64,000 nt of DNA from contig OZ245842.1 of NCBI GenBank assembly GCA_965228895.1, positions 3,264,001-3,328,000 on the forward strand, given 5' to 3'. The position numbers were made by a program, and so were the translations under genes. Below are positions 1 through 64,000 of the stretch, one piece after another. The notes beneath the pieces are model-generated. The model was not told where the DNA came from. It saw only the letters and a list, made by a program, of their open reading frames with translations, and did not search any database. Positions within the stretch are counted from its first letter, which is position 1; each line of letters opens with the position of its first letter. Source of the stretch: Alphaproteobacteria bacterium (GTDB taxonomy: Bacteria; Pseudomonadota; Alphaproteobacteria; SP197).

Positions 1-678
1 AATTACTCGGAAGACTACGGCGACGTACATGCCGACGTCTTCGCCCAGGAGGTGGCCATGGGCTGGCGCCTGCCCTATGGCGACAGCGCCGAAGAAACCC
101 TGCGCGGCTTCGTGCTTGGGGTTGATAGCGACGACACGACGAACCACTCCGGCGCGGCCGACTACAAGTCAGCCAACACCGATGTCTTGGGCTGGATCGC
201 AGAGCGCATCACGGGTCGCTCGCTGCGCGCCATGCTGATCGACATCGTCGAGGCAGCAGGTATCGAGGGCACGTTCTACATCAGCTGCGACCGCGATGGC
301 GTTCCCGTCGTCAGCGGCGGCGGTTTGCTGACCGCCCGCGACCTCGCCCGCTATGGCCTCCTGCTCGCACGCCACGGCCAGGGCGTTGACGGCCGCCAGG
401 TCGGCGACGCCGCCTTCACGGCCCAGTCGATCGCCCATCCCGGCCCCACCATGCCGGCGCCCGCCGAGTTCATGAGCTACTCCAACCAACTCATGACCAA
501 CGGCCGCTGGCTCGGTCATGGCGGTTACGGCGGTCAGTTCCTGCTCGCCGATCCGCAAACGGACATGGCGATGGCCTTCTTCTCGGTCCTGGAGAACCGC
601 GAAGCCATTGACCGGCCTTACTACAAGGACGTCATCACCATGGGCACCGAGATCGCCGCGCTCCTGGAATCCGGCTAA
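1..678 (+). CDS. Serine hydrolase, beta-lactamase/NylB-like (5'-truncated by window edge)
   Basis: Frame open from base 1; YKSANTDVLGW, LTARDLARYG and HGGYGGQF motifs. Confidence 0.8.
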   Translation, partial: NYSEDYGDVHADVFAQEVAMGWRLPYGDSAEETLRGFVLGVDSDDTTNHSGAADYKSANTDVLGWIAERITGRSLRAMLIDIVEAAGIEGTFYISCDRDGVPVVSGGGLLTARDLARYGLLLARHGQGVDGRQVGDAAFTAQSIAHPGPTMPAPAEFMSYSNQLMTNGRWLGHGGYGGQFLLADPQTDMAMAFFSVLENREAIDRPYYKDVITMGTEIAALLESG

Positions 679-682
679 GCCT

Positions 683-1666
683 ATGTCGACGCCGCACGCC
701 TCACCGCTGACATCGCCGGAGACGGCCGGCTCGCACATGGTACATCACATTCCGCGCGCGATGCCGTCGACGCCGATCAGCCACGTCATCGACACGCTTC
801 AAGGCCAGCGGTTCGACTGCGCCGATACGATTTTTGTCACCGACGACCACGGTCATTTGGAAGGCATCGTGCGGATCAACGATCTGTTTGCCGATGGCGA
901 GCGGCCGATCGGTGAAATCATGGAGCCCGAGCACCTGGCGGTGCATCCCGATGACGACCAGGAAGCCATTGCCGTGCTGGCCATGCGCCTCAAGATGATC
1001 GCCGTGCCGGTGGTCGACAATGACGGACGGCTGATCGGCGCGGTACCGCCCGAAGCACTTTTTCGTATCCTGCGCCACGAGCACATGGAGGACTTGCAGC
1101 GTCTGGCCGGTATCGAACCGCATGAGCACGGTCCCGACGTCGCGTTGGACGCGCCGATCTTTGATCGGTTTCGTCGTCGCCTGCCCTGGTTGCTTGTCGG
1201 GCTTTTGGCGTCCTCGGTGATCACGCTGGTCATGACAGGTTTCGAGGAGAGCCTGGCGGCGAATGTCGCTGTCGCCTTTTTTGTTCCGGCACTCGTCTAT
1301 ATCGCCGGCGCGATCGGCAGCCAAGCCGTCTCGGTCGCCGTGCGCGGCCTTGCGGCCGACCATGTGGCCATCGTTAGCCTGATCCGCGACGAGTTCGTCA
1401 TCGGTGTCGCGATCGGCGCCTCGCTTGGCCTCGTCGCCTTCGTTGCCGTCTATCTCGTCTTCGACAACGACGTGCTGGCGCTTGCCGTCGGCCTGGCGGT
1501 GCTGGGCGGCGGTACGGTCTCGGCCGTCGTCGGCTTCGGCCTGCCCTGGCTGTTCCAGCAGTTCGGCGCCGATCCCGCCATGGGCAGCGGCCCGATCTGC
1601 ACCATCATCCAGGACGTCGCCAGCCTCTTCCTCTATTTTGTTCTGGTCAGCGCCCTCATTCTCTAG
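683..1666 (+). CDS. mgtE: Magnesium transporter MgtE-like (CBS pair plus TM domain, no N-domain)
   Basis: CBS motifs (VPVVDNDGRLIG), RRRLPWL, DPAMGSGP..TIIQD; ATG 683 just after upstream stop. Confidence 0.8.
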   Translation: MSTPHASPLTSPETAGSHMVHHIPRAMPSTPISHVIDTLQGQRFDCADTIFVTDDHGHLEGIVRINDLFADGERPIGEIMEPEHLAVHPDDDQEAIAVLAMRLKMIAVPVVDNDGRLIGAVPPEALFRILRHEHMEDLQRLAGIEPHEHGPDVALDAPIFDRFRRRLPWLLVGLLASSVITLVMTGFEESLAANVAVAFFVPALVYIAGAIGSQAVSVAVRGLAADHVAIVSLIRDEFVIGVAIGASLGLVAFVAVYLVFDNDVLALAVGLAVLGGGTVSAVVGFGLPWLFQQFGADPAMGSGPICTIIQDVASLFLYFVLVSALIL

Positions 1667-1674
1667 TCAGGTCC

Positions 1675-2589
1675 ATGGATTCCTCCGCCTACACCGCACG
1701 CGCCTATCGCGATGAGGCCGATTACGCGCTCCTGCGCCGTTTCCTCGTGCGCCTGTTCGCCGATGATGGATTCCCCGTTCAGTGCACCATCGGCGACCTC
1801 GACTGGTGGCGCTGCCAAAGCGACGATCCCGACCAGGAGATCGCGACCGCCCATCTATGGTTCACATCCGCCGGCGACCTCGCCGGCTTTGCCTGGCCCG
1901 CCGATGACGAGGTCGACATCTTCGCGCAAGCCGCACATAAAGAGCTCGAAGACACCATGATCGCCTGGGCCGAGGAACGCCGTCTTCGCCAGCAAACCGG
2001 CGGCGCGGCCGTCACGTTTCAGGTCCAGACCTTCGACAGCGACACCGCGCGCCAAGCGATCCTCAAACGGCGTGGCTACGCCTATGATGGTTCCAACATC
2101 GTCTACCGCCAGCGTTCGATCGACGCGCCGCCGCCACCGACGCCCTTGCCCGCGGGCTACACCATCCGCCTCATGGATGGCGAACGCGACATGGCCCAGC
2201 GTATTGCCGCCCACCGCGACGCCTTCGCGCCGTCCAAGATGACCGAGGCGCGCTATCGCTATGCCATGGCTTCGCCGACCTATCGCGCCGATCTCGATCT
2301 GGTGGTCGCTGACGCAAACGACGACGTCGCCGCCTTCACGACGATTTGGCTCGACGACAACAACCGGCTCGGCGTCTTTGAACCCGTAGGCTGCCACGCC
2401 GACCACCGGCGCCGCGGCCTGGCCCGCGCCGTCATTACCGACGGTCTGCGCCGGCTGCACGGCCTCGGCGCACGCCACGCCATCATCGGTTCCGATATGG
2501 ACAACGAAGTCGCGAACCCGCTTTATGAGTCCCTTGGCTTCGGCGACGACGCGACGACGAGCTGCTGGACCAGATCCCTTTCTGCCTGA
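1675..2589 (+). CDS. GNAT family N-acetyltransferase
   Basis: EPVGCHADHRRRGLARA acetyl-CoA motif; LYESLGF. Confidence 0.85.
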   Translation: MDSSAYTARAYRDEADYALLRRFLVRLFADDGFPVQCTIGDLDWWRCQSDDPDQEIATAHLWFTSAGDLAGFAWPADDEVDIFAQAAHKELEDTMIAWAEERRLRQQTGGAAVTFQVQTFDSDTARQAILKRRGYAYDGSNIVYRQRSIDAPPPPTPLPAGYTIRLMDGERDMAQRIAAHRDAFAPSKMTEARYRYAMASPTYRADLDLVVADANDDVAAFTTIWLDDNNRLGVFEPVGCHADHRRRGLARAVITDGLRRLHGLGARHAIIGSDMDNEVANPLYESLGFGDDATTSCWTRSLSA

Positions 2590-2647
2590 TGTCGCTTGCG
2601 CCCGGCCGCTCTTGGGTGTGAAATCGTCCGAGCAATGGAGGTCTGTC

Positions 2648-3850
2648 ATGGGTTTTGCTCAACAGGATGTCTCCGGCGATCCCATCGCGCTCAGTGGTGT
2701 ATCCGAACAAGCGAACGGCCTCGTCCTCTCGTGGGCGGATGGCGCCGAAAGCTTCTTCCACTTCGTCTGGCTACGCGACTGCTGCTACTGCGAACACTGC
2801 GGCAACAGTTATTCCAGCAAACGCTTCGTCGTGCCCAGCGACGTACCGCTCGACGTCCGCCCGTCGTCGCTAGCAATCGGGGATGGCAACGAACTTGCCG
2901 TCACCTGGGCGCACGACGGTCACCGATCGCATTATCCGTCCGCATGGTTGCGCCAGAACCGCTATGATGACGAGGCTCGGGCCGCGCGCCGGCACCAACC
3001 GATCCTGTGGGATGCCGGCATCAACGATGTGCCCCCGGCGGTCGACTTCGATGCCGCGCGCAACTACGACGACGACCGCCTGGACTTCTACCGCAAGCTC
3101 CGCGACTACGGCTTCGTGCTGGTCCGCGGCGGACCCAAGGAACTCGGGTTTGTCGAGGAGGTCGCAAGGATGATTGGCGACCTCGGCGACTCCGCCTACG
3201 ACAGGATCTTCGACCTTTCGCCCAAGGGCAAACACAACACCATGGGCAACACGTTTCGCACGGTGCCGCCACACACCGACGAGGCCTACCGGTTCGCGCC
3301 ACCCGGCATCAATGTGCTCGGCTGTATACGCCCGGCCGATGACGGCGGCGATTCGATCCTGGTCGACGGATTCCGTCTGGGCGAAGTCCTGCGCGCCGAT
3401 GACCCCGAGGCCTTCGCGCTCTTGGCCCGGACGCCGAACGTGTTTCACCGCGTTCACGGCGACCAGCTCGACCAACGTTGCTACACCCGCATGTTCGCGC
3501 TCGACGAGCGGCAGAACATCGTCGGCGTCAGGATCCACACACGCTCGTCCGGACCGATGGACCTGCCGGCCGATCTGGTCGAACCCTTCTTCGCCGCCTA
3601 TCACAAACTTTCGGCCTTGATGACAGCGCCCGAAAACCAGGCCCGCTTCGCGCTGCAGGCCGGCGAGACCGTGCTGTTCGACAACCAGCGTGTGCTGCAC
3701 GCGCGCACCAGCTTCTCCGGCGCCGACCGACACCTGCAGATCTGCAACGTCGCGCGCGAACAATTCCACCAACGCCTGCGCCTGCTCGCGCGCTCAATGG
3801 GTTATGTCGACGAAGCCGAACAGATCCTGGCGCAAGGCGTCGCGGGGTGA
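2648..3850 (+). CDS. TauD/TfdA Fe(II)/2OG dioxygenase, gamma-butyrobetaine hydroxylase-like
   Basis: WLRDCCYCEHC Zn motif, HTD, FDNQRVLHART; GGAGG RBS before ATG 2648. Confidence 0.85.
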   Translation: MGFAQQDVSGDPIALSGVSEQANGLVLSWADGAESFFHFVWLRDCCYCEHCGNSYSSKRFVVPSDVPLDVRPSSLAIGDGNELAVTWAHDGHRSHYPSAWLRQNRYDDEARAARRHQPILWDAGINDVPPAVDFDAARNYDDDRLDFYRKLRDYGFVLVRGGPKELGFVEEVARMIGDLGDSAYDRIFDLSPKGKHNTMGNTFRTVPPHTDEAYRFAPPGINVLGCIRPADDGGDSILVDGFRLGEVLRADDPEAFALLARTPNVFHRVHGDQLDQRCYTRMFALDERQNIVGVRIHTRSSGPMDLPADLVEPFFAAYHKLSALMTAPENQARFALQAGETVLFDNQRVLHARTSFSGADRHLQICNVAREQFHQRLRLLARSMGYVDEAEQILAQGVAG

Positions 3851-4671
3851 AGCGCCGGCGACCCGGCACGCGGTCCTCGGCAAGTTACGGCTTTGCCACG
3901 CTATCTCTTGTCATCTCCTGTATGCCGTCCGTCGCAGCGCCCGAGGCACCGCACGTCTTTCCCATCTATGACAATCATCTGATCCTGCCCTTCATGTGTA
4001 TGGGCGATGAGGCGCTCACGTGGTCTCAGTCGATGGCGGACAGCATTGGCGGGCTTGCCCCCGGCGCGACGGTTTTCCGGCTTCATGATGACGGCAGCCT
4101 CAGTCCGGCCACGCTTGGCACGCTCGTCTGCGTGCGTGGTGAATGCCGGGGTGACCACGCGGGCCTCGCCGTTGACGGCGGCGAACCGGAGCGGAAGGTC
4201 GTCGCAGTTATGCCGGACGACGCATACGGTTCCGCGAAGCCGTTCCTTGCCAGTCCGACGCCGGATGACTGTTCAAACCTTCCGCCCCAAGGTAACGATC
4301 CCGAAGGATTTGGATTCCCCACGACGACACCCTTTTGCGCAACCTACCGCACAGGGGATGATGGCGGCATGACGATCCAGATTGCCGGTCACGGCTGGAT
4401 GCAAGAGAATGGTTGGCCGGTCTATCGCTTCTTTTCGCGCACTGTCGTGGTAGACCACACCGTACCCTGGGTTGATCATGGTGACGGCACGTCGCCGCTT
4501 GAGCCGCGCTTTGCCTGGAGTCGCATCGACGGCGCGGCTCATCTCCTTTGGATCCGCGAAGATGGCATTATCGGCCCACAGGCCTTCACGCTTCGCGAAC
4601 AGAGCGTTGACCCGAACGGCAATGCGAGTTGGGTCGGGACCTATCAAGCGGGCGGTCAGCCCTGCGACTAG
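3847..4671 (+). CDS. Hypothetical, probably exported protein
   Basis: GTG overlaps upstream TGA (GTGA); basic then hydrophobic N-terminus; no family recognised. Confidence 0.5.
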   Translation: MKRRRPGTRSSASYGFATLSLVISCMPSVAAPEAPHVFPIYDNHLILPFMCMGDEALTWSQSMADSIGGLAPGATVFRLHDDGSLSPATLGTLVCVRGECRGDHAGLAVDGGEPERKVVAVMPDDAYGSAKPFLASPTPDDCSNLPPQGNDPEGFGFPTTTPFCATYRTGDDGGMTIQIAGHGWMQENGWPVYRFFSRTVVVDHTVPWVDHGDGTSPLEPRFAWSRIDGAAHLLWIREDGIIGPQAFTLREQSVDPNGNASWVGTYQAGGQPCD

Positions 4672-4747
4672 AGGTCTCGGTTCCTATGAAGCTCCGATTG
4701 CGTTAAGCCGCCAAGGTGACGAAAAGTTCAGGTGAGAGGCCACCGAC

Positions 4748-5575
4748 GTGACGTCAACCGACATTAAATCAATGCGGCTCTACGCCCATCTCGACCGTTT
4801 GACGAACGAGATCAAGGCTGCCGGCATCGATCCGGATGGCCCACTGACCGTCGATCAGCTCAGCCCGTTCGACAACCTGCACTATCACGGCACCGACGCC
4901 ATGGATCGCGCGATCCAGGAGCTGGGCATCAATGCCAACAGCAACATTGCCGAGGTCGGCTCCGGTCTTGGCGGTCCCGCGCGCTACATCGCCGATCGCA
5001 CAAGCTGCTGTATCACGGCGCTGGAACTACAGCCGGATCTCGACGCCTTCGCCCAAAAACTCACCCGGCAATGCGGCTTGGACGACCGTGTCGCCCATCG
5101 CTGCGGCGACATTCTTGACGGTCCGCTCGAGCCCGGCGCCTATGACGCAGTGGTCAGCTGGCTCGCCTTCTATCACATCGCCGATCACGCGACGCTCTTT
5201 GTCCGGATCGCCGATGCGCTGAAACCGTCAGGCCGTCTCTATGTCGAGGACATCGCCGGGCGTGGCGATTTCACGGCGGAAGAAACAGCCTTGCTACGCG
5301 ACAAACTCTATGGTCAATCGACGCCGAGCCTCAACGCCTACCGCGAACAACTGGCCCGTGCCGGGTTCGCCGACATCCGGCTCGACGATCTCTCCGACGA
5401 TTGGGCCCAATTCACCCACGATCGCATCCTTGCCTACCGCGCTAACCGCAACCGCCATGTCGCCCTGCACGGCGAAGTAACGGTCGCCGAACTCGAAACC
5501 TTCTATGGCGCCGTCGACCGGCTGTTTCAATCCGGCAAGCTCGGCGGCCTACGCGCGATCGCTCGCAAGGCCTGA
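4748..5575 (+). CDS. Class I SAM-dependent methyltransferase (sarcosine/dimethylglycine or phosphoethanolamine N-methyltransferase-like)
   Basis: EVGSGLGGPARY motif I; LKPSGRL. Confidence 0.8.
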   Translation: MTSTDIKSMRLYAHLDRLTNEIKAAGIDPDGPLTVDQLSPFDNLHYHGTDAMDRAIQELGINANSNIAEVGSGLGGPARYIADRTSCCITALELQPDLDAFAQKLTRQCGLDDRVAHRCGDILDGPLEPGAYDAVVSWLAFYHIADHATLFVRIADALKPSGRLYVEDIAGRGDFTAEETALLRDKLYGQSTPSLNAYREQLARAGFADIRLDDLSDDWAQFTHDRILAYRANRNRHVALHGEVTVAELETFYGAVDRLFQSGKLGGLRAIARKA

Positions 5576-5588
5576 CGCCTACGCCCTC

Positions 5589-5954
5589 TCAGATGTCCAA
5601 ATCCTTACCGACCATCATGCGATGGCCGTCGACAGTGCGCAGGGCGAACTCACGCATGCCCCAGGGTTCCGAGCGCACGTCCTTCAGGATCTCCGCACCC
5701 GCCGCTTTGACGTCCGCAAAGTAATCGTCGACCTCATCGACAACGAGATACGCAAAATAGGAGTGATCGCCCAGGTCAGCAGGCGGAATCGCGTCCGGGC
5801 ATTCGCCTGCCATAATGCGGCAGCTTTCCTTGACGAACATGCGCCAACCGGGATCGCCGATCTCGCGAATCTCGAACCCCATTACGTCGCGATAGAACGA
5901 CGCGGAAACCTGAAGGTCCGGCACGGCGATAACAAAGAACGTGTGGGTGATCAT
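5589..5954 (-). CDS. VOC/glyoxalase-bleomycin resistance family protein
   Basis: FYRDVMGF; EPWGMREFALRTVDGH. Confidence 0.85.
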   Translation of the reverse strand: MITHTFFVIAVPDLQVSASFYRDVMGFEIREIGDPGWRMFVKESCRIMAGECPDAIPPADLGDHSYFAYLVVDEVDDYFADVKAAGAEILKDVRSEPWGMREFALRTVDGHRMMVGKDLDI

Positions 5955-6058
5955 GGGCGAACTCCGGCAAGACGATGGCGTGCGCTAGCATTGCACAGGC
6001 CGGTGCGCGTGTTCACCCTTCAACAGAGGTCAACGGTAGGGAAATGATAAGTCCGGTA

Positions 6059-6307
6059 TCAGGCCTTGCTGCGGGCAAAGAACGCGATGCCGAGCAGAAC
6101 GATCACCGCAACGATGACGGTCACGACGTAGATATCAAAGCCACCGATCCAATGTTCGAGGCGGGAAATCTCCGTCTGGACCGACCGTGTGTTGCGATCG
6201 TTCTGCATGAAGTATTCGGCGATCAACACGCCGGACGCCGTCGACGTCGCGATGGTCAAGATCGCAACGATCGTGGTCCGCAGTTTTGTGAGGCGATTTC
6301 CGGCCAT
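6059..6307 (-). CDS. Small two-TM hypothetical membrane protein
   Basis: Two hydrophobic segments; GAGGAG upstream. Confidence 0.55.
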   Translation of the reverse strand: MAGNRLTKLRTTIVAILTIATSTASGVLIAEYFMQNDRNTRSVQTEISRLEHWIGGFDIYVVTVIVAVIVLLGIAFFARSKA

Positions 6308-6554
6308 GGTGCCGACAACTCCTCAGTGTTCGCGCTCACCACAGAGCGGGCGGTTCGATACCGCATCGTTCTCCGTGGCCGGGCAACATTGCCCAAGGGG
6401 TCTGTTCAACCCAACCTCAGAATAAGGCGTGACGCCTGAACAAAGTGTGACGGATTGCATTTCTTTGTCATTCGCTTCGATGTCCGTCAGACCCGAATCG
6501 CAGAAAAACACTTCATTATTTCAATGCGTTAGAGAGTTTTGAGACATGTTTCCT

Positions 6555-7919
6555 TCACGTCATGTCCGATGCCGTATCGTCAGAACGTACGAAGAACACC
6601 GTCAACGACAGCACGACGAACGTCACCACGCACGTGACATAGAACGCCGACCCATAGCTTCCGGTGATCGTATAGAACAGCGCCATCACCGCGACGCCGA
6701 GCGTGGCGCCCAGTTGTTGCATGGTCATCATAATGCCGCTCGCCTGGCCGTGCTTGGCGATCGGAATGGCCGCCGTGATGATGTGGCGCGGCGCGATGAA
6801 CATGGCGGCATTGGCCATGCCCCATGCCGTCAGCGCGGGGATCATGACGACATAGCTCTGCCATCCCGACGCAACGCCCAGCCATAACTGGGCGACGGCC
6901 GCCATCAGCAGACCGGCCAACGCGACCTTCTTGGCGCCCCACCGGTCGGTCAGGCGGCCCGTTGGAACGGCCGTTATGGGCACGGCGCCGACAGCCACCA
7001 ACAGCGCCACGCCGGTCATCAAGGGGCTCATACTGAGCACGTCCTGCAGGTAGAGCGCACCGAAGATGACGACGGCCATCTGATTGAACTGCGCGGTGAA
7101 GATGACCAGGTTCGACACCGTGAACGTCCCGCTGCGAAACATCACGATATCGATCAAGGGCGGCTTGAACCGCGTCTCGACGACCACAAACACAGCCATC
7201 ACGACAACACCGCCACCCAGCAGTCCCAGAATGAACGGATTCGACCAGCCGAGTTCCTGGCCTTCCATCAGCGCAAAGACGATCATGCTCAAACCGGCGA
7301 CCAGGGTCAGAAGGCCCAACCAATCCATGCGGCCGGGCGGCTTGTCGCGTTCGGGGTCGCGCCACGCGGCCAGCACCATGAGGCCGATGGCCGCGGCGAT
7401 GAACGGGTTGATCCAGAAGATCCAGCGCCACGACAGGACTTCGATCATCAGGCCGCCGACAAACGGACCCAGCGCCAGAAACACCGTGCCGGCGGCGCTA
7501 TAGATGCCCAGCGCCATGCCGCGCTCTTCGGGCGGAAAGGCGATCGACACCATGGCGAGCGAGACCGGGAAGATCAGCGCCGCGCCGACGCCCTGCACGA
7601 TCCGCGCGATAATCAACGTCGTGCCGTCGACGGCGAAACCGCAGGCCAGCGACGACAGGCCGAACAACAAAACCGCGCCCAGCATCGTCATCTTGTGGCC
7701 GATGATGTCACCCAGCTTGCCGCCGGCCGCCGCCAGACCGGCAAAGACCAACAGGTAAGCGTTGATCACCCAATGCGATGTTGCCTCGCTCATGGCGAGG
7801 TCTTGACGCATGGTCGGCAACGCGACGCCGACTACCGTCTCGTCCAGCAGGATCACACCCATGACCCCGCCCATGGCGGTCAGCACCCACCATTTGCGCC
7901 GATGTTCAGCGACCAACAC
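6555..7919 (-). CDS. MFS transporter, DHA2 (EmrB/QacA-like)
   Basis: LDETVVGVALP, GKLGDIIG, SWRWIFWINP; about 14 TM. Confidence 0.9.
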   Translation of the reverse strand: MLVAEHRRKWWVLTAMGGVMGVILLDETVVGVALPTMRQDLAMSEATSHWVINAYLLVFAGLAAAGGKLGDIIGHKMTMLGAVLLFGLSSLACGFAVDGTTLIIARIVQGVGAALIFPVSLAMVSIAFPPEERGMALGIYSAAGTVFLALGPFVGGLMIEVLSWRWIFWINPFIAAAIGLMVLAAWRDPERDKPPGRMDWLGLLTLVAGLSMIVFALMEGQELGWSNPFILGLLGGGVVVMAVFVVVETRFKPPLIDIVMFRSGTFTVSNLVIFTAQFNQMAVVIFGALYLQDVLSMSPLMTGVALLVAVGAVPITAVPTGRLTDRWGAKKVALAGLLMAAVAQLWLGVASGWQSYVVMIPALTAWGMANAAMFIAPRHIITAAIPIAKHGQASGIMMTMQQLGATLGVAVMALFYTITGSYGSAFYVTCVVTFVVLSLTVFFVRSDDTASDMT

Positions 7920-7955
7920 GACGTGCGCCCCTACCGTCGCCGGTGACCGCGGCTC

Positions 7956-8270
7956 CTAGACGCCGCAGGCGGATTTTATCTCGGCAATCTTGGCATCAAT
8001 CTTTTCGTTGTATTCGCCGCCGGCGATCTCAAGGCGCTCCTCTTCGGTGCCCGTAACGACACCGTAAACTATGGCGGCAGGAACGAACGAGAAGACACCC
8101 GATGCCATTTCTTGGGCAACATGGGCCTTTTCGCTCTCCAGGACGCGGATATCGCCTTCGGCGGTGGCGCAGTTCACCGGTTTCGCGACTTCCTTTTCTT
8201 CCTGCGCAAAACGCTCCGTGCAACCAACCAAGGCAACGCTTGCGACGACAGCGGCCAACAAGACTTTCAT
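7956..8270 (-). CDS. Lipoprotein, unknown function
   Basis: MKVLLAAVVASVALVG-C lipobox; GGGGGAG RBS before ATG 8270. Confidence 0.7.
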   Translation of the reverse strand: MKVLLAAVVASVALVGCTERFAQEEKEVAKPVNCATAEGDIRVLESEKAHVAQEMASGVFSFVPAAIVYGVVTGTEEERLEIAGGEYNEKIDAKIAEIKSACGV

Positions 8271-8370
8271 GGACTCCCCCTCTCCGTCACCGCGGCGGAT
8301 AATGGGTATCCGTGGCGGCATCGATAGCCTCGTCACAGCATGGGCGCTTGGGGGGCGCGCGGTCAAATGG

Positions 8371-9354
8371 TCAGCCGCGCTTGACCGCCTCCATCATGGC
8401 GGGGAAGTCAGGCCGGTTCATGATCGCCTGGCAGCGGGTGAACCGGTTCATCGCGTAATCCCAGTAACTCGCGAACTCATAGGCCGGGCGCGGGTTGGCG
8501 TTGACGTGCTGCAACACGCCCCACAGCGTCCACAACAGGAAGACCAACGCCTTCTGCATCTGCATGCGGCCCATCTCCGCTTCCGTCGGCTCGCGCCCGA
8601 CATAGGCTTCCAGGAATATGCGGTCCTGTTCCTCGGTGAAGTCGGATTCGACCGAAAAGTCGCCGAGATCCCAATAGGGATCGTTGTTGCCGCCGAACTC
8701 CCAATCCAGGATGAAAACCTGGTCGCCCGTATCGACAAGGTTCTCCGGCGCCGGGTCGTTGTGGCAGGGCACAAACGCCTTGCAGGTTTCGTTCAAGACC
8801 GCGCGAATGCCCTCGGCCTCTTCCTGCACCCGTTCGTACCCCTCCGGCAGTTCGGCATTCTTCGCCCGCAACACGTCCAGGTACTCCTGTGCCACCGTCT
8901 TCGGTTCGAAGCGGTTCAGCATTTGCTTGCCGCAGGTATGTAGGCGATGGAAGGCGCGCGCCGCCCGCCGTACCGCCTCGGGATCGTCCAGCACGCCGGG
9001 CTGGCGCATGTCGATGCTGCCCTCGATGAAGGCGGTAATCTGAATGCCCGCCGCGACGTCGTAGTGCACCAGTTTGGCGCCCACGCCGACCTCGTCGGTC
9101 AACTGGCCGGCCTGGCAATCGGCGGCGCGGTCAACATACTCTTCGGTCCCGGCCCCGGGGATCCGAACCACGTACCGCCCGCCGTTCACCGTGATCAGAT
9201 AGTTGCGGTTGGTCATGCCCGCCAGCGGCTCCAGCGGCACGCTCTCCGCCTCGACCTTGCCTTCGCCGATCACCTCCGCGGCAACAGCGCGCGCCCGCGC
9301 CCGGCGCTCCAGTTCTTCGTTATCAATGACGTCTTCTGTCACGGCTTCCCCCAC
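8371..9354 (-). CDS. Choline/ethanolamine kinase family phosphotransferase
   Basis: GMTNRNY, Brenner motif CHNDPAPEN, LDWEFGGNNDPYWDLG. Confidence 0.85.
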   Translation of the reverse strand: MGEAVTEDVIDNEELERRARARAVAAEVIGEGKVEAESVPLEPLAGMTNRNYLITVNGGRYVVRIPGAGTEEYVDRAADCQAGQLTDEVGVGAKLVHYDVAAGIQITAFIEGSIDMRQPGVLDDPEAVRRAARAFHRLHTCGKQMLNRFEPKTVAQEYLDVLRAKNAELPEGYERVQEEAEGIRAVLNETCKAFVPCHNDPAPENLVDTGDQVFILDWEFGGNNDPYWDLGDFSVESDFTEEQDRIFLEAYVGREPTEAEMGRMQMQKALVFLLWTLWGVLQHVNANPRPAYEFASYWDYAMNRFTRCQAIMNRPDFPAMMEAVKRG

Positions 9355-9371
9355 CTTCCTGTGACAAGCGC

Positions 9372-11780
9372 CTAGACTCTGAACCGCGCGCCGTCTGGAT
9401 CATAGAGCGGCCCGTCATGGCGCTTTGCTTTGACGGCCTGGCCATAGACCTCGACCTCGTAGTCGTCGAAGCCCGCGTCTTCTGTCGGCACATAGCCATA
9501 GACAATCGGGCACCCGACCGTGTGGCCAAAGTCAGCGCTGCAGGTCACGCCCAGCGCCCGGCCGTCGCGCAGGATCGCCTCGCCGCCGTTGACCGGCACC
9601 TTTTCGGCGAGCGCTAGAGTGCATAACAGTTGGTCCGGGCCCGCCTCGCCGACCTTGGCCAGCGCTTCGGCGCCGATGAAATCGTTCTTGCGCTTCGAGA
9701 CGAAGCGCTCCATGCGTGCGTGATAGGGCGTGTAATCCGGCGACATGTCGGCCGCCCAGGCCAGGTTGCCCTTTTCCATGCGCAGGCTGTTGAGCGCCCG
9801 GTAGCCCGCATTGACCAAACCGAAATCGCGCCCGGCCGCGTCCAGAACGCCATAGACATGGATGGCGTATTCGCTGGGGATGTGCAGCTCGTAACCGAGC
9901 TCGCCGGAATAGGAGACCCGCATCGCCAGGACAGGCGCGGCACCGACGGTCAGGTGTTTGGCTTTGGCAAAGCGGAAACTCTCCGCATCCACCGGCTCCT
10001 CCGTCACCACAGCCAGGACATCGCGCGCATGTGGCCCCGCCAGGTTCAGGACCGCGTAACCGGATGTCACGTCGACCATGTGAACCGACCCGTCATCGGG
10101 CAGATGGCGCGCGATCCAGCCGAAGTCGTGATCGCCGAACGCCGTGCCCGTCACGGCGTAGTAGCGGTTCTCGGCCAACCGGCAGAACGTCAGGTCGGCC
10201 TCGATGCCGGCGCGCTCGTTCAACAGCTGCGTATAGATGACGCTGCCTTCTGGGCGATCAACATCGGCGACGGCAAGATGCTGCAGGGCCGTCATCGCGC
10301 CTGGCCCGACAATCTCCACTTTAGCGAACGACGACTGATCGAACAGGCCGACACGTTCGCGCACCGCCTTGTGTTCGGCGGCCACATGCTCGAACCAGTT
10401 GGGCCACTCGAAGGACGGTTTGTCGACCGGCTCGACCCCCTCCGGCGCGAACCAGTTGGGTCGTTCCCATCCGGCTTTCGAGCCGAACACCGCGCCCTTC
10501 TCCTTCAAGACGCCATAGAGCGGGCTCTTGCGGATCTCGCGCACCGAGCTGTGCTCCTCCACCGGCCACTTCATGGCATAGTGCTTGGCGTAGATCTCGA
10601 TGCCGCGGTCGTACATGAAGGCGCGGGTGTTGTGGTGGAACTGGAAGCGCCGCACATCCAGCGGCCATAAATCCATGGACGGCCGCCCGTCGATGATCCA
10701 CTCGGCCATCACTTCGCCCGCGCCACCGGCCGCGGCGATGCCATAGATGAAACCGCATGAGGTGAAGACGTTGTCGTACTCCGCGACCTTGCCCATGACG
10801 AAGTCGCCGTCCGCCGACATCGGGATCGCACCGTTGATCAACTGCCGGACACCGACCTCGCCGACCACCGGCGTACGTTTGGCGGCATTCTCGGCCAGCG
10901 GCGCGAAACGCTCGTAATTGTCGGGCAAAAGTTGCTGGTCCCAGCCATCTGGAATGCCGTCGCGCGCGAAGGCCGGCGTGTTGTTTTCGTAACCGCCGAC
11001 GACGATGCCGCGCACCTCTGGTTTCCAATAAAGCAGCAGATCGGGGTCCCGCACCGTCGGCATGTCCTTCGGCAGATCGGGGATCGGATCGGTCACCAGA
11101 TACTGATGCTCGACCGCGAAGGCCGGCGCACGCGAACCCATCAAACCGCCCAGCTCGTGGCCCCACATGCCTGTCGCGTTGACCACGGTCTCAGCCTTGA
11201 CGTTACCTGACGTCGTCTCGACCTCGGTGATGCGCCGGCCGTTTCGTTTGAACCCTTCGACGCGGCAGTTCTGTACAATCTCCGCGCCGCGCTTGCGGGC
11301 GCCCGCCGCAAACGCCTGGCACAGGCTTGCCGGATCGATATAGCCGTCGGAATCGATGAACGCAGCGCCTTCGACACCGTCCAGCGTCATGATCGGGAAC
11401 ATGTCCTGGGTTTCCCGGGGCGTCAGGATCTGCATCTCCAGGCCGAACGACTTCGCCGTCGTCGCCGCGCGGCGAAACTCCTTCATGCGGTCCTTGGACG
11501 AGGCGATGCGCAGGCTGCCGACCTTCTTCCAGTCGATCGCCTGGCCGGTGTCTTCCTCCAGCACGTCATAAAGCGCGATGCTCTTTTGCAGCATGCGCGT
11601 GACATTGCGAGACGGTCGCAACTGCCCGACCACACCGGCGGCATGCCAGGTCGCACCGTGGGTCAACTGGAACTGCTCCAGCAACAGCACGTCCTTCTTG
11701 CCCATGCGCGTCAGGTGATAGGCGATGCTGCAGCCGATCACCCCGCCGCCGACAATGACAATTTCCGCCGAATCGCGCAT
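9372..11780 (-). CDS. FAD-dependent GcvT-family dehydrogenase (dimethylglycine/sarcosine dehydrogenase-like)
   Basis: GGGVIG FAD motif, TWHAAG, GWERPNWF, SYSGELGYE, LRMEKG. Confidence 0.9.
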   Translation of the reverse strand: MRDSAEIVIVGGGVIGCSIAYHLTRMGKKDVLLLEQFQLTHGATWHAAGVVGQLRPSRNVTRMLQKSIALYDVLEEDTGQAIDWKKVGSLRIASSKDRMKEFRRAATTAKSFGLEMQILTPRETQDMFPIMTLDGVEGAAFIDSDGYIDPASLCQAFAAGARKRGAEIVQNCRVEGFKRNGRRITEVETTSGNVKAETVVNATGMWGHELGGLMGSRAPAFAVEHQYLVTDPIPDLPKDMPTVRDPDLLLYWKPEVRGIVVGGYENNTPAFARDGIPDGWDQQLLPDNYERFAPLAENAAKRTPVVGEVGVRQLINGAIPMSADGDFVMGKVAEYDNVFTSCGFIYGIAAAGGAGEVMAEWIIDGRPSMDLWPLDVRRFQFHHNTRAFMYDRGIEIYAKHYAMKWPVEEHSSVREIRKSPLYGVLKEKGAVFGSKAGWERPNWFAPEGVEPVDKPSFEWPNWFEHVAAEHKAVRERVGLFDQSSFAKVEIVGPGAMTALQHLAVADVDRPEGSVIYTQLLNERAGIEADLTFCRLAENRYYAVTGTAFGDHDFGWIARHLPDDGSVHMVDVTSGYAVLNLAGPHARDVLAVVTEEPVDAESFRFAKAKHLTVGAAPVLAMRVSYSGELGYELHIPSEYAIHVYGVLDAAGRDFGLVNAGYRALNSLRMEKGNLAWAADMSPDYTPYHARMERFVSKRKNDFIGAEALAKVGEAGPDQLLCTLALAEKVPVNGGEAILRDGRALGVTCSADFGHTVGCPIVYGYVPTEDAGFDDYEVEVYGQAVKAKRHDGPLYDPDGARFRV

Positions 11781-11930
11781 GCACCCTCCCCCGATACCGG
11801 CGCGATCGCGCCTTGTTGCTTGCGCCATACTCGACCAGTTGCTCGCCCCTCTGCAAGCGCTTCAAAGCTAGGACTTGCAGTTAGACGCCCACACGGCCAG
11901 CTTGGTCGGACACACAACCGGAGACATCCG

Positions 11931-12752
11931 ATGTCGGACAAGGACGATGCGATCGTTCCGCCCCACGCCTATCAGAACCCGGACTTCCTGGAGAGCCGCG
12001 ATGGCCGGTCCTTGCGCATCATGTCGGAGTACATGGAGCCCCTGTCGCGCTTCACCCGCTACAAGATCGACGACACCATCGTCTTTATGGGGTCGGCGCG
12101 CACGCGCTCGCGCGAGACGGCGCTAGAGGAACTTGAGGCCGCCAAACGCGACGGCGGCGACGTCGCTTTCGCCGAACGCCAGGTCGAGCTTTCGGTCTAT
12201 TACGAAGCCGCCCGCGACCTGGCCCACCGCATGACCGACTGGTCCAAGGGCCTGGGCGAGGACGCACGCCGCTTCGTCGTCTGCACCGGCGGCGGCCCCG
12301 GCATCATGGAGGCGGCCAACCGTGGGGCATCCGAAGCCGGCGGCCTCAATGTCGGGCTCACCATCTCGATTCCGGTCGAGGAGTTCAACAACCCCTATAT
12401 CACCCGAGAGCTGCACCTGAACTTCCACTACTTCTTCATGCGCAAGTTCTGGTTTCTCTATCTGGCGAAGGCGGTCGTCATCTTCCCCGGCGGCTTCGGC
12501 ACGCTCGACGAACTGTTCGAGATCCTGACCATGGTGCAGACCGGCAAGATGCGAAAACGCCTGCCCGTCGTGCTGTTCGGCCAGGATTACTGGGACCAGG
12601 TCGTCAATCTCGACACCCTCGTGCGCTACGGCACGATCAACGAGAGCGATCTCGACTTGATGGTGCGCACCGATTCCGTCGACGAGGCCTTCGATTATCT
12701 GACCCGTGACCTCATCGCCTTCAACCTCGACCAACCGGGTCCGGTGCTTTGA
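11931..12752 (+). CDS. LOG family protein (TIGR00730-like)
   Basis: [26 protein letters not shown]. Confidence 0.9.
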
Positions 12753-13744
12753 CGGAACGCAAGGTACCCCTATCGGTTCTGGACCTGTCACCGATCACCG
12801 AGGGCGGCGACGCGGCGCAATCGTTCGCCAATACGCTTGATCTGGCGCGCCACGCCGAGGCGCTCGGCTATCACCGATATTGGCTTGCCGAACACCACAA
12901 CATGCCGGGCATCGCCAGCGCGGCGACCGCCGTCGTCATCGGCCATGTGGCGGGCGGTACATCGACCATCCGCGTCGGCGCCGGCGGCATCATGCTGCCC
13001 AACCATGCACCGCTGGTCATCGCCGAGCAGTTCGGCACGCTCGCCAGCCTCTATCCCGGCCGCATCGATCTTGGCATCGGCCGGGCGCCGGGCACTGACC
13101 GCACCACGGCCTTCGCGCTACGGCGCACCTTGCAGGGCGATGGCGCGGGCGACGGCTTTCCGCGCGATGTCGCCGAACTCCAGCACTATTTCGGCGAGCC
13201 GGAAATCGGTCAGCGCGTATGCGCCGTGCCCGGCGCCGGCCTCAAGGTGCCGCTCTGGATCCTGGGCTCCAGCCTCTATGGCGCGCAGCTCGCCGCCATG
13301 ATGGGCCTGCCTTACGCCTTCGCTTCCCACTTCGCGCCGGCCGCCATGATGCAGGCACTTCAGGTCTACCGCAGCCAGTTCGAACCCTCGGCGCAGCTTG
13401 ACAAACCCTATGCCATGCTGGGTTTCAACGTCTTCGCCGCCGACAGCGACGAGGAAGGCGCGTTGTTGATGACCTCAGTCCAGCAGTCGTTTCTCAACCT
13501 GCGGCTGGGAACGCCGGGTCGCCTGCCGCCGCCCGATCCGGATTTCGACAGCCGTCTCGAACCGGCCGCACGCGCCATGCTGGCAGATGCCCTCTCCTGT
13601 TCCGCCGCTGGTTCGGCAGCGACCGTCCGCCAGGGCATCGAGGATTTCATCCACAAGACCGGCGCCGACGAGATCATGGTGACCTCCCACATCTTCGATC
13701 AGGCCAAACGCCGCCGCTCCTTCGAGCTTGCCATGGCCGCGTGA
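12749..13744 (+). CDS. LLM-class flavin-dependent oxidoreductase (luciferase-like)
   Basis: [24 protein letters not shown]; TTG start overlaps upstream stop. Confidence 0.9.
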
Positions 13745-13824
13745 GCTGGACTCGCGCGATCAGCCCGCCTCATCTATAGTTCACAACGTCGAGCGCATGA
13801 CGAACCGTTAACGGAGTTTGATCG

Positions 13825-14271
13825 ATGCGTCTCAGTGCGCTTCTTTTGAGTGTCGCCCTTTTAGTCGGCGCCTGCGGCAGCAGCACCGGTGACCGGGTCG
13901 GATCCGGCGCGGGTATCGGCGCAGGCGCGGGCGCCGTGGTCGGCGCCGTCACCGGTCTTTCGATCCTGCAGGGTGTTCTGATCGGCGCGGGCGCGGGCGC
14001 TGTCATCGGTGGCGTCACCGATCAAAGCGAGATCGACCTGGGCGATCCCATTTGGGCCAGCGGCACGACGCCCGCCAACAACACGGCCGTCGCGCGGGTG
14101 CAAGCCGGCCTGACGAAACTGGGATACGACCCCGGCCCGATCGACGGCGTCAAGGGCGCCCAGACGACCAATGCCATCACCACCTATCAGCGCGACAACG
14201 GCTTGCCCGTCGATGGCCGTGCCACAGCCGAACTCGCCCAGCATATCGAAAGCCAGTTGGGCGCCGGCTGA
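13825..14271 (+). CDS. Glycine-zipper lipoprotein with C-terminal peptidoglycan-binding domain
   Basis: LVGA-C lipobox, GAGIGAGAGA zipper, LGYDPGPIDG..T..AI..YQ..NGL. Confidence 0.8.
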   Translation: MRLSALLLSVALLVGACGSSTGDRVGSGAGIGAGAGAVVGAVTGLSILQGVLIGAGAGAVIGGVTDQSEIDLGDPIWASGTTPANNTAVARVQAGLTKLGYDPGPIDGVKGAQTTNAITTYQRDNGLPVDGRATAELAQHIESQLGAG

Positions 14272-14358
14272 CCCCCTAACACGATCGAGCCTGTTTTTTG
14301 ACGCCTCTCGCACTTTGATGGATGATCACACCATCCAGCACCGGGCGCCTTCACCAAC

Positions 14359-15519
14359 ATGTCGATCGGCCGTTTTCTCGTCGCGTTTGCCCTTTCCCTT
14401 GTCTTCGTGTCGGCGGTTGTGCGCGCCGAAAGCGGCGTTAACGACGAGCGTATCCTGTTCGGCCAATCGGCCGCGCTCGAAGGACCGGCCGCCGCACTCG
14501 GTCGGGGCATGCAGACCGGCATTCTCGCCGCGTTCAACCAGGCAAACCTGCGTGGCGGCGTCAACGGCCGCCTGTTGGAGCTCGTCACCTATGACGATGG
14601 CTACGAACCCGAGCAGGCGATCGCCAACGTCGACCGCCTGATCGATCACGACGACGTCTTCGCCCTGATCGGCGAGGTCGGCACGCCGACATCGAGCGCC
14701 GTGCAGCCGATCGCCACCCAGGCCGGCATTCCGTTTCTGGCGCCCTTTACCGGCGCCGCCTTCTTGCGCGATCCCGCCCTCGACAACGTCGTCAACGTGC
14801 GCGCGTCCTATGATCAGGAGGCCGAGGCCTGGATCGCCCATCTGACCGAGGAACGCGACCTCACCCGCATCGCCATTCTCTATCAGGACGACTCCTTCGG
14901 GCGCGCCGGGCTCGAAGGCGTTCGCCAGGCACTCGCCGCGCGCGGCATGACGCTGGTCGCCGAAGGCACCTACATGCGCAACACGACGGCGGTCAAACGC
15001 GCGCTGCTGGCGATCCGCAAGGAAGATCCCGAGGCCATCGTGATCGTCGGCGCCTACGAACCGACCGCCGCGTTCATCAAGCTTGCGCAGGACATTGGCC
15101 TCGACCCTGTCTTCGTCGCCATCTCGTTTGTCGGCAGCAAGGCGCTCGCCGATGCGCTCGGCGAAGACGGCGAAGGCGTTGTCGTCACCCAGGTCGTGCC
15201 TCTGCCCGACGACACGTCACTGCCGCTGGTCGCCGACTACAATGCAGCGCTCGCCGCGCTCGATCCGCAGCTTGATCCAGGCTTCGTCTCGCTTGAAGGC
15301 TATATTGCCGGACGTCTGGTGATTGCCGCGCTTGAAGCCATGGGGCCGGACGTCACCCGGCAGGGCCTGTTGACCACCATCCAGGAGCTCGGCGCCTTCG
15401 ACCTGGATGGTCTGGCGATGGAGTTTGGCCCCGAGGACAACCAGGGCATGGACGAGGTGTTCTTCACCGTCCTGGACGGCAACGGCAACTTCCATGCCGT
15501 TGCCAATGCCGGTGACTGA
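14359..15519 (+). CDS. Periplasmic substrate-binding protein (LivJ-like type I)
   Basis: Signal peptide; GGVNGR..EL..YDDGYEP, VGTPT, RASY. Confidence 0.85.
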   Translation: MSIGRFLVAFALSLVFVSAVVRAESGVNDERILFGQSAALEGPAAALGRGMQTGILAAFNQANLRGGVNGRLLELVTYDDGYEPEQAIANVDRLIDHDDVFALIGEVGTPTSSAVQPIATQAGIPFLAPFTGAAFLRDPALDNVVNVRASYDQEAEAWIAHLTEERDLTRIAILYQDDSFGRAGLEGVRQALAARGMTLVAEGTYMRNTTAVKRALLAIRKEDPEAIVIVGAYEPTAAFIKLAQDIGLDPVFVAISFVGSKALADALGEDGEGVVVTQVVPLPDDTSLPLVADYNAALAALDPQLDPGFVSLEGYIAGRLVIAALEAMGPDVTRQGLLTTIQELGAFDLDGLAMEFGPEDNQGMDEVFFTVLDGNGNFHAVANAGD

Positions 15520-15523
15520 ACCC

Positions 15524-18436
15524 ATGGCCGACGACGCCAGGGCGCCCGCCACCAGAGTCCTCGGCATTCGTGTCAAACTCCTCCTCGCCTTCTTCGCGCT
15601 CGCCGGCCTGACCGTCATCGCCTGCGCCGTCGCCTGGTACGCCTTCGTCACCATTGACAGGGCGGTATCTCAGGTGACCGACGACAGCATGCCGGGCATG
15701 GTCGCGGCCCTGGCGTTGGCCAACTCGGCCAGCGAGGTCGCGGCGGCGGCGCCGTCGATCCAGGCGGCCGAGGATCGCGACGAGCTTGCCGCCCAGGAGG
15801 CGGCGCTCGAAAAGGCGCTCGAGCGATTCCTCGAGCTCTCGGCCACGATCGATGACCACATCACCGACACTGATCAGCGCGCCGAACTCGACACGCTGGC
15901 CAGCGACCTCGTCGTTGAGCTGACGACACTGCGTCAAGCCGTCGATCGGCGCCTCGACCTGGAGCTTCAGCGCAAGGCAGCCAATGCCGCGATGCTCCTC
16001 GCCCACAGCGGCTTCCTGGAGACTCTCGAACCGCTGGTCGATGATGCGGTCTACGATCTCGTGGTGTCCGGTGAAACCGTGATGAGTGAGAACTCATCGG
16101 CGATCACCAGCCTGGTCGATGACGGTGTTAGCCGGATTGATCGGCTGTTGACCATCAACGCCACCGCCAACCTCGCCGCCGGTCTGATGGGCGAGGCGAT
16201 CAGTGGTGACAATCCCGTGCTGCTCCAACCGCTGAAGGAGCGTTTTGTCTCCGCAGCGCTCACCATCGAACGTAACCTCTCTCAATTGCCCGATGACGAG
16301 ACCACGAGCCACCTGCAACGCGCGATTGACGCCCTCCTGGCACCCGGCCGCGGTGATGACAGCCTGTTCAGCGTCACGGCCAACAGCGCACACACCAGTG
16401 CCAACCTGCAACGCCATCACGACGACCTGCTGCTCGTTTTGACACCGATGATCGACGATGCGGCCTTCGCCTTGGTGATGAGCGCCGAGCGGGTAACATC
16501 GAACAGCCAGGATTCGATCACCGGCTTGATCGAAGGCGGCGTCAACACACTCGCTGTCCTCTTGACGTTGCGAGCCGAGGGCAATCTGACGGCGAGCCTG
16601 TTGAGTGAGGCCGCCGGCGCCACGTCACCCAGTCTTCTGCGCCCGCTTGCCGAGCGGTTCACCGCCGGCCAAGCCCGCATGACCGACCTCCTCGACGACC
16701 TGCCCGACGATACCGCCGCCAACCGCATGCGCGAGGTGTCGCAGCGGCTCCTTGGTTTCGGCGCGGGGCCGAACGCGGTCTTTGCCTTGCGCCAGGGCGA
16801 GCTTGAATGGATCGACGCCGGATTGGCGGCACTTGGCGCCAGCCGCGATCTTTCGTTGGAATTGGGTGATCAAACTGCCGCTCTTGTCGCCGCCGCCGAA
16901 CAGGAAAGTGCCGACACCGCATCATCGACACAACGCGTGATCGATACCAGCCAGCTCGTCATGCTGGTCATCATTCTGATCAGCATCGCCGGCGCCGCGC
17001 TCGTTATGTACCGCTACGTCAACCCGCGTGTGATCCGGCCGGTCGAAGACATCACCACGGCCATGACCGACCTGGCCGGCGGTGATACTTCCGTCGATAT
17101 ACCCGGACGCGAACGCGATGATGAGCTCGGCCGCATGGCCCAGGCGCTTGGCGTCTTCCGCGACACCGCAATCGCCGTCCAAAAGGCCAATCTGCGTGAA
17201 ATAGAAACCGCGCGCCGACGCCTGGCCGACGCTATCGAGAGCATCTCGGAAGGCTTCACGCTCTATGACGCCAACGACTGCCTGGTCGTGTCCAATAAAC
17301 AATACCAGGAGCTTCTCTATCCCGGCATGACCGAGCGGTTTGAACCCGGCATGTCGTTCGAAGCGATCCTGCGCCGCGCGATCAGCCACGGCTACGTCAA
17401 AGACGCCGGGGGACGCGAAGAAGCGTGGATCGCAGAGCGCCTGGCGCATCACCGGAATCCCGGCCCGCCCCACGTGCAACAGCGCCAGGACGGGCGGTAC
17501 ATCATGGTCAGCGAACGCCGCACGGAAGAAGGCGGCACCGTCGCCGTCTACTCCGACATCACCGAACTCAAGCAGCGCGAAACCCAGCTTGCCCAGAAGT
17601 CGAGCGAGCTGGAGCAGCTCGCCGGCCAACTCGCCAAGTACCTGTCGCCCCAGGTTTATGAGTCCATCTTCACCGGACGCCAGGAGGTCAAGGTCGAGAG
17701 TCAGCGCAAGAAACTGACCGTCTTCTTTTCCGATATCGCCGACTTCACCGAGACCACCGAGAAACTCGAGTCCGAAGACCTCACCCTGCTGCTCAACGAA
17801 TATCTCACCGAAATGTCGCGCATCGCTCTGAACCACGGCGCGACCATCGACAAGTATGTCGGCGATGCCATTGTCATCTTCTTCGGTGACCCCGAAACGC
17901 GCGGCGTCCAGGAAGACGCGCTGGCTTGCGTCGACATGGCCATCGAGATGCGCCAGCGCATGACCGAACTGCAGGCACGGTGGCGCTCGTCCGGTGTTGA
18001 GAAACCGCTCGCATGCCGCTTCGGCATCAACACCGGCTACTGCACCGTCGGCAATTTCGGCAGCGAGGCTCGCATGGACTACACCATCATCGGTGCCGGC
18101 GTGAACCTGGCGTCACGACTGGAGTCAGCTGCCACACCGGGCGAGATCGTCATCTCCTACGAGACTCATGCCTGGATCAAGGGCCGCATTCATTGCGAAG
18201 CGCGCGAGCCCATCACGGTTAAGGGCGTCAGCGGTCCGGTCGCGACCTACCGGGTAATCGATACCTTCGAACGTTTGGATGAGATCGGCGGTGTCGTGCG
18301 CGAAGAACAACCCAATCTGCGCCTCGACATGAACGTCACCGCCATGTCGGAAGCCGAACGCACCGCCGCCGAAGATGCCCTGCGCCAAGCCCTCGCCCGC
18401 CTCGACGGCGACGACGCCAAACGCGACGACAGTTAG
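15524..18436 (+). CDS. Membrane-bound adenylate cyclase: helical periplasmic sensor, HAMP, PAS, class III cyclase
   Basis: Two TMs; HAMP DELGRMAQAL; PAS; FSDIADFT, DKYVGDA, YTIIG..VNLASRLE; start may be 15506. Confidence 0.85.
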   Translation: MADDARAPATRVLGIRVKLLLAFFALAGLTVIACAVAWYAFVTIDRAVSQVTDDSMPGMVAALALANSASEVAAAAPSIQAAEDRDELAAQEAALEKALERFLELSATIDDHITDTDQRAELDTLASDLVVELTTLRQAVDRRLDLELQRKAANAAMLLAHSGFLETLEPLVDDAVYDLVVSGETVMSENSSAITSLVDDGVSRIDRLLTINATANLAAGLMGEAISGDNPVLLQPLKERFVSAALTIERNLSQLPDDETTSHLQRAIDALLAPGRGDDSLFSVTANSAHTSANLQRHHDDLLLVLTPMIDDAAFALVMSAERVTSNSQDSITGLIEGGVNTLAVLLTLRAEGNLTASLLSEAAGATSPSLLRPLAERFTAGQARMTDLLDDLPDDTAANRMREVSQRLLGFGAGPNAVFALRQGELEWIDAGLAALGASRDLSLELGDQTAALVAAAEQESADTASSTQRVIDTSQLVMLVIILISIAGAALVMYRYVNPRVIRPVEDITTAMTDLAGGDTSVDIPGRERDDELGRMAQALGVFRDTAIAVQKANLREIETARRRLADAIESISEGFTLYDANDCLVVSNKQYQELLYPGMTERFEPGMSFEAILRRAISHGYVKDAGGREEAWIAERLAHHRNPGPPHVQQRQDGRYIMVSERRTEEGGTVAVYSDITELKQRETQLAQKSSELEQLAGQLAKYLSPQVYESIFTGRQEVKVESQRKKLTVFFSDIADFTETTEKLESEDLTLLLNEYLTEMSRIALNHGATIDKYVGDAIVIFFGDPETRGVQEDALACVDMAIEMRQRMTELQARWRSSGVEKPLACRFGINTGYCTVGNFGSEARMDYTIIGAGVNLASRLESAATPGEIVISYETHAWIKGRIHCEAREPITVKGVSGPVATYRVIDTFERLDEIGGVVREEQPNLRLDMNVTAMSEAERTAAEDALRQALARLDGDDAKRDDS

Positions 18437-18458
18437 GCTTCCCTTTGCCGGTGCCCGG

Positions 18459-18911
18459 TTACTCCGCCACTAGGTCTTCGCACGACAGCACGAGTTCCTC
18501 GATCGCGACGTCGTTGGTCATGGCGCTAAGTTCGGGGCCGCGATAGGCCGTCGGGCGGGCGCGCACCAGTTTCCACGTCATCGCGATCGTCTGGCGATCC
18601 TCGCTCTTCAACTGAATGGTGACATCACGGGCTGCGTCGGGATGGCCGGCGCGCGCCTGATCGATCCATTCGTAGAACCCGAGCGAACCGATGACGCCGC
18701 GCTTCAGTGTGATGTCCGGCACCTTGGCCAGGCCGCTGATCTTGACCGGCAAGTTCGTCATGGCGTTGCCGGCGCGGTACTCGATGACCTCAACCTCCAA
18801 ACCCAAGCCCTCAACTTCGGAAAAACCCGCTTCCAAGGCCGCTGTATCGCCGCCGCCGATGTCGACCTCGAAGTTGAAGCGGCTATAGGGCCGCTCGCGC
18901 AATACCGCCAT
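18459..18911 (-). CDS. T4 gp19-type / eCIS tail tube protein
   Basis: PYSRFNFEV, GFSEVEGL..EVEVIEYRAG, ITLKRG, W.L..A.P..Y.GP.L.A..NDVAIEELVL; strong RBS GGGGAGAGG. Confidence 0.9.
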   Translation of the reverse strand: MAVLRERPYSRFNFEVDIGGGDTAALEAGFSEVEGLGLEVEVIEYRAGNAMTNLPVKISGLAKVPDITLKRGVIGSLGFYEWIDQARAGHPDAARDVTIQLKSEDRQTIAMTWKLVRARPTAYRGPELSAMTNDVAIEELVLSCEDLVAE

Positions 18912-18943
18912 CGTTCCTCTCCCCTTACCTGTTTCCCCACTGC

Positions 18944-19870
18944 CTAAAGCCAGACAAAGCGCTCATAACAAAGCTCGATTTCCTCAAAACCCAGTCCGTC
19001 ACCGTCCAGGGCGTCGAAGGCCGGACCCTGCCATCGGCGCGGCCAGCAGTTGACGAAGGTCCAGTGGTTGACCGGCTTGGCACCCGCGCCAGCCAGTTGA
19101 AAAAGATCGACCTGGCGCCGGTCCCAGGTGCCGTCGACGATCTTCTGGCGCCACAGATAAAGATCCTTCGAACGGCTTATGGCGCGCCGCAGCACCAGAC
19201 TGTCATAGGTCAACGCGCCAGGCTTGCCACCGCCATCGCCTTCCGTCATCGCGTGTTCGCTGCCCATGGCCGATACCTGACAAAACCCGATCTCCTGATC
19301 GCCGATCACGACAAGGAAATGCCGGTTGCTCAGAGGCTGGGTGAAAATCGACCCACCACGACCATCATCCGGCGGCGCCGGTCGCGTTGGTTCGAAGCGA
19401 ATGACAGCATCGTTTGCCGTTTCGAGTTTCGGATGGCTGCCCGGCGGATCGCCAGTGGCGGTGATCACAACGCGGCTGTGTGCCGCGACAGCGTTCAGGA
19501 AATGCTGCGTGGCGCGATCAAACCGGTCGTGGCTGTCGATGATCTCGGTCCGCCGGCCGAACAGCGCGTCGGCCTCGTCAAAGAAAAGAATGTTGTCGCC
19601 ATCGGCGGTTTCATCGAACAGGCGCGTCAGATGCTTTTCCGTCGATGCCGCTCCGTCGGCCGTGATGCGTGCAAGATCAATCCGCTCCAGGCGCTTGCCA
19701 TGCAGTTTGGCAAGCTGTGTCGCGACGAGCTGACGGTCGCCCGGCGCACCGCCGGCCAGCAGCACGCGTAAGCCCTTGCGAGGACCGTAGAGACTCATGA
19801 CCGTTGCGGCGATGTCGCGCAGACGCCGCCGATCGAAGTCTATGGGGACTGTTTCGCGCCGAGTGGGCAT
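18944..19870 (-). CDS. Fusion of degenerate eCIS-type AAA+ domain and gp19-type tail tube domain
   Basis: N-half RIDL..TEKHL..ILFFDEADALFGRRTEI.DSHDR; C-half F.V.IG..GF.QVS, LVLRRAI..DLYLWR, W.F.NCWP..W.GP.FDA..EEIELCYE. Confidence 0.8.
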   Translation of the reverse strand: MPTRRETVPIDFDRRRLRDIAATVMSLYGPRKGLRVLLAGGAPGDRQLVATQLAKLHGKRLERIDLARITADGAASTEKHLTRLFDETADGDNILFFDEADALFGRRTEIIDSHDRFDRATQHFLNAVAAHSRVVITATGDPPGSHPKLETANDAVIRFEPTRPAPPDDGRGGSIFTQPLSNRHFLVVIGDQEIGFCQVSAMGSEHAMTEGDGGGKPGALTYDSLVLRRAISRSKDLYLWRQKIVDGTWDRRQVDLFQLAGAGAKPVNHWTFVNCWPRRWQGPAFDALDGDGLGFEEIELCYERFVWL

Positions 19871-19943
19871 CCGGCACCGCCACCATGTTCAGCGCTCGCG
19901 CGCATTGGATCACGGCGATGGGCCAAAAGCAACGCGGGGACGG

Positions 19944-20540
19944 TTACTCGGCGTCTTGGCGGGCGTTGATGACGGGTTTGATGTCGCGACGCAGACCTTG
20001 CACGGCCGACGGGTTGATCGGCCTGAGCGACGCTTCGACGAACCGCTCGAACTGGGTTTTCATACCCGCTTCGCGGCCATCCTTGCCTTTCTTGCTGCGC
20101 GTCGGCGCCTCGCCGGTCTCCGCAGCGAAAATGTCATAGAGATCGCCGACGAAGTCACGCCGCGCCTGCTGCGGATTGCTGCCGCGGTTCGGCAGAAAGT
20201 CGACCGCACCATCAGCCGATAACGCCAAGAGATCGAGATCGTCGGGACCGACCATACGCAGTTGCTGCGAGCTCATCGCATTCAAGCGGCGCAACTGCTT
20301 GGCCAGTTTGCTGGCAAGGCTTGCTATACGGCTGAACTGTTCCTGACGCTGCTTTTCGCCGTGGTTGCGATCGGCGATGATCGTCAGGCAATAGGCCATC
20401 GCGGCGTCCGTCAACAGGTCGACGGAACTTTCCGAAAGATAGGGTCTACCGAGAGTGCGTCCAATTCGTGTGAGGTCCAGGTCCGTATAGGGCCATGTCT
20501 CACTGGTACGCCATAACGGCAGGTCGGTTTCCTCGTTCAT
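19944..20540 (-). CDS. Hypothetical protein, first gene of putative tube operon
   Basis: 198-aa ORF on the same strand as the tube genes, 73 nt from the next gene; no family recognised. Confidence 0.6.
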   Translation of the reverse strand: MNEETDLPLWRTSETWPYTDLDLTRIGRTLGRPYLSESSVDLLTDAAMAYCLTIIADRNHGEKQRQEQFSRIASLASKLAKQLRRLNAMSSQQLRMVGPDDLDLLALSADGAVDFLPNRGSNPQQARRDFVGDLYDIFAAETGEAPTRSKKGKDGREAGMKTQFERFVEASLRPINPSAVQGLRRDIKPVINARQDAE

Positions 20541-20622
20541 TGGGTCAACAACCCGCCGGTTGCGATCGCATCATCTATCCTACGCAGGTCGACTTCGCGC
20601 AGGCTGTGATGGTCGTCGCCAA

Positions 20623-20637
20623 TTAAGGCTTTGTTAA
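20623..20637. promoter_or_regulatory. Putative CtrA-binding box
   Basis: Exact TTAA-ggctttg-TTAA (TTAA-N7-TTAA) about 80 nt upstream of ATG 20540. Confidence 0.55.
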
Positions 20638-20852
20638 ACTTAGACATCCTCGGGAACCATCTCACCGGACAACACAAACCACCGGATGACACGCTCGTCT
20701 CCCGCGGGCCCGCCAACGCGGCGGATCCATTAAGACTATCGATTTGACGGAACCGCCGCCACGGCACACAAGTGGTAATCCAGATTCCCATACGGCACGA
20801 AACCGTTGAGTCGCAAGGGTTAGCGGACGAGCCTTAAGCGAGGTGCGCGCAC

Positions 20853-20900
20853 CTATTGGGCGAGCTGGTCGTTAACCATTTTGATCGATGCTGGCTGGCG
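20853..20900 (+). repeat. Left copy of imperfect direct repeat
   Basis: ctattgggcgagctggtcgttaaccattttgatcgatgctggctggcg, aligns with 25991-26037. Confidence 0.6.
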
Positions 20901-21136
20901 AGCCCAGGGCCATCATCGTAGAGGGCGCAGAAGCACAGCCGATCTCCTCATCCAGACCAGGGCTGCTTGAGACAGGAAGGCAAGCGGATCCCGAGTTTTT
21001 TGTCACGGTCGCCAAGGTCGTATTGACCACAACCAAGCGTGACAAGAGCAGAAATTTTGCTACCGTAGATCCAAGTTGGCGCGACGATCGACATCACTGC
21101 CGAACCGTACTTTGAAGACATAGGGGAGGATTTTTG

Positions 21137-21685
21137 ATGGTGAAGTCTGCCTGTCTTGTTTCCCTGGTGATGTTTGGATTTGTCACGATAGCGCGGGCCG
21201 ATTCTCTCCCCGATCCGGAGGATGTATTGGCCGATGTCGGAGGCGACGCGGTCAAGATCGAGCAGTATCGCCAAGCGTTGCGCAGTCCTGATGCGAATGA
21301 GCGCTTGGCAGCCTTCGTTGCCATGGCTGGGGTCGACCACCCCGTTGTCAGACAGATTGCCTACGAAGAAGGGTTCGCCAGCAGCGATCTGCAGTTGCGG
21401 TCCCTGGCGCTACGTTACAGATTTTTCGATCGGGAAACATTCCGAGTCCGTTATCTCGACGGCAATTCGCAACCTGTACTGATAACGATTGTTGATCCCA
21501 ATTGGACCAACGGCGACTTTAAAGCATACAGAGGCGCGAGCAGGCCCGGCAAAGTCCAAGGTCTATCCGTCGAGTTTGAAACCGGCTGCACAGTCCTCCT
21601 AGAACTCAACGACGAAGATCGTCTTGTCGGCACGGAGATCTGCAACGAGACTCGGCGTGACGTTGAAGTCGACATTCGCGGCTAA
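21137..21685 (+). CDS. Exported hypothetical protein (HEAT-like helices then beta region)
   Basis: GGGGAGG RBS; signal peptide ending ARA; LRSPDANERLAA. Confidence 0.65.
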   Translation: MVKSACLVSLVMFGFVTIARADSLPDPEDVLADVGGDAVKIEQYRQALRSPDANERLAAFVAMAGVDHPVVRQIAYEEGFASSDLQLRSLALRYRFFDRETFRVRYLDGNSQPVLITIVDPNWTNGDFKAYRGASRPGKVQGLSVEFETGCTVLLELNDEDRLVGTEICNETRRDVEVDIRG

Positions 21686-21720
21686 GACAAGAACGTCGCC
21701 ATCGACTCATTTAACGCCCG

Positions 21721-22800
21721 TCAGGGGGCGATCACCACCTCGAGTCTGTTGAGTTCGACAAGTTCGCTGTCGTCTGACCATGTGTCGTAGACGACGATCT
21801 TAACTCGTCGTGCTCGTATCGGCGGTTCAAAGGTTACTTCGCGAGTCCCTGCGGTTGGCGACAAGGTAAAGCTTGTCACTGAAGACCACGACCTCTCGCC
21901 CTCCGAAGAAACTGTTCGGAACACCTCGACGGTTCGGGGGTGGGCAACCGCCTCACCTTCAAGCGTATGGAAAATAAACCCTGCGACGTTCGTAACTTCG
22001 TTATTCGGCATCTGAAGGACCAAATCGACCGGCCAGCTAATGGCCTTGGCGCGCCACTGACCCGCTTCGTCCAGCGGCGCGACAAGGTGATCGACTGTGT
22101 CATCGGGACTTAGCGGCAACGCTGACGTACGCTCAACCTGGATGCCGTCGGCACCGACGGTAGGCGCGCTGGGGACCTGCGGCGCTTCGCCACTATTCTC
22201 CCACTCCCAGCGCACGAGATAAATGGCCTTGTCGAACCGCAGCGCCTTGGGTGGCTCTCCTTCACCACCCAACTCCATCATGATACCGACAATCGTATTG
22301 CCCTGAACAATGGCCGAACCGCTGTGACCTTCACTGACCGCCCATTCACCGGTTTCGCGCAGATAGATGTATGAGCCGTCGGTATCGGTTATCTGTGCGG
22401 GTCTAAGCGATACGCTCCCGTCTTCAAACAGATAGCGCAGTTGCACCTCACCGCTGCCTTCAGCCAGCACGCCTGATAGTTGGTCGCCATCGGGAAGATC
22501 GTCACCGCAAGCACTCTCGATCGATCCATTGACGCCAAACAGGCTCAAATCAAATCCTAGATCTCGTATTTCCCAGGCCTGCCCCGTTGTCAGTTCACCG
22601 CCATCGCCAACAAGGGAACCGAATCCGTTCGAACCCTCGATCAAGTGCGTTGGCGCCAAGGCAAAACACGCCCCGCCACGCTTGAACAGAATTGCCTGCC
22701 CTTCCTTTGAACCGGCACTTAGGTAAGCCTGAGACGCCGAGACATCATTTGGCAGAACCCCGGCACATGTTAGCGCCACGACTGCCAATGCGAGGCGCAT
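21721..22800 (-). CDS. Secreted trypsin-like serine protease with C-terminal discoidin/galactose-binding-like domain
   Basis: Signal MRLALAVVALTCAG; candidate triad APTHLI / FDLSL / GHSGSAI; C-term TFEPPIRARRVKIVV..W..VELNRLEV. Confidence 0.6.
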   Translation of the reverse strand: MRLALAVVALTCAGVLPNDVSASQAYLSAGSKEGQAILFKRGGACFALAPTHLIEGSNGFGSLVGDGGELTTGQAWEIRDLGFDLSLFGVNGSIESACGDDLPDGDQLSGVLAEGSGEVQLRYLFEDGSVSLRPAQITDTDGSYIYLRETGEWAVSEGHSGSAIVQGNTIVGIMMELGGEGEPPKALRFDKAIYLVRWEWENSGEAPQVPSAPTVGADGIQVERTSALPLSPDDTVDHLVAPLDEAGQWRAKAISWPVDLVLQMPNNEVTNVAGFIFHTLEGEAVAHPRTVEVFRTVSSEGERSWSSVTSFTLSPTAGTREVTFEPPIRARRVKIVVYDTWSDDSELVELNRLEVVIAP

Positions 22801-22924
22801 GACCTGTTTTGGAAGCGGGCTCACTAGGCCGACTCCTGGGAGATATCGACCATATGATAAGTCCTTCACCGGCTGGCCGGCACCGAAATCCGATACGGAC
22901 TCAGATGTCGGAGTGGTTTTTTTG

Positions 22925-23998
22925 TCATCTCTTCGCCGCATCAGCACCTTTCGCACCAGCTGGCTCACTGCCCGTACCAGGCCGGTCATCATCGGCCCGA
23001 CGACTATCTCGCCAATCATGCGCGTCTCTCTTCTCAATTGGCCCGACAACGAGGGCAACGACTGCCGCCAAGCAACCGAGCCAGGAGACAAATGCTAGAA
23101 CGGCGGTCGAGAACGGATTGCCAAGCATCTGCGCTGTCCAGGTAACTTGAAACGGGAAGCGTGTCCCCATGCGCTCAACAATGAGCCTGTCGGAGCACAA
23201 GACGTAGACGACAACCCGCAATCCTTCGAGCTCGGGCGTTTCGAAGCGGAAGAATCCTTGGATTGGATTAGTTTCCTGTTTCTCGATGCCCTCACCATCT
23301 CCATCCGCGGCAGGGCACCTGGCAACATTGTCACCGGACAAAATGACGTTAACCACGTCTCCTGCGATCAAGTCTGTGGAATCGACAAGGAATCGACCAA
23401 CCAGCCCTTTCTGATAAGCCGACATATCGCCACCAATCAGGACGCCTTCGATCCCGGGATCTGGAATCTGCCCTAGGTGGACCCAACCGGATGGATTCAG
23501 GTCAAATCCAATCGTGTGATCCAGGGGTTCGAAAGCCCTTAGAACCCAAGACCGGCGTTCGCCGTCTTGGTGGGATCGGATAACGCCGCTTACGACGACC
23601 TCAAGCGCGCCTTGATTCAAGCGGCGCACAAAAGCCAGCGATTCCGGAGCAACATCAAGCGCGGCTCCTTGCGGAACACGCAACAGTCTCTCCTGCGCGC
23701 CACACGGAGTTTCAGGCGTCGGCACCAAAGTCGAAGCGACCTCTGCGTTCTCGCGGTCGTAGCAAACCGCAAACCCATCGAGAACGATTGATGAGTCAGC
23801 GTCAAAGCCGTTGATTTCCAGGTATTCAGTTTGAGCATTGACGACGAAGAATGCAGGCTTTCCTGGGAACGCACTGATGAAAACAAACACACCGGCGACC
23901 AGAACACAGCCGGCGAGCAGAACGATCATGACAAGCTGCAGTGGACTTCGTTCAAGCCGCAATCGCGCCCACGTCTCAGTCAGCCATCGTATCAGCAT
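22925..23998 (-). CDS. Hypothetical membrane protein (N- and C-terminal TM, beta-rich core)
   Basis: Long ORF with two hydrophobic segments, 8 nt after upstream stop. Confidence 0.6.
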   Translation of the reverse strand: MLIRWLTETWARLRLERSPLQLVMIVLLAGCVLVAGVFVFISAFPGKPAFFVVNAQTEYLEINGFDADSSIVLDGFAVCYDRENAEVASTLVPTPETPCGAQERLLRVPQGAALDVAPESLAFVRRLNQGALEVVVSGVIRSHQDGERRSWVLRAFEPLDHTIGFDLNPSGWVHLGQIPDPGIEGVLIGGDMSAYQKGLVGRFLVDSTDLIAGDVVNVILSGDNVARCPAADGDGEGIEKQETNPIQGFFRFETPELEGLRVVVYVLCSDRLIVERMGTRFPFQVTWTAQMLGNPFSTAVLAFVSWLGCLAAVVALVVGPIEKRDAHDWRDSRRADDDRPGTGSEPAGAKGADAAKR

Positions 23999-24006
23999 GG
24001 TTTGCT

Positions 24007-24780
24007 CTACTCGGAACCGCGTAGGCTGATCGTGAACGGCTTCGGTGGCTTTGCACTCCCAAACTGTTTGCGAATGACGATACCATCGATGCGGTCGACG
24101 TCTGGGAGTCGACCGCTCAAGTCCACGTTACACACGAAATCGTAGCCCAGCCTCCTGGGGTCTTCGACTTTTGTGCAATCGGATTGTCCGATATTAGCTC
24201 CATTCGCGGACAGCGAAACAGCCGCTGCGCTTGTCTTGGCATTCACCAAAACAACAATTGAATCGGGATCGCGTTCCGCGAAGCTTCCCCATGATGCGAG
24301 AAGAAAGGCCGCGCTGTCGCTATCGCAGTCTTCTTCGACGACGCTTACGGCAACGTCGCTCGGATCAAGAGCCCTGATGTCCTCGGAGTCCGACGATGCT
24401 GCAGCCCAGTTAAGCCTTACAGGATCCGCCACGTCGGCCCCGAGTTGGATTATCGTCGACGCATCGTACTCGCCACTTCGCGACACCACCTCGATGCAAA
24501 GCTGTGCGGACTCCTGCCGTGGTCCCGACAAGATCGTCAAGAGCAAGTCATCCTCAACTGACTGAGACCATTCCGCCATCACGCCGACAACGATTTCGCC
24601 AGCCACCGGCCACACCGGATCAAAATTCTCTTCTATTCCAAACTCACCGTTAACAAGCTGATCGTTGTTAACGAGATTGACCTCGTCAGCGTCGGCGTTG
24701 ACAGATTCCAACGGCAGAGCGACGGCCACCGCAAAAAGTACAATCCTCGCTGAAACTGGAGACAGAACATTCCGACGCAT
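24007..24780 (-). CDS. Exported hypothetical protein
   Basis: GGAGGA RBS; signal peptide ending VNA; acidic, four Cys. Confidence 0.6.
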   Translation of the reverse strand: MRRNVLSPVSARIVLFAVAVALPLESVNADADEVNLVNNDQLVNGEFGIEENFDPVWPVAGEIVVGVMAEWSQSVEDDLLLTILSGPRQESAQLCIEVVSRSGEYDASTIIQLGADVADPVRLNWAAASSDSEDIRALDPSDVAVSVVEEDCDSDSAAFLLASWGSFAERDPDSIVVLVNAKTSAAAVSLSANGANIGQSDCTKVEDPRRLGYDFVCNVDLSGRLPDVDRIDGIVIRKQFGSAKPPKPFTISLRGSE

Positions 24781-24981
24781 AGTAGGTCCTCCCCCAAGCA
24801 TCCGTCGGTCTGCGGGAATGGTACCGCATCAGATACAGAAGACCAAAGGTTGGGCGTTTCGTAGGCCAGATATCTGAGTAACGACCTCATTCGGCAGGGT
24901 TCGCCGATTTCCAGCGACGTCCACAAATACGTCCGATAGTGTTTTATGCCTAATCGGAGGCCATCGCGGGCGGGCGCGGCA

Positions 24982-26013
24982 ATGTCCAAACCGATAGTAA
25001 TCCTAGCGATCGACGGAGGTGGTGTCCGGGGCCTCATCCCTGCGCTGTTGCTTAAGGCATTGGATGTCGAGATCGCGGCAAATGCGGGCACCGCGCAGGT
25101 CGGCGCGAAACCTCTCGGCCGCTACTTCGACCTTATTGCGGGAACATCGACCGGCGCTTTGATCGCCGTCGGCCTCAGTTTCGCGAAGAGCCGACAATCG
25201 GACATTCCTCTCGCGACACCCGAAGAACTGGTTGAATTTTACCGAGAACGTTCAGCACACGCCTTTCGCCGCATTCGCTTTCAGAAAGTGCGGCGCCTCT
25301 GGCGTAGTGAATACAACTACGAACCGTTCGCGTCGGTGCTCGAGGATATTGTCGGTGAACGACGATTGTCCGAAACCGCAACGCCGGTCATTCTTCCTGC
25401 CTACGATGTCCACAACCGCTACGTCCGCTATTTCAACAGCGCCACCGCCGCGACGAGCGAAACAGAAGATTACTACCTGCGCGATGTCCTAAGGGCGACG
25501 ACGGCAGCACCTGTCTATTTCCCCCCGGCACGAATCTCGGCCATTGGCGGAAAGAATGAAGAAGTTTTTGTTGATGGCGGTCTGTTTGCCAACAACCCAT
25601 CGTTATGCGCCTCGACAGAAGCACTGCGCCTGTTCGGCTTTGACCGTCCGCTCATCGTCGTGTCCATGGGTACCGGCCAAGCGAACCAACGATACCCGTT
25701 GCACCGGCTGGAATCATGGGGCGCCTTCAAGTGGCTTGACCCGCGCATGAGAATGCCGCTGATCGATGTCATGATGGACGGACAGATCGACGCGACCCAC
25801 CATCACCTGGACCAAGTCCTCACTGCCGATGAAACATACTTTCGATTTGATCCAGCGCTCGATCCAGGCTTGGCCGCACTCGATGATGCCTCATCAGCGG
25901 TTCTTGAAAAACTCGACGAATTGGCACAGACCTATATCGAGACCCAAAAGGGTCGACTGGAGAGACTGGCCCGCCTGCTTGTCGAACATTCTATTGACCG
26001 CCCTGATCGTTAA
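24982..26013 (+). CDS. Patatin-like phospholipase
   Basis: DGGGVRG, GTSTG nucleophile, AAPVYF, DGG.FANNP. Confidence 0.9.
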   Translation: MSKPIVILAIDGGGVRGLIPALLLKALDVEIAANAGTAQVGAKPLGRYFDLIAGTSTGALIAVGLSFAKSRQSDIPLATPEELVEFYRERSAHAFRRIRFQKVRRLWRSEYNYEPFASVLEDIVGERRLSETATPVILPAYDVHNRYVRYFNSATAATSETEDYYLRDVLRATTAAPVYFPPARISAIGGKNEEVFVDGGLFANNPSLCASTEALRLFGFDRPLIVVSMGTGQANQRYPLHRLESWGAFKWLDPRMRMPLIDVMMDGQIDATHHHLDQVLTADETYFRFDPALDPGLAALDDASSAVLEKLDELAQTYIETQKGRLERLARLLVEHSIDRPDR

Positions 26014-26037
26014 CCATTTGATCGGTGCCGGATGGCG
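25991..26037 (+). repeat. Right copy of imperfect direct repeat (overlaps patatin stop)
   Basis: ctattgaccgccctgatcgttaaccatttgatcggtgccggatggcg. Confidence 0.6.
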
Positions 26038-26053
26038 CTGTGTGACGGCGACA

Positions 26054-26146
26054 CTGTGGGCGGGGCATATCAAGGTCCATGGCGCGCATGATGGCACCGC
26101 CGCGCATGCCTCCGTTCACAACCATCATCATTCTCACGTGCCTTGA
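26054..26146 (+). pseudogene. 3' remnant of a paralog of the His-rich exported protein at 30231
   Basis: LWAGHIKVHGAHDGTAAHASVHNHHHSHVP* versus LAAGHVSVHGAHEATNAHVSVHNYHHSHAP*; no matching 5' part. Confidence 0.7.
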
Positions 26147-26214
26147 TCCTCTTCTCACAGGCCGACGTCTGGTTCGTTCGGCCTAGTCCTTCGTGCTTGG
26201 AATGATGTGCTTTC

Positions 26215-26257
26215 GACCGCCCCGAAGGGTTGCAACCTCCGGGGCGGTCCTTCGTTC
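26215..26257 (+). terminator. Stem-loop, likely intrinsic terminator
   Basis: gaccgccccg-aagggttgcaacctc-cggggcggtc followed by cttcgttc. Confidence 0.5.
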
Positions 26258-26388
26258 GCCGTCGTCGCTCGGCCGTGTTAGCGCAACGGTGGCAGTGGCG
26301 GCGGACGCATGGTCAACCTGATTGTTCGCGCCAGGAACGACTTCCCGCAACGCGCGGCTTAGGATTTGTGAGCCTGCTGGATGCGCTG

Positions 26389-29300
26389 TTAACCCAACGT
26401 GTCCAGCAGCGCTTTCGCCTCGATCAGATCCGGCGTCTCGAAACCTTCGGTAAACCAGCCGTAGATTGGGGCCAGTAGATCGCGGGCCTCATCTTTCTTT
26501 CCCTGGTCCCGCAGCAGACCGGCAAGACCGGTGGCGGCGCGCAACTCTATCGCTTTGGACTCTCGCGAACGCGCTATTTCAATTGCACGTTCGAACGAAG
26601 ATCGTGCCGCATCCGCGTCGGGCTCGTGGCCGGCCAGCATAAGCCAGCCAGCCAACCGGTGCAGCTCGGCCTCGATGGGAAGATCGTTGTCTTTCTCAAA
26701 GTAAGCAAAGGCTGCGGCCATGGCGGTTTTGGACTCTTCCGGTTGGCCAGCGAGCATGTGGGCCTCGGCCTTGAGAGCATGCAGATGCGCGAACCATCGT
26801 TGACTTTTGATGGTCGAAAGTTCCGCGATACCAACATCTATTTCGGACAGCCCATCATCGAAGTCGCCCTGGTGCGCCAAACCCCAACCCAGGAAAACCC
26901 GAGCATAATTGTACCACAGCGGTGTCGCGAGTTCGGTGCAAACGGGAAGTGCACGACGCGCTGCCGCCACGGTCTCGGGGATCCTGCGCATCAAAACGTT
27001 GGTGATGACGCCACCCCAACCCATCGCATAACCGGTTGTGTTACCGTGATCGCGTTCCAGCGCCCAAGCCACTGTCGCGTCCATAGCGTCGATTGCCTGA
27101 TCGGCGTAGCCGAGATAGTAGAGCGACCAGCTCCGGTACATGTTCGCGGCGACCAGCGCATCGTGGCCGTAGCGCAGGGCAAGATCCCTATGGGTCACAG
27201 GATCGTAGTTCTCGACTATCTCGTCAGCACATGCGAGGACGTCTCGAAAGCGCGCGCTGTTGAGCCGCTCCAACGCCTCGACACGCAACGCCACAAGCCT
27301 GGCGTTTTGGTCATTGGCGGCTTCGGTCAGCGCCAGCAGTCGCTCGGCATGCGCGGGCGCTGCGATCGAACGAATGAAAAGCCCGGACCATTGCCCATAG
27401 ATAGCGGCGTACTGCAGCGTCTTGTCATTGAGTTCGTCGCCAAGCGTTTCGGCCAGTTCCGTCGCGGCAACGAATGTCGCCACCGTATCTCCTGCACCAT
27501 AACCATGAGCCGCGATGAGCGCCTGACCGAGGTTGATCAAAAGACGCAGCTCGCGCTCCCTGTTTCCATCATCCGCGGGCATTTGGCGCAGCAGGCGCAG
27601 TGCGTTTTCGAAATGACTAATGGCTTCGCGGTAGGCTGGGCGTGCGACGGCGGCATCGCCGGCGCGCGTCCAATTGTCGATCGCTTTCTCGGTGTCGCCA
27701 GCCTCTTCAGCGTGGTGCGCCAGTATCTCGGGCTGCGCGTCTTCTCGTGCCTCGAGCGCGCTGAGCAGATCCGCGTGGATCGCTTGGCGCCGGCTCTTCA
27801 AGAGACTTTCATAGGCCGCATCGCGCACCAGCGCGTGTTTGAACAGATAGTCCGCCTCAGGCGGCGTACCGCGCCGGAAGACCAGCTCCGCTTCGACTAG
27901 ACCATCCAGCGCCGCCGTCAACGCCTCATCTGACTGCTCGGCAACGGCTGCCAGTGTGCGGTAATCGAAGGCGCGCCCAATGACCGACGCCATCTGCGCG
28001 ACTTCTTTGACGGGCCGCAGGCGATCCAAGCGCGCCATCAGACTGTCATGCAACGTTGCCGGTATCGTGAGCGCGCTCAAGGGGCCAGCCAGTACATAGG
28101 CGCCGTCTTCCTCGCGCAAGGCATCGGACTCCAGGACCGCCTTGGCGATTTCTTCCACGAATAGCGGCACTCCGTCGGTCTTGGACGAAATCTCATCCAA
28201 CACCGCATCAGGCAGCGGCTTGCCGCCGCTGACCCGTGTCGCGATGTCAGCCACCTGGGATCGGCCCAGCCGGTTCAGCATCAGCCGCGTCACAACCGGG
28301 TGGCCGCCAAAACCGTGTTCGAACGTCGGGCGCGCGGTGATCAGGACCAGAACTTGTGATCGCGCGACCGTATCAAGCGCCAGTTCGACCAATTCCAGGG
28401 TCGTCGGGTCGATCCAGTGCGCGTCCTCGATCACGAACAGTACCGGGCGCGCTTTAGCCAGCCCGACCAACTGATCGATCAGGGCCTGCAGCATGCGCGC
28501 GCGCAACTGCTGGGGGCTGAGCCCCAACGCGCCGTAACGTTTCTCGCCATCGAGCCCCAGAAGCGGGGCAAGCAGGGGAACCTGTGCGCCCACATCCGCT
28601 GTGCCCTGTGCCAACAGTGCTTCCAGCTTATCGAGCCGCAACGTCTCGTCGTCACCCGTCTCGAACCCCGCCGCCAGACTCAACTGCTGGATCGTCGGAT
28701 AGAGTGCGCTGTCCGTATGATAGGGCGAGCATTGGTACCGCACTGACGTGTGGTCGTGGTCACGCAGGTCGTCGAACAAAGCTTCGGTGATGCGCGACTT
28801 ACCGATGCCCGCCTCACCGGTCAGCAGAACCATCTGGCCTTCACCGGCGTTGGCCTGGCCCCATCGTTCCATGAGCAACGCCAGTTCCTGGTCGCGCCCG
28901 ACAATCGCGCCCTTGGTCGCCGAGCCGCGCGCCGCGAACCGGCTCTCCAAGGTTCGTTCGCCCAAGACCGCGTAGGCCAGTACGGGCTCGTCCAACCCTT
29001 TCACCGCATGGCGGCCCAGCTCGTCCAGTTCGAACAACCCGCCCAGTAACTCGCTGGTCGCCTCCGCCACAACGATCCGGCCGGGCTCGGCAAGCCCTTG
29101 CAGGCGCGCGGCCAGGTTCGGCGTGTCGCCCACGACCGTTTCCTCGCGTGCCGATCCCTCGCCGATCAAGTCGCCGACTACCACAAGCCCGGTTGCGATG
29201 CCGATCCGCGCCGCCAGCGGCGTGCCGTCCGGCGCACGCAGACCCGCGATTGCGTTCATCACCGCCAGCCCGGCGCGAACCGCCCGTTCGGCCTCGTTCT

Positions 29301-29739
29301 CATGGGCCTGGGGCCAGCCGAAATAGACCAGTGCGCCATCGCCCATGAATTTTGCGACATGTCCATCCAGACGCGTGATCTCGCCGGCGACCGCGTTCTG
29401 AAATCCACGAATCACGTCGCGCATCTCTTCGGGATCAAGCCCCGCCGATAGCGACGTCGAACCGACCAGATCGACGAACATTACGGTCAACTGCCGACGC
29501 TCGGCTCCGGTCGGTTCCGGCGCCTCACCCGCCTTCGGCTGATTGTCCGGCTGTGCGGGCGCATCGCCCAAGGCATTCAGACCGGCGAGGAACTTGCGCC
29601 GCGGCCCCATGGGCAGACCGAGTTCCTTCAGGTCGTCATCGCTAAGGTGCCGCGCCGCGTCCAGATCGATCTCGTTCTCGGCAAACGCCGCAGCGTACTT
29701 GTCGAGCCCCAAGCTCGACAACAACTCACCGATATCCAT
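26389..29739 (-). CDS. SAM + class III cyclase + STAND AAA ATPase + TPR-like protein
   Basis: SAM (LGLDKYAAAFAENEID..LKELGLPMG), ERRQLTVMFVDLVGST, GEAGIGKS, EDAHW, FKHALVRDAAY, YGWFTEGF. Confidence 0.9.
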   Translation of the reverse strand: MDIGELLSSLGLDKYAAAFAENEIDLDAARHLSDDDLKELGLPMGPRRKFLAGLNALGDAPAQPDNQPKAGEAPEPTGAERRQLTVMFVDLVGSTSLSAGLDPEEMRDVIRGFQNAVAGEITRLDGHVAKFMGDGALVYFGWPQAHENEAERAVRAGLAVMNAIAGLRAPDGTPLAARIGIATGLVVVGDLIGEGSAREETVVGDTPNLAARLQGLAEPGRIVVAEATSELLGGLFELDELGRHAVKGLDEPVLAYAVLGERTLESRFAARGSATKGAIVGRDQELALLMERWGQANAGEGQMVLLTGEAGIGKSRITEALFDDLRDHDHTSVRYQCSPYHTDSALYPTIQQLSLAAGFETGDDETLRLDKLEALLAQGTADVGAQVPLLAPLLGLDGEKRYGALGLSPQQLRARMLQALIDQLVGLAKARPVLFVIEDAHWIDPTTLELVELALDTVARSQVLVLITARPTFEHGFGGHPVVTRLMLNRLGRSQVADIATRVSGGKPLPDAVLDEISSKTDGVPLFVEEIAKAVLESDALREEDGAYVLAGPLSALTIPATLHDSLMARLDRLRPVKEVAQMASVIGRAFDYRTLAAVAEQSDEALTAALDGLVEAELVFRRGTPPEADYLFKHALVRDAAYESLLKSRRQAIHADLLSALEAREDAQPEILAHHAEEAGDTEKAIDNWTRAGDAAVARPAYREAISHFENALRLLRQMPADDGNRERELRLLINLGQALIAAHGYGAGDTVATFVAATELAETLGDELNDKTLQYAAIYGQWSGLFIRSIAAPAHAERLLALTEAANDQNARLVALRVEALERLNSARFRDVLACADEIVENYDPVTHRDLALRYGHDALVAANMYRSWSLYYLGYADQAIDAMDATVAWALERDHGNTTGYAMGWGGVITNVLMRRIPETVAAARRALPVCTELATPLWYNYARVFLGWGLAHQGDFDDGLSEIDVGIAELSTIKSQRWFAHLHALKAEAHMLAGQPEESKTAMAAAFAYFEKDNDLPIEAELHRLAGWLMLAGHEPDADAARSSFERAIEIARSRESKAIELRAATGLAGLLRDQGKKDEARDLLAPIYGWFTEGFETPDLIEAKALLDTLG

Positions 29740-29966
29740 AACGCCGCCTCCCGACAAGACGTCAGCCTAGCATCACACGGACGCCTGCCGGTAACCAGCG
29801 ACCGGACCCAACGGGCACCGCCGTCGAGGATCGGGCCGGCCACCTGCAGTCAACGCCGTGGCCCTTCGCCAACGTTGCTCGACATCCAAATCAGCCAAGG
29901 GTCTGGGAAAAACGCTATCATAACGTGTGGTCATGGACGATCCGGAGATGTCAGCTTTCTCGATAC

Positions 29967-29982
29967 CTAACACTATTTTAAC
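29967..29982. promoter_or_regulatory. One-mismatch CtrA-like box
   Basis: CTAA-cactatt-TTAAC in an AT-rich divergent intergenic region. Confidence 0.3.
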
Positions 29983-30230
29983 GTACATCAAGATCACGAG
30001 AAATTCCTCAATGTCGGCGCAATCTCCACTAAGATAATCTATTTGCAGTTGCTGCGTTCAACTCGGTGGAATGGGTAAGAGTGACTTGGCCGGCGTGTGC
30101 TGTGCATCAATCGATCCGCCTAACCACGGGGCGGCACGCGACTTGGCTGACTGACGCCTCAACAGCCAAGTGGCCGACAGAAAACTGGGAAGTTGGGAAA
30201 CACCCGCAACGTGTGTTGAGGATGGAATCT

Positions 30231-30605
30231 ATGAAACTCGCACTCAGGAAATTTGTGGCGCCGGCTGCCGTCGCAGCGGCATTCGTGGTGGTTGCGGCCC
30301 AGACCAGCCCGGTCTTGGCCCAGGGCGACGCACAGCGTATGAACCGGTCTGACGCGCGGTTCTTTGTAACGGGTTCGGACCCCGAATCGTTGCTGGTGCA
30401 TAGCACGGCCCCGACACACAACACCGTATGCTCAAGCGCGCATGGTTCCGGCGACGTGACCGTGAAATACGACGACAACACGACAACGCTTTCGCTCGGC
30501 CATTGCGCTTTGCTGGCGGCCGGCCACGTCAGCGTTCATGGCGCACACGAAGCGACCAATGCGCACGTCTCGGTTCACAACTATCATCATTCCCACGCTC
30601 CCTGA
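30231..30605 (+). CDS. Small exported His-rich protein
   Basis: Signal peptide ending VLA; two Cys; HVSVH twice and HHSH at the C-terminus. Confidence 0.7.
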   Translation: MKLALRKFVAPAAVAAAFVVVAAQTSPVLAQGDAQRMNRSDARFFVTGSDPESLLVHSTAPTHNTVCSSAHGSGDVTVKYDDNTTTLSLGHCALLAAGHVSVHGAHEATNAHVSVHNYHHSHAP

Positions 30606-30647
30606 TCGTCGTCGACGGCTTCACGACGTCTAGAGCCAAGAATCACC

Positions 30648-30692
30648 AGCCGCCCCGCAGGACTCCACCCCGGCAGGGCGGCTTTCTTTCGT
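30648..30692 (+). terminator. Putative Rho-independent terminator
   Basis: agccgccc...gggcggct followed by ttctttc. Confidence 0.55.
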
Positions 30693-30744
30693 TCCGGGTC
30701 ACCGCGCGTGCTAGCGTTGCATCGGATCAGCGGAGGGCTTAGCC

Positions 30745-31815
30745 ATGTCAGACCGAGAGCAACGCGTCCATTCTTTGCGCATTATCGACGAGTACACCTG
30801 GATGCTGCTGCGCCAGCTCGGCATCGCCGTTGGCAAGCGGCTCGGCGATCCCGGCATCGCGGCACTTGCCGACGGCTTGCGCCGCTATGGCAAGTATCGC
30901 GGTGAAACCCTGCGCCAGCACCCCAAGACATGCGCGGAAGGGCGCGATGCCCTGTCGCTGCTGCGCAATTGGGACGTGGCGGACTTGGCGCTCGCCAGCG
31001 CCGGCGAGCTCCTTGATGTCGCCGGCGATCCGTCGCGTGCGACCGTGAACATGACGCGCGTCCCAGGCAGCGACTACTTCGCGCAACATAACAATGCCGC
31101 CATTCTGGCTACTTACTGGTCGCAGACCTTGGCAGGGTTGGTCGAAGGCTACGACAGTGCGCTTGCGGTTCAGTGTCCACCCCTGCCCGACGACCCGCAG
31201 GCGCCATGGTCGATCACCTTCACCTATACAGGAGACTCTGCATCGCGATTGTCTGCGTTGCCCGATGACGCGTTTGCTGACCCGGCCGCCGCCATCACGC
31301 TATCGCGCCGGACGACAGGCGTCTTTGGCGCGCTGCCCATGTATGTCGCGCGCGCCCTTGGCGAGCGGTTTGATGCCACGGCCGAAGAAGCCGTGCGCGA
31401 AGCGCTCTATAACTTTGGCGTTGAACGTGCTGCCGGCATGCGCGAACAAGTTTTGGCGGAAGGCAAACCGTTAAACTTGCAGACCTGGTTCGAGACGATT
31501 CAAAAGCGCGATCCCGAAGCCGCATCCTTCGTCTTCAGCGACGATCACCATGTGTCGCCCGGCGTCTTCCAGGTCACCTGTACCTACTGTCCGTGTGCGG
31601 AGGTCTGGGCGCAGGAAGGTCATGACGGTCTGGCGCTTGGCTAAATCTACGACATGGAAGTACACCGTGGCCTGGTCGAAGGATTTCGCCCCGGCGGCGT
31701 CGTTGCCTGGGACAAGGTCAAGACCCGTGGCGACAAGGTCTGTGACTTCCGTTTCTTCATTCCAGAACTGGTCAGCGACGACGATCCCGAATGGGCGCGC
31801 AAGGCTTCCAGCTAA
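30745..31815 (+). pseudogene. Tandem ATC-hydrolase-like (V4R-type) protein interrupted by in-frame TAA at 31642-31644
   Basis: CTYCPCAEVW..LG*IYDMEVHRGLVEGF..KTRGDKVCDFRF; the same frame continues to TAA at 31815. Confidence 0.7.
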
Positions 31816-32032
31816 ACCGGCAATCACTGGAAAACCAGCACTCTCGGGCGAAACCAAACGACCCAGAGTTGCTATTCTGAAGGCCGCCACGACCTGCGCG
31901 TCACGCTGTTCCCTAACAATTGTTAATCTATGATTACTGTCACACCAATTAAGTCAGTCGTCCATTGATGCTGAGTCCGGCTGACCTTAATCTCTCTAAA
32001 TACAGTTACAACTGAGCGGTGGAAAAGTGTCG

Positions 32033-32743
32033 ATGAAATCGCGTGTTCGCGGAGACTGGAAGATTGGCCTTGTGGCCCTGGCATTGGCCTCCCTGTTCGC
32101 CACCATGCCGGCCGGCATGGCCCAAGCGCAGCTTGCGGTCTCAGAGATGGTGGTCGACATGACCGCTCCTGACGACCGCAAGGACTTGATCGTGACCAAC
32201 ACCGGCGACGACACCATGTATGTCGCTGTCGAGATCAAGGAGTTCATCAATCCGGGCATGCCCGACCAGACCGAGATCGCCCACCGCACGCCGGACGAAA
32301 CCGGCCTTCTCGTCTCGCCCAGCAAGATGGTGCTGGGTGCCGGCGAACGGGCGGTCGTGCGCATGGCAGTTATCGAACGTCCGGACGCCGCCGACCGCGT
32401 GTTTCAGGTGACGGTCAAACCGGTCTTGGGGGACGAAGAAACTCAGACGACCATGATCCGCCTGTTGGTCGCCTATGGCGTCCTGGTCATCGTGCGGCCG
32501 GAAGACCTGAACCCGAACATCTCCGTGCAGCGCAATGGCCAGACGCTGTTCGTCGAGAACAACGGCAACACCATGGTCGAACTTGCTCATGGCAAACAAT
32601 GCGATGCCAGTGGCGCGATCTGCTCGGATCTGCCCAGCAAGCGCGTCTATCCGGGCGGCACATGGCAGGTCGAACTGGCCCATGACACCCCGGCCGAATA
32701 CCGCGTCTCCAGCGGCGGCGAGACCGAGGTGCGCACGTACTGA
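32033..32743 (+). CDS. Fimbrial periplasmic chaperone (EcpB/CS1-type alternate chaperone-usher)
   Basis: Signal peptide; VTNTGD, GLLVSPSKMVL, Y.VLVIVRP, NNGNT, C..C.DLPSKRVYPG. Confidence 0.8.
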   Translation: MKSRVRGDWKIGLVALALASLFATMPAGMAQAQLAVSEMVVDMTAPDDRKDLIVTNTGDDTMYVAVEIKEFINPGMPDQTEIAHRTPDETGLLVSPSKMVLGAGERAVVRMAVIERPDAADRVFQVTVKPVLGDEETQTTMIRLLVAYGVLVIVRPEDLNPNISVQRNGQTLFVENNGNTMVELAHGKQCDASGAICSDLPSKRVYPGGTWQVELAHDTPAEYRVSSGGETEVRTY

Positions 32744-32964
32744 GCCGCTCTGACTGGCATAGCGACGCGATCACGCGCGGTACGCCGGTCACCGCAAGCT
32801 ACAAGAACACCCAGAACGTCCGCCGATTTTTGACCGACCAATGCGGTCCCGGATTCCGTTTCGAGCGAACGTTCATGCAGTCGATCAAGGACGGCACGCC
32901 GAAGACCATGGGCGATGTCGCCGACGCATGGCTGCGACGCCACGCCGCGGCCGGTAAGCGCTGA
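32740..32964 (+). CDS. DUF6434-like small protein, CTG start or start-less remnant (not in ORF track)
   Basis: Manual translation (L/M)SRSDWHSDAITRGTPVTASYKNTQNVRRFLTDQCGPGFRFERTFMQSIKDGTPKTMGDVADAWLRRHAAAGKR*. Confidence 0.55.
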   Translation: MSRSDWHSDAITRGTPVTASYKNTQNVRRFLTDQCGPGFRFERTFMQSIKDGTPKTMGDVADAWLRRHAAAGKR

Positions 32965-33057
32965 TCGCTTAAGGTCGTCCAGCGCGCAGGCGGACCACCG
33001 TGTAGTCTGCTCGCGGAATGCGCTAACGTGCTCACCGCAAGACAGACCGGGGCGGCG

Positions 33058-34413
33058 ATGCTTGGCATTAACGACACCAACCGCAAGTGGTGGATCCTGA
33101 TCGCCGCGTCGACGGTTGGCGGCCTGATTCTTCTGGATGAGACGGTCGTCGGTATTGCGCTACCGACCATTCGCCAAGACCTCGGCATGGGCGAAACCGC
33201 CGCCCATTGGGTCATCAGCGCGTACTTCCTCGTCTTGACGGCGTTCGCCGCCGCTTTCGGCAAGATCGGCGATATCGTCGGCTTCCACGTTCTTCTTTAC
33301 ATCGGCGCGGTGCTGTTCGCAGGCGCGTCGCTTGCCGCGGGTTTCGCCGATGACGGCACCGTCCTGATCGCCGCGCGCGTGGTCGAAGGCCTAGGCGCTG
33401 CGATCATCTTCCCCGGCACCATCGCGATGATCACCATTGCTTTCCCGCCAGATCAGCGCGGCATGGCGATCGGCATCATGGCCGCCATCGGCACGACCTT
33501 CCTGGCGGTCGGTCCGCTGGTCGGCGGATTTTTCACCGAGATCATATCGTGGCGTTGGATCTTTTGGATCAACGTGCCAATCGTCGCGGCCATTGTCTTG
33601 GTCATCGCACTTGCTTGGGTCGCGCCGCCGCGCAAGGCCGAGACGTCCCGCTTCGACTACGGCGGTCTCGTCACGCTTATCGCCAGCACGACCCTGATCG
33701 TGTTTGCCGTCATGCAGGGCGGCTCCTGGGGATGGGGCAACGCCACCATCCTCACCTGTCTGATCGTCGGCGTGGCGGTGCTCATCGCCTTCGTCATCAT
33801 CGAGAATAGGCGTGACGCGCCTTTGCTGGAGGTCGATCTGTTCCGCATCGGCGAGTTCAGCGCCTGCACGCTCGTGCTGTTTGTCGGCCAGTACGCGAAG
33901 ATCGTTATTGTCATTTTTGGCGCGCTCTATCTGCAGCAAAGCCTCGGCATGTCCCCGCTCACCGCCGGTTTCGCGCTGCTGGCAGCCGTTGCCGGTTTCC
34001 CGTTCCTGTCGGCGCCGGTCGGCCGGTTCGCCGACAAACACGGCGCGCGCAAACCGGTTCTTCTGGGACTGGGCGTCGCGACCCTGGCCATGGCGTGGAT
34101 CGTCGTCGCCATCGTCTGGAACAGCTATCTGTTGCTGCTTCCAGGTCTGCTCATCTGGGGTCTCGCCATGCCGTTCTGCTATTCGCCGACGCTGCGCGCC
34201 ATGGCCAATGCGGTGCCCCCAGAAAAGCAGGGCCAGACAAGCGGCATCGGCATTACCAGCCGGCTTGTCGGCGGCACCGTCAGCATGGCAATCAGCAGCA
34301 CGCTCTTGGTCGCGACCGGTTCCTATCAGCTCGTCTTCCTGGTCGCGGCGGTCGTCATGGCCGCCGCCTGGATCGCCGGCTGGCGCGCCATCGCAGAAGA
34401 GACCGCCGCCTAA
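33058..34413 (+). CDS. MFS transporter, DHA2; paralog of 6555-7919
   Basis: RKWWIL..LLDETVVGIALP, SWRWIFWINVP. Confidence 0.9.
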   Translation: MLGINDTNRKWWILIAASTVGGLILLDETVVGIALPTIRQDLGMGETAAHWVISAYFLVLTAFAAAFGKIGDIVGFHVLLYIGAVLFAGASLAAGFADDGTVLIAARVVEGLGAAIIFPGTIAMITIAFPPDQRGMAIGIMAAIGTTFLAVGPLVGGFFTEIISWRWIFWINVPIVAAIVLVIALAWVAPPRKAETSRFDYGGLVTLIASTTLIVFAVMQGGSWGWGNATILTCLIVGVAVLIAFVIIENRRDAPLLEVDLFRIGEFSACTLVLFVGQYAKIVIVIFGALYLQQSLGMSPLTAGFALLAAVAGFPFLSAPVGRFADKHGARKPVLLGLGVATLAMAWIVVAIVWNSYLLLLPGLLIWGLAMPFCYSPTLRAMANAVPPEKQGQTSGIGITSRLVGGTVSMAISSTLLVATGSYQLVFLVAAVVMAAAWIAGWRAIAEETAA

Positions 34414-34512
34414 CTGATCGCCACCTTGTGAGCCCTCGCTGCTCGACGTAACGCGGCGTGGATGCGACGATGCCGCGATCACAACAAGACCAACCCGTCA
34501 CAGGAGAACACG

Positions 34513-34977
34513 ATGGGCGCGGATACCAAGATGACCGGCGGCTGCATGTGCGGCGCGGTGCGATACGAAACCACCGGCGACTCGTTCGGCGTCAACCATT
34601 GCCACTGCCATAGCTGCCGCAAACATAACGGCGGGCCGGTTGTGACGCTGGCTGGATTCAAGGCCGACCAAGTCGCGTTCAGCGGCGACGATCGCAAGAT
34701 CTACGAGTCCTCGCCGGGCGTCGGCCGCGCCTTCTGCGGCAAGTGCGGCACGCCCCTGACCTGGGAAGGCGACGGCGGCGAACTCGGCCCGATCTTCGAG
34801 TTCCATATCAGCACGCTCGACAACCCCGATGTCCTGGTGCCGACCGGCCACTCGTTCGACCCCGAACGCATTCCCTGGTTCGACATCGCCGACGGCCTGC
34901 CGCGCTATGAAACTTTCGCCGAAGCCAGCCCGGTGCTACGCCACGGCCCGGCGAAAGAGGGTTTGCCGTCGGGTTGA
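34513..34977 (+). CDS. GFA/CENP-V family protein
   Basis: GGCMCGAVRY, HCHCHSCRK, FCGKCGTPL; AGGAG RBS. Confidence 0.9.
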   Translation: MGADTKMTGGCMCGAVRYETTGDSFGVNHCHCHSCRKHNGGPVVTLAGFKADQVAFSGDDRKIYESSPGVGRAFCGKCGTPLTWEGDGGELGPIFEFHISTLDNPDVLVPTGHSFDPERIPWFDIADGLPRYETFAEASPVLRHGPAKEGLPSG

Positions 34978-35079
34978 GACAGTCAACGACTCAGGCAAGC
35001 CGGCCTTTCCACATCCTTCGGGCCCGTGTTCCATCGACGTCCGACGCCGGGATTACAGCCGGGTTGCGTTCGACTCCCG

Positions 35080-36822
35080 TCACGTGACGCCCGCTTTGCG
35101 TAGACCTTCGATGTAGCGCCCGGCCCCGACGGCTCGCGTTAACGCAACCGTGTCTTTGACGAACGACAAATCGAAGTCGGGCTTGATGGCCTTGATGCGG
35201 TCGACCGCCTGCCGGGCCTCATCGAGACGATCGAGATGCGCCAATGCGACGGCTTCGGACACATGCGCCCACAATCCGGCGTTTGGCTCGCGCAGGGCCT
35301 CACGTACATGGGTCAAGGCGACGTCATCGCGCTCCATAAAGAGGTAGGCTTGGCACTTGATGAGGAGAAAGGCCCAAAGCATGGGATCGCGCGGGCTCAA
35401 CCGAATGGCCTCGTCCTCCTCTTGAATCCCCTCCTCGGGGCGACCGCTATAGGCAAGCGCCCAGCCCAGGGAAAAATGGGCGCTCGCCAGATTGGGGTTG
35501 AGAGCAAGCGCCTTGCGGCTGGAGGCAATGGACCCATCGTAGTCACCGTTCATCATATAGGGCCGTGTGCTCATGTCGTATCCGAACGGATCGTCCGGAT
35601 CGATCACGATGGCACGCTCAGCGGCCGCCGCCGCGGCCGCAAGAAGCGTTTGAGGTTCGCCACCGAAGGCATGCAGAACTGCCAAGAAGAGTGCATAGGC
35701 AAGAGCCGCATGGGCCGGTGCAAAGTTCGGATCAAGCTCTATGGCGCGCCTGAAGCATGACTGCGCTTCGACATTGTCCTCAGCCGCATTGCGGTACACA
35801 TGCCACATGCCACGTTGATAGGTTTCCCAGGCGTCGAGGCTCTCGGCCGGCTTGCGACGTGCACGCTCGCGCTCGGCACTGCTCAATGTCGGTGCGATCG
35901 CGGTGACCACGGCATGCGTCACCTCGTCTTGGACCGCGAAGATATCCTCGAGATCGCGATCGTAGCGTTCGGCCCACAGGTGGTTGTCCGAAGATGCATC
36001 AATCAGCTGTGCGGTGACGCGCACCCGGTTGCCGGCGCGGCGCACACTACCTTCGACGATGTAGCGTACGCCAAGCTTATGTCCGATCTCCTTGATGTCC
36101 AACGACTGCCCTCTGAACGAAAACGACGAGTTGCGCGCGATTACAAAGAGCGAGCGGAATTTCGAGAGCTCCGTGATGATGTCTTCGCTGATGCCGTCCG
36201 CAAAGAAGTCCTGGTCGACGTCGGCGCTCATGTTGTCAAATGGCAGAACGGCGACCGACGGTTTATCCGGTAACGCCAAGGGCGCCGCATCGGGTCTCGC
36301 GGCGACCCCACCTTCCGACCACGTCCACACGCGGATCGGCCGCGCGATGTTCTTTACCGTCTGCTCGCCGCCGTCTTCGAAACCATGATCGACCTTGCCG
36401 GCAATATGCTCATAGACCGCGCCCGAGACACAGATGCCGCCGGGTTCGGCCAGCGCCTCAAGACGCGCGGCGATGTTGACGCCGTCGCCATAGATATCGT
36501 CGCCGTCGATGATGATATCGCCCAGGTTGATGCCAATGCGGAACACGATCTTTCGGCCGTCCGGCGCGTCGGCATTGCGTTCGACCATACCGCGCTGGAC
36601 CTCGACGGCGCTTTCGACCGCATCGACGACGCTTGGAAACTCGATCAGCGCACCGTCGCCCATCAGTTTGACGATACGCCCGCCCCGCGCCGCAATCGCC
36701 GGATCGACAAACTCGGCACGATGCGCCTTCAACGCCGCCAGCGTGCCAGCCTCGTCGGCTTCCATCAGCCGAGAATAACCGACCACGTCGGCGGCGAGTA
36801 TGGCGGCCAGCCGTCGTTCCAT
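35080..36822 (-). CDS. Class III cyclase + TolB-like + TPR protein
   Basis: MERRLAAILAADVVGYSRL, DIYGDGVNIAARLE, PDKPSVAVLPF, TPRs; GGAGG RBS. Confidence 0.9.
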   Translation of the reverse strand: MERRLAAILAADVVGYSRLMEADEAGTLAALKAHRAEFVDPAIAARGGRIVKLMGDGALIEFPSVVDAVESAVEVQRGMVERNADAPDGRKIVFRIGINLGDIIIDGDDIYGDGVNIAARLEALAEPGGICVSGAVYEHIAGKVDHGFEDGGEQTVKNIARPIRVWTWSEGGVAARPDAAPLALPDKPSVAVLPFDNMSADVDQDFFADGISEDIITELSKFRSLFVIARNSSFSFRGQSLDIKEIGHKLGVRYIVEGSVRRAGNRVRVTAQLIDASSDNHLWAERYDRDLEDIFAVQDEVTHAVVTAIAPTLSSAERERARRKPAESLDAWETYQRGMWHVYRNAAEDNVEAQSCFRRAIELDPNFAPAHAALAYALFLAVLHAFGGEPQTLLAAAAAAAERAIVIDPDDPFGYDMSTRPYMMNGDYDGSIASSRKALALNPNLASAHFSLGWALAYSGRPEEGIQEEDEAIRLSPRDPMLWAFLLIKCQAYLFMERDDVALTHVREALREPNAGLWAHVSEAVALAHLDRLDEARQAVDRIKAIKPDFDLSFVKDTVALTRAVGAGRYIEGLRKAGVT

Positions 36823-36883
36823 GCCTACCTCCCGTAAGGCCCACCGTAGCGACTGGTGGACGACAAGACCACGATCCGGTTGG

Positions 36884-37177
36884 TCAGATGATACCCTCGA
36901 CCAGAACCAGATTGGTCTGTGCTGACCGATGGCGATGTTTGGCCAGCTCTTGATAGTCGGGATCATCGAGCCAGGCGCGGGCGTGGTCGACACTGGGAAA
37001 CTTCATGAGCACCGTACGGGGCAACGACCAAACGCCTTCGATGACCGTCGTTTCATCCTTTGACGTCGCCAGCAATTCGCCGCCATGTCTCTCAAAAATG
37101 GGATAGAAACCAGCCAGATAATGTTGGTACTCGTCGGGATCTTGAACGTCGATCTGCGCGATCATGTAGGCACTCAT
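36884..37177 (-). CDS. DUF1330 family protein
   Basis: MSAYMIAQIDV, EG.W..RTV..KFPS..A..W...YQ. Confidence 0.85.
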   Translation of the reverse strand: MSAYMIAQIDVQDPDEYQHYLAGFYPIFERHGGELLATSKDETTVIEGVWSLPRTVLMKFPSVDHARAWLDDPDYQELAKHRHRSAQTNLVLVEGII

Positions 37178-37221
37178 GGGGCTTCGCCTCCTCGTGCGAG
37201 AGTGTTGTCTTGGAGAGCCGT

Positions 37222-38973
37222 CTAGTCCGGCAAGCCGGCCTTGCGCAGGCCGTCGTGGAACAGGGCGCGGCACGCCTGATCTGTAATCGGCAGGGCCTCG
37301 TCGACATAGCTGATCGAAACATCGGCCTTCGTGCGCTGCGCGCGTTTGATGGCATCTTGCGCCTCGGCATCACGGTCCAAATGGCCGAGGGCGCTGATTT
37401 CGGCCAAATGGGAGAAGATGCGCGCGTTGGCCTGGCGTTGCGACATCTGCGACCACACGATGGCCTCGTCGTACTCTTCCATCATCAGAAGCGCGATGGC
37501 CTTGCTGGCCATGTAGGCCCAGTTCATTGGGTCGTTGGGACTTAGCCGCATGGCCTCATTGTGCGACGCCACCGCCTCCTGCGGCCGGCCCGCATGCCAC
37601 AGCGCATGGCCGCGGCCGAAATGGGCCGCAGCAAAATTGGGGTTCAATGAAATCGCCTTATCGGCGGCGCTGATCGCTTCGTCATGCTCGCCACGCACGA
37701 TGTGGCTGCGCGTCATGATCGACCACGCGAAGGGATCATGCTCGTCCAGCCTGACAGCCGTGCGCGCCTCGTCGTAGACAAGCTGAAGATCGCCGTCACG
37801 GTCAACCGATGCGCCCTGAATCAGGTTGGCATAAACCGTGAAGGCGATGCCTGCATGGGGCGAAGAGAAGGTCGGGTCCAGTTCGATCGACCGGCGATAA
37901 AAGCCCAGCGCGTCCTCCCGGTTATCGGGCCGGTACTGATAGGTGTGCCACAGGCCGCGTTGATAATTTTCCCAGGCATCCAGACTTTCCGGCGGCTTGC
38001 GCAGCGCACGCCGGCGCTCGCTGGTGCCAAGCTGTGGTTCGATCGCGGTGACAATCGCCGTCGTCACCTCATCCTGCACGGCGAAGATGTCTTCGAGGTC
38101 GCGGTCATATCGCTCGGCCCAAAGATGAGCGTCGTCCGTGGCATCAATCAACTGCGCGGTAACCCGCACACGGTTGCCGGCCCGGCGCACACTGCCTTCA
38201 ACGACATACCGCACGCCAAGCTTCTCGCCGATCTGCTTGATCTCCAAGGCCTGCCCCTTGAAGGCAAAGGACGAGTTGCGCGCGATGACGAACAAGCTGT
38301 GAAATTTGGATAGCTCGGTGATGATGTCTTCGGTGATGCCGTCAGCGAAGTACTCCTGTTCGGGATCGCCCGACATGTTGGTGAACGGCAGCACGGCGAT
38401 CGACGGTTTGTCGGGTAGCGACAAGGTGTCGGCAGCAAGCGCCGGCACGCCCACGTCTGATGCATCCAGCACAACCCGGAACACATGAACGGGATCGGCG
38501 ATATTCTTGACCTGCTGGGCACCCATGTCATCAAAGGCCAGATCCAGCTTGCCACGCACATTTTGATGCACGGTGCTGGAAATGCAGATGCCGCCTGGAT
38601 CGGCCAGCCCCTCCAGGCGCGCTGCGACATTCACGCCATCACCATAGATGTCGCGTCCTTCGACGATGACGTCGCCCAGATTGATGCCAATGCGCAGATG
38701 AACCGTCCGATGCTCGCCCGCGTCGTTGCGCGCCGCAAGGCCGACCTGGATCGCCACCGCGCAGTCGACCGCCTCGACCACGCTGGTGAACTCTGCCAAC
38801 AGACCGTCGCCCATCAGCTTGACGACACGTCCCTTACGCTCGGCAATCGCCGGCGCGACGAGATCCTTACGCAGCGCTTTCAACGCCGTCAGCGTGCCGG
38901 TCTCATCCTCGCCCATCAGGCGCGAATAGCCGACCACGTCCGCAGCCAGGATCGCCGCCAGCCGTCGCTCCAT
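37222..38973 (-). CDS. Class III cyclase + TolB-like + TPR protein (paralog of 35080-36822)
   Basis: Same motifs; near-identical N-terminus. Confidence 0.9.
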   Translation of the reverse strand: MERRLAAILAADVVGYSRLMGEDETGTLTALKALRKDLVAPAIAERKGRVVKLMGDGLLAEFTSVVEAVDCAVAIQVGLAARNDAGEHRTVHLRIGINLGDVIVEGRDIYGDGVNVAARLEGLADPGGICISSTVHQNVRGKLDLAFDDMGAQQVKNIADPVHVFRVVLDASDVGVPALAADTLSLPDKPSIAVLPFTNMSGDPEQEYFADGITEDIITELSKFHSLFVIARNSSFAFKGQALEIKQIGEKLGVRYVVEGSVRRAGNRVRVTAQLIDATDDAHLWAERYDRDLEDIFAVQDEVTTAIVTAIEPQLGTSERRRALRKPPESLDAWENYQRGLWHTYQYRPDNREDALGFYRRSIELDPTFSSPHAGIAFTVYANLIQGASVDRDGDLQLVYDEARTAVRLDEHDPFAWSIMTRSHIVRGEHDEAISAADKAISLNPNFAAAHFGRGHALWHAGRPQEAVASHNEAMRLSPNDPMNWAYMASKAIALLMMEEYDEAIVWSQMSQRQANARIFSHLAEISALGHLDRDAEAQDAIKRAQRTKADVSISYVDEALPITDQACRALFHDGLRKAGLPD

Positions 38974-39057
38974 CGAATGCCTCCCTCGCCCGGCAGACTA
39001 GCCGTGCACCCCGCGAGAATCCATGATCATCCGGCGCTCCCGGATACCGAACCGCCG

Positions 39058-41700
39058 TCAGTCGTCGTCGGCGCCCTGGGCGATGTCGATGATTGCAGCG
39101 AACGCCGCATCGTCAATCGGCTCACAGGTCAAAACACCCAGGTCGGCGTAGAGCTCATCCGGCATCTCCGGCAGATCAACCGCGCACGGCGCGCCACCGG
39201 GCGGCGATATCGCCAAACGTTGCGCCGTCGTTATCTCGGTCTGGAAGTAACCGGAACTGTCGGTCGACGCGATGCCGATGGCGCCGTCGATACGGCCATC
39301 GGCCACCGGCTGGCCGGCCTCGTCGACAATTTGGCCGAACACGGCGATCAGGCGATCGGCGATGTAGCGAACCGACACGGCGTTACCGGGAAACAGCGTC
39401 AGTTCATGGTTGGGCTGATCGACATGAATGAAACCTTCGGTATCGTCGGTCAACGAGATCTCATAAGTCGCATAGGGCGGCAGCGGCAGGAAAACGCTCT
39501 CGCCAACGCGGACCCTCTCGCGCGGATCGCCGTCGACATTGACCAGGAAAGTCCGGTCGGGATCGACATTGCCGTCCAGCAGCACCATCACACCGCTCTC
39601 CGTCAGCGCCGGCCCGCCAAACGCAAAACCATCCTCGTTGCCAATCAGGTTGATGTCGAAAACGCCGCTATAGGTCTGGAAGACCTCGCTGTCGTTGAAC
39701 GTCGTCTCGTAGTCAAAACCAACGCGTCCGATGTTGTTCGAATAGTCGGCGCCAACGGCGACGGAGTCTTCGATTACCGTATGAACGGCGCCGGCGCGGA
39801 TCGAGAGATCGTCCTCAAGGATGTCGTGATCGTCCCAGATCACGATACCGCCACCCTCGACGCCGGAACCGCCATCCGACGTGGCGATGGGCCGCGGATT
39901 GGAATGTCGGTAACCGACATTGCCGCGATAGGTCCAATGGTCGTCCGCGTAGGTAAAGCGCAACCCGGTCAGCGCCAGGAACTCGCGGTTCGACTGCGTC
40001 ACACTGCCGGTCCACTGAACGTTCAGGCCGTTCTCGGCGAACACATTGGCCGTGAACTGCGGGCCGAAGGACCAGGATTTCGAGTCAGCCTCGACGCTAT
40101 AGCTGCCGACCATGCTGACGCTCGCACCCCAGTCGGGCAAACGGTAGCTGACCGCGCCATTGAACTGCTGCGATCGGTTGATGAAGGGATCGAAGACATC
40201 GGGATTGCGCGAAGTCTGCGTGTCGCCGGCAAAGATTTGCCGCGCCGAGAAATTGACACCGATATCGTCGTACCTGTCGGTAAAGCGCACGAAGTAACCA
40301 TAGTCCCGATCGGTCGTCGCGATGATGCCGCCCTGCAGCCGCATCTGGTCATCCAGGTAGACCGCACCGGATTGCGCCAGCACCTGGTCGTCGCTGCCCA
40401 TCAGGTCGGCGAACCAGCCGGTCTGATCGTCGACACGATGGACCGTGCCGGCACGGAACAGCCAAGTCGACGTCACATCGCCGATAAACTCGCCGTCGCG
40501 GCCCTGTTCGTCATCGTTGATCAACTGGCCGATCTGAAACACATAGGTCGGCGCGTCTGCTGGCGGCAGTTCCGGTGTCTTGGCGAAAAACCGCGTCTCC
40601 TCGCGCGTGCCGCCGCCGATTTCCTGGATCCGCAGCGTGACTTCGTAAGAGCCCGGCGGCAGCGATGCCGTGTTCAAGACCTGGTTGCCGGCTTCATAGG
40701 TCTGGCTCGCCAACAGCCGGCCGTTGCCAAAGATGTCCACCTTGGAACGCACCGGCAAAAACAGGACAAGCGGCGTGCCGGTCACCAGATCCAGGTCCAT
40801 TCTGGAATCGAGCTGGGTGCCGATACCGACACCGACCATCTTTTCCTGCGCGACCGCTTCCAACGGTGCGGTCCGGAACAAGCCGCCTTGAAGACGCCAG
40901 GCTTCCTGGTCCGATACCACCTGTCCCTGGTCCAGGAAGAAACCGTCTTTGCTGTCATAGAGCAAATCGGAAACAAACCGGCTGTCTTCGACACCGACAA
41001 TGGTGTGGTTCAAGATATCGTAGTCGTTGTCCTGCCCGTCGCCACCGGAGATGATGCCGCTCAGGTAACTGAGGACCGCGGCGTCGCCGTCACTAGGCCG
41101 CAGATATCGCGCGCCGCCGCCCTGGATGCCGCGATAGGCGCCGTTGATGAAAAGATCGGCACGAAACGCGTTTCGATTGAAGATGACGCCGGCGATCGTC
41201 GGCTGCAGCACGCCACACCCTTCATCTTCCAGCGTTTCGCCGGGCAGGCAGACCAGATCGCTATGGCTCTTCAACGGACCGGTCAGCGCCGTGATCACGG
41301 GCGCGCGTTTGTCGACGTCTTCGATCAGATCGACAATGGCGGCGGGGTCTTCAAGCGTGATCGAACCCGGCGCATAGGTCGCCACGGCCGAAGTCAGAAT
41401 CCTGCCGTCGTAATAGATGTCGACGACGTTGGTTTGCGGTTCAACCAGGTTCTCGAACCCGGCAGGCACCACACCGGTTGCCTGGTCCGGCGCAATCGGC
41501 TCAGGAACTTTGATCAAGCTTGCGAACGCGTCCAGCGACGGCATGTAGTGCAGGTCGGCGGCAATGGCGATTTCCTCAGCCAGACCGCTGCGCACGGCGC
41601 CGAAGCCACCCGCGACAACCAGCGCGCCAAACAGCATCGGCGCGGCCGCCCGTAGAGGCCAGCCGCACACGCGTTTTACGAATGTCCTGCGCTCTTCCAT
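39058..41700 (-). CDS. Fimbrial usher, TcfC/EcpC/CS1-type
   Basis: VPAGFENL..DIYYDG, AGNQVLNTASLPPGSYEVTLRI, LPPYATYEI, TLFPGN; beta-barrel character. Confidence 0.8.
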   Translation of the reverse strand: MEERRTFVKRVCGWPLRAAAPMLFGALVVAGGFGAVRSGLAEEIAIAADLHYMPSLDAFASLIKVPEPIAPDQATGVVPAGFENLVEPQTNVVDIYYDGRILTSAVATYAPGSITLEDPAAIVDLIEDVDKRAPVITALTGPLKSHSDLVCLPGETLEDEGCGVLQPTIAGVIFNRNAFRADLFINGAYRGIQGGGARYLRPSDGDAAVLSYLSGIISGGDGQDNDYDILNHTIVGVEDSRFVSDLLYDSKDGFFLDQGQVVSDQEAWRLQGGLFRTAPLEAVAQEKMVGVGIGTQLDSRMDLDLVTGTPLVLFLPVRSKVDIFGNGRLLASQTYEAGNQVLNTASLPPGSYEVTLRIQEIGGGTREETRFFAKTPELPPADAPTYVFQIGQLINDDEQGRDGEFIGDVTSTWLFRAGTVHRVDDQTGWFADLMGSDDQVLAQSGAVYLDDQMRLQGGIIATTDRDYGYFVRFTDRYDDIGVNFSARQIFAGDTQTSRNPDVFDPFINRSQQFNGAVSYRLPDWGASVSMVGSYSVEADSKSWSFGPQFTANVFAENGLNVQWTGSVTQSNREFLALTGLRFTYADDHWTYRGNVGYRHSNPRPIATSDGGSGVEGGGIVIWDDHDILEDDLSIRAGAVHTVIEDSVAVGADYSNNIGRVGFDYETTFNDSEVFQTYSGVFDINLIGNEDGFAFGGPALTESGVMVLLDGNVDPDRTFLVNVDGDPRERVRVGESVFLPLPPYATYEISLTDDTEGFIHVDQPNHELTLFPGNAVSVRYIADRLIAVFGQIVDEAGQPVADGRIDGAIGIASTDSSGYFQTEITTAQRLAISPPGGAPCAVDLPEMPDELYADLGVLTCEPIDDAAFAAIIDIAQGADDD

Positions 41701-41706
41701 GGGTCG

Positions 41707-42786
41707 TTAGGGCGGGATCGCGACTTCGATCAGAACCGTGCTCTGATACGCCGTCGCGCTGCCTGCCGCGGCGCCGAGATCGTTTTCGTCAAAGAAAACG
41801 ATCATGCTCGCGTTGTTGGTACCGCCGGCGCAGTTCTCCGACGTGTTCGTCGTGGTGAACAACTGGGGTGCGCCGTAGGCAAGCTGTGTCGCCGGGCCGG
41901 TCGTGTTGACGCCGCCGGCATTGGCCCAATAGACCGAGAACGGCAGCGGTGCGTTGATGCCGGAAATTGCCTGGAACGCGCCTTCGGTAGTCGTCGCCGT
42001 CACCTGATAGGTCGCCGGACCACCGGCGCTGATCCGGTTGTTGGTCCACACACAGATGCTGGTGTCGGCATTGGTTTCGTCACCGACGCCGTCCCAGATG
42101 CCAAAGTCGAAGTTGTTCTTAAGCCGGATGAAGTTCATCAGCGGCGGGCTGACAACTGTCACCAAGCCCGAGGTCTCGGTGTCCGTCCCGTTACCGGTTG
42201 GCGTGTCGATGGTCAGCTGAAGGGTGCCGGTATAGGTGCCAGCCGGTACGCTTTCGAGATCGTTGTCGATGATGCGGATGCGCATGCGCTGTCCGCCCGC
42301 GTTCGAGCCCGAACTCGTGCAGACATCGAACTGTGCCTCGGTCAGGCTTTGAAAGATGCGTGGCGTGTTCGGCTGCAACGTCGTCCAACTGCCGCCTGTC
42401 GGGTTCCGGTACTGCACGATGATCGGCACCGTGCCGCCGGGACCGGTCAATTCGAAGGCGCCGCCGGCACCCTGCCCGGTTACCGTCACCTCAATGCTGG
42501 GATTGAAGCGCGGCCGGTTCGAAATGGCGCAATGACGGCGGACAGAGCTGCGGTTGTTGCCGCCGTTCCATGTAATAGTGAACGTGTCGCCGGCAAAATC
42601 CTCAAGATCTGCGCAGGGACGGTTGATTCCGTTGCAGGCCGAGTTTGCCGCAAACGTTTCTGTCGATGTCATGAGACCCACCATCATCATGACAAGCACC
42701 AGGGCGCCCAGCCGCAGGCCCATGAACACTGTCTCGGGTTTAAATCGTCGCGGCCGCAAGGCCGCTATGTCCGAAACAGCGCTCAT
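41707..42786 (-). CDS. Two-domain pilin / tip adhesin
   Basis: C-domain homologous to the adjacent pilin (FDFGIWD..ICVWTN..LPFSV.WAN..DL.AA..AYQ); N-domain ends AGTYTGTLQLTI. Confidence 0.7.
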   Translation of the reverse strand: MSAVSDIAALRPRRFKPETVFMGLRLGALVLVMMMVGLMTSTETFAANSACNGINRPCADLEDFAGDTFTITWNGGNNRSSVRRHCAISNRPRFNPSIEVTVTGQGAGGAFELTGPGGTVPIIVQYRNPTGGSWTTLQPNTPRIFQSLTEAQFDVCTSSGSNAGGQRMRIRIIDNDLESVPAGTYTGTLQLTIDTPTGNGTDTETSGLVTVVSPPLMNFIRLKNNFDFGIWDGVGDETNADTSICVWTNNRISAGGPATYQVTATTTEGAFQAISGINAPLPFSVYWANAGGVNTTGPATQLAYGAPQLFTTTNTSENCAGGTNNASMIVFFDENDLGAAAGSATAYQSTVLIEVAIPP

Positions 42787-42818
42787 GTTTCTCCGGCCTG
42801 CGGCCGGGACATACCTGG

Positions 42819-43370
42819 TTAGGGAACTGCCGCGATCTCGACAGTCAGGACGGCCTGGTACGCGTTGGCGTCAGCCTCCGCAGCGGCCAGGTCGGCTTCC
42901 GCAATATCGATGATCAGCGTCGAGTTCGTGCCGGCATTGCAGTCCGGTGTCGTCGGCGCGGACATGGTGAAACCGGTAGCGGAGTTATAGGGAACGGTCG
43001 TGCCCGTGGTCGCACCGGCGGTGTTCGCCCACTCCACCGCGAACGGCAGCGAGGTCGCCGTGCCGGGGTTCTCCAGCGTGTAGCCGGCTGTGTCGGACGT
43101 GATCTGCACGGTGTAACCGCCGCCGGCATTGGTCCAGACGCACAGGCTGTCGGTGCCCTGCTCGGCGCCGACCAGATCCCAGGTACCAAAGTCAATGTCA
43201 TCCAAACGCAGGATGCTGACCTTCTCCGGGATGATGATGGTGACGGTGGTGTCTTCGCTCTGTGGCGAATCACCGGTGGCTGCCAGCGCAACGGCCGACA
43301 TCAGGGCCACGGAAGCACCGGCGACGCCGGCAACGAGTTTCGAGCTATACTTTTGGGTAAGACGGTTCAT
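42819..43370 (-). CDS. Major pilin subunit
   Basis: Signal peptide ending ALA; DIDFGTW, CVWTN, two Cys, YQAVLTVEIA final strand. Confidence 0.7.
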   Translation of the reverse strand: MNRLTQKYSSKLVAGVAGASVALMSAVALAATGDSPQSEDTTVTIIIPEKVSILRLDDIDFGTWDLVGAEQGTDSLCVWTNAGGGYTVQITSDTAGYTLENPGTATSLPFAVEWANTAGATTGTTVPYNSATGFTMSAPTTPDCNAGTNSTLIIDIAEADLAAAEADANAYQAVLTVEIAAVP

Positions 43371-43939
43371 GATTTGCCATGACTCCAATAGGCCGTTGTT
43401 TTTAGGCTGACTGGCCGACCCCACGCTTGATCCATCGTGTTGCGCAGGGCTGAATCGCCCAATCAGTAGGCCCTTCTTGCAGCTTCCACCGTGTTCACTT
43501 ATGAGATGAGCCGGTCACTTCCACGCCTTATTCTGCGACGCGTTTTGGTAGGGACCGCCCTTCCAATGGGAGTATGTAGTCTTTCCAAAGGGTTAGGCTC
43601 CACACACTGGAAGTTGTATAGAATGAGAGTGTGGCGTTTATCACACTTTGCCACAAGGTCGGGCAATGGTGGAATAACATTCAGAATGGCTTGCGATTTG
43701 CGACGTTAGGTGATGACCACTGCCATATGTTAGAGAGTGTGACAGGTAACGTTCTCGTGATGCATCGCAAATTGACTATCCATTATGGGTACCTCGAATG
43801 CGCCAGCTCGTGTTCACCTCGACGGAAAAAGGTGCTTCGAACACCATCGCAGTAGCCTCAGGGGGCCGGCTCTTGCGTCCCGCCGCCCGGTGCCATGGAT
43901 TTACGACGCTGATCCCAGCGTTGCGCCTGGGAGGCGGGC

Positions 43940-44190
43940 TTGAAGGGCGCAAACCGCCATCGGCTGGATGCCGGTTGCGGGCACGGCGGCACATCCGCCT
44001 ATCTGCGGCACCAAAGCTGGGGGCACGTTAGTGGCTTCGACATTGAAACCCAGTCAATCGAAGAAGCCCGCAAGACCCCACACGACGTTTGTCGCCTGCG
44101 ACTTCACCGCCGCCCCGGGCGGGCTCGACCGGTACTTCGACGCTATCACCATGTTCAATGTGCTCTACGCCCTGTCCGATCAGCCGGCCG
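43940..44190 (+). pseudogene. Frameshifted, truncated class I SAM methyltransferase remnant
   Basis: LDAGCGHGG..VSGFDIETQSIEEAR in one frame, TTFVACD..FDAITMFNVLYALSDQ in another. Confidence 0.6.
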
Positions 44191-44815
44191 GACCAGCCTC
44201 GAGCGCGAACACCGACCAGACTGCGATCGCGACCATCACCGCGCCGGCACCCCACCGCAGCCAAAGCCGCGCCCTGTCGCTCGATAACAACCCGCGCGCG
44301 CCTTGGGCGCCGAACGCGTAAACAAGCCGGCCAACTACCGCCAGGCCCACATACGACGCGATCAGGATCAACGTCTGCGGCAAGACAGGCCGCGACAGAT
44401 CCATGAACTCCGGCAAGAAATTGATGAAGAAGCCCAGGCCTTCCGGATTGATGGCGGTGATCACGAAACCACGCACGAACAGCGTTCGAAACGGGATGCC
44501 GGCATGTTCGACCTTGACGGTCGGATCAGCATGCGCGGGCCGTATGCTGCGGTAACCCAGATAGAGCAGGTAAACGACACCGCACCACTTCAACACCTCG
44601 AACAGCGGCGGAAACTCTTCGACCAGCACGCCAACGCCAGCCAGCGACGCGCTAATTGACACGAGGTCGCCAGCCACCACGCCGCCGACAATCGCCGGAA
44701 TCGCCCGTCGGCCTTCCGACAGCGTGTAGCTCAAAACCAGGATCGTGCTGGGCCCCGGTATTATCAATACAACAGAAGCGGCCAAGACAAAGGCCAGGTA
44801 CGTCTCAACCGTCAC
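44180..44815 (-). CDS. LysE/RhtB family translocator
   Basis: IIPGPS, LKWCGVVYLLYLG, GF..TAINP; GTG start 44815 or 44821. Confidence 0.85.
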   Translation of the reverse strand: MTVETYLAFVLAASVVLIIPGPSTILVLSYTLSEGRRAIPAIVGGVVAGDLVSISASLAGVGVLVEEFPPLFEVLKWCGVVYLLYLGYRSIRPAHADPTVKVEHAGIPFRTLFVRGFVITAINPEGLGFFINFLPEFMDLSRPVLPQTLILIASYVGLAVVGRLVYAFGAQGARGLLSSDRARLWLRWGAGAVMVAIAVWSVFALEAGPAG

Positions 44816-45041
44816 CAGCACTGACCCATCGATGCGAAACCTGCATGGTCGCGAAGCGCGCGATAGCGGACATGGTGTGGCGCATCGGCAACGCGGACGG
44901 CGCAAGTGTGTCGGCTGGCACAGGATATGCACGACACCCGGTGATCACGATCACCAACCCCGCGCCCCGGGCAAGCATTAACGTTGATCATCACCACCTA
45001 CCCGCTAAGGCGCAGACAACATAGGCATTGAGGCGACACCA

Positions 45042-45212
45042 ATGGCCGACAAAAAGACTTCCAAACCCGACAACCATACCACGCAGACCAACGAACTCGG
45101 CGGCATCCTCTCTGACGAACAGTTGGAAAAGCTGGCGGCAGCAGTCAGCAACGCACAAGCCAACGGCGCCGCCGGCGCGACACCGGCCGGGTACTATTTC
45201 ACCGACGAATAA
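45042..45212 (+). CDS. 56-aa small protein (not in ORF track)
   Basis: GAGG then ATG; MADKKTSKPDNHTTQTNELGGILSDEQLEKLAAAVSNAQANGAAGATPAGYYFTDE*. Confidence 0.5.
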   Translation: MADKKTSKPDNHTTQTNELGGILSDEQLEKLAAAVSNAQANGAAGATPAGYYFTDE

Positions 45213-45410
45213 CCCCGGCTTATCGATCACGTCTTGCGGCTCTAGGGCAGACTCAACCCGCACAACCGGACCTGCTCTAGAGCCGCCACATGAGACTTCC
45301 AAAATCGCGGCGGCTGATCACGCATCCTGTCATGCTGACCAGTCTTCGCGCCGTTCATCCCCATGTCTAGCGTAGTGGTTAAGCCATCCGCACTTGGGGA
45401 GATCCCAACC

Positions 45411-45566
45411 ATGACCAACAAGCTGAACAACGCCGACAAGCGTATCTTCGACATCAAGGAGCCGATGTCGCGCCGCGATCTGTCGATGGAAAAGATCGTC
45501 GACGGCGTTTCCCTGCGCATCACGATCCGACAGCCGCAGCAGGATATCTTTCCGCGCCCGCGCTGA
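45411..45566 (+). CDS. 51-aa small protein
   Basis: GGGGAGA RBS; GC3-rich codons; MTNKLNNADKRIFDIKEPM... Confidence 0.5.
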   Translation: MTNKLNNADKRIFDIKEPMSRRDLSMEKIVDGVSLRITIRQPQQDIFPRPR

Positions 45567-45699
45567 TCGCGCAGACGGCCACGATGTCAAAATGAGACAG
45601 TGTGTTTGCCGCCTTGCACCCATTCGGCACGCCGTATCGGCCCTTCGGACTGTCAGGGAGACGTTGTAGGATCGCGTATCCGCGATCCCAGGGTGTGGC

Positions 45700-45987
45700 A
45701 TGTTGGATCTCAACAACCACGTCATCTTTGCTGACGGCCCCGACGACGACACGGTGCTCGCCATGCCCCGTGACGTTGCCGAGATTGTGTTTCACGAGGC
45801 ATTCGCGCTCTCGGCCAATCCACGCCTGACCTATGCCGACTTTGTCGCCAAACAGCAGATGCTGGAAGGCCTGCTGCGCGCGCCAATCAGCAGCGATACG
45901 CCGACCATGGACGATCTGCTTGCCTTGATGACGGCCGAAACGCGGATCATCAAGAAAAGCGCTCTGACGACCCTGCGCGAGCTCTAG
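45700..45987 (+). CDS. Hypothetical protein
   Basis: 95-aa ORF with host-like codon usage. Confidence 0.55.
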   Translation: MLDLNNHVIFADGPDDDTVLAMPRDVAEIVFHEAFALSANPRLTYADFVAKQQMLEGLLRAPISSDTPTMDDLLALMTAETRIIKKSALTTLREL

Positions 45988-46072
45988 CGCCGCACCTTTC
46001 TCCGCCGTCGGCGCGATGGATCGCGCGCCTGCCCTCCTGTAGGCTCCCGTCTTCTTGGGGGCGCCTTCGTTC

Positions 46073-46960
46073 ATGGCTGAACTATTCCTTCACGTTACCA
46101 ACGTGATCTTGCCGGTGCTGATCTGCGCCGCCGTCGGGTACTGTCTCGCGCGGTTCAAGGTTCCCTTCGACAACAAAATGGTCAACGGCGTGGTCGCCAA
46201 CGTCGGTTATCCGACGCTGATCATCTCGCATCTTTCGGGCGCGCATGTGCCGATCGGCGCCTTTCTCGACATGATGCTGGCCGCTGTCGCGGTACTTGCG
46301 TGCTTCTGCGCCTTGGCCTTCATCTTCTTGAAGATCATGGGCCTCAACACCCGCGCCTTTCTGTCGCCGCTGATGCACGCCAATGTCGGCAATGTCGGTC
46401 TGCCCATCGCATTGCTGGCGTTCGGCGAAGCCGGCATGGCCTATGCCATGGCCTTCGTCGTCGTCGTTGTTGTCAGCATCTTCACGGTCGGCATGGCCGT
46501 CACGATGGGTCGTTTTTCGCCGCGCAGCCTTTTGACGTCGCCGATCATCTACGCCGTGCTGTTCACGCTGGTCTTGATGGCGACCAATACGGCGCTGCCC
46601 AAACCGATCGACGAAGCGCTCACCATCCTCGGCGGCTTGGCCATCCCGCTCATGCTGCTGACGCTTGGCTACACACTCGCCACCTTGAAGGTCAGCGCGC
46701 TGTGGCGCGCCACCTATCTCAGCCTCTTTCATATCGCCATGGGCGTGGCGGTTGCCCTGGGCCTGCTCCAGGTCTTCGGCTTCACCGGCACCGAGCGCGG
46801 CGTCTTCATTCTCATGTGCCTGATGCCGGTCTCGGTCGCGACCTATCTGTTCGTCGACCAGCACGTGCACGACCTGGCGCACGAGGTCGCCGGCCTGATC
46901 ATGGTCTCGACCCTGCTCACCATCGTCGTCATGACACTGGCGTTAACCTTCTGGATCTAG
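46073..46960 (+). CDS. AEC (auxin efflux carrier) family transporter
   Basis: NVGNVGLPIALLAFG, AIPLMLLTLG, MPVSV; about 10 TM. Confidence 0.85.
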   Translation: MAELFLHVTNVILPVLICAAVGYCLARFKVPFDNKMVNGVVANVGYPTLIISHLSGAHVPIGAFLDMMLAAVAVLACFCALAFIFLKIMGLNTRAFLSPLMHANVGNVGLPIALLAFGEAGMAYAMAFVVVVVVSIFTVGMAVTMGRFSPRSLLTSPIIYAVLFTLVLMATNTALPKPIDEALTILGGLAIPLMLLTLGYTLATLKVSALWRATYLSLFHIAMGVAVALGLLQVFGFTGTERGVFILMCLMPVSVATYLFVDQHVHDLAHEVAGLIMVSTLLTIVVMTLALTFWI

Positions 46961-47117
46961 GGCGGATTTGCGTCTCACGGGCGCACCGCCGGCCCAATTG
47001 CCGCGATATGTGTGCTGACGGTCACTCAGGGCTCCGTTTGCCATGGAAATGTGCAGTTGATTTGCCGACTCTTTCATCGCGTGCGCTACCGCGCCGCCGG
47101 GCTGCCCGGATTGGGCA

Positions 47118-47215
47118 CCGCGATAAGGGCAAACCGCCGGCGACGGTGGGGCGCAAAGCCACCGGTCTTTGCCGGACAAGACGCCGGGCAAAGACAGCGG
47201 GGTTGCCGAAGGGAG
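47118..47215 (+). ncRNA. Cyclic di-GMP-I (GEMM) riboswitch
   Basis: AGGGCAAACC-gccg-GCGA-cggt-GG..CGCAAAGCC.CCGGTCT...AGACAGCGGGGTTGCCGA matches the Vc2-type consensus with a GNRA loop. Confidence 0.85.
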
Positions 47216-47222
47216 ACCGGCC

Positions 47223-47330
47223 ATGGCCGTCACCAGAAACCGAAAACGCGCGATCCGCCGCAGCGGCGAAGTTGCCTGTGTGCCGCTCGAGCCGCGCGAC
47301 ACCCAGCTGCCGGGAAGCCGGCGATGTTGA
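47223..47330 (+). CDS. Putative 35-aa leader ORF between riboswitch and ParA
   Basis: GAAGGGAGA RBS at the aptamer 3' end; MAVTRNRKRAIRRSGEVACVPLEPRDTQLPGSRRC*; stop lies between ParA-frame ATGs at 47324 and 47336. Confidence 0.4.
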   Translation: MAVTRNRKRAIRRSGEVACVPLEPRDTQLPGSRRC

Positions 47331-47335
47331 GTTCC

Positions 47336-48175
47336 ATGCGCGTGATGGCGCTGGCCTCGCAGAAGGGCGGTGCCGGCAAGACGACGTTGGCCGGGCATCT
47401 GGCGGTCGAAGCCGCGCGCACCGGTCACGGCCCCGTCGCCATGATCGATACGGACCCGCAAGGCAGCCTCTATCGCTGGTGGCTGGCGCGCGACGAGGAA
47501 GCACCCAAAGACGTTGTCAAACTCACCGGATTGCCGCGTCGGCGTGAAGACGATCAGTGGACGCTGGTCCAAGATCTCACCGACCTGCGCGACCAGGGTA
47601 TGCGTCTCGTCATCATCGATACCCCGCCCGCCGTTACCCGGCGCATCCGCAATGTCGTGTCTCTGGCCGACCTCGTTGTGCTGCCGGTTAGGCCCAGCCC
47701 GCACGATCTGCGCGCCGTCGGCGCGACGGTCGATATTGTCGAGGCCCAGAGTAAACCGATGATGTTTGTCTTGAACGGTGGAACGCCGCGCGCGCGCATC
47801 AACCAGGACGCCGCGATCGCGTTGACCCAGCACGGTCCCGTGGCGCCGGTCATCCTGCACAACCGCGTCCACTACGCGTCCGCCATGATCGACGGGCGCA
47901 CGGTCATGGAAACCGCGCCCAAATCAAGTTCGGCAAAGGAAGTCGTCGAGCTATGGCCTCACGTCGACGAACGCCTGCGCCGGCCGCTGGTCGTTGCCCT
48001 GGATAACGGCCTCGACCGGGCCGAGCGTGAGGCTGAGGGCGATACCGGCGGCGAGACCACCGCACCGCCGCGCCCGGCCGTCAAGTTCCCCAGCCCTGTC
48101 GCCGGCAGCGGCCTGAAGCCAAGCCAGCCTTTCGGCCGGCGCACCGGCGACCGCGACAGCGCGAAGTCCGCTTAA
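47336..48175 (+). CDS. Orphan ParA family ATPase
   Basis: KGGAGKTT deviant Walker A, DTDPQGS, IIDTPP; low-complexity tail with FGRR; no parB adjacent. Confidence 0.9.
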   Translation: MRVMALASQKGGAGKTTLAGHLAVEAARTGHGPVAMIDTDPQGSLYRWWLARDEEAPKDVVKLTGLPRRREDDQWTLVQDLTDLRDQGMRLVIIDTPPAVTRRIRNVVSLADLVVLPVRPSPHDLRAVGATVDIVEAQSKPMMFVLNGGTPRARINQDAAIALTQHGPVAPVILHNRVHYASAMIDGRTVMETAPKSSSAKEVVELWPHVDERLRRPLVVALDNGLDRAEREAEGDTGGETTAPPRPAVKFPSPVAGSGLKPSQPFGRRTGDRDSAKSA

Positions 48176-48186
48176 ACCAACGCGCC

Positions 48187-49317
48187 TCAATCTGTCCGCG
48201 CCTGCCACGGCTTGGCGTTGATGTCGCGCAGCAACGTTTTCTGCCGGCTCGAGACGACGTCACGGTCCATATAGGCCTGGCGCATGTAACGCTGGCCGCT
48301 TTCAAGGCGGAACGCCTCGCGGCCATGGAACAGACGGTAGTTGTCGGCGAAGTACATCTGGCCGGGCTCCAGCTTGAAACGCAGCCTTATGTCGTCGGAC
48401 GCGATCATGCCGGCGTAGAGTCGCCGGGCTTCATAGAAGGCGTCCAACAGGTCGGGGTCGACCGCAGCGACCTGATCGGCGCGTCCGTGAAAACGCGTCT
48501 GCTTCAAGTTGCCATCAGGCCACAGGTCGATAAAGGGCGAGGCATGCTCCAGGATCGCCTGGTCGTCGACATAGCGGAACACGACGGGGACGCTGGCTAG
48601 CGCGTCGAAAAGATCAGGCCGTTCGCGCCGAATATGCTCGGCGATATAGAAGCCATCGACCAGAGTGGACTCGCCGCCGTCGGCGTCGTTCTGCAGGCAG
48701 TGCAGCAGTGTGTAGCCGGGTTGGGGCAGCCGATAGGGATTGTCGACATGGGGTTCCAGCGCCCGCGGCGTCATGCTGAGGTCATAGGCCTTGGCGATGC
48801 TCTTGACGTCGGCGATGCCACCGCTGTTGGTCCAGCGCAGGAAGCCAATCAACTTTGTCAGTTCCGCCATGCCGTCCGGCTCTACCGGCAGGCCGCGCAC
48901 CAGGGCAAAGCCAAGGCGCGCGATGTCGGCAAGAAACGCCAGGATACGTTCGGGACCGCTCTCCAGGTCGGCCAGATCATGCCACGGCAGCGCTTCGAGA
49001 TCGGCCTTCCACACCTGCTTTTCGCCGACCAGCTCCGGCGGAAAAGGCGTCTGGCTGGCATCGCGCAACGCCGCGAACCCATAGCGGCACCGGTGCCCGT
49101 CGCTGAAGCGGATGTCGACGACATCGCCCTCCTCCTTCGCCTCGACGATGGTGAGGTCAAGCGGCAGTTGCGCGGCGTCCTGAAGCTTGTGACCGGTGAT
49201 CGGATCGCGAAAGCTTTCGTCTGTGCTGTTCTCGCGCAGCCAAAGCGCATGAAAATCATGGCAAAACCCGTCCGGGCTGGATAGGCGAAGCTGGGTTCCC
49301 TTCGACTCGACCGACAT
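48187..49317 (-). CDS. TauD/TfdA dioxygenase, gamma-butyrobetaine hydroxylase-like
   Basis: HVDNPY, LLHCL..GGES.LVDGF, DNYRLFHGREAF. Confidence 0.85.
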   Translation of the reverse strand: MSVESKGTQLRLSSPDGFCHDFHALWLRENSTDESFRDPITGHKLQDAAQLPLDLTIVEAKEEGDVVDIRFSDGHRCRYGFAALRDASQTPFPPELVGEKQVWKADLEALPWHDLADLESGPERILAFLADIARLGFALVRGLPVEPDGMAELTKLIGFLRWTNSGGIADVKSIAKAYDLSMTPRALEPHVDNPYRLPQPGYTLLHCLQNDADGGESTLVDGFYIAEHIRRERPDLFDALASVPVVFRYVDDQAILEHASPFIDLWPDGNLKQTRFHGRADQVAAVDPDLLDAFYEARRLYAGMIASDDIRLRFKLEPGQMYFADNYRLFHGREAFRLESGQRYMRQAYMDRDVVSSRQKTLLRDINAKPWQARTD

Positions 49318-49488
49318 TTCAGGCACCTCCATGCTGTCGTCGAGGCCACTATGTGTCACCGGCCGTGTGACGGGACATCGATCGTCGGTCAACATTCGTT
49401 GCGATACAGACAACCACGGTTCGATCGCATGGCGGCCACCCGGTGACGCCTTAGACTGCGTTGACGAACTGCACGTTCCCTTTTGCGC

Positions 49489-50259
49489 ATGACGGAAGAA
49501 GACCAATCGATCGCAACCTTGTCCGCGCGGCGTCCGCTCGCGGCCAAGGCCTATGAGTACGAAGCCGGCTATTTGATCGAGCGGCATGCCCACGCGTCAG
49601 GCCAGCTTGTCTACGCGGTGTCGGGCGCCATGCGTGTCGCCGCCGGCCAGGGCGCCTGGGTCGTACCGCCGCTGCGCGCGGTGTGGATACCGCCCGATGC
49701 CCTCCATACCGTCTACATGCATTCCCACGTGTCGATGCGCACGGTTTACGTCGTCGGCAAACGGGCCAAAGAGTTCGAGCGGCGCTGCTGCGTCGTCACC
49801 GTTTCGAACCTGCTTCGCGAGTTGATTTTGGAAGCAACGACGTTCCCCGACGACTATGCGTTGCAGGGCCGCTACCGCCAGATCGTCGAGCTTCTCCTCG
49901 GCGAACTCAAGACATCGCCTCAGGTCCACCTGCATCTCGCCGAACCACGCGATCAACGGGTGCGCCATATCACCGATCAACTGAAGGCGGACCCCGGTGA
50001 CAGCCGGCCGCTTCGATGCTGGGCGCGTTCGGCCCATGCCAGCGAGCGAACCCTGGCGCGGCTCTTCATCAAGGAAACCGGTCTGACCTTCGCGCAATGG
50101 CGCCAGCAGGCCCGCCTGCTAGCCGCGATCGCGATGCTGGCGCAGGGATTGCCCGTCACCACGATCGCCATCGACCTCGGCTATTCGACGCCCAGCGCCT
50201 TCGGCACCATGTTCCGCCGCGCGCTGGGCCGCCCGCCCAGCGAATACTTCATGGATTGA
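49489..50259 (+). CDS. AraC family transcriptional regulator (cupin + HTH)
   Basis: HAH..GQLVYA, SERTLARLF, LGYSTPSAF. Confidence 0.9.
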   Translation: MTEEDQSIATLSARRPLAAKAYEYEAGYLIERHAHASGQLVYAVSGAMRVAAGQGAWVVPPLRAVWIPPDALHTVYMHSHVSMRTVYVVGKRAKEFERRCCVVTVSNLLRELILEATTFPDDYALQGRYRQIVELLLGELKTSPQVHLHLAEPRDQRVRHITDQLKADPGDSRPLRCWARSAHASERTLARLFIKETGLTFAQWRQQARLLAAIAMLAQGLPVTTIAIDLGYSTPSAFGTMFRRALGRPPSEYFMD

Positions 50260-51459
50260 TCACAGCGCTGCGCCATCGGGCTTGTCGGCGCGGCGCACAT
50301 AGAGCGCCGCAAGCAAAGCCAGGAATGAAGCCGTCAGCATGATGGCGAGCAACACGAAAGTGCCCGGCGCCGCCGTCACCAGCGCACCGGTGATGACGGT
50401 CAGCAACGCGCCGACAACAGCCGACAGCGCACCGAACAGGCCTGACGCGCTGCCCGCCAGATGCGGGCGCACCGAAAGCGCGCCGGCGCTCGCACTCGGC
50501 GTGGTCAATCCGTTGCCGATACCGACAAACAGCGTCGCGCCGAACAGTAAGCCGACATGCATGAACCCGGCCATCAGGATCACCAGCCCGGCCAACAATC
50601 CGGTACAGGCGACCAGCCGGCCCGCGATCATCATGGTGGTGAGCGCCTGGCGCTTGGCCAGTCGGCCCGAAAGAAAACTGCCGAACACAAAGCCTGCCGT
50701 GATGCTGCCCATCGCCGCGCCCAGTGTTGCCGTCGACATGTCGAAGACCGCCGTCGCGACCAACGGCGCACCGGCCAGGAAGGCATAGAACGCGCCGGTC
50801 GAGAGCGCCATGCAAAGGGCGCAACCCCAGAAGCGACGCGACCCCAGCAATTCCGGATAGGCGCGCACCTGCGCCGCGAAGCCGCCCGTGCGCGCCGTGT
50901 TGGTCTCGCCCAAGTCGACCCAGCAAAGCGCCAGGACGCCAAGGCCCATCGCCGAGAAGGCGATGAAATTCGCACGCCAGCCAAACAGTTCGTCCAGCAA
51001 GCCGCCGGCGAGCGGGCCGACCATGGGCGCCACCGCCATCACCATGCTGATGTATCCGATCGTGCTGGCCGCTTCGTTGGCTGGTTTCGTGTCGCGCACG
51101 ATCGCCAGCGACACCGTCCAGCCGGCGATGATGACGCCTTGCACAACACGGAATGCCAGAAACACGACGATATCGGTGGTCAGCGCGCAGACCAGTGACG
51201 CCACCGTATAGAGGACCATCGCGGCGAGCAGCACGGGCCGGCGTCCAAACCGATCCGACAACGGTCCGATGATCAGTTGCAGCGCCGCCGTCACCGCGAC
51301 GTAACCGGCGATCGACAGACTGATCACCGCATAACCGACATCGAAGTCCACGGCCATCGCCGCGAGCGATGGAAGGAACATGTTGAGCGACAAGGTCGCC
51401 AAGCCGGTCAGCAGGATCAGCGTGCCCAACCGGGGCGGCGTGGTGGCGGAAAAAAACAT
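50260..51459 (-). CDS. Bcr/CflA family MFS efflux transporter
   Basis: NMFLPSL, GPLSDRFGRRPV, FGWRANF, LGETN. Confidence 0.9.
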   Translation of the reverse strand: MFFSATTPPRLGTLILLTGLATLSLNMFLPSLAAMAVDFDVGYAVISLSIAGYVAVTAALQLIIGPLSDRFGRRPVLLAAMVLYTVASLVCALTTDIVVFLAFRVVQGVIIAGWTVSLAIVRDTKPANEAASTIGYISMVMAVAPMVGPLAGGLLDELFGWRANFIAFSAMGLGVLALCWVDLGETNTARTGGFAAQVRAYPELLGSRRFWGCALCMALSTGAFYAFLAGAPLVATAVFDMSTATLGAAMGSITAGFVFGSFLSGRLAKRQALTTMMIAGRLVACTGLLAGLVILMAGFMHVGLLFGATLFVGIGNGLTTPSASAGALSVRPHLAGSASGLFGALSAVVGALLTVITGALVTAAPGTFVLLAIMLTASFLALLAALYVRRADKPDGAAL

Positions 51460-51507
51460 GGGGTCCTCTCGGCCGGTGTTCCCGGCGGCGTCGTCGAAAA
51501 AAGACAC

Positions 51508-51536
51508 AAAAAAAGCCCCCGACCGGAATCGGGGGC
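51508..51536 (-). terminator. Intrinsic terminator in the 5' leader of the Bcr/CflA gene
   Basis: GCCCCCGA-ttccgg-TCGGGGGC-TTTTTTT on the minus strand. Confidence 0.85.
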
Positions 51537-51561
51537 GCACAGGGCAGCGTTATGGTTGCCG

Positions 51562-51609
51562 CTACCGGACCATGCGCCACGTGCCTACTACGACGATAGA
51601 GGACGTCAT
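51562..51609 (-). CDS. Attenuator leader peptide MTSSIVVVGTWRMVR
   Basis: 15-codon ORF between the promoter and terminator; Ile-Val-Val-Val run. Confidence 0.6.
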   Translation of the reverse strand: MTSSIVVVGTWRMVR

Positions 51610-51640
51610 CTTGAATCGTTCCCTTGGCTTTCTTCGCGGC

Positions 51641-51669
51641 ACCCTACGAACACGCCGCCGCGCCGTCAA
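51641..51669 (-). promoter_or_regulatory. Sigma70-type promoter for the leader
   Basis: TTGACG-N17-TAGGGT on the minus strand. Confidence 0.55.
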
Positions 51670-51688
51670 CGTCGTTCGGCGGCGAGGC

Positions 51689-52366
51689 TCACCGGCCCTT
51701 GTCCAGTTGTGACGCGTCGGCGATACCCAACAGGTCAAAGACAAGCTTGGTGTTGATCTCCAGAGCTTTTTGCTGGCCGATCCGGTTCGGCTCGATCATG
51801 TGCTTGATCCATAGACCATCGGATACGGCGAGAAGCGTCTCTGCAATGCGATCAGTGTCGTAAGACCGGCCGACCTGCTCGCCATACGCGGCGATCTCCT
51901 CCTTGAACACATCCAACCAGGTCGCCGTTTCCTTGCTGCACATGGCCGCCAGTTTTGGGTCATGGAGGGCGCCGGCGTTAAGCGATATCCAGACCGACAA
52001 GTCTCTCGGATGGAAATTCGGCGGCCTGTACATCGTTTCGATCACCCGAAGGATGCGCTCCAGCGGCTCGCCCTCGCGCGCCCTGTAGAAGTTCTCCTTC
52101 CACTTCGCCAACAACGATTCATAGGCGGCGACCATCATCGCGTCCTTCGACGCAAAGTAGTGCCGCACCATGCCGCGGGACAGCCCGGCGATCTCGGTAA
52201 TGGTCGAGATGCTGGTCTCGGCGATGCCGTGGCGAAAGATCGACTCCACCGTCGCGTCGATCAGCATGCCCCGGGCGTCCTCAAGGCGCCGGTGGGTTGG
52301 GCTGGACTGTGCGTTCAACGATCCGACCTCCAAATCATCCGCTGGGTTTCCAGGTGACCGGTTCAC
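51689..52366 (-). CDS. TetR family regulator, BetI-like
   Basis: LIDATVESI..GI..T.I..I...AGLSRGMVRHYF.SK; DGLW. Confidence 0.85.
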   Translation of the reverse strand: MNRSPGNPADDLEVGSLNAQSSPTHRRLEDARGMLIDATVESIFRHGIAETSISTITEIAGLSRGMVRHYFASKDAMMVAAYESLLAKWKENFYRAREGEPLERILRVIETMYRPPNFHPRDLSVWISLNAGALHDPKLAAMCSKETATWLDVFKEEIAAYGEQVGRSYDTDRIAETLLAVSDGLWIKHMIEPNRIGQQKALEINTKLVFDLLGIADASQLDKGR

Positions 52367-52370
52367 CCGG

Positions 52371-52411
52371 TTGACTCAAAGAGTATATGATCGTATTAAT
52401 ATGATCGTATA
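52371..52411. promoter_or_regulatory. Divergent promoter with tandem operator
   Basis: TTGACT at 52371; ATATGATCGTAT at 52385-52396 and again at 52399-52410. Confidence 0.6.
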
Positions 52412-52459
52412 GTCTCGCTTTGGCAAGTGATTTCGCCACAAAAAACTGAGGAGTTCCCC

Positions 52460-53632
52460 ATGCGTGAGAAGATCGGAACGACAAATGTCGCCGGAGACGG
52501 TTTCACCGATGACGCGGCGCAGACCCATGCGCCACAGGGCCGCTACTACACGGACCCGAGCATCTTCGAGGCAGAGCAACGCGCGGTCTTTCAAAGCGAG
52601 TGGCAGTATGTGTGCCACCAAACGGAGATCCCCAAATCCGGTGACTATCTTGTCGACGAAATCGGTGGCGAGTGCCTATACGTGATACGCGGCAGAGATG
52701 ATCAGATCCGCGCTTTCTACAATGTCTGCCAACACCGCGGTCATGAACTCCTGACCGGGCGCGGCAACGTCAAAATGGTGGTGATATGTCCCTACCACGC
52801 CTGGTGCTACGATCTGGAGGGCAAGCTGCGCAACGCGCCAATGTGCGACGAGGTCAAAGGCTTCGACCGTGCCGGCGTCAGACTCACATCGATCAACGTG
52901 GAGATCATCGGCGGGTTCGTCTTCATCAACCTTGATCCGCACGCCAAGCCGCTACGCGAAATGGCGCCGACGTTTGAGCCCATCATCATGGCGATGGTCG
53001 CCGAAGCGCCGGACCTGCAATACGCCACGCACAAAGATTACGACATCAAGGCGAACTGGAAGATCGTCACCGAGAATTTTCTGGAGGCCTATCACGTCGG
53101 ACGTTGTGGAAAGGCCCATGTCGCGCTCGGCAACATCATCGATACGTCGACCTACGGATTCAAGATCGACGGCCGGACGATCGAGTACACCGCGCGTGGC
53201 GGCCAGGCCGATGTCATCCCTTACGACGTCAACGAGACCGACGCCTTCACCAACACGCGCGGCGCGCCGTTTCATCAGGTCTTCTTGTGGCCCAACATGA
53301 CTTTCTCGGTCTTCCCCGGCACGAACATGCTGTTCGTCTTCAACATGAAACCGGCGGGTCCGGACCGCGTTGCTGAGAGGATTATCTATTTCACCCTCGA
53401 CGGGACCATGTCCGTACCCACCGAAACGGCCGAGGCCTATATCAGCAACCAGCTCAATACCGAGGATGTCGATCTCGTCGAGGCGGTGCAACGCGGTGTC
53501 AGCTCACGCGGTTACAACCCCGGCCGGCTGATGGTCGACCCCGAGCAGAAAGCAGGCTGGGGTGAGCATTTCATTCACCATTTCAACAGGCTGAACCTGG
53601 ATGCGCTGAGCCGGGCAGACATGGCCGGCTGA
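52460..53632 (+). CDS. Rieske oxygenase alpha subunit (CntA/choline monooxygenase-like)
   Basis: NVCQHRG, CPYHAW, NWK..ENFLEAYH..H, ED..LVEAVQRG. Confidence 0.85.
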   Translation: MREKIGTTNVAGDGFTDDAAQTHAPQGRYYTDPSIFEAEQRAVFQSEWQYVCHQTEIPKSGDYLVDEIGGECLYVIRGRDDQIRAFYNVCQHRGHELLTGRGNVKMVVICPYHAWCYDLEGKLRNAPMCDEVKGFDRAGVRLTSINVEIIGGFVFINLDPHAKPLREMAPTFEPIIMAMVAEAPDLQYATHKDYDIKANWKIVTENFLEAYHVGRCGKAHVALGNIIDTSTYGFKIDGRTIEYTARGGQADVIPYDVNETDAFTNTRGAPFHQVFLWPNMTFSVFPGTNMLFVFNMKPAGPDRVAERIIYFTLDGTMSVPTETAEAYISNQLNTEDVDLVEAVQRGVSSRGYNPGRLMVDPEQKAGWGEHFIHHFNRLNLDALSRADMAG

Positions 53633-53652
53633 CGGAACCAGACGCCGCGCCG

Positions 53653-54900
53653 TCAATCTCGCGCACGCCACGGCAGGGTGCCTTCGACCCACATCATGAC
53701 GGCGAACGACACGGTCGCCAGCACCGCGAAACCCGCGACAAGTGGCAGCACAGTGCCGTCATAGAACTGGCCGATCACCGTGCCCAAGGTCAGTGAAATG
53801 AACATCGCGACCGAACCGATGACCGACGATGCCGACCCCGCGATATGGCCCAGCGGCTCCATCGCAAGCGCGTTGAAGTTGCCGAACACGAAGCCGACAA
53901 AGAAGAACGTCACGACGATGTAGAGCATCATCAACCATAACGGCGGGTGGCCGTTCAGCATCACGACGACCGCCAGGAAGATGATGGACAGGACGCTGGC
54001 CGCCGCCAACGCCACACCGGTCAACGGGCGCATGCCGAAACGCATGACAAGCCGCGCGTTGGTGATCGACGCGAAACCCAGGGCGCCCGCCGACATCGCG
54101 AAATAGAGCGGAAACGCCTCACCGACACCGTACGTCACCTGAAAGATCTGCTGGGCGCTCATCAAATAGCCGACAAAGGCGCCAAAGATCAGTCCGGCGG
54201 TGACCATATAGCCCAGCGCCGTGCGGTTGATCAGCGTCTCGCGAAACGCCCGCGCGATGCGCCCGGCCGACAGCTTGCTGCGCCGTTGCGGCGCCAGGGT
54301 CTCCGGCTGGCGTATCCAGAACCAGACGAACGCGACAGCCGCCAGCACCAGGAACATGACGAAGATGCCGCGCCAATGGGTCACCACCATGATGCCCTGG
54401 CCGATCATTGGCGCGAACACGGGCACCAGAATGAACACCGTCATGACCGTCGACATGAGACGCGCCATCTCGCGCCCCTTGAAACGGTCGCGCACCAGCG
54501 CCAGCGTGACAATGCGCGGTCCCGCGGCGCCGATGCCTTGCAGGAAACGCCCGGCCAGCATGACCCAGAACGACGTCGCGACGATCGACAGCACGCAGCC
54601 GGCCATGAAGATTATGAAACCCGCATAGATCACGGGCTTGCGTCCGAAGCTGTCCGAGAGCGGTCCGAAGACGAGCTGGCTTAGCGCCAGGCCCAGGAAA
54701 AGGAAGCTGATGACCAGCTGTTGCCGGTTACCGCCGGCAACACTCATATCATCGCCGATCTGGCCCAGCGCCGGCAGCATGGCATCGATCGAGAGCGCGA
54801 CGATCGAGATCATCAGCGCGATCAAAACGACGAACTCGACACGTCCCGGTTGCTCCGGACCCGTGCCGCCGTCTGGCGTTTTTTCGGTGGCGTCACTCAT
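53653..54900 (-). CDS. Bcr/CflA family MFS efflux transporter
   Basis: SIDAMLPAL, GPLSDSFGRKPV, QPETL. Confidence 0.9.
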   Translation of the reverse strand: MSDATEKTPDGGTGPEQPGRVEFVVLIALMISIVALSIDAMLPALGQIGDDMSVAGGNRQQLVISFLFLGLALSQLVFGPLSDSFGRKPVIYAGFIIFMAGCVLSIVATSFWVMLAGRFLQGIGAAGPRIVTLALVRDRFKGREMARLMSTVMTVFILVPVFAPMIGQGIMVVTHWRGIFVMFLVLAAVAFVWFWIRQPETLAPQRRSKLSAGRIARAFRETLINRTALGYMVTAGLIFGAFVGYLMSAQQIFQVTYGVGEAFPLYFAMSAGALGFASITNARLVMRFGMRPLTGVALAAASVLSIIFLAVVVMLNGHPPLWLMMLYIVVTFFFVGFVFGNFNALAMEPLGHIAGSASSVIGSVAMFISLTLGTVIGQFYDGTVLPLVAGFAVLATVSFAVMMWVEGTLPWRARD

Positions 54901-55025
54901 GGCGCGGCGACCATGACCCGCCCGCCGCGTGAACGCCAGAGCGAATCGTGGCTAGGTGGCATCGCTTGGCGATGCCGTCAAAACAAGATCTGCTTTAGAA
55001 GAAAGACAGCCGCCGGCTCATTCTC

Positions 55026-55679
55026 CTAACCGCCGCCGTGGGCGGAGACGCGATCCAGGTCGAATTGCGCGAGGAGATAGCCTTGCTCGATGGACAACGC
55101 GTACCAGTCGGCGGCGATATCGAAATCACCGGGCACGCCAATGCCCCACTCGTACATGTAACCGAGGTTCAAGGACGCATAGGGGTTGCCCTGTTCGGAC
55201 GCCAACAGGTACCAGCGCTTGGCATCTTCAAAATCCTGCGGCACGCCATCGCCGTCGTGATACATCTGGCCGACGATGTTCTGTGCGTCCGCGTCGTTTT
55301 GTTCGGCCTTGGCGAGCAATCGATCGAAATAGGTTTGGGCTTCCGCATCGTCCGGTTTCATGCCGAAACCGTATTTGTGCATGATGCCCAACCAATAGAT
55401 CGAATAGACCTCGTCCTGGGCCGCGCCCAGGCGCGACCATTTGAGCGCCTGACCGTAGTTCTCCGAAACGCCGAACGCCCACAGGTACATGGTGCCGAGC
55501 CAGCCTTGCGCCGTCGCGTTGCCCTGTTCGGCAAGCGGGCGAAAGATGGCGAGCGCTGTTTCGCTGTCACCGCTGTTAAAGGCGGCCTCGCCCTGGGCCA
55601 GCAACGCCGCGTCGTCGGCAGCCCCAGGGGCCGCCGGCAACAGCACGATCATCAACGCAAAGACCGCGATCCATCGCAT
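55026..55679 (-). CDS. Exported Sel1-repeat protein
   Basis: Signal peptide; repeated AEQG.A.AQ..LG.MY..G.GV..D. Confidence 0.9.
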   Translation of the reverse strand: MRWIAVFALMIVLLPAAPGAADDAALLAQGEAAFNSGDSETALAIFRPLAEQGNATAQGWLGTMYLWAFGVSENYGQALKWSRLGAAQDEVYSIYWLGIMHKYGFGMKPDDAEAQTYFDRLLAKAEQNDADAQNIVGQMYHDGDGVPQDFEDAKRWYLLASEQGNPYASLNLGYMYEWGIGVPGDFDIAADWYALSIEQGYLLAQFDLDRVSAHGGG

Positions 55680-55785
55680 GATCCGGCTCCTCAAAAGGAC
55701 TCCAGCCGCCATAAGACCGCACTTCGCCCCATTTCGACACCGATCAAACGGCTAGCTCCTTAAGGTGTAGGTTTCCGGCTGTCGC

Positions 55786-57579
55786 TCAGGACGGACACAG
55801 CGGGCGCACCTCGCCGGCGGCCTCGGCGACCGCGCGGTACTCGTTGACGAAGTCGTCGCTTAAGAAAAACGCGGTCACGCCGTTGGGCAGCACCTCGATG
55901 ATGTTGCCGCCCCAACCCGACATGTGGGAGACCGTCACCCGACACGCGCCCTGACGGACCCAGAAGTACCAAAGCGACATGTGATAGGTCTCGTCAAAAC
56001 TGGGCACGTCCAGACCGCGGATCGGCGTGCGGTAAAACGCCTCGTCCAGCTTCGCCTCGCTCAAGAGCTGTCGGCCGTCATGCCGGCCCTTGTTGTGCAA
56101 CAGCGCCGTGATCTTCACGATGTCGTGGATGGTGGGGTAAAGGCCCGCGGCCATCAGCGGAATGCCCGGCGCGCCGTCGGCCTCCACCGTGCGCGCGATC
56201 GGGATCGACGGGATACCGATCGGCTGGAACACCTCGGCCATCACGTTATCCCAGATGTTCGCCTGCGGACCCTCCAGCCGTTTCAACAGGCTGTCCATGG
56301 CGGCCGCCAGAACAAAACTGTCCATGTTGCGGTAGCGGAAGATCTCGCCCGGCCCCCACGCATAATTGTGACCGGCAAAGGCGGCGCGCAGCTTGCCCGA
56401 CGTCGATTGTGATTCCAGGAACAGCGTCGTCTTCCAACCCGGATAGACCTCCGCATAGTAATGCGCGCTGCCGGCGTTCGGCGAACCCTCGCCGATCCCG
56501 GTCGCCATGTTGAGCGCGTCGGCGAACGTCACGTCCTGCCAGCCCTCGTGCTGCGCGGTGACCTCCAGGTAGTCCTTGATCTTCAGGTCGAAGACCTCCG
56601 GTCCGTGCTTTTCGGCCAGGTACAACATGGCGACCATGCCGCCGAGCGACTTGGTGATCGAAAAGACGCCGTGGCGCATGTCTTCGCAATAGGGGAAGTC
56701 GCCGTAACGCGTCTCGCACGGACGCAGATAGATGATCCCGTCGATAACCAACCCGCTGGCGCTGACCGGCTCATCGCCATGGCGACCGGAGAAAGTGCGT
56801 AACGCCGCCAGCGAAAACACGCGCTCCAGATCGGCGAACGGTCGCACCGGAAGACGTGCCGCGCGGTCCACGTCGAACGCCGCGATCACCGCCGCGGCGT
56901 TGTCGACCGCGTGCGGTTCATAGGTCGCGGCCAACCGGCCATAACCGTTGAAGGTGTTATAGGGCGCCGTCTCCTGCACGATCTGGAACCGCACGTCGGA
57001 AACCTCGCCGTCATCGAAGACAAAGGTCGCGAGACCATTATGCGCCTCGTTCCACCACGCACCGCCGGCCAGCACAAACGGGAAGGATGCGCGCGAACGC
57101 CCATCGTCGTCGGCCTCCGACCAGATCCGCCCCGGTGATACGATGACATCCCATGTGCTCTTGGTGCCGTTGCCACGCACGATGCCCGGCTCAACCGGAA
57201 TCAGAAAACCGTCATGGCTGATGAACGACAGCGCGACCGCGGGGAACCAGCCGTCGGCCCGGCTGTCGCCATCGAAACCCGCCATCGACGTTTCCGGCAG
57301 ATGTAGCGTGCCGGAGAACTGGTGCAGCGCCGGCGCGGCATCACCGACCGGCATGAACCAGCCGTTGTGCACGGCCTGGTCGCCGGCCACACGGCCATGA
57401 CGCAGGACGTCGACCGTCAACGTGTTGCGCACGTCACCGGGTGCCACGACCTCGGCGCGCGCCGCGCCGGTTGCCATCCCCGCCAACACGGCGAGCACAA
57501 CAAAGGCCCGGCCAAACAGCGTCACACGCCGCCCGCGCCGTCCCGTTTTCCCCGTCCCCATAGAAAGAAAGTCAATCAT
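55786..57579 (-). CDS. Exported serine hydrolase (beta-lactamase fold) with N-terminal accessory domain
   Basis: FSITKS (SxxK), LNMATG, FRYRN, MSGWGGN; start may be 57561. Confidence 0.8.
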   Translation of the reverse strand: MIDFLSMGTGKTGRRGRRVTLFGRAFVVLAVLAGMATGAARAEVVAPGDVRNTLTVDVLRHGRVAGDQAVHNGWFMPVGDAAPALHQFSGTLHLPETSMAGFDGDSRADGWFPAVALSFISHDGFLIPVEPGIVRGNGTKSTWDVIVSPGRIWSEADDDGRSRASFPFVLAGGAWWNEAHNGLATFVFDDGEVSDVRFQIVQETAPYNTFNGYGRLAATYEPHAVDNAAAVIAAFDVDRAARLPVRPFADLERVFSLAALRTFSGRHGDEPVSASGLVIDGIIYLRPCETRYGDFPYCEDMRHGVFSITKSLGGMVAMLYLAEKHGPEVFDLKIKDYLEVTAQHEGWQDVTFADALNMATGIGEGSPNAGSAHYYAEVYPGWKTTLFLESQSTSGKLRAAFAGHNYAWGPGEIFRYRNMDSFVLAAAMDSLLKRLEGPQANIWDNVMAEVFQPIGIPSIPIARTVEADGAPGIPLMAAGLYPTIHDIVKITALLHNKGRHDGRQLLSEAKLDEAFYRTPIRGLDVPSFDETYHMSLWYFWVRQGACRVTVSHMSGWGGNIIEVLPNGVTAFFLSDDFVNEYRAVAEAAGEVRPLCPS

Positions 57580-57711
57580 CTGATGCCGCTCTCCGGTTCT
57601 TGTTGCCGAGATACGTCACGACTTCGTTCACGCAAAGGCGACGTTAGCACAAGATGGTGGGAGGCGACAAAGGGAGGCCTTTTCACACGGCAGTCAGTTC
57701 ATGCGGACGTT

Positions 57712-58083
57712 TCAGCGGCCGTGCGAAACGACCGAGGCATTGAAGTCGGAATACATGCCGGGTTCGTACCACCAGGAGCACTGCGCGGTACTCAACACGA
57801 TCAGCAGAAGGATGTAAGCGAGGACATAGGAGCTCAGCGAGACTGCCGTGGAAATCGGCCTGGTGCGCCAGGAGTCATCCTTGGTAAACGCGCCATACAA
57901 ATCGACGACATTGCCGACGACCGTGTTGTCCATCCCCTTGGTCTTGTCGTTGGGATCGAGGTCTTCAAGCGTCAGCGCCTCGTCTTTAGGGTCCTGATAG
58001 GCGCGCGGCGCCGCAGAGTTGGCTACCTGCCGCAGCTTGGCGGCCTCCTCACGTCGTTTACTCGCTCTCTCGTTACCATCCAT
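57712..58083 (-). CDS. Hypothetical membrane protein
   Basis: C-terminal TM; atypical codon usage; start uncertain. Confidence 0.45.
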   Translation of the reverse strand: MDGNERASKRREEAAKLRQVANSAAPRAYQDPKDEALTLEDLDPNDKTKGMDNTVVGNVVDLYGAFTKDDSWRTRPISTAVSLSSYVLAYILLLIVLSTAQCSWWYEPGMYSDFNASVVSHGR

Positions 58084-58199
58084 AGCGGATCTCACGTCAG
58101 CGATGTATGTCAAGTCTAACAGATCGCGCGCAGATTGCGAAAAAGGCACTCTGGTTTGGACGTGCAAGCGAGACCTGCGGGCCTCAATAGGAGGGCGAC

Positions 58200-58610
58200 T
58201 CAGGGCGCTTGCTCCAGACGCCGAAACTCACCTGCGGAGATGACGTCGTCGCTCTGTAGCTCCTCCGTCCAAACGTAAGACAACGCGTCACCGTCAACGA
58301 TCATCTGGATATGACCGTCGATGCAGCGAAACCGCCCGCGCGTAATCGTCTCGTAGTACGCGTAGATCCCGCCCTCGGCAGAAATCAGCGTGAGCCGGCC
58401 GTCACAATCGTACACCGGATAGAAACTCGATCCCTCCTCGGCCTTCTCGAAGACCAGCGTGGCGTCGTAGGTGCCAAACCCCTTTTCGTCCACAATGCCC
58501 TGCCAGGTGCCGACGATTGGCTCGGTTGCGGAGGCGGTCGTCGGCAAAGAGAGCGGGCTGGTGATAGCGGCTATGAGGCACGCGGCGAAACCAATCAATG
58601 TCGGGCGCAT
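58200..58610 (-). CDS. Exported hypothetical protein
   Basis: Signal peptide ending ASA; VGTWQG, two Cys in mature part; ATG overlaps upstream TGA. Confidence 0.65.
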   Translation of the reverse strand: MRPTLIGFAACLIAAITSPLSLPTTASATEPIVGTWQGIVDEKGFGTYDATLVFEKAEEGSSFYPVYDCDGRLTLISAEGGIYAYYETITRGRFRCIDGHIQMIVDGDALSYVWTEELQSDDVISAGEFRRLEQAP

Positions 58611-59401
58611 CAAGGCGCCTGCAGGTGCAACGCCAGGAACGCCTCCAGGCGCCGATAGGCGTCCGCCGCCGCTTCCGGATCGTAGGACAGTTTGTGTCCG
58701 AGATAGACAAGATCCTCGCCTTCCCAATCGAACGCATGGGTCGCGCCGGGGTAAACGACGAGCTCGAAGCTCTGCGTTGCATCGGGAAGTTCCATCGTCT
58801 CGCAGTTCCAGGCCCTCGTCCAGTCGTCGGCCTCGCCGATCAGCACCAGGAGCGGCGCGTCCAGACCGCGGGTCAAATCACACCAGGGATAGAACGCGAC
58901 GGCCGCGTTGAAGGGTGTCGTCGTGCGCGGCTCGTACTTCGATATGTTGCTGATGGCCTTCATGACCGTGATGCCACCGTGAGACCAGCCGACAACGGCG
59001 ATCCTGTCGCCGTCGACATAGGGCAGGCTCGCCAGAAACTCTCTGCCCGCATGGGCGTCGCGCGCCCGGGTGGCAGGGCTGGCACGGCTCATGTCCGGTG
59101 ATAGCGTGCACAAGTTGTCGATGCCGCGCGGCCCGAAGCTGTCGATGCGCAGCGTCACATAACCCCATGACGAAATCCGGGTGTAGTTGTCCCACGTTCC
59201 CTGCAAGTCCGTTCCATTGCAGCCATGCAGCAGCACGACCGCCGGAAACGGCCCCTCACCGTCGGGTACGGTGAGTTTCGCCTGCAGCATCGTCGTCTCG
59301 CCGGAGAACTCCTCCATCGGAAACGTGACGATCTCGCTTTCGGCGCGGGCGGATAGGGGCAACAGAGCCAACAAGAGAATAACGACCGAAGCGCGCATCA
59401 T
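58610..59401 (-). CDS. Exported dienelactone hydrolase family protein
   Basis: GPFPAVVLLHGC, GWSHGG, DDW, YPGATHAFD. Confidence 0.9.
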   Translation of the reverse strand: MMRASVVILLLALLPLSARAESEIVTFPMEEFSGETTMLQAKLTVPDGEGPFPAVVLLHGCNGTDLQGTWDNYTRISSWGYVTLRIDSFGPRGIDNLCTLSPDMSRASPATRARDAHAGREFLASLPYVDGDRIAVVGWSHGGITVMKAISNISKYEPRTTTPFNAAVAFYPWCDLTRGLDAPLLVLIGEADDWTRAWNCETMELPDATQSFELVVYPGATHAFDWEGEDLVYLGHKLSYDPEAAADAYRRLEAFLALHLQAP

Positions 59402-60192
59402 GGCCTCCCCAAATGAAGGTCAAGGAGCTCACGCATACGTCGATAGGCGTCCTGTGTTGCTTCTGGGTCGAATGTAAACTTGTGACCGAGATACTCTGGC
59501 TCAATATCGTCCCAGTCGAATGTGTGGGTCGCTCCGGGATACACGACAAGCTCATAGTCGTGGGTTGTCTCACCTTCGAGTGTCAACGACTGACAATGGG
59601 AAGCCCTCGTCCAGCTATCGGCATCGCCAATCAGCACCAAGAGCGGCGCATCCAACCGCCGAAGCACAAGGTCACCGCAATAGGGATAGAACGCTACAGC
59701 GGCCTTGAAAGGATCCGATCTAAGAGGCTCGTGCATGGCGTCATTGCTGACGGCTTTCAGGACGGTCCAGCCGCCATGGGACCACCCAACGAGACCTATC
59801 CGGTTACCGTCGACGTAAGGCAAACTCGCTAGGAAGTCCTTGCCGGCATGCGCATCAAGGGCGCGAACGGCAGGGCTGCCGACATATCTGTTCTCAAGAT
59901 CGCAGACTTGAGCAATACCTCGCGGCCCAAAGCTATCAATTCGCAGGGTCACATAGCCCCACGACGAAAGCAGCGAATAGTTAGGCCAGGTCCGTTCTAA
60001 GTCTGTCCCGCCACAGCCATGCAGCAGCACGACGGCCGGGAACGGTCCTTCGCCATCAGGCTTGTTGAGTTTCGCGCGCAGCACCGTCGTCTCGCCCGAG
60101 AACTCGGTCACCGGGAACGTGACGATCTCACTTTCGGCTTGCGCCGGCATCGCCAGCAACAGCAAGACAACACTGATCGCGATACACTTCAT
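59398..60192 (-). CDS. Exported dienelactone hydrolase family protein (tandem paralog)
   Basis: Same motifs; stop overlaps the paralog's ATG. Confidence 0.9.
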   Translation of the reverse strand: MKCIAISVVLLLLAMPAQAESEIVTFPVTEFSGETTVLRAKLNKPDGEGPFPAVVLLHGCGGTDLERTWPNYSLLSSWGYVTLRIDSFGPRGIAQVCDLENRYVGSPAVRALDAHAGKDFLASLPYVDGNRIGLVGWSHGGWTVLKAVSNDAMHEPLRSDPFKAAVAFYPYCGDLVLRRLDAPLLVLIGDADSWTRASHCQSLTLEGETTHDYELVVYPGATHTFDWDDIEPEYLGHKFTFDPEATQDAYRRMRELLDLHLGRP

Positions 60193-60213
60193 GCCGTCCC
60201 CCTCTCTCGTCGC

Positions 60214-63200
60214 CTACTCGCAGAACGACCGCAGATTGTCGGCGAGCGCGGCCATGTTCTCGCCATCCCACATGCCATAGGAACCGTCATCGGCGTCGGC
60301 CAATCGGATGCCGGTCATACCGTTCGGCATCAAGGTCACGAGATTGCCGCCGAACCCCATCATCTCGGGAATCATCACGTCACACCGCTGCTGGCCGCGA
60401 TAGGGCATGTACCAGAATGAAAAGTCGTATCGGTAGGTGCCGTGGGCGGTCTGCCACGGGACCGTCAGGTCGCCGCCGGAGCCGTCCAGCAACAGGTCGA
60501 TCTCGTCGCCATAAAGAAGCTGGCGGCCGTCATGGGCGCCGCGATCAAGGAAAAGCTGGGCGATCTTGGCGAGATCGTCGAGGGTCGGGAAGAACCCCCA
60601 GCCCATGATCGGCACGCCGCGCGAACCGTCGGCTTCGCGCGTGTGCATCAAGGGCGCCGCCGTGATGCCGATCGGCCGCAATACCTCGTCGCTCACCATC
60701 TCCCACAAATGGGCGTCCGGCCCCTCCTTCGCCTTCACATAGGCATCCATGGCAACGGCGAGCGTGAAGGTGTGCAGGCTGTTGTAGCGGACGACCTCGC
60801 CGGGCCCCCATTCGTAGTTGCCGTCCTCGAAGACGACATCCAGTTTGGTCTCGACACCGAGCGCGTTGCCGAAACGCCCGATGAAGCGATCCTCGTCGGC
60901 TTCGATGTCGAAGGTCACTGAAATGCGGTCAGGCGCCATTTCGCCGATCCCGGTCGCCATGTCGATGGCGTCGCGGAACGTCACGTCGTTCCAGCCGTCA
61001 TGGTCCGCCGTGACGTCGACATAGTCGGCGATCTTCGCGTCGAACACCTCTGGCCCGTAACGTTCGGCCAGCCAAAGGAGACTCAACGCCGCACCCGCCG
61101 ACTTGGTGACCGAAAAGACGCCATGACGCATTTCGTCGCAATAGGGATAGTCGCCGAACCGCGTATAGCAGGGCGTGCGGTAGAGCACGCCGTCGTCCAG
61201 CAGGCCGGTGACCGTGACGTGCTTCAGGCCGCGCTCCATGCCATCGATCAGCCGGCTATCCGCGTTAAGTGAGTCGAGAGATGCGGTCGCAATCCGTTGC
61301 GCCAGTTCCTCGTCAAACGCCGCAACCAGTTCGGACTTACCTTCGACCGGCCCTGGCCGATAGATCAAACGTAGCTGCGACCACGCATCGATACGCGACC
61401 AGGATGCCGCCTCCTGAACGATCTGGAGCGTCAGGTCTGACACCTCTGTGTCGTTATAGAGAAAGGTGGCAAGACCATTGTGACTGTCGTTCCATGTTCT
61501 GCCCGCCAGCACGAACGGGAACGAAGCACGCGACCACCCGTCATCACCCGGTTCCGACCAGACCCGGCCCGGGGACAGAATGATGTCCGAACGGCCGGAA
61601 AGAGATTGGATAATGCCGCGTTCAACGGGCACCAGGTATCCGTCTGTCGTGAAGAATGACGCCTTGAAACCTGGAAAGCTTCGTTCTCCAACGAAGAAGG
61701 GTGCCCCGATGAACCCAAGCACGCCCTCAAACTCATGGTGCGCGGGTTCTGCGTTACCGATCGGCATGAAATAGTCGTTGTGGATCGGCCCGTCCCGGTT
61801 CGGCCCACTCGTCATCAACTCGTCGAACGTCAGGCGATCGCGCACGTCGCCGGGCGATTGAACATCGCTAGACGTGTTGGACGTCGCGTCCGAATGGTCT
61901 TCTGGCCCTATCTGCGTCCCCTGCAGTTCGAGCACCGTCTTGATCATAGGGTAGGGGTTTGCCGCGTTCGTCTGCAGGTAGTCGTACGCCGGCCATGTCT
62001 TGGAGATCCGAATGGCGGTGGTGTCGTCGGGCAACAGCACGACGAGATTGCCGACCCAGCCGTTCATGTACGGCACATAGAGGCTCTCGTCCGGCGTCGG
62101 GTTGGGAACGACCGTCGCGTGAAGACCCATTTTGTAGAAGCGAACGGCGTTGATACGCTGCTGGTCAAACGCGCCGTCCTGCGAAAACAACGAGGCGGTG
62201 AGGTCGCGCGGAAGCAGTTGTTCGCCGTCGTGACGGCCATGGTGGTGATAGAGGTCGGCGATCTTCGCGAGGTCGTCCAGGCTGGGATAGTAACCCCACA
62301 CCATGAGAGGCTGGCCAAGGCTGCCGTCAGGCTCGACCGTGCGGTTCTTCGGCGCGTGATGAATGCCGATGGGTTTCAGGACTTCCTCAGCAATCATCGT
62401 CCAGATATCCGCGTCCGGCCCCTCCTGAGATTTGAGATAGGCATTCATGGCGACACCCAGCAGGAACATGTCGCGGTCGCGATAGCGTGCGACTTCGCCC
62501 GGGCCCCACGGATAGTTGCCTGTCTCCTCCACCTTCACGATCTTGGACGCGGCATCCGGCTGCATGTACCAGACGTCGTAATTGTCCTCGCCATACCCAG
62601 TGCTCATCGAGGCGTCGCGGTCGGTATCGCCGCCGCCGATGCCGGTCGCCATGTTGAGCGCATCGCCGAAGGTAACGTTATCCCACCCGTCGTGATCGGG
62701 ATTGATCGTCACGTAGTCAACGATCTTCAGATCGAAGACTTCCGGCCCGAACTTTTGCGCCAGGCGCAGCATGCCGAGCGTCGGGCCGACCGACTTTGTC
62801 ACGGACCAGACACCGAAACGCATGTCGCGTGAATAGGGATAGTCACCCCACGGCGTCGACGACGGTTTGTGGTAGAGCACGCCGTCGATGACCAGACCGC
62901 TAATGACGCGATAATCCGGATCGGTTACCCCTTCGAAGTTCTCGAGCGCCTCCTTGCCGACCTTATCTTCCAACACCGACCAGTCGGCGACGGGGAAGCG
63001 ATCGGCCATCTCGCGCCGATAGGCTTCGATCACCGCCGCGCCGGCATCGTCACCGGCTGGCTGATAGTCCGCGGCCAGTTGGCCCCAGGCATGGAAGTGA
63101 TCGCTGATGAAGTATGGCGCGGTCTGCTGGACGATCTGAAACCGCACGTCCGAGACGCCGCCGTCGTCATAGACAAACGTCGCGATGCCGTTATGGGTGT

Positions 63201-63711
63201 CGTTCTCGAGCTCGTTCATCAGCGCAAACGGGAACGACGCGCGGGACCAGCCGTCGTCGCCGGGTTCCGACCACACGCGGCCAGGCTGAACGATGATCTG
63301 CCAGAAACTCGTCCCCATCTCACCCGGCGTTTCGCGAATGATGTCCTGGCTTGCCGGGATCAGCACGCCGTCATCGGAGAAGAATGTCAGCGTCACGCCG
63401 GGGAAGAGAACGGGGTCGCCGCCCAAAACCTCACGCCGCACAAACACTGGGTTCGTTCCCATCTCGGCTTGCGTGAAGATGATGTGCCCGGAAAAGGCAT
63501 GGTGCGCCGGACCTGCGTCGCCGACAGGCATGAACCAGCCATTGTGGATTGGGCCGTCCTGCTGCGGCTGTTTTGCGATCAGCTCGTCGACGGTCAAATG
63601 GTCGCGAACATCGCCGGGAGGGTCGACCTCGGCGCGTGCCCCGCCGGCGATCAGCATCAAGCCGACAAGAGCGATGCCGAACCACACCTTGCGCCACGAC
63701 AACATCATCAT
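60214..63711 (-). CDS. Exported double serine hydrolase (two tandem accessory + beta-lactamase units)
   Basis: PGDVRD.LT and PGRVWSEPGDDGWSRASFPF each twice; WSVTKS and FSVTKS. Confidence 0.8.
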   Translation of the reverse strand: MMMLSWRKVWFGIALVGLMLIAGGARAEVDPPGDVRDHLTVDELIAKQPQQDGPIHNGWFMPVGDAGPAHHAFSGHIIFTQAEMGTNPVFVRREVLGGDPVLFPGVTLTFFSDDGVLIPASQDIIRETPGEMGTSFWQIIVQPGRVWSEPGDDGWSRASFPFALMNELENDTHNGIATFVYDDGGVSDVRFQIVQQTAPYFISDHFHAWGQLAADYQPAGDDAGAAVIEAYRREMADRFPVADWSVLEDKVGKEALENFEGVTDPDYRVISGLVIDGVLYHKPSSTPWGDYPYSRDMRFGVWSVTKSVGPTLGMLRLAQKFGPEVFDLKIVDYVTINPDHDGWDNVTFGDALNMATGIGGGDTDRDASMSTGYGEDNYDVWYMQPDAASKIVKVEETGNYPWGPGEVARYRDRDMFLLGVAMNAYLKSQEGPDADIWTMIAEEVLKPIGIHHAPKNRTVEPDGSLGQPLMVWGYYPSLDDLAKIADLYHHHGRHDGEQLLPRDLTASLFSQDGAFDQQRINAVRFYKMGLHATVVPNPTPDESLYVPYMNGWVGNLVVLLPDDTTAIRISKTWPAYDYLQTNAANPYPMIKTVLELQGTQIGPEDHSDATSNTSSDVQSPGDVRDRLTFDELMTSGPNRDGPIHNDYFMPIGNAEPAHHEFEGVLGFIGAPFFVGERSFPGFKASFFTTDGYLVPVERGIIQSLSGRSDIILSPGRVWSEPGDDGWSRASFPFVLAGRTWNDSHNGLATFLYNDTEVSDLTLQIVQEAASWSRIDAWSQLRLIYRPGPVEGKSELVAAFDEELAQRIATASLDSLNADSRLIDGMERGLKHVTVTGLLDDGVLYRTPCYTRFGDYPYCDEMRHGVFSVTKSAGAALSLLWLAERYGPEVFDAKIADYVDVTADHDGWNDVTFRDAIDMATGIGEMAPDRISVTFDIEADEDRFIGRFGNALGVETKLDVVFEDGNYEWGPGEVVRYNSLHTFTLAVAMDAYVKAKEGPDAHLWEMVSDEVLRPIGITAAPLMHTREADGSRGVPIMGWGFFPTLDDLAKIAQLFLDRGAHDGRQLLYGDEIDLLLDGSGGDLTVPWQTAHGTYRYDFSFWYMPYRGQQRCDVMIPEMMGFGGNLVTLMPNGMTGIRLADADDGSYGMWDGENMAALADNLRSFCE

Positions 63712-64000
63712 TGCGCGCTCCCCTCGTCCGGACACAGCGAACGGATCTCGTGCACCGCCTCGGCGAGCCGGCTGTGTACGCCCATGCCATCGTCGCTGAA
63801 GCGGAACAGGGTGACGTCGTTGGGCAGCAGGAAGACATAGTTGCCGCCGTAGCCGCGCATGCTCGCCACATCGACAAAACACACGGGCACCCACAAACGG
63901 TAGTGCCACATCGAGAGGTTATAGGACTGGGTACCGCCGACGCCGATGGGAATGCCGGAGGTATCGTCGCGGTAGAGTGCGGCGTCGATGCCCTGGCGGC
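63708..64000 (-). CDS. C-terminus of another serine hydrolase paralog (truncated by window edge)
   Basis: YNLSMWH..MRGYGGNYVFLLPNDVT..IRSLCP, as in the paralog C-termini. Confidence 0.75.
   Translation of the reverse strand, partial: RQGIDAALYRDDTSGIPIGVGGTQSYNLSMWHYRLWVPVCFVDVASMRGYGGNYVFLLPNDVTLFRFSDDGMGVHSRLAEAVHEIRSLCPDEGSAQ

What the first reader, a model, noticed from the sequence alone, without database searches (positions are those of the whole stretch)
18459..20540. Orphan sheath-less tube module: pseudo-AAA/tail-tube fusion plus a tail tube gene
Seen: two adjacent genes 32 nt apart. One is a clean gp19-type tube. The other is a single ORF with an eCIS-type AAA domain (ILFFDEADALFGRRTEI.DSHDR, compare Afp15/Pvc15-like LFFDEADALFGKRSEV.D.HDRY), a Pro/Gly linker and a second tube domain. 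The AAA looks dead: Walker A reads GGAPGDRQ (no GKT), the KYIG pore loop is DGAA, sensor-1 TN is TG, and no Arg finger is visible. No sheath, spike or baseplate gene is in the window. Established: eCIS loci (Afp, PVC) encode two tube paralogs and a separate AAA ATPase, and both tube and AAA form hexamers. Inference: a domesticated minimal system in which a catalytically inactive AAA ring caps or nucleates a non-contractile tube, recruits cargo, or modulates a CIS encoded elsewhere. I do not know this architecture from any described system.
Basis: partly seen in the sequence, partly recalled or inferred. Interest (0 to 1): 0.9.

Follow-up and report, generated by a model that had tools for sequence, protein, structure and literature searches.

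The report
Sheath-less tube operon with dead AAA
A small, well-conserved operon encodes two injection-system tube proteins, one fused to a nucleotide-blind piece of the system's ATPase, plus an unknown helical protein, in a bacterium that has no sheath or baseplate, so tube parts seem to have been put to a new, still unknown use.

Summary

- **Dead AAA:** the half is an eCIS-ATPase-type alpha/beta core without a lid. None of 25 family members keeps a GK[T/S] P-loop, and 1 of 25 keeps the sensor-1 Asn.
- **Not an artefact or decay:** the fusion occurs in 3 of 3 species of the genus at 78% identity, and in 14 clusters at 50% identity among the 150 best hits from 1.84 billion representatives. dN/dS is 0.06-0.23 for all three genes.
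- **No machine to serve:** the 5.5 Mb single-contig genome (98.7% complete) has no sheath, VipB, gp25, Baseplate_J or PAAR.
- **Hub and spike:** a split VgrG-like hub+spike pair lies 243 kb away, but one sister species lacks it and keeps the tube operon.
- **Related forms:** one protein fuses all three domains. An unfused mini-AAA + tube module sits in another genome in which no sheath was found.

Best reading: a selected, stand-alone, non-contractile tube-ring module whose AAA remnant is a binding layer. The mechanism is inferred. Function is untested.

The parts
18459..18911 (-). Tube paralogue B ('partner tube'), 150 aa, with a strong RBS-like AAGGGGAGAGG upstream
   Evidence: PF06841 2.5e-32. 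TIGR02241 100.3 bits, over the 62.4 cut-off. PDB sequence matches to CIS tubes 9r9h_B, All3324, AlgoCIS and Pvc1. dN/dS 0.08-0.15. It groups with the tubes that follow the fusion in G001, G002, L118 and P0131 (100/99).
18912..18943 (-). 32-nt spacer between the fusion stop and the tube start
   Evidence: Sequence read. The gap in L118 is 25 nt.
18947..19339 (-). Tube domain A of the fusion (residues 178-308)
   Evidence: PF06841 1.5e-21. Profile matches to AlgoCIS tube 7adz 2.5e-25 and Pvc1 6e-22. Only 25% identical to tube B. dN/dS 0.07-0.10. 22 of 25 fusion tube domains form one clade, 100/99.
19340..19375 (-). Pro/Gly/Ala-rich linker (residues 166-177)
   Evidence: pLDDT below 50 for residues 166-181. 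Variable in length and sequence across the family.
19376..19870 (-). Pseudo-AAA domain (residues 1-165): alpha/beta core only, with no P-loop, sensor-1 Asn, Arg finger or lid
   Evidence: PF00004 at residues 48-150. Fold match to p97/Cdc48/FtsH cores. Motif table. Strands beta1-beta5 in the model. dN/dS 0.19-0.23.
19944..20540 (-). orf198: all-helical protein of no known family, first gene of the unit
   Evidence: No Pfam, NCBIfam, PHROG or PADLOC hit. 93-95% identical in the two sister species. dN/dS 0.06-0.08. 10 homologue clusters, mean column identity 77%. AF2 pLDDT 71.5, and no PDB fold match at E<=0.001.
20541..20825 (-). Conserved upstream leader, up to the synteny break. It holds a 36-codon ORF (20537-20647) whose stop overlaps the orf198 start.
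   Evidence: Synteny with G001 ends at 20825 and with G002 at 20790. The small ORF region is 71-73% identical at protein level. No sigma-70-like promoter was found by the simple scan.

Best explanation
**What it is.** A stand-alone three-gene operon (orf198, pseudo-AAA-tubeA, tubeB). It is built from parts of an extracellular contractile injection system and kept by selection in genomes that have no contractile machinery.

**Shown.**
- The anatomy.
- The family-wide loss of ATP-binding and hydrolysis elements.
- Purifying selection on all three genes.
- The genetic linkage of AAA core, tube A and tube B: adjacent genes, a two-domain fusion and a three-domain fusion.
- No sheath or baseplate family found in the genome.

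**Inferred.**
- The two tube paralogues assemble into hexameric rings or a short non-contractile stack, as CIS tubes do.
- The fused AAA remnant forms an outer or axial layer that no longer uses ATP. It works as a fixed binding platform through its most conserved surface, the Walker-B strand plus the following pore-loop-2 stretch (LFFDEADALFGRR..D.HDRY).
- It does in a static way what the D2 domain of Pvc15-type ATPases does dynamically, namely holding a client peptide at the tube mouth.
- The likeliest client or co-factor is Orf198, whose disordered but conserved N-terminus could be the bound peptide.

The cellular role (storage or chaperone ring, secretion adaptor, or defence) is open.
For: **Domains and fold.**

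**Motif states.**
- 0 of 25 family members have GxxGxGK[T/S].
- 21 of 25 keep the Walker-B DE.
- 1 of 25 keeps the sensor-1 Asn.
- 9 of 25 have G-D-R in place of G-K-T.

**Conserved surface.** In the 17-row alignment the invariant N-domain columns are L53 and, apart from R106, the stretch from L95 to R107.

**The AAA relatives are eCIS ATPases.**
- L009 sits beside CIS_TMP (1e-109) and eCIS_core (1e-29).
- 22 of 54 loci of at least 15 kb have a tube gene within the flank.
- In the representative search the about 700-aa proteins match profile positions about 28-165 at their residues about 450-690.

**Selection.** dN/dS by NG86 between three species: tube 0.08-0.15, fusion 0.14-0.19, orf198 0.06-0.08, and the neighbouring cyclase 0.08-0.18.

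**Distribution.**
- Fusion plus tube in 3 of 33 genomes of the order, all 3 of the genus.
- Only the window's genome among 401 sampled genomes of the class.
- 14 clusters covering both halves among the best 150 of 31,221 hits.

**Linkage.**
- L118 has the fusion, then a tube gene 25 nt later.
- P0131 (455 aa) carries pseudo-AAA + tube A + tube B in one chain.

**No machinery in the own genome** (5.53 Mb, 1 contig, 98.7% complete).
- No PF04984, PF04865, PF04965, PF05943, PF13699 or PF05488. PF14065 and PF19268 were not found either, but their controls rang nowhere.
- Only these two gp19 domains.
- No sheath in G001 or G002.

**Pvc15 D2.** It is the active, cargo-signal-binding domain according to PMC11495950 (passages read).
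Against: **No direct evidence of assembly, binding or expression.**
- The only RNA look-up listed no RNA run.
- The single complex prediction gave no verdict.

**The AAA layer may not form a ring.** It lacks the lid and nucleotide that normally hold AAA rings together.

**The supposed binding surface is not universal.**
- Four of 25 members have lost even the Walker-B DE.
- In the window's own genus pore loop 1 is degenerate.

**The orf198 link is thinly sampled.**
- It is seen directly only in the three species of one genus.
- It is suggested by one pair of proteins on contigs of equal length (P0013 and P0122, both 17,224 bp).
- Contexts of the other fusion-bearing contigs could not be fetched.

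**Position.** The operon borders a variable low-GC island that holds a patatin phospholipase matching CBASS-effector models. This fits a defence role as well as any other.
Confidence: 0.45

Rival explanations
1. Anti-phage or anti-tail interference. The cell makes decoy tube subunits, one carrying a bulky dead AAA domain. These co-assemble with the tube of an invading contractile-tailed phage (or a rival's tailocin/CIS made in the cell) and poison tail assembly, or they act as a sensor bait for it.
For: - The operon lies at the edge of a variable, lower-GC island: GC 0.56-0.57 against about 0.62-0.64. Window 20825-30706 is absent in G001 and 25979-31858 is absent in G002.
- That island holds a patatin phospholipase matching PADLOC CBASS-effector models (9.1e-68) and a SAM-cyclase-AAA_16-TPR protein.
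- The remote hub+spike cassette sits beside a retron-like reverse transcriptase.
- The L070 analogue lies near an Amidase_2 gene.
Against: - No PADLOC model matches the tube or orf198, and the fusion gets only a marginal IetA hit (E 0.0079).
- The operon itself is fixed at one syntenic site in all 3 species with native GC, unlike the island next to it.
- Its tube domains are of the eCIS type. tblastn of the fusion against 50,697 phage records found nothing.
- Two old paralogues (25% identity) plus a highly conserved third protein is more than a decoy needs.
Confidence: 0.15
2. Distributed sheath-less needle. The tube operon works with the orphan split-VgrG pair (hub + spike) encoded 243 kb away, giving a spike-hub-tube inner needle without sheath or baseplate wedge.
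For: - The own genome has a Phage_GPD hub (2.7e-12) and an overlapping Phage_base_V spike gene (5.7e-24).
- Together they cover NCBIfam VgrG_rel positions 17-346 and 374-544.
- Like the tube operon, the hub is found only in this genus among the 33 genomes of the order.
- Both genes are under purifying selection: dN/dS 0.26 for the hub and 0.16 for the spike.
Against: - G002 keeps the tube operon under the same constraint but lacks hub, spike and the adjacent RT through a clean indel of about 3.2 kb at the syntenic site.
- The two loci are 243 kb apart.
- No tube-initiator, tape-measure or terminator family was found (both searches rang in no control genome, so they are weak).
Confidence: 0.1
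3. A non-functional remnant of a decayed eCIS locus, or an assembly or gene-calling chimera.
For: - The AAA half has lost every catalytic element but Walker B.
- All other eCIS genes are missing from the genome.
Against: - Intact frames in 3 species at 78% protein identity with dN/dS 0.14-0.19, against dS 0.45-0.96.
- The same two-domain architecture at 25-45% identity in 14 clusters at 50% identity.
- A conserved start (MP.R) and linker position.
- The window lies in a single-contig 5.53 Mb genome.
Confidence: 0.04
4. An accessory that modulates, caps or loads a complete contractile system encoded elsewhere in the same genome.
For: eCIS loci normally hold two or more tube paralogues and a separate ATPase (Geller et al. 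core list, PMC8213781, passage read). The parts here are of that type.
Against: - No sheath (PF04984) and no T6SS sheath (PF05943) in G000, G001 or G002.
- No gp25, Baseplate_J or PAAR in G000. Pvc16_N was not found either (its control rang nowhere).
- No second eCIS-type ATPase at E<=1e-20 in G000.
Confidence: 0.03

Closest known systems
eCIS (Afp/PVC/AlgoCIS-type) inner tube proteins Cis1/Cis5 (Afp1/Afp5, Pvc1/Pvc5)
   Same: - Both tube domains pass PF06841.
- They match solved CIS tubes by sequence and by fold.
- There are two diverged paralogues, as in eCIS loci.
   Different: - No sheath, baseplate, spike or terminator in the locus.
- One paralogue carries an N-terminal 165-aa AAA remnant.
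- The fusion tube domains form their own long-stemmed clade apart from the 48 sampled eCIS tubes.
- NCBIfam CIS1/CIS5 equivalog scores are far below cut-off: 20.7-81.3 bits against 220-260.
eCIS AAA+ ATPase Afp15/Pvc15, domain D2
   Same: - The N-domain's best relatives are this family.
- It shares the family's DEAD-type Walker B and the following FGKRS..D.HDRY stretch.
- It has the classical-clade AAA fold.
   Different: - Pvc15 has N + D1 + D2 with a GTGK P-loop, sensor-1 N597, Arg fingers R608/R609 and a lid (PMC11495950, passages).
- Here only the D2-like alpha/beta core remains, with none of those elements, and it is fused to a tube.
Structural pseudo-ATPase AAA domains (Pvc15 D1; p97 D1 and NSF D2 as quoted in PMC11495950)
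   Same: An AAA domain kept for architecture or binding, not for hydrolysis.
   Different: Those domains keep a lid and sit in tandem with an active AAA domain. According to the passages read, p97 D1 keeps minimal ATPase activity, and p97 D1 and NSF D2 serve to stabilise or form the hexamer. This one has no P-loop, no lid and no active partner domain in the genome.
T6SS Hcp rings, orphan hcp/vgrG islands and Hcp-effector fusions (recalled; orphan islands are also in the abstract of PMC13098142, search listing)
   Same: A tube-family protein that can act as a ring-shaped chaperone or carrier, encoded away from the main machine and sometimes fused to another domain.
   Different: - Orphan Hcp genes serve a T6SS present in the cell. 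Here no T6SS sheath was found.
- The fused domain is N-terminal and is an ATPase remnant, not a toxin.
Unfused mini-AAA + tube module found here in L070 (Ectothiorhodospiraceae MAG)
   Same: - A lid-less AAA core gene directly followed by a gp19 tube gene.
- No sheath family was found in its genome and there is only one tube gene.
   Different: - Its AAA keeps GPSGTGKT and ASN, and starts with a sheath-type N-terminal peptide.
- Its tube nests in a different eCIS clade (100/99), so it has an independent origin.
- Its third gene is unrelated to orf198.

Membership tests
Extracellular contractile injection system (core Pfam set as listed in PMC8213781) | Tail tube (Phage_T4_gp19) | tested here: met
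   Two domains, 2.5e-32 and 1.5e-21. They are the only two in the genome.
Extracellular contractile injection system (core Pfam set as listed in PMC8213781) | Sheath (Phage_sheath_1) | tested here: not met
   0 matches in G000, G001 and G002. The control rang in 3 of 14 genomes.
Extracellular contractile injection system (core Pfam set as listed in PMC8213781) | Baseplate (GPW_gp25, Baseplate_J) | tested here: not met
   0 matches in G000. Controls rang.
Extracellular contractile injection system (core Pfam set as listed in PMC8213781) | Spike complex (Phage_GPD, PAAR_motif) | tested here: inconclusive
   No PAAR. A GPD hub plus base_V spike exist, but 243 kb away, beside an RT, and are absent from G002.
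Extracellular contractile injection system (core Pfam set as listed in PMC8213781) | Tail terminator (DUF4255 / Pvc16_N) | tested here: inconclusive
   0 matches in G000, but the control rang in no genome, so the search is unproven.
Extracellular contractile injection system (core Pfam set as listed in PMC8213781) | AAA ATPase able to supply ATP energy; DUF4157/eCIS_core | tested here: not met
   Only a P-loop-less core. No second eCIS-type AAA at E<=1e-20. No PF13699.
Classical AAA+ ATPase (PF00004) | Alpha/beta core fold | tested here: met
   PF00004 31.9 bits, over the 21.2 cut-off. Foldseek to p97/Cdc48/FtsH, prob 1.00.
Classical AAA+ ATPase (PF00004) | Walker A GxxGxGK[T/S] | tested here: not met
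   The window has GGAPGDRQ. 0 of 25 family members have the motif.
Classical AAA+ ATPase (PF00004) | Walker B hhhhDE | tested here: met
   ILFFDE in the window. 21 of 25 in the family.
Classical AAA+ ATPase (PF00004) | Second region of homology: sensor-1 Asn and Arg finger(s) | tested here: not met
   ITATG against ILATN. No RRF-type arginines. 1 of 25 members keeps TN.
Classical AAA+ ATPase (PF00004) | C-terminal helical lid subdomain | tested here: not met
   The model goes from beta5 (residues 155-158) straight into the linker. The Pfam match stops at profile position 119 of 131.
CIS inner tube family (PF06841 / TIGR02241; NCBIfam CIS1_fam, CIS5_fam) | Score over the curated cut-off | tested here: inconclusive
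   - PF06841 is met by both domains.
- TIGR02241 is met by the tube (100.3 against 62.4) but not by the fusion (54.7).
- The CIS1/CIS5 equivalogs are not met by either: at most 81.3 bits against 220-260.
CIS inner tube family (PF06841 / TIGR02241; NCBIfam CIS1_fam, CIS5_fam) | Assembly into stacked hexameric rings | not testable with these tools
Type VI secretion system | TssC/VipB sheath | tested here: not met
   0 of 3 genus genomes. The control rang in E. coli.

The most novel reading that the evidence does not exclude
This may be a previously undescribed class of non-contractile, tube-based protein machine.

- CIS tube rings have been freed from sheath and baseplate.
- They are permanently crowned by a nucleotide-independent AAA-derived ring.
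- That ring holds a dedicated client, Orf198, at or in the tube lumen.

Such lid-less mini-AAA + tube modules arose at least twice: the window family and the L070 type. The fusions would then also be a natural Rosetta stone showing that the eCIS ATPase D2 core docks directly on the tube.
Probability: 0.3. Interest if true: 0.8.

Novelty: new variant of a known kind. Interest (0 to 1): 0.62.

Why it matters
**A new use for CIS parts.** Contractile injection systems are usually catalogued only when sheath and baseplate genes are present. The two surveys I read in passages say they drop loci lacking those categories (PMC12210884) or work from full-locus profiles (PMC6899500). Modules like this one are therefore invisible to them. 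The operon here is conserved and under selection, so tube proteins and the ATPase core can have a life outside contraction.

**A clue to cargo loading.** The fusions (AAA core-tube A, AAA core-tube B, AAA core-tube A-tube B) give genetic evidence that the eCIS ATPase's D2 core and the tube act in direct contact. This bears on the open question of how Pvc15/Afp15-type ATPases load cargo into the tube, which matters for engineered PVC delivery.

**A clean test system.** The P-loop-less domain keeps an invariant Walker-B/pore-loop-2 stretch. It is therefore a good natural case for asking what that surface binds when ATP is out of the picture.

Tried and rejected
**Searches for more genomic contexts.**
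- **Genome-contig scan with the family alignment.** The tool chose the single pattern LFFDEADA and returned 80 eCIS-type ATPase loci and no fusion.
- **Metagenome contigs with a C-terminal alignment.** Only 1 locus came back (L118, 2.2 kb).
- **Viral contigs.** Queries with P0027, the C-terminal alignment and the orf198 alignment found no fusion and no orf198.
- **Plasmids and phages.** No place covering at least 80% of the fusion in 72,556 plasmids. No match in 50,697 phage records. No orf198 in plasmids.
- **Longer fused forms.** The 'longer' search (540-2000 aa) with the tube half found none. The tool itself calls this weak evidence.

**Attempts to name orf198.**
- No Pfam, NCBIfam, PHROG or PADLOC hit.
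- ESM Atlas gave only unnamed clusters.
- No PDB fold match at E<=0.001.
- hhalign against the third gene of L070 gave probability 0.2.

**Binding and expression.**
- Complex prediction of the fusion with orf198 returned 'no answer' (score 0.01, mark 0.32). This is no evidence either way.
- The look-up of sequencing runs listed no RNA holder.

**Origin of the pseudo-AAA.** The tree of N-domains (67 rows, every second eCIS row dropped to save time, 39 kept) was poorly resolved, with 34 of 64 forks open. A single origin across both fusion types is neither shown nor excluded.

**Considered and dropped.**
- The idea that the neighbouring adenylate cyclase regulates the operon. The genes are convergent and nothing could be tested.
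- Calling the island a CBASS locus. Only the patatin effector-like gene was seen and no CD-NTase was looked for.

**Not available.**
- The look-up of encoding contigs was announced as closed and was not called.
- Supplementary files were not opened. The locus tables of the eCIS surveys, which may list partial loci, were therefore not seen.


Full report
**1. What is in the sequence**

Three co-oriented ORFs lie on the minus strand.

| Gene | Coordinates | Length |
|---|---|---|
| orf198 | 19944-20540 | 198 aa |
| Fusion | 18944-19870 (73 nt after orf198) | 308 aa |
| Tube | 18459-18911 (32 nt after the fusion) | 150 aa |

- The tube gene has a strong RBS-like AAGGGGAGAGG.
- The operon ends 22 nt from the stop of a convergent HAMP-PAS-adenylate/guanylate cyclase gene.
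- Pfam gives PF06841 for the 150-aa protein (2.5e-32). For the 308-aa protein it gives PF00004 at residues 48-150 (2.1e-07) and PF06841 at residues 183-305 (1.5e-21). All are over the curated cut-offs.
- orf198 has no hit in Pfam, NCBIfam, PHROGs or PADLOC.

**2. The fusion protein**

*Model.* An AlphaFold2 model from a 17-row family alignment has pLDDT 77.0 and pTM 0.70. It shows:
- an alpha/beta domain with five strands (34-39, 60-65, 93-98, 134-139, 155-158);
- a disordered linker (166-181);
- a beta-rich domain with a long hairpin.

*Fold and sequence matches.* Foldseek against the PDB puts Pvc1, Afp1, PlPVC1 and AlgoCIS tube chains, and p97/Cdc48/FtsH AAA domains, at the top, all with probability 1.00. 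A profile search of PDB sequences gives AlgoCIS tube 7adz 2.5e-25, Anabaena All3324 7.2e-23 and Pvc1 6e-22 for profile positions about 170-312. It gives VCP-like ATPases 8e-21 for positions 36-141.

*The two tube domains.* They are only 25% identical to each other, so they are old paralogues.

**3. The AAA half is of the eCIS type, and dead in the whole family**

*Its relatives are eCIS ATPases.*
- The nearest non-fusion relatives are AAA proteins of about 440-800 aa.
- I checked one in detail. In Geomonas paludis (L009) the 450-aa AAA gene follows CIS_TMP (1e-109) and an eCIS_core protein (1e-29).
- Of 54 such loci with at least 15 kb of sequence, 22 hold a tube gene within the flank by an HMM made here. 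Over all 80 loci the figure is 28, or 26 by tblastn. The others may have it further away.

*Motif states in 25 family members aligned with the Geomonas ATPase.*

| Element | Family members that keep it | Window |
|---|---|---|
| GxxGxGK[T/S] P-loop (GPPGTGKT in Geomonas) | 0 of 25 | GGAPGDRQ |
| Walker-B DE | 21 of 25 | kept |
| Sensor-1 Asn | 1 of 25 | lost |
| G-D-R in place of G-K-T | 9 of 25 | present |

*What remains.* The RRF arginines seen in eCIS-type AAAs (L023 and L080) are absent, and there is no lid. In the 17-row alignment the invariant N-domain columns are L53 and, apart from R106, the stretch from L95 to R107: the end of the Walker-B strand and the start of the pore-loop-2 region.

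*Published comparison.* According to passages of PMC11495950, Pvc15 is N + D1 + D2. D2 carries GTGK, DEAD, N597 and R608/R609, and is the domain tied to cargo stabilisation and loading. The fusion's N-domain looks like the alpha/beta core of such a D2. That it is a 'pseudo-AAA' is shown by sequence. That it cannot bind nucleotide is inferred from the missing P-loop.

**4. Not an artefact and not decaying**

*Distribution.*
- The fusion with the tube gene behind it is found in all 3 species of the genus at 78% protein identity.
- It is found in none of the other 30 genomes of the family and order.
- Among 401 sampled genomes of the class, only the window's genome has it. The other 11 genomes with hits have a long AAA frame, a separate tube, or both.

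*Synteny.* Window 14296-20790 is syntenic with G002, and 15188-20825 with G001.

*Selection, pairwise NG86 dN/dS between the three species.*

| Gene or part | dN/dS |
|---|---|
| Tube | 0.08-0.15 |
| Fusion, whole | 0.14-0.19 |
| Fusion, N-domain | 0.19-0.23 |
| Fusion, tube domain | 0.07-0.10 |
| orf198 | 0.06-0.08 |
| Neighbouring cyclase | 0.08-0.18 |

dS for the fusion is 0.45-0.96.

*Wider sampling.*
- 18 of the 120 listed clusters at 90% identity carry both Pfam domains.
- In a full HMM scan of 1.84 billion 50%-identity representatives, 14 of the best 150 hits cover both halves in one stretch.
- The architecture is therefore rare but old and diverse: 25-45% identity to the window protein.

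**5. Linkage of the parts**

- In the one distant locus I could fetch (L118, 2.2 kb), the 5'-truncated fusion is followed 25 nt later by a 157-aa tube gene. Next comes an opposite-strand ORF that I did not analyse.
- P0131 (455 aa) has the pseudo-AAA, tube A and a tube-B-like domain in one chain.

*Tree of 79 tube domains.*
- 22 of 25 fusion tube domains form one clade (100/99), apart from the 48 sampled eCIS tubes.
- The tubes that follow the fusion (window, G001, G002, L118, and the C-terminal part of P0131) form a second clade (100/99).
- That second clade also contains the tube domains of P0024, P0027 and P0050.

*The second fusion type.* P0027 and P0050 begin with a peptide (..EYLAPGVY.EE..) that I found at the start of ORFs directly upstream of tube genes. 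There were 30 motif ORFs in 26 of the 80 eCIS loci, and 29 of the 30 lie within 3 kb of a tube ORF. The one I scanned is a sheath, PF04984 + PF17482. P0024 lacks that start in the record.

So the same three modules occur as AAA-A + B, as sheath peptide-AAA-B, and as AAA-A-B. This is classic evidence that they work as one complex. It is inference, not a binding measurement.

*orf198.* It is tied to the pair directly only within the genus.
- Its 10 homologue clusters are more conserved than the fusion at comparable depth: 59-62% against 40-45% identity.
- One of them, P0122, sits on a contig of the same length (17,224 bp, same source) as the partial fusion P0013. This suggests, but does not prove, the same contig.
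- It is all-helical, with a disordered but conserved N-terminus (pLDDT below 50 for residues 1-15). It has no structural match at E<=0.001.

**6. The rest of the machine is absent**

The window lies in a 5.53 Mb single-contig genome rated 98.7% complete.

*Not found in the whole genome:*
- sheath PF04984;
- Baseplate_J;
- gp25;
- VipB;
- eCIS_core;
- PAAR;
- Pvc16_N and CIS_TMP, but for these two no control genome rang, so the result is weak.

G001 and G002 also lack PF04984, VipB and CIS_TMP.

*What does exist.* A split VgrG-related pair lies 243 kb away. It comprises a 375-aa frame with Phage_GPD (2.7e-12) and an overlapping 236-aa gene with Phage_base_V (5.7e-24). Together they cover NCBIfam VgrG_rel positions 17-346 and 374-544. 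It is flanked by a LysR gene and a retron-like reverse transcriptase.
- It is genus-restricted, like the tube operon.
- It is under purifying selection, with dN/dS 0.26 and 0.16.
- G002 lacks the whole cassette of about 3.2 kb at the syntenic site while keeping the tube operon.

The tube operon therefore does not depend on it.

**7. A second, independent sheath-less example**

Among the comparison loci, L070 (an Ectothiorhodospiraceae MAG) carries four genes in a row:
- a 206-aa gene with the sheath-type N-terminal peptide and a lid-less AAA core that still has GPSGTGKT and ASN;
- a gp19 tube gene 118 nt downstream (4.9e-38);
- a 219-aa gene of no family;
- an Amidase_2 gene.

In its 3.2 Mb genome (completeness not given) no sheath family was found, and this is the only tube gene. 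Its tube nests in a different eCIS clade (100/99), so this module arose separately.

Lid-less mini-AAAs with a missing or altered P-loop also occur alone in L062 and L023.

**8. How it most likely works**

*Shown:* a selected operon of two tube paralogues, a nucleotide-blind AAA core and a novel helical protein, without contractile parts.

*Inferred, from what CIS tubes and AAA cores do:*
- Rings or a short stack form from tube A and tube B.
- The six tethered AAA cores form an extra layer.
- The layer's conserved Walker-B/pore-loop-2 face binds something without ATP. The candidate is Orf198, through its conserved disordered N-terminus.

I give this about 0.45.

*Rivals:*
- Interference with, or sensing of, phage tails (0.15). 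It fits the position beside a variable island with a CBASS-type patatin effector gene. It has no family support and does not fit the fixed, native-GC location.
- A distributed spike-hub-tube needle (0.10), weakened by G002.
- A decayed remnant (0.04) and an accessory of a CIS elsewhere (0.03). Both are contradicted.

**9. Comparison and novelty**

It works like, and descends from, eCIS tube and ATPase parts. It is not a member of the eCIS class as defined by the core Pfam set quoted in PMC8213781 (passage), because sheath and baseplate were tested and not met. It is not a working AAA+ ATPase either.

*Literature searches for this architecture:*
- ('tail tube', AAA, fusion, sheath-less): 83 papers hold at least 3 of the terms. 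None of the 12 listed is about such a protein, judging from titles and abstracts.
- (contractile injection, orphan, tube protein, sheath, ATPase): the same outcome.
- (PF06841, PF00004): 0 papers.
- (Phage_T4_gp19, AAA): 3 papers, 2 listed. One is the eCIS survey, which names them only as separate core domains.

The surveys PMC12210884 and PMC6899500 were read in passages only. The first says that loci lacking baseplate, tube or sheath-initiator categories were excluded, and no passage returned from either paper describes a tube-ATPase fusion. Their supplements were not seen.

I therefore rate it a new variant of a known kind: rare, conserved and unexplained.

**10. Verdict**

Interest is 0.62. 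It would rise if the proteins are shown to assemble or to hold Orf198.

Noticed in passing
Outside the window: G000:C1:3525776-3527610, read as L121 9777-11611 (+), with L121 11633-12421 (-): An orphan split VgrG-related pair: a Phage_GPD hub and an overlapping Phage_base_V spike gene. It lies next to a 262-aa retron-like reverse transcriptase and after a LysR gene. It is present in G000 and G001 and cleanly absent (an indel of about 3.2 kb) in G002. dN/dS is 0.26 for the hub and 0.16 for the spike.
   Followed up: partly
L070 8630-11729 (+): An unfused analogue in an Ectothiorhodospiraceae MAG. A 206-aa lid-less AAA has an intact P-loop and a sheath-type N-terminal peptide. It is followed by a gp19 tube gene, a 219-aa gene of no family and an Amidase_2 gene. 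No sheath family was found in that 3.2 Mb genome.
   Followed up: partly
Proteins P0131, P0024, P0027, P0050: P0131 (455 aa) joins pseudo-AAA, tube A and tube B in one chain. P0027 and P0050 start with a sheath-type N-terminal peptide, followed by a P-loop-less AAA and a tube-B-type domain. P0024 has the same AAA and tube-B-type domain but lacks that start in the record. Their genomic contexts could not be fetched.
   Followed up: partly
L062 9875-10489 (+) and L023 6736-7224 (+): Stand-alone lid-less mini-AAAs of the eCIS type with no tube gene found in the flanks. The Nitrospira one (about 197 aa) has no P-loop and has Lys-rich tails. The Flavisolibacter one (about 160 aa) has an altered P-loop.
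   Followed up: no
window 20825-30706: A variable, lower-GC island (0.56-0.57 over 20-26 kb). Window 20825-30706 is absent from G001, and 25979-31858 is absent from G002. It holds a patatin-like phospholipase (24946-26013) matching PADLOC CBASS-effector models at 9.1e-68, a 1122-aa SAM + cyclase + AAA_16 + TPR protein (26389-29757, minus strand), and several ORFs of no family (21134-24801).
   Followed up: partly
window 20537-20647 (-): A 36-codon ORF whose stop overlaps the orf198 start codon (ATGA). The region is 71-73% identical at protein level in both sister species. Whether it is translated is unknown.
   Followed up: no
L121 14575-14668; many contigs of G002: A dispersed repeat of about 92 bp just after the TPR gene matched 38 further places in G002 at 78-87% identity (a REP/MITE-like element).
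   Followed up: no
L088 3262-3940 (G001), between the cyclase stop and the tube stop: G001 has about 680 bp between the convergent cyclase and tube genes that did not align with the window, where only 22 nt lie. Content not examined.
   Followed up: no
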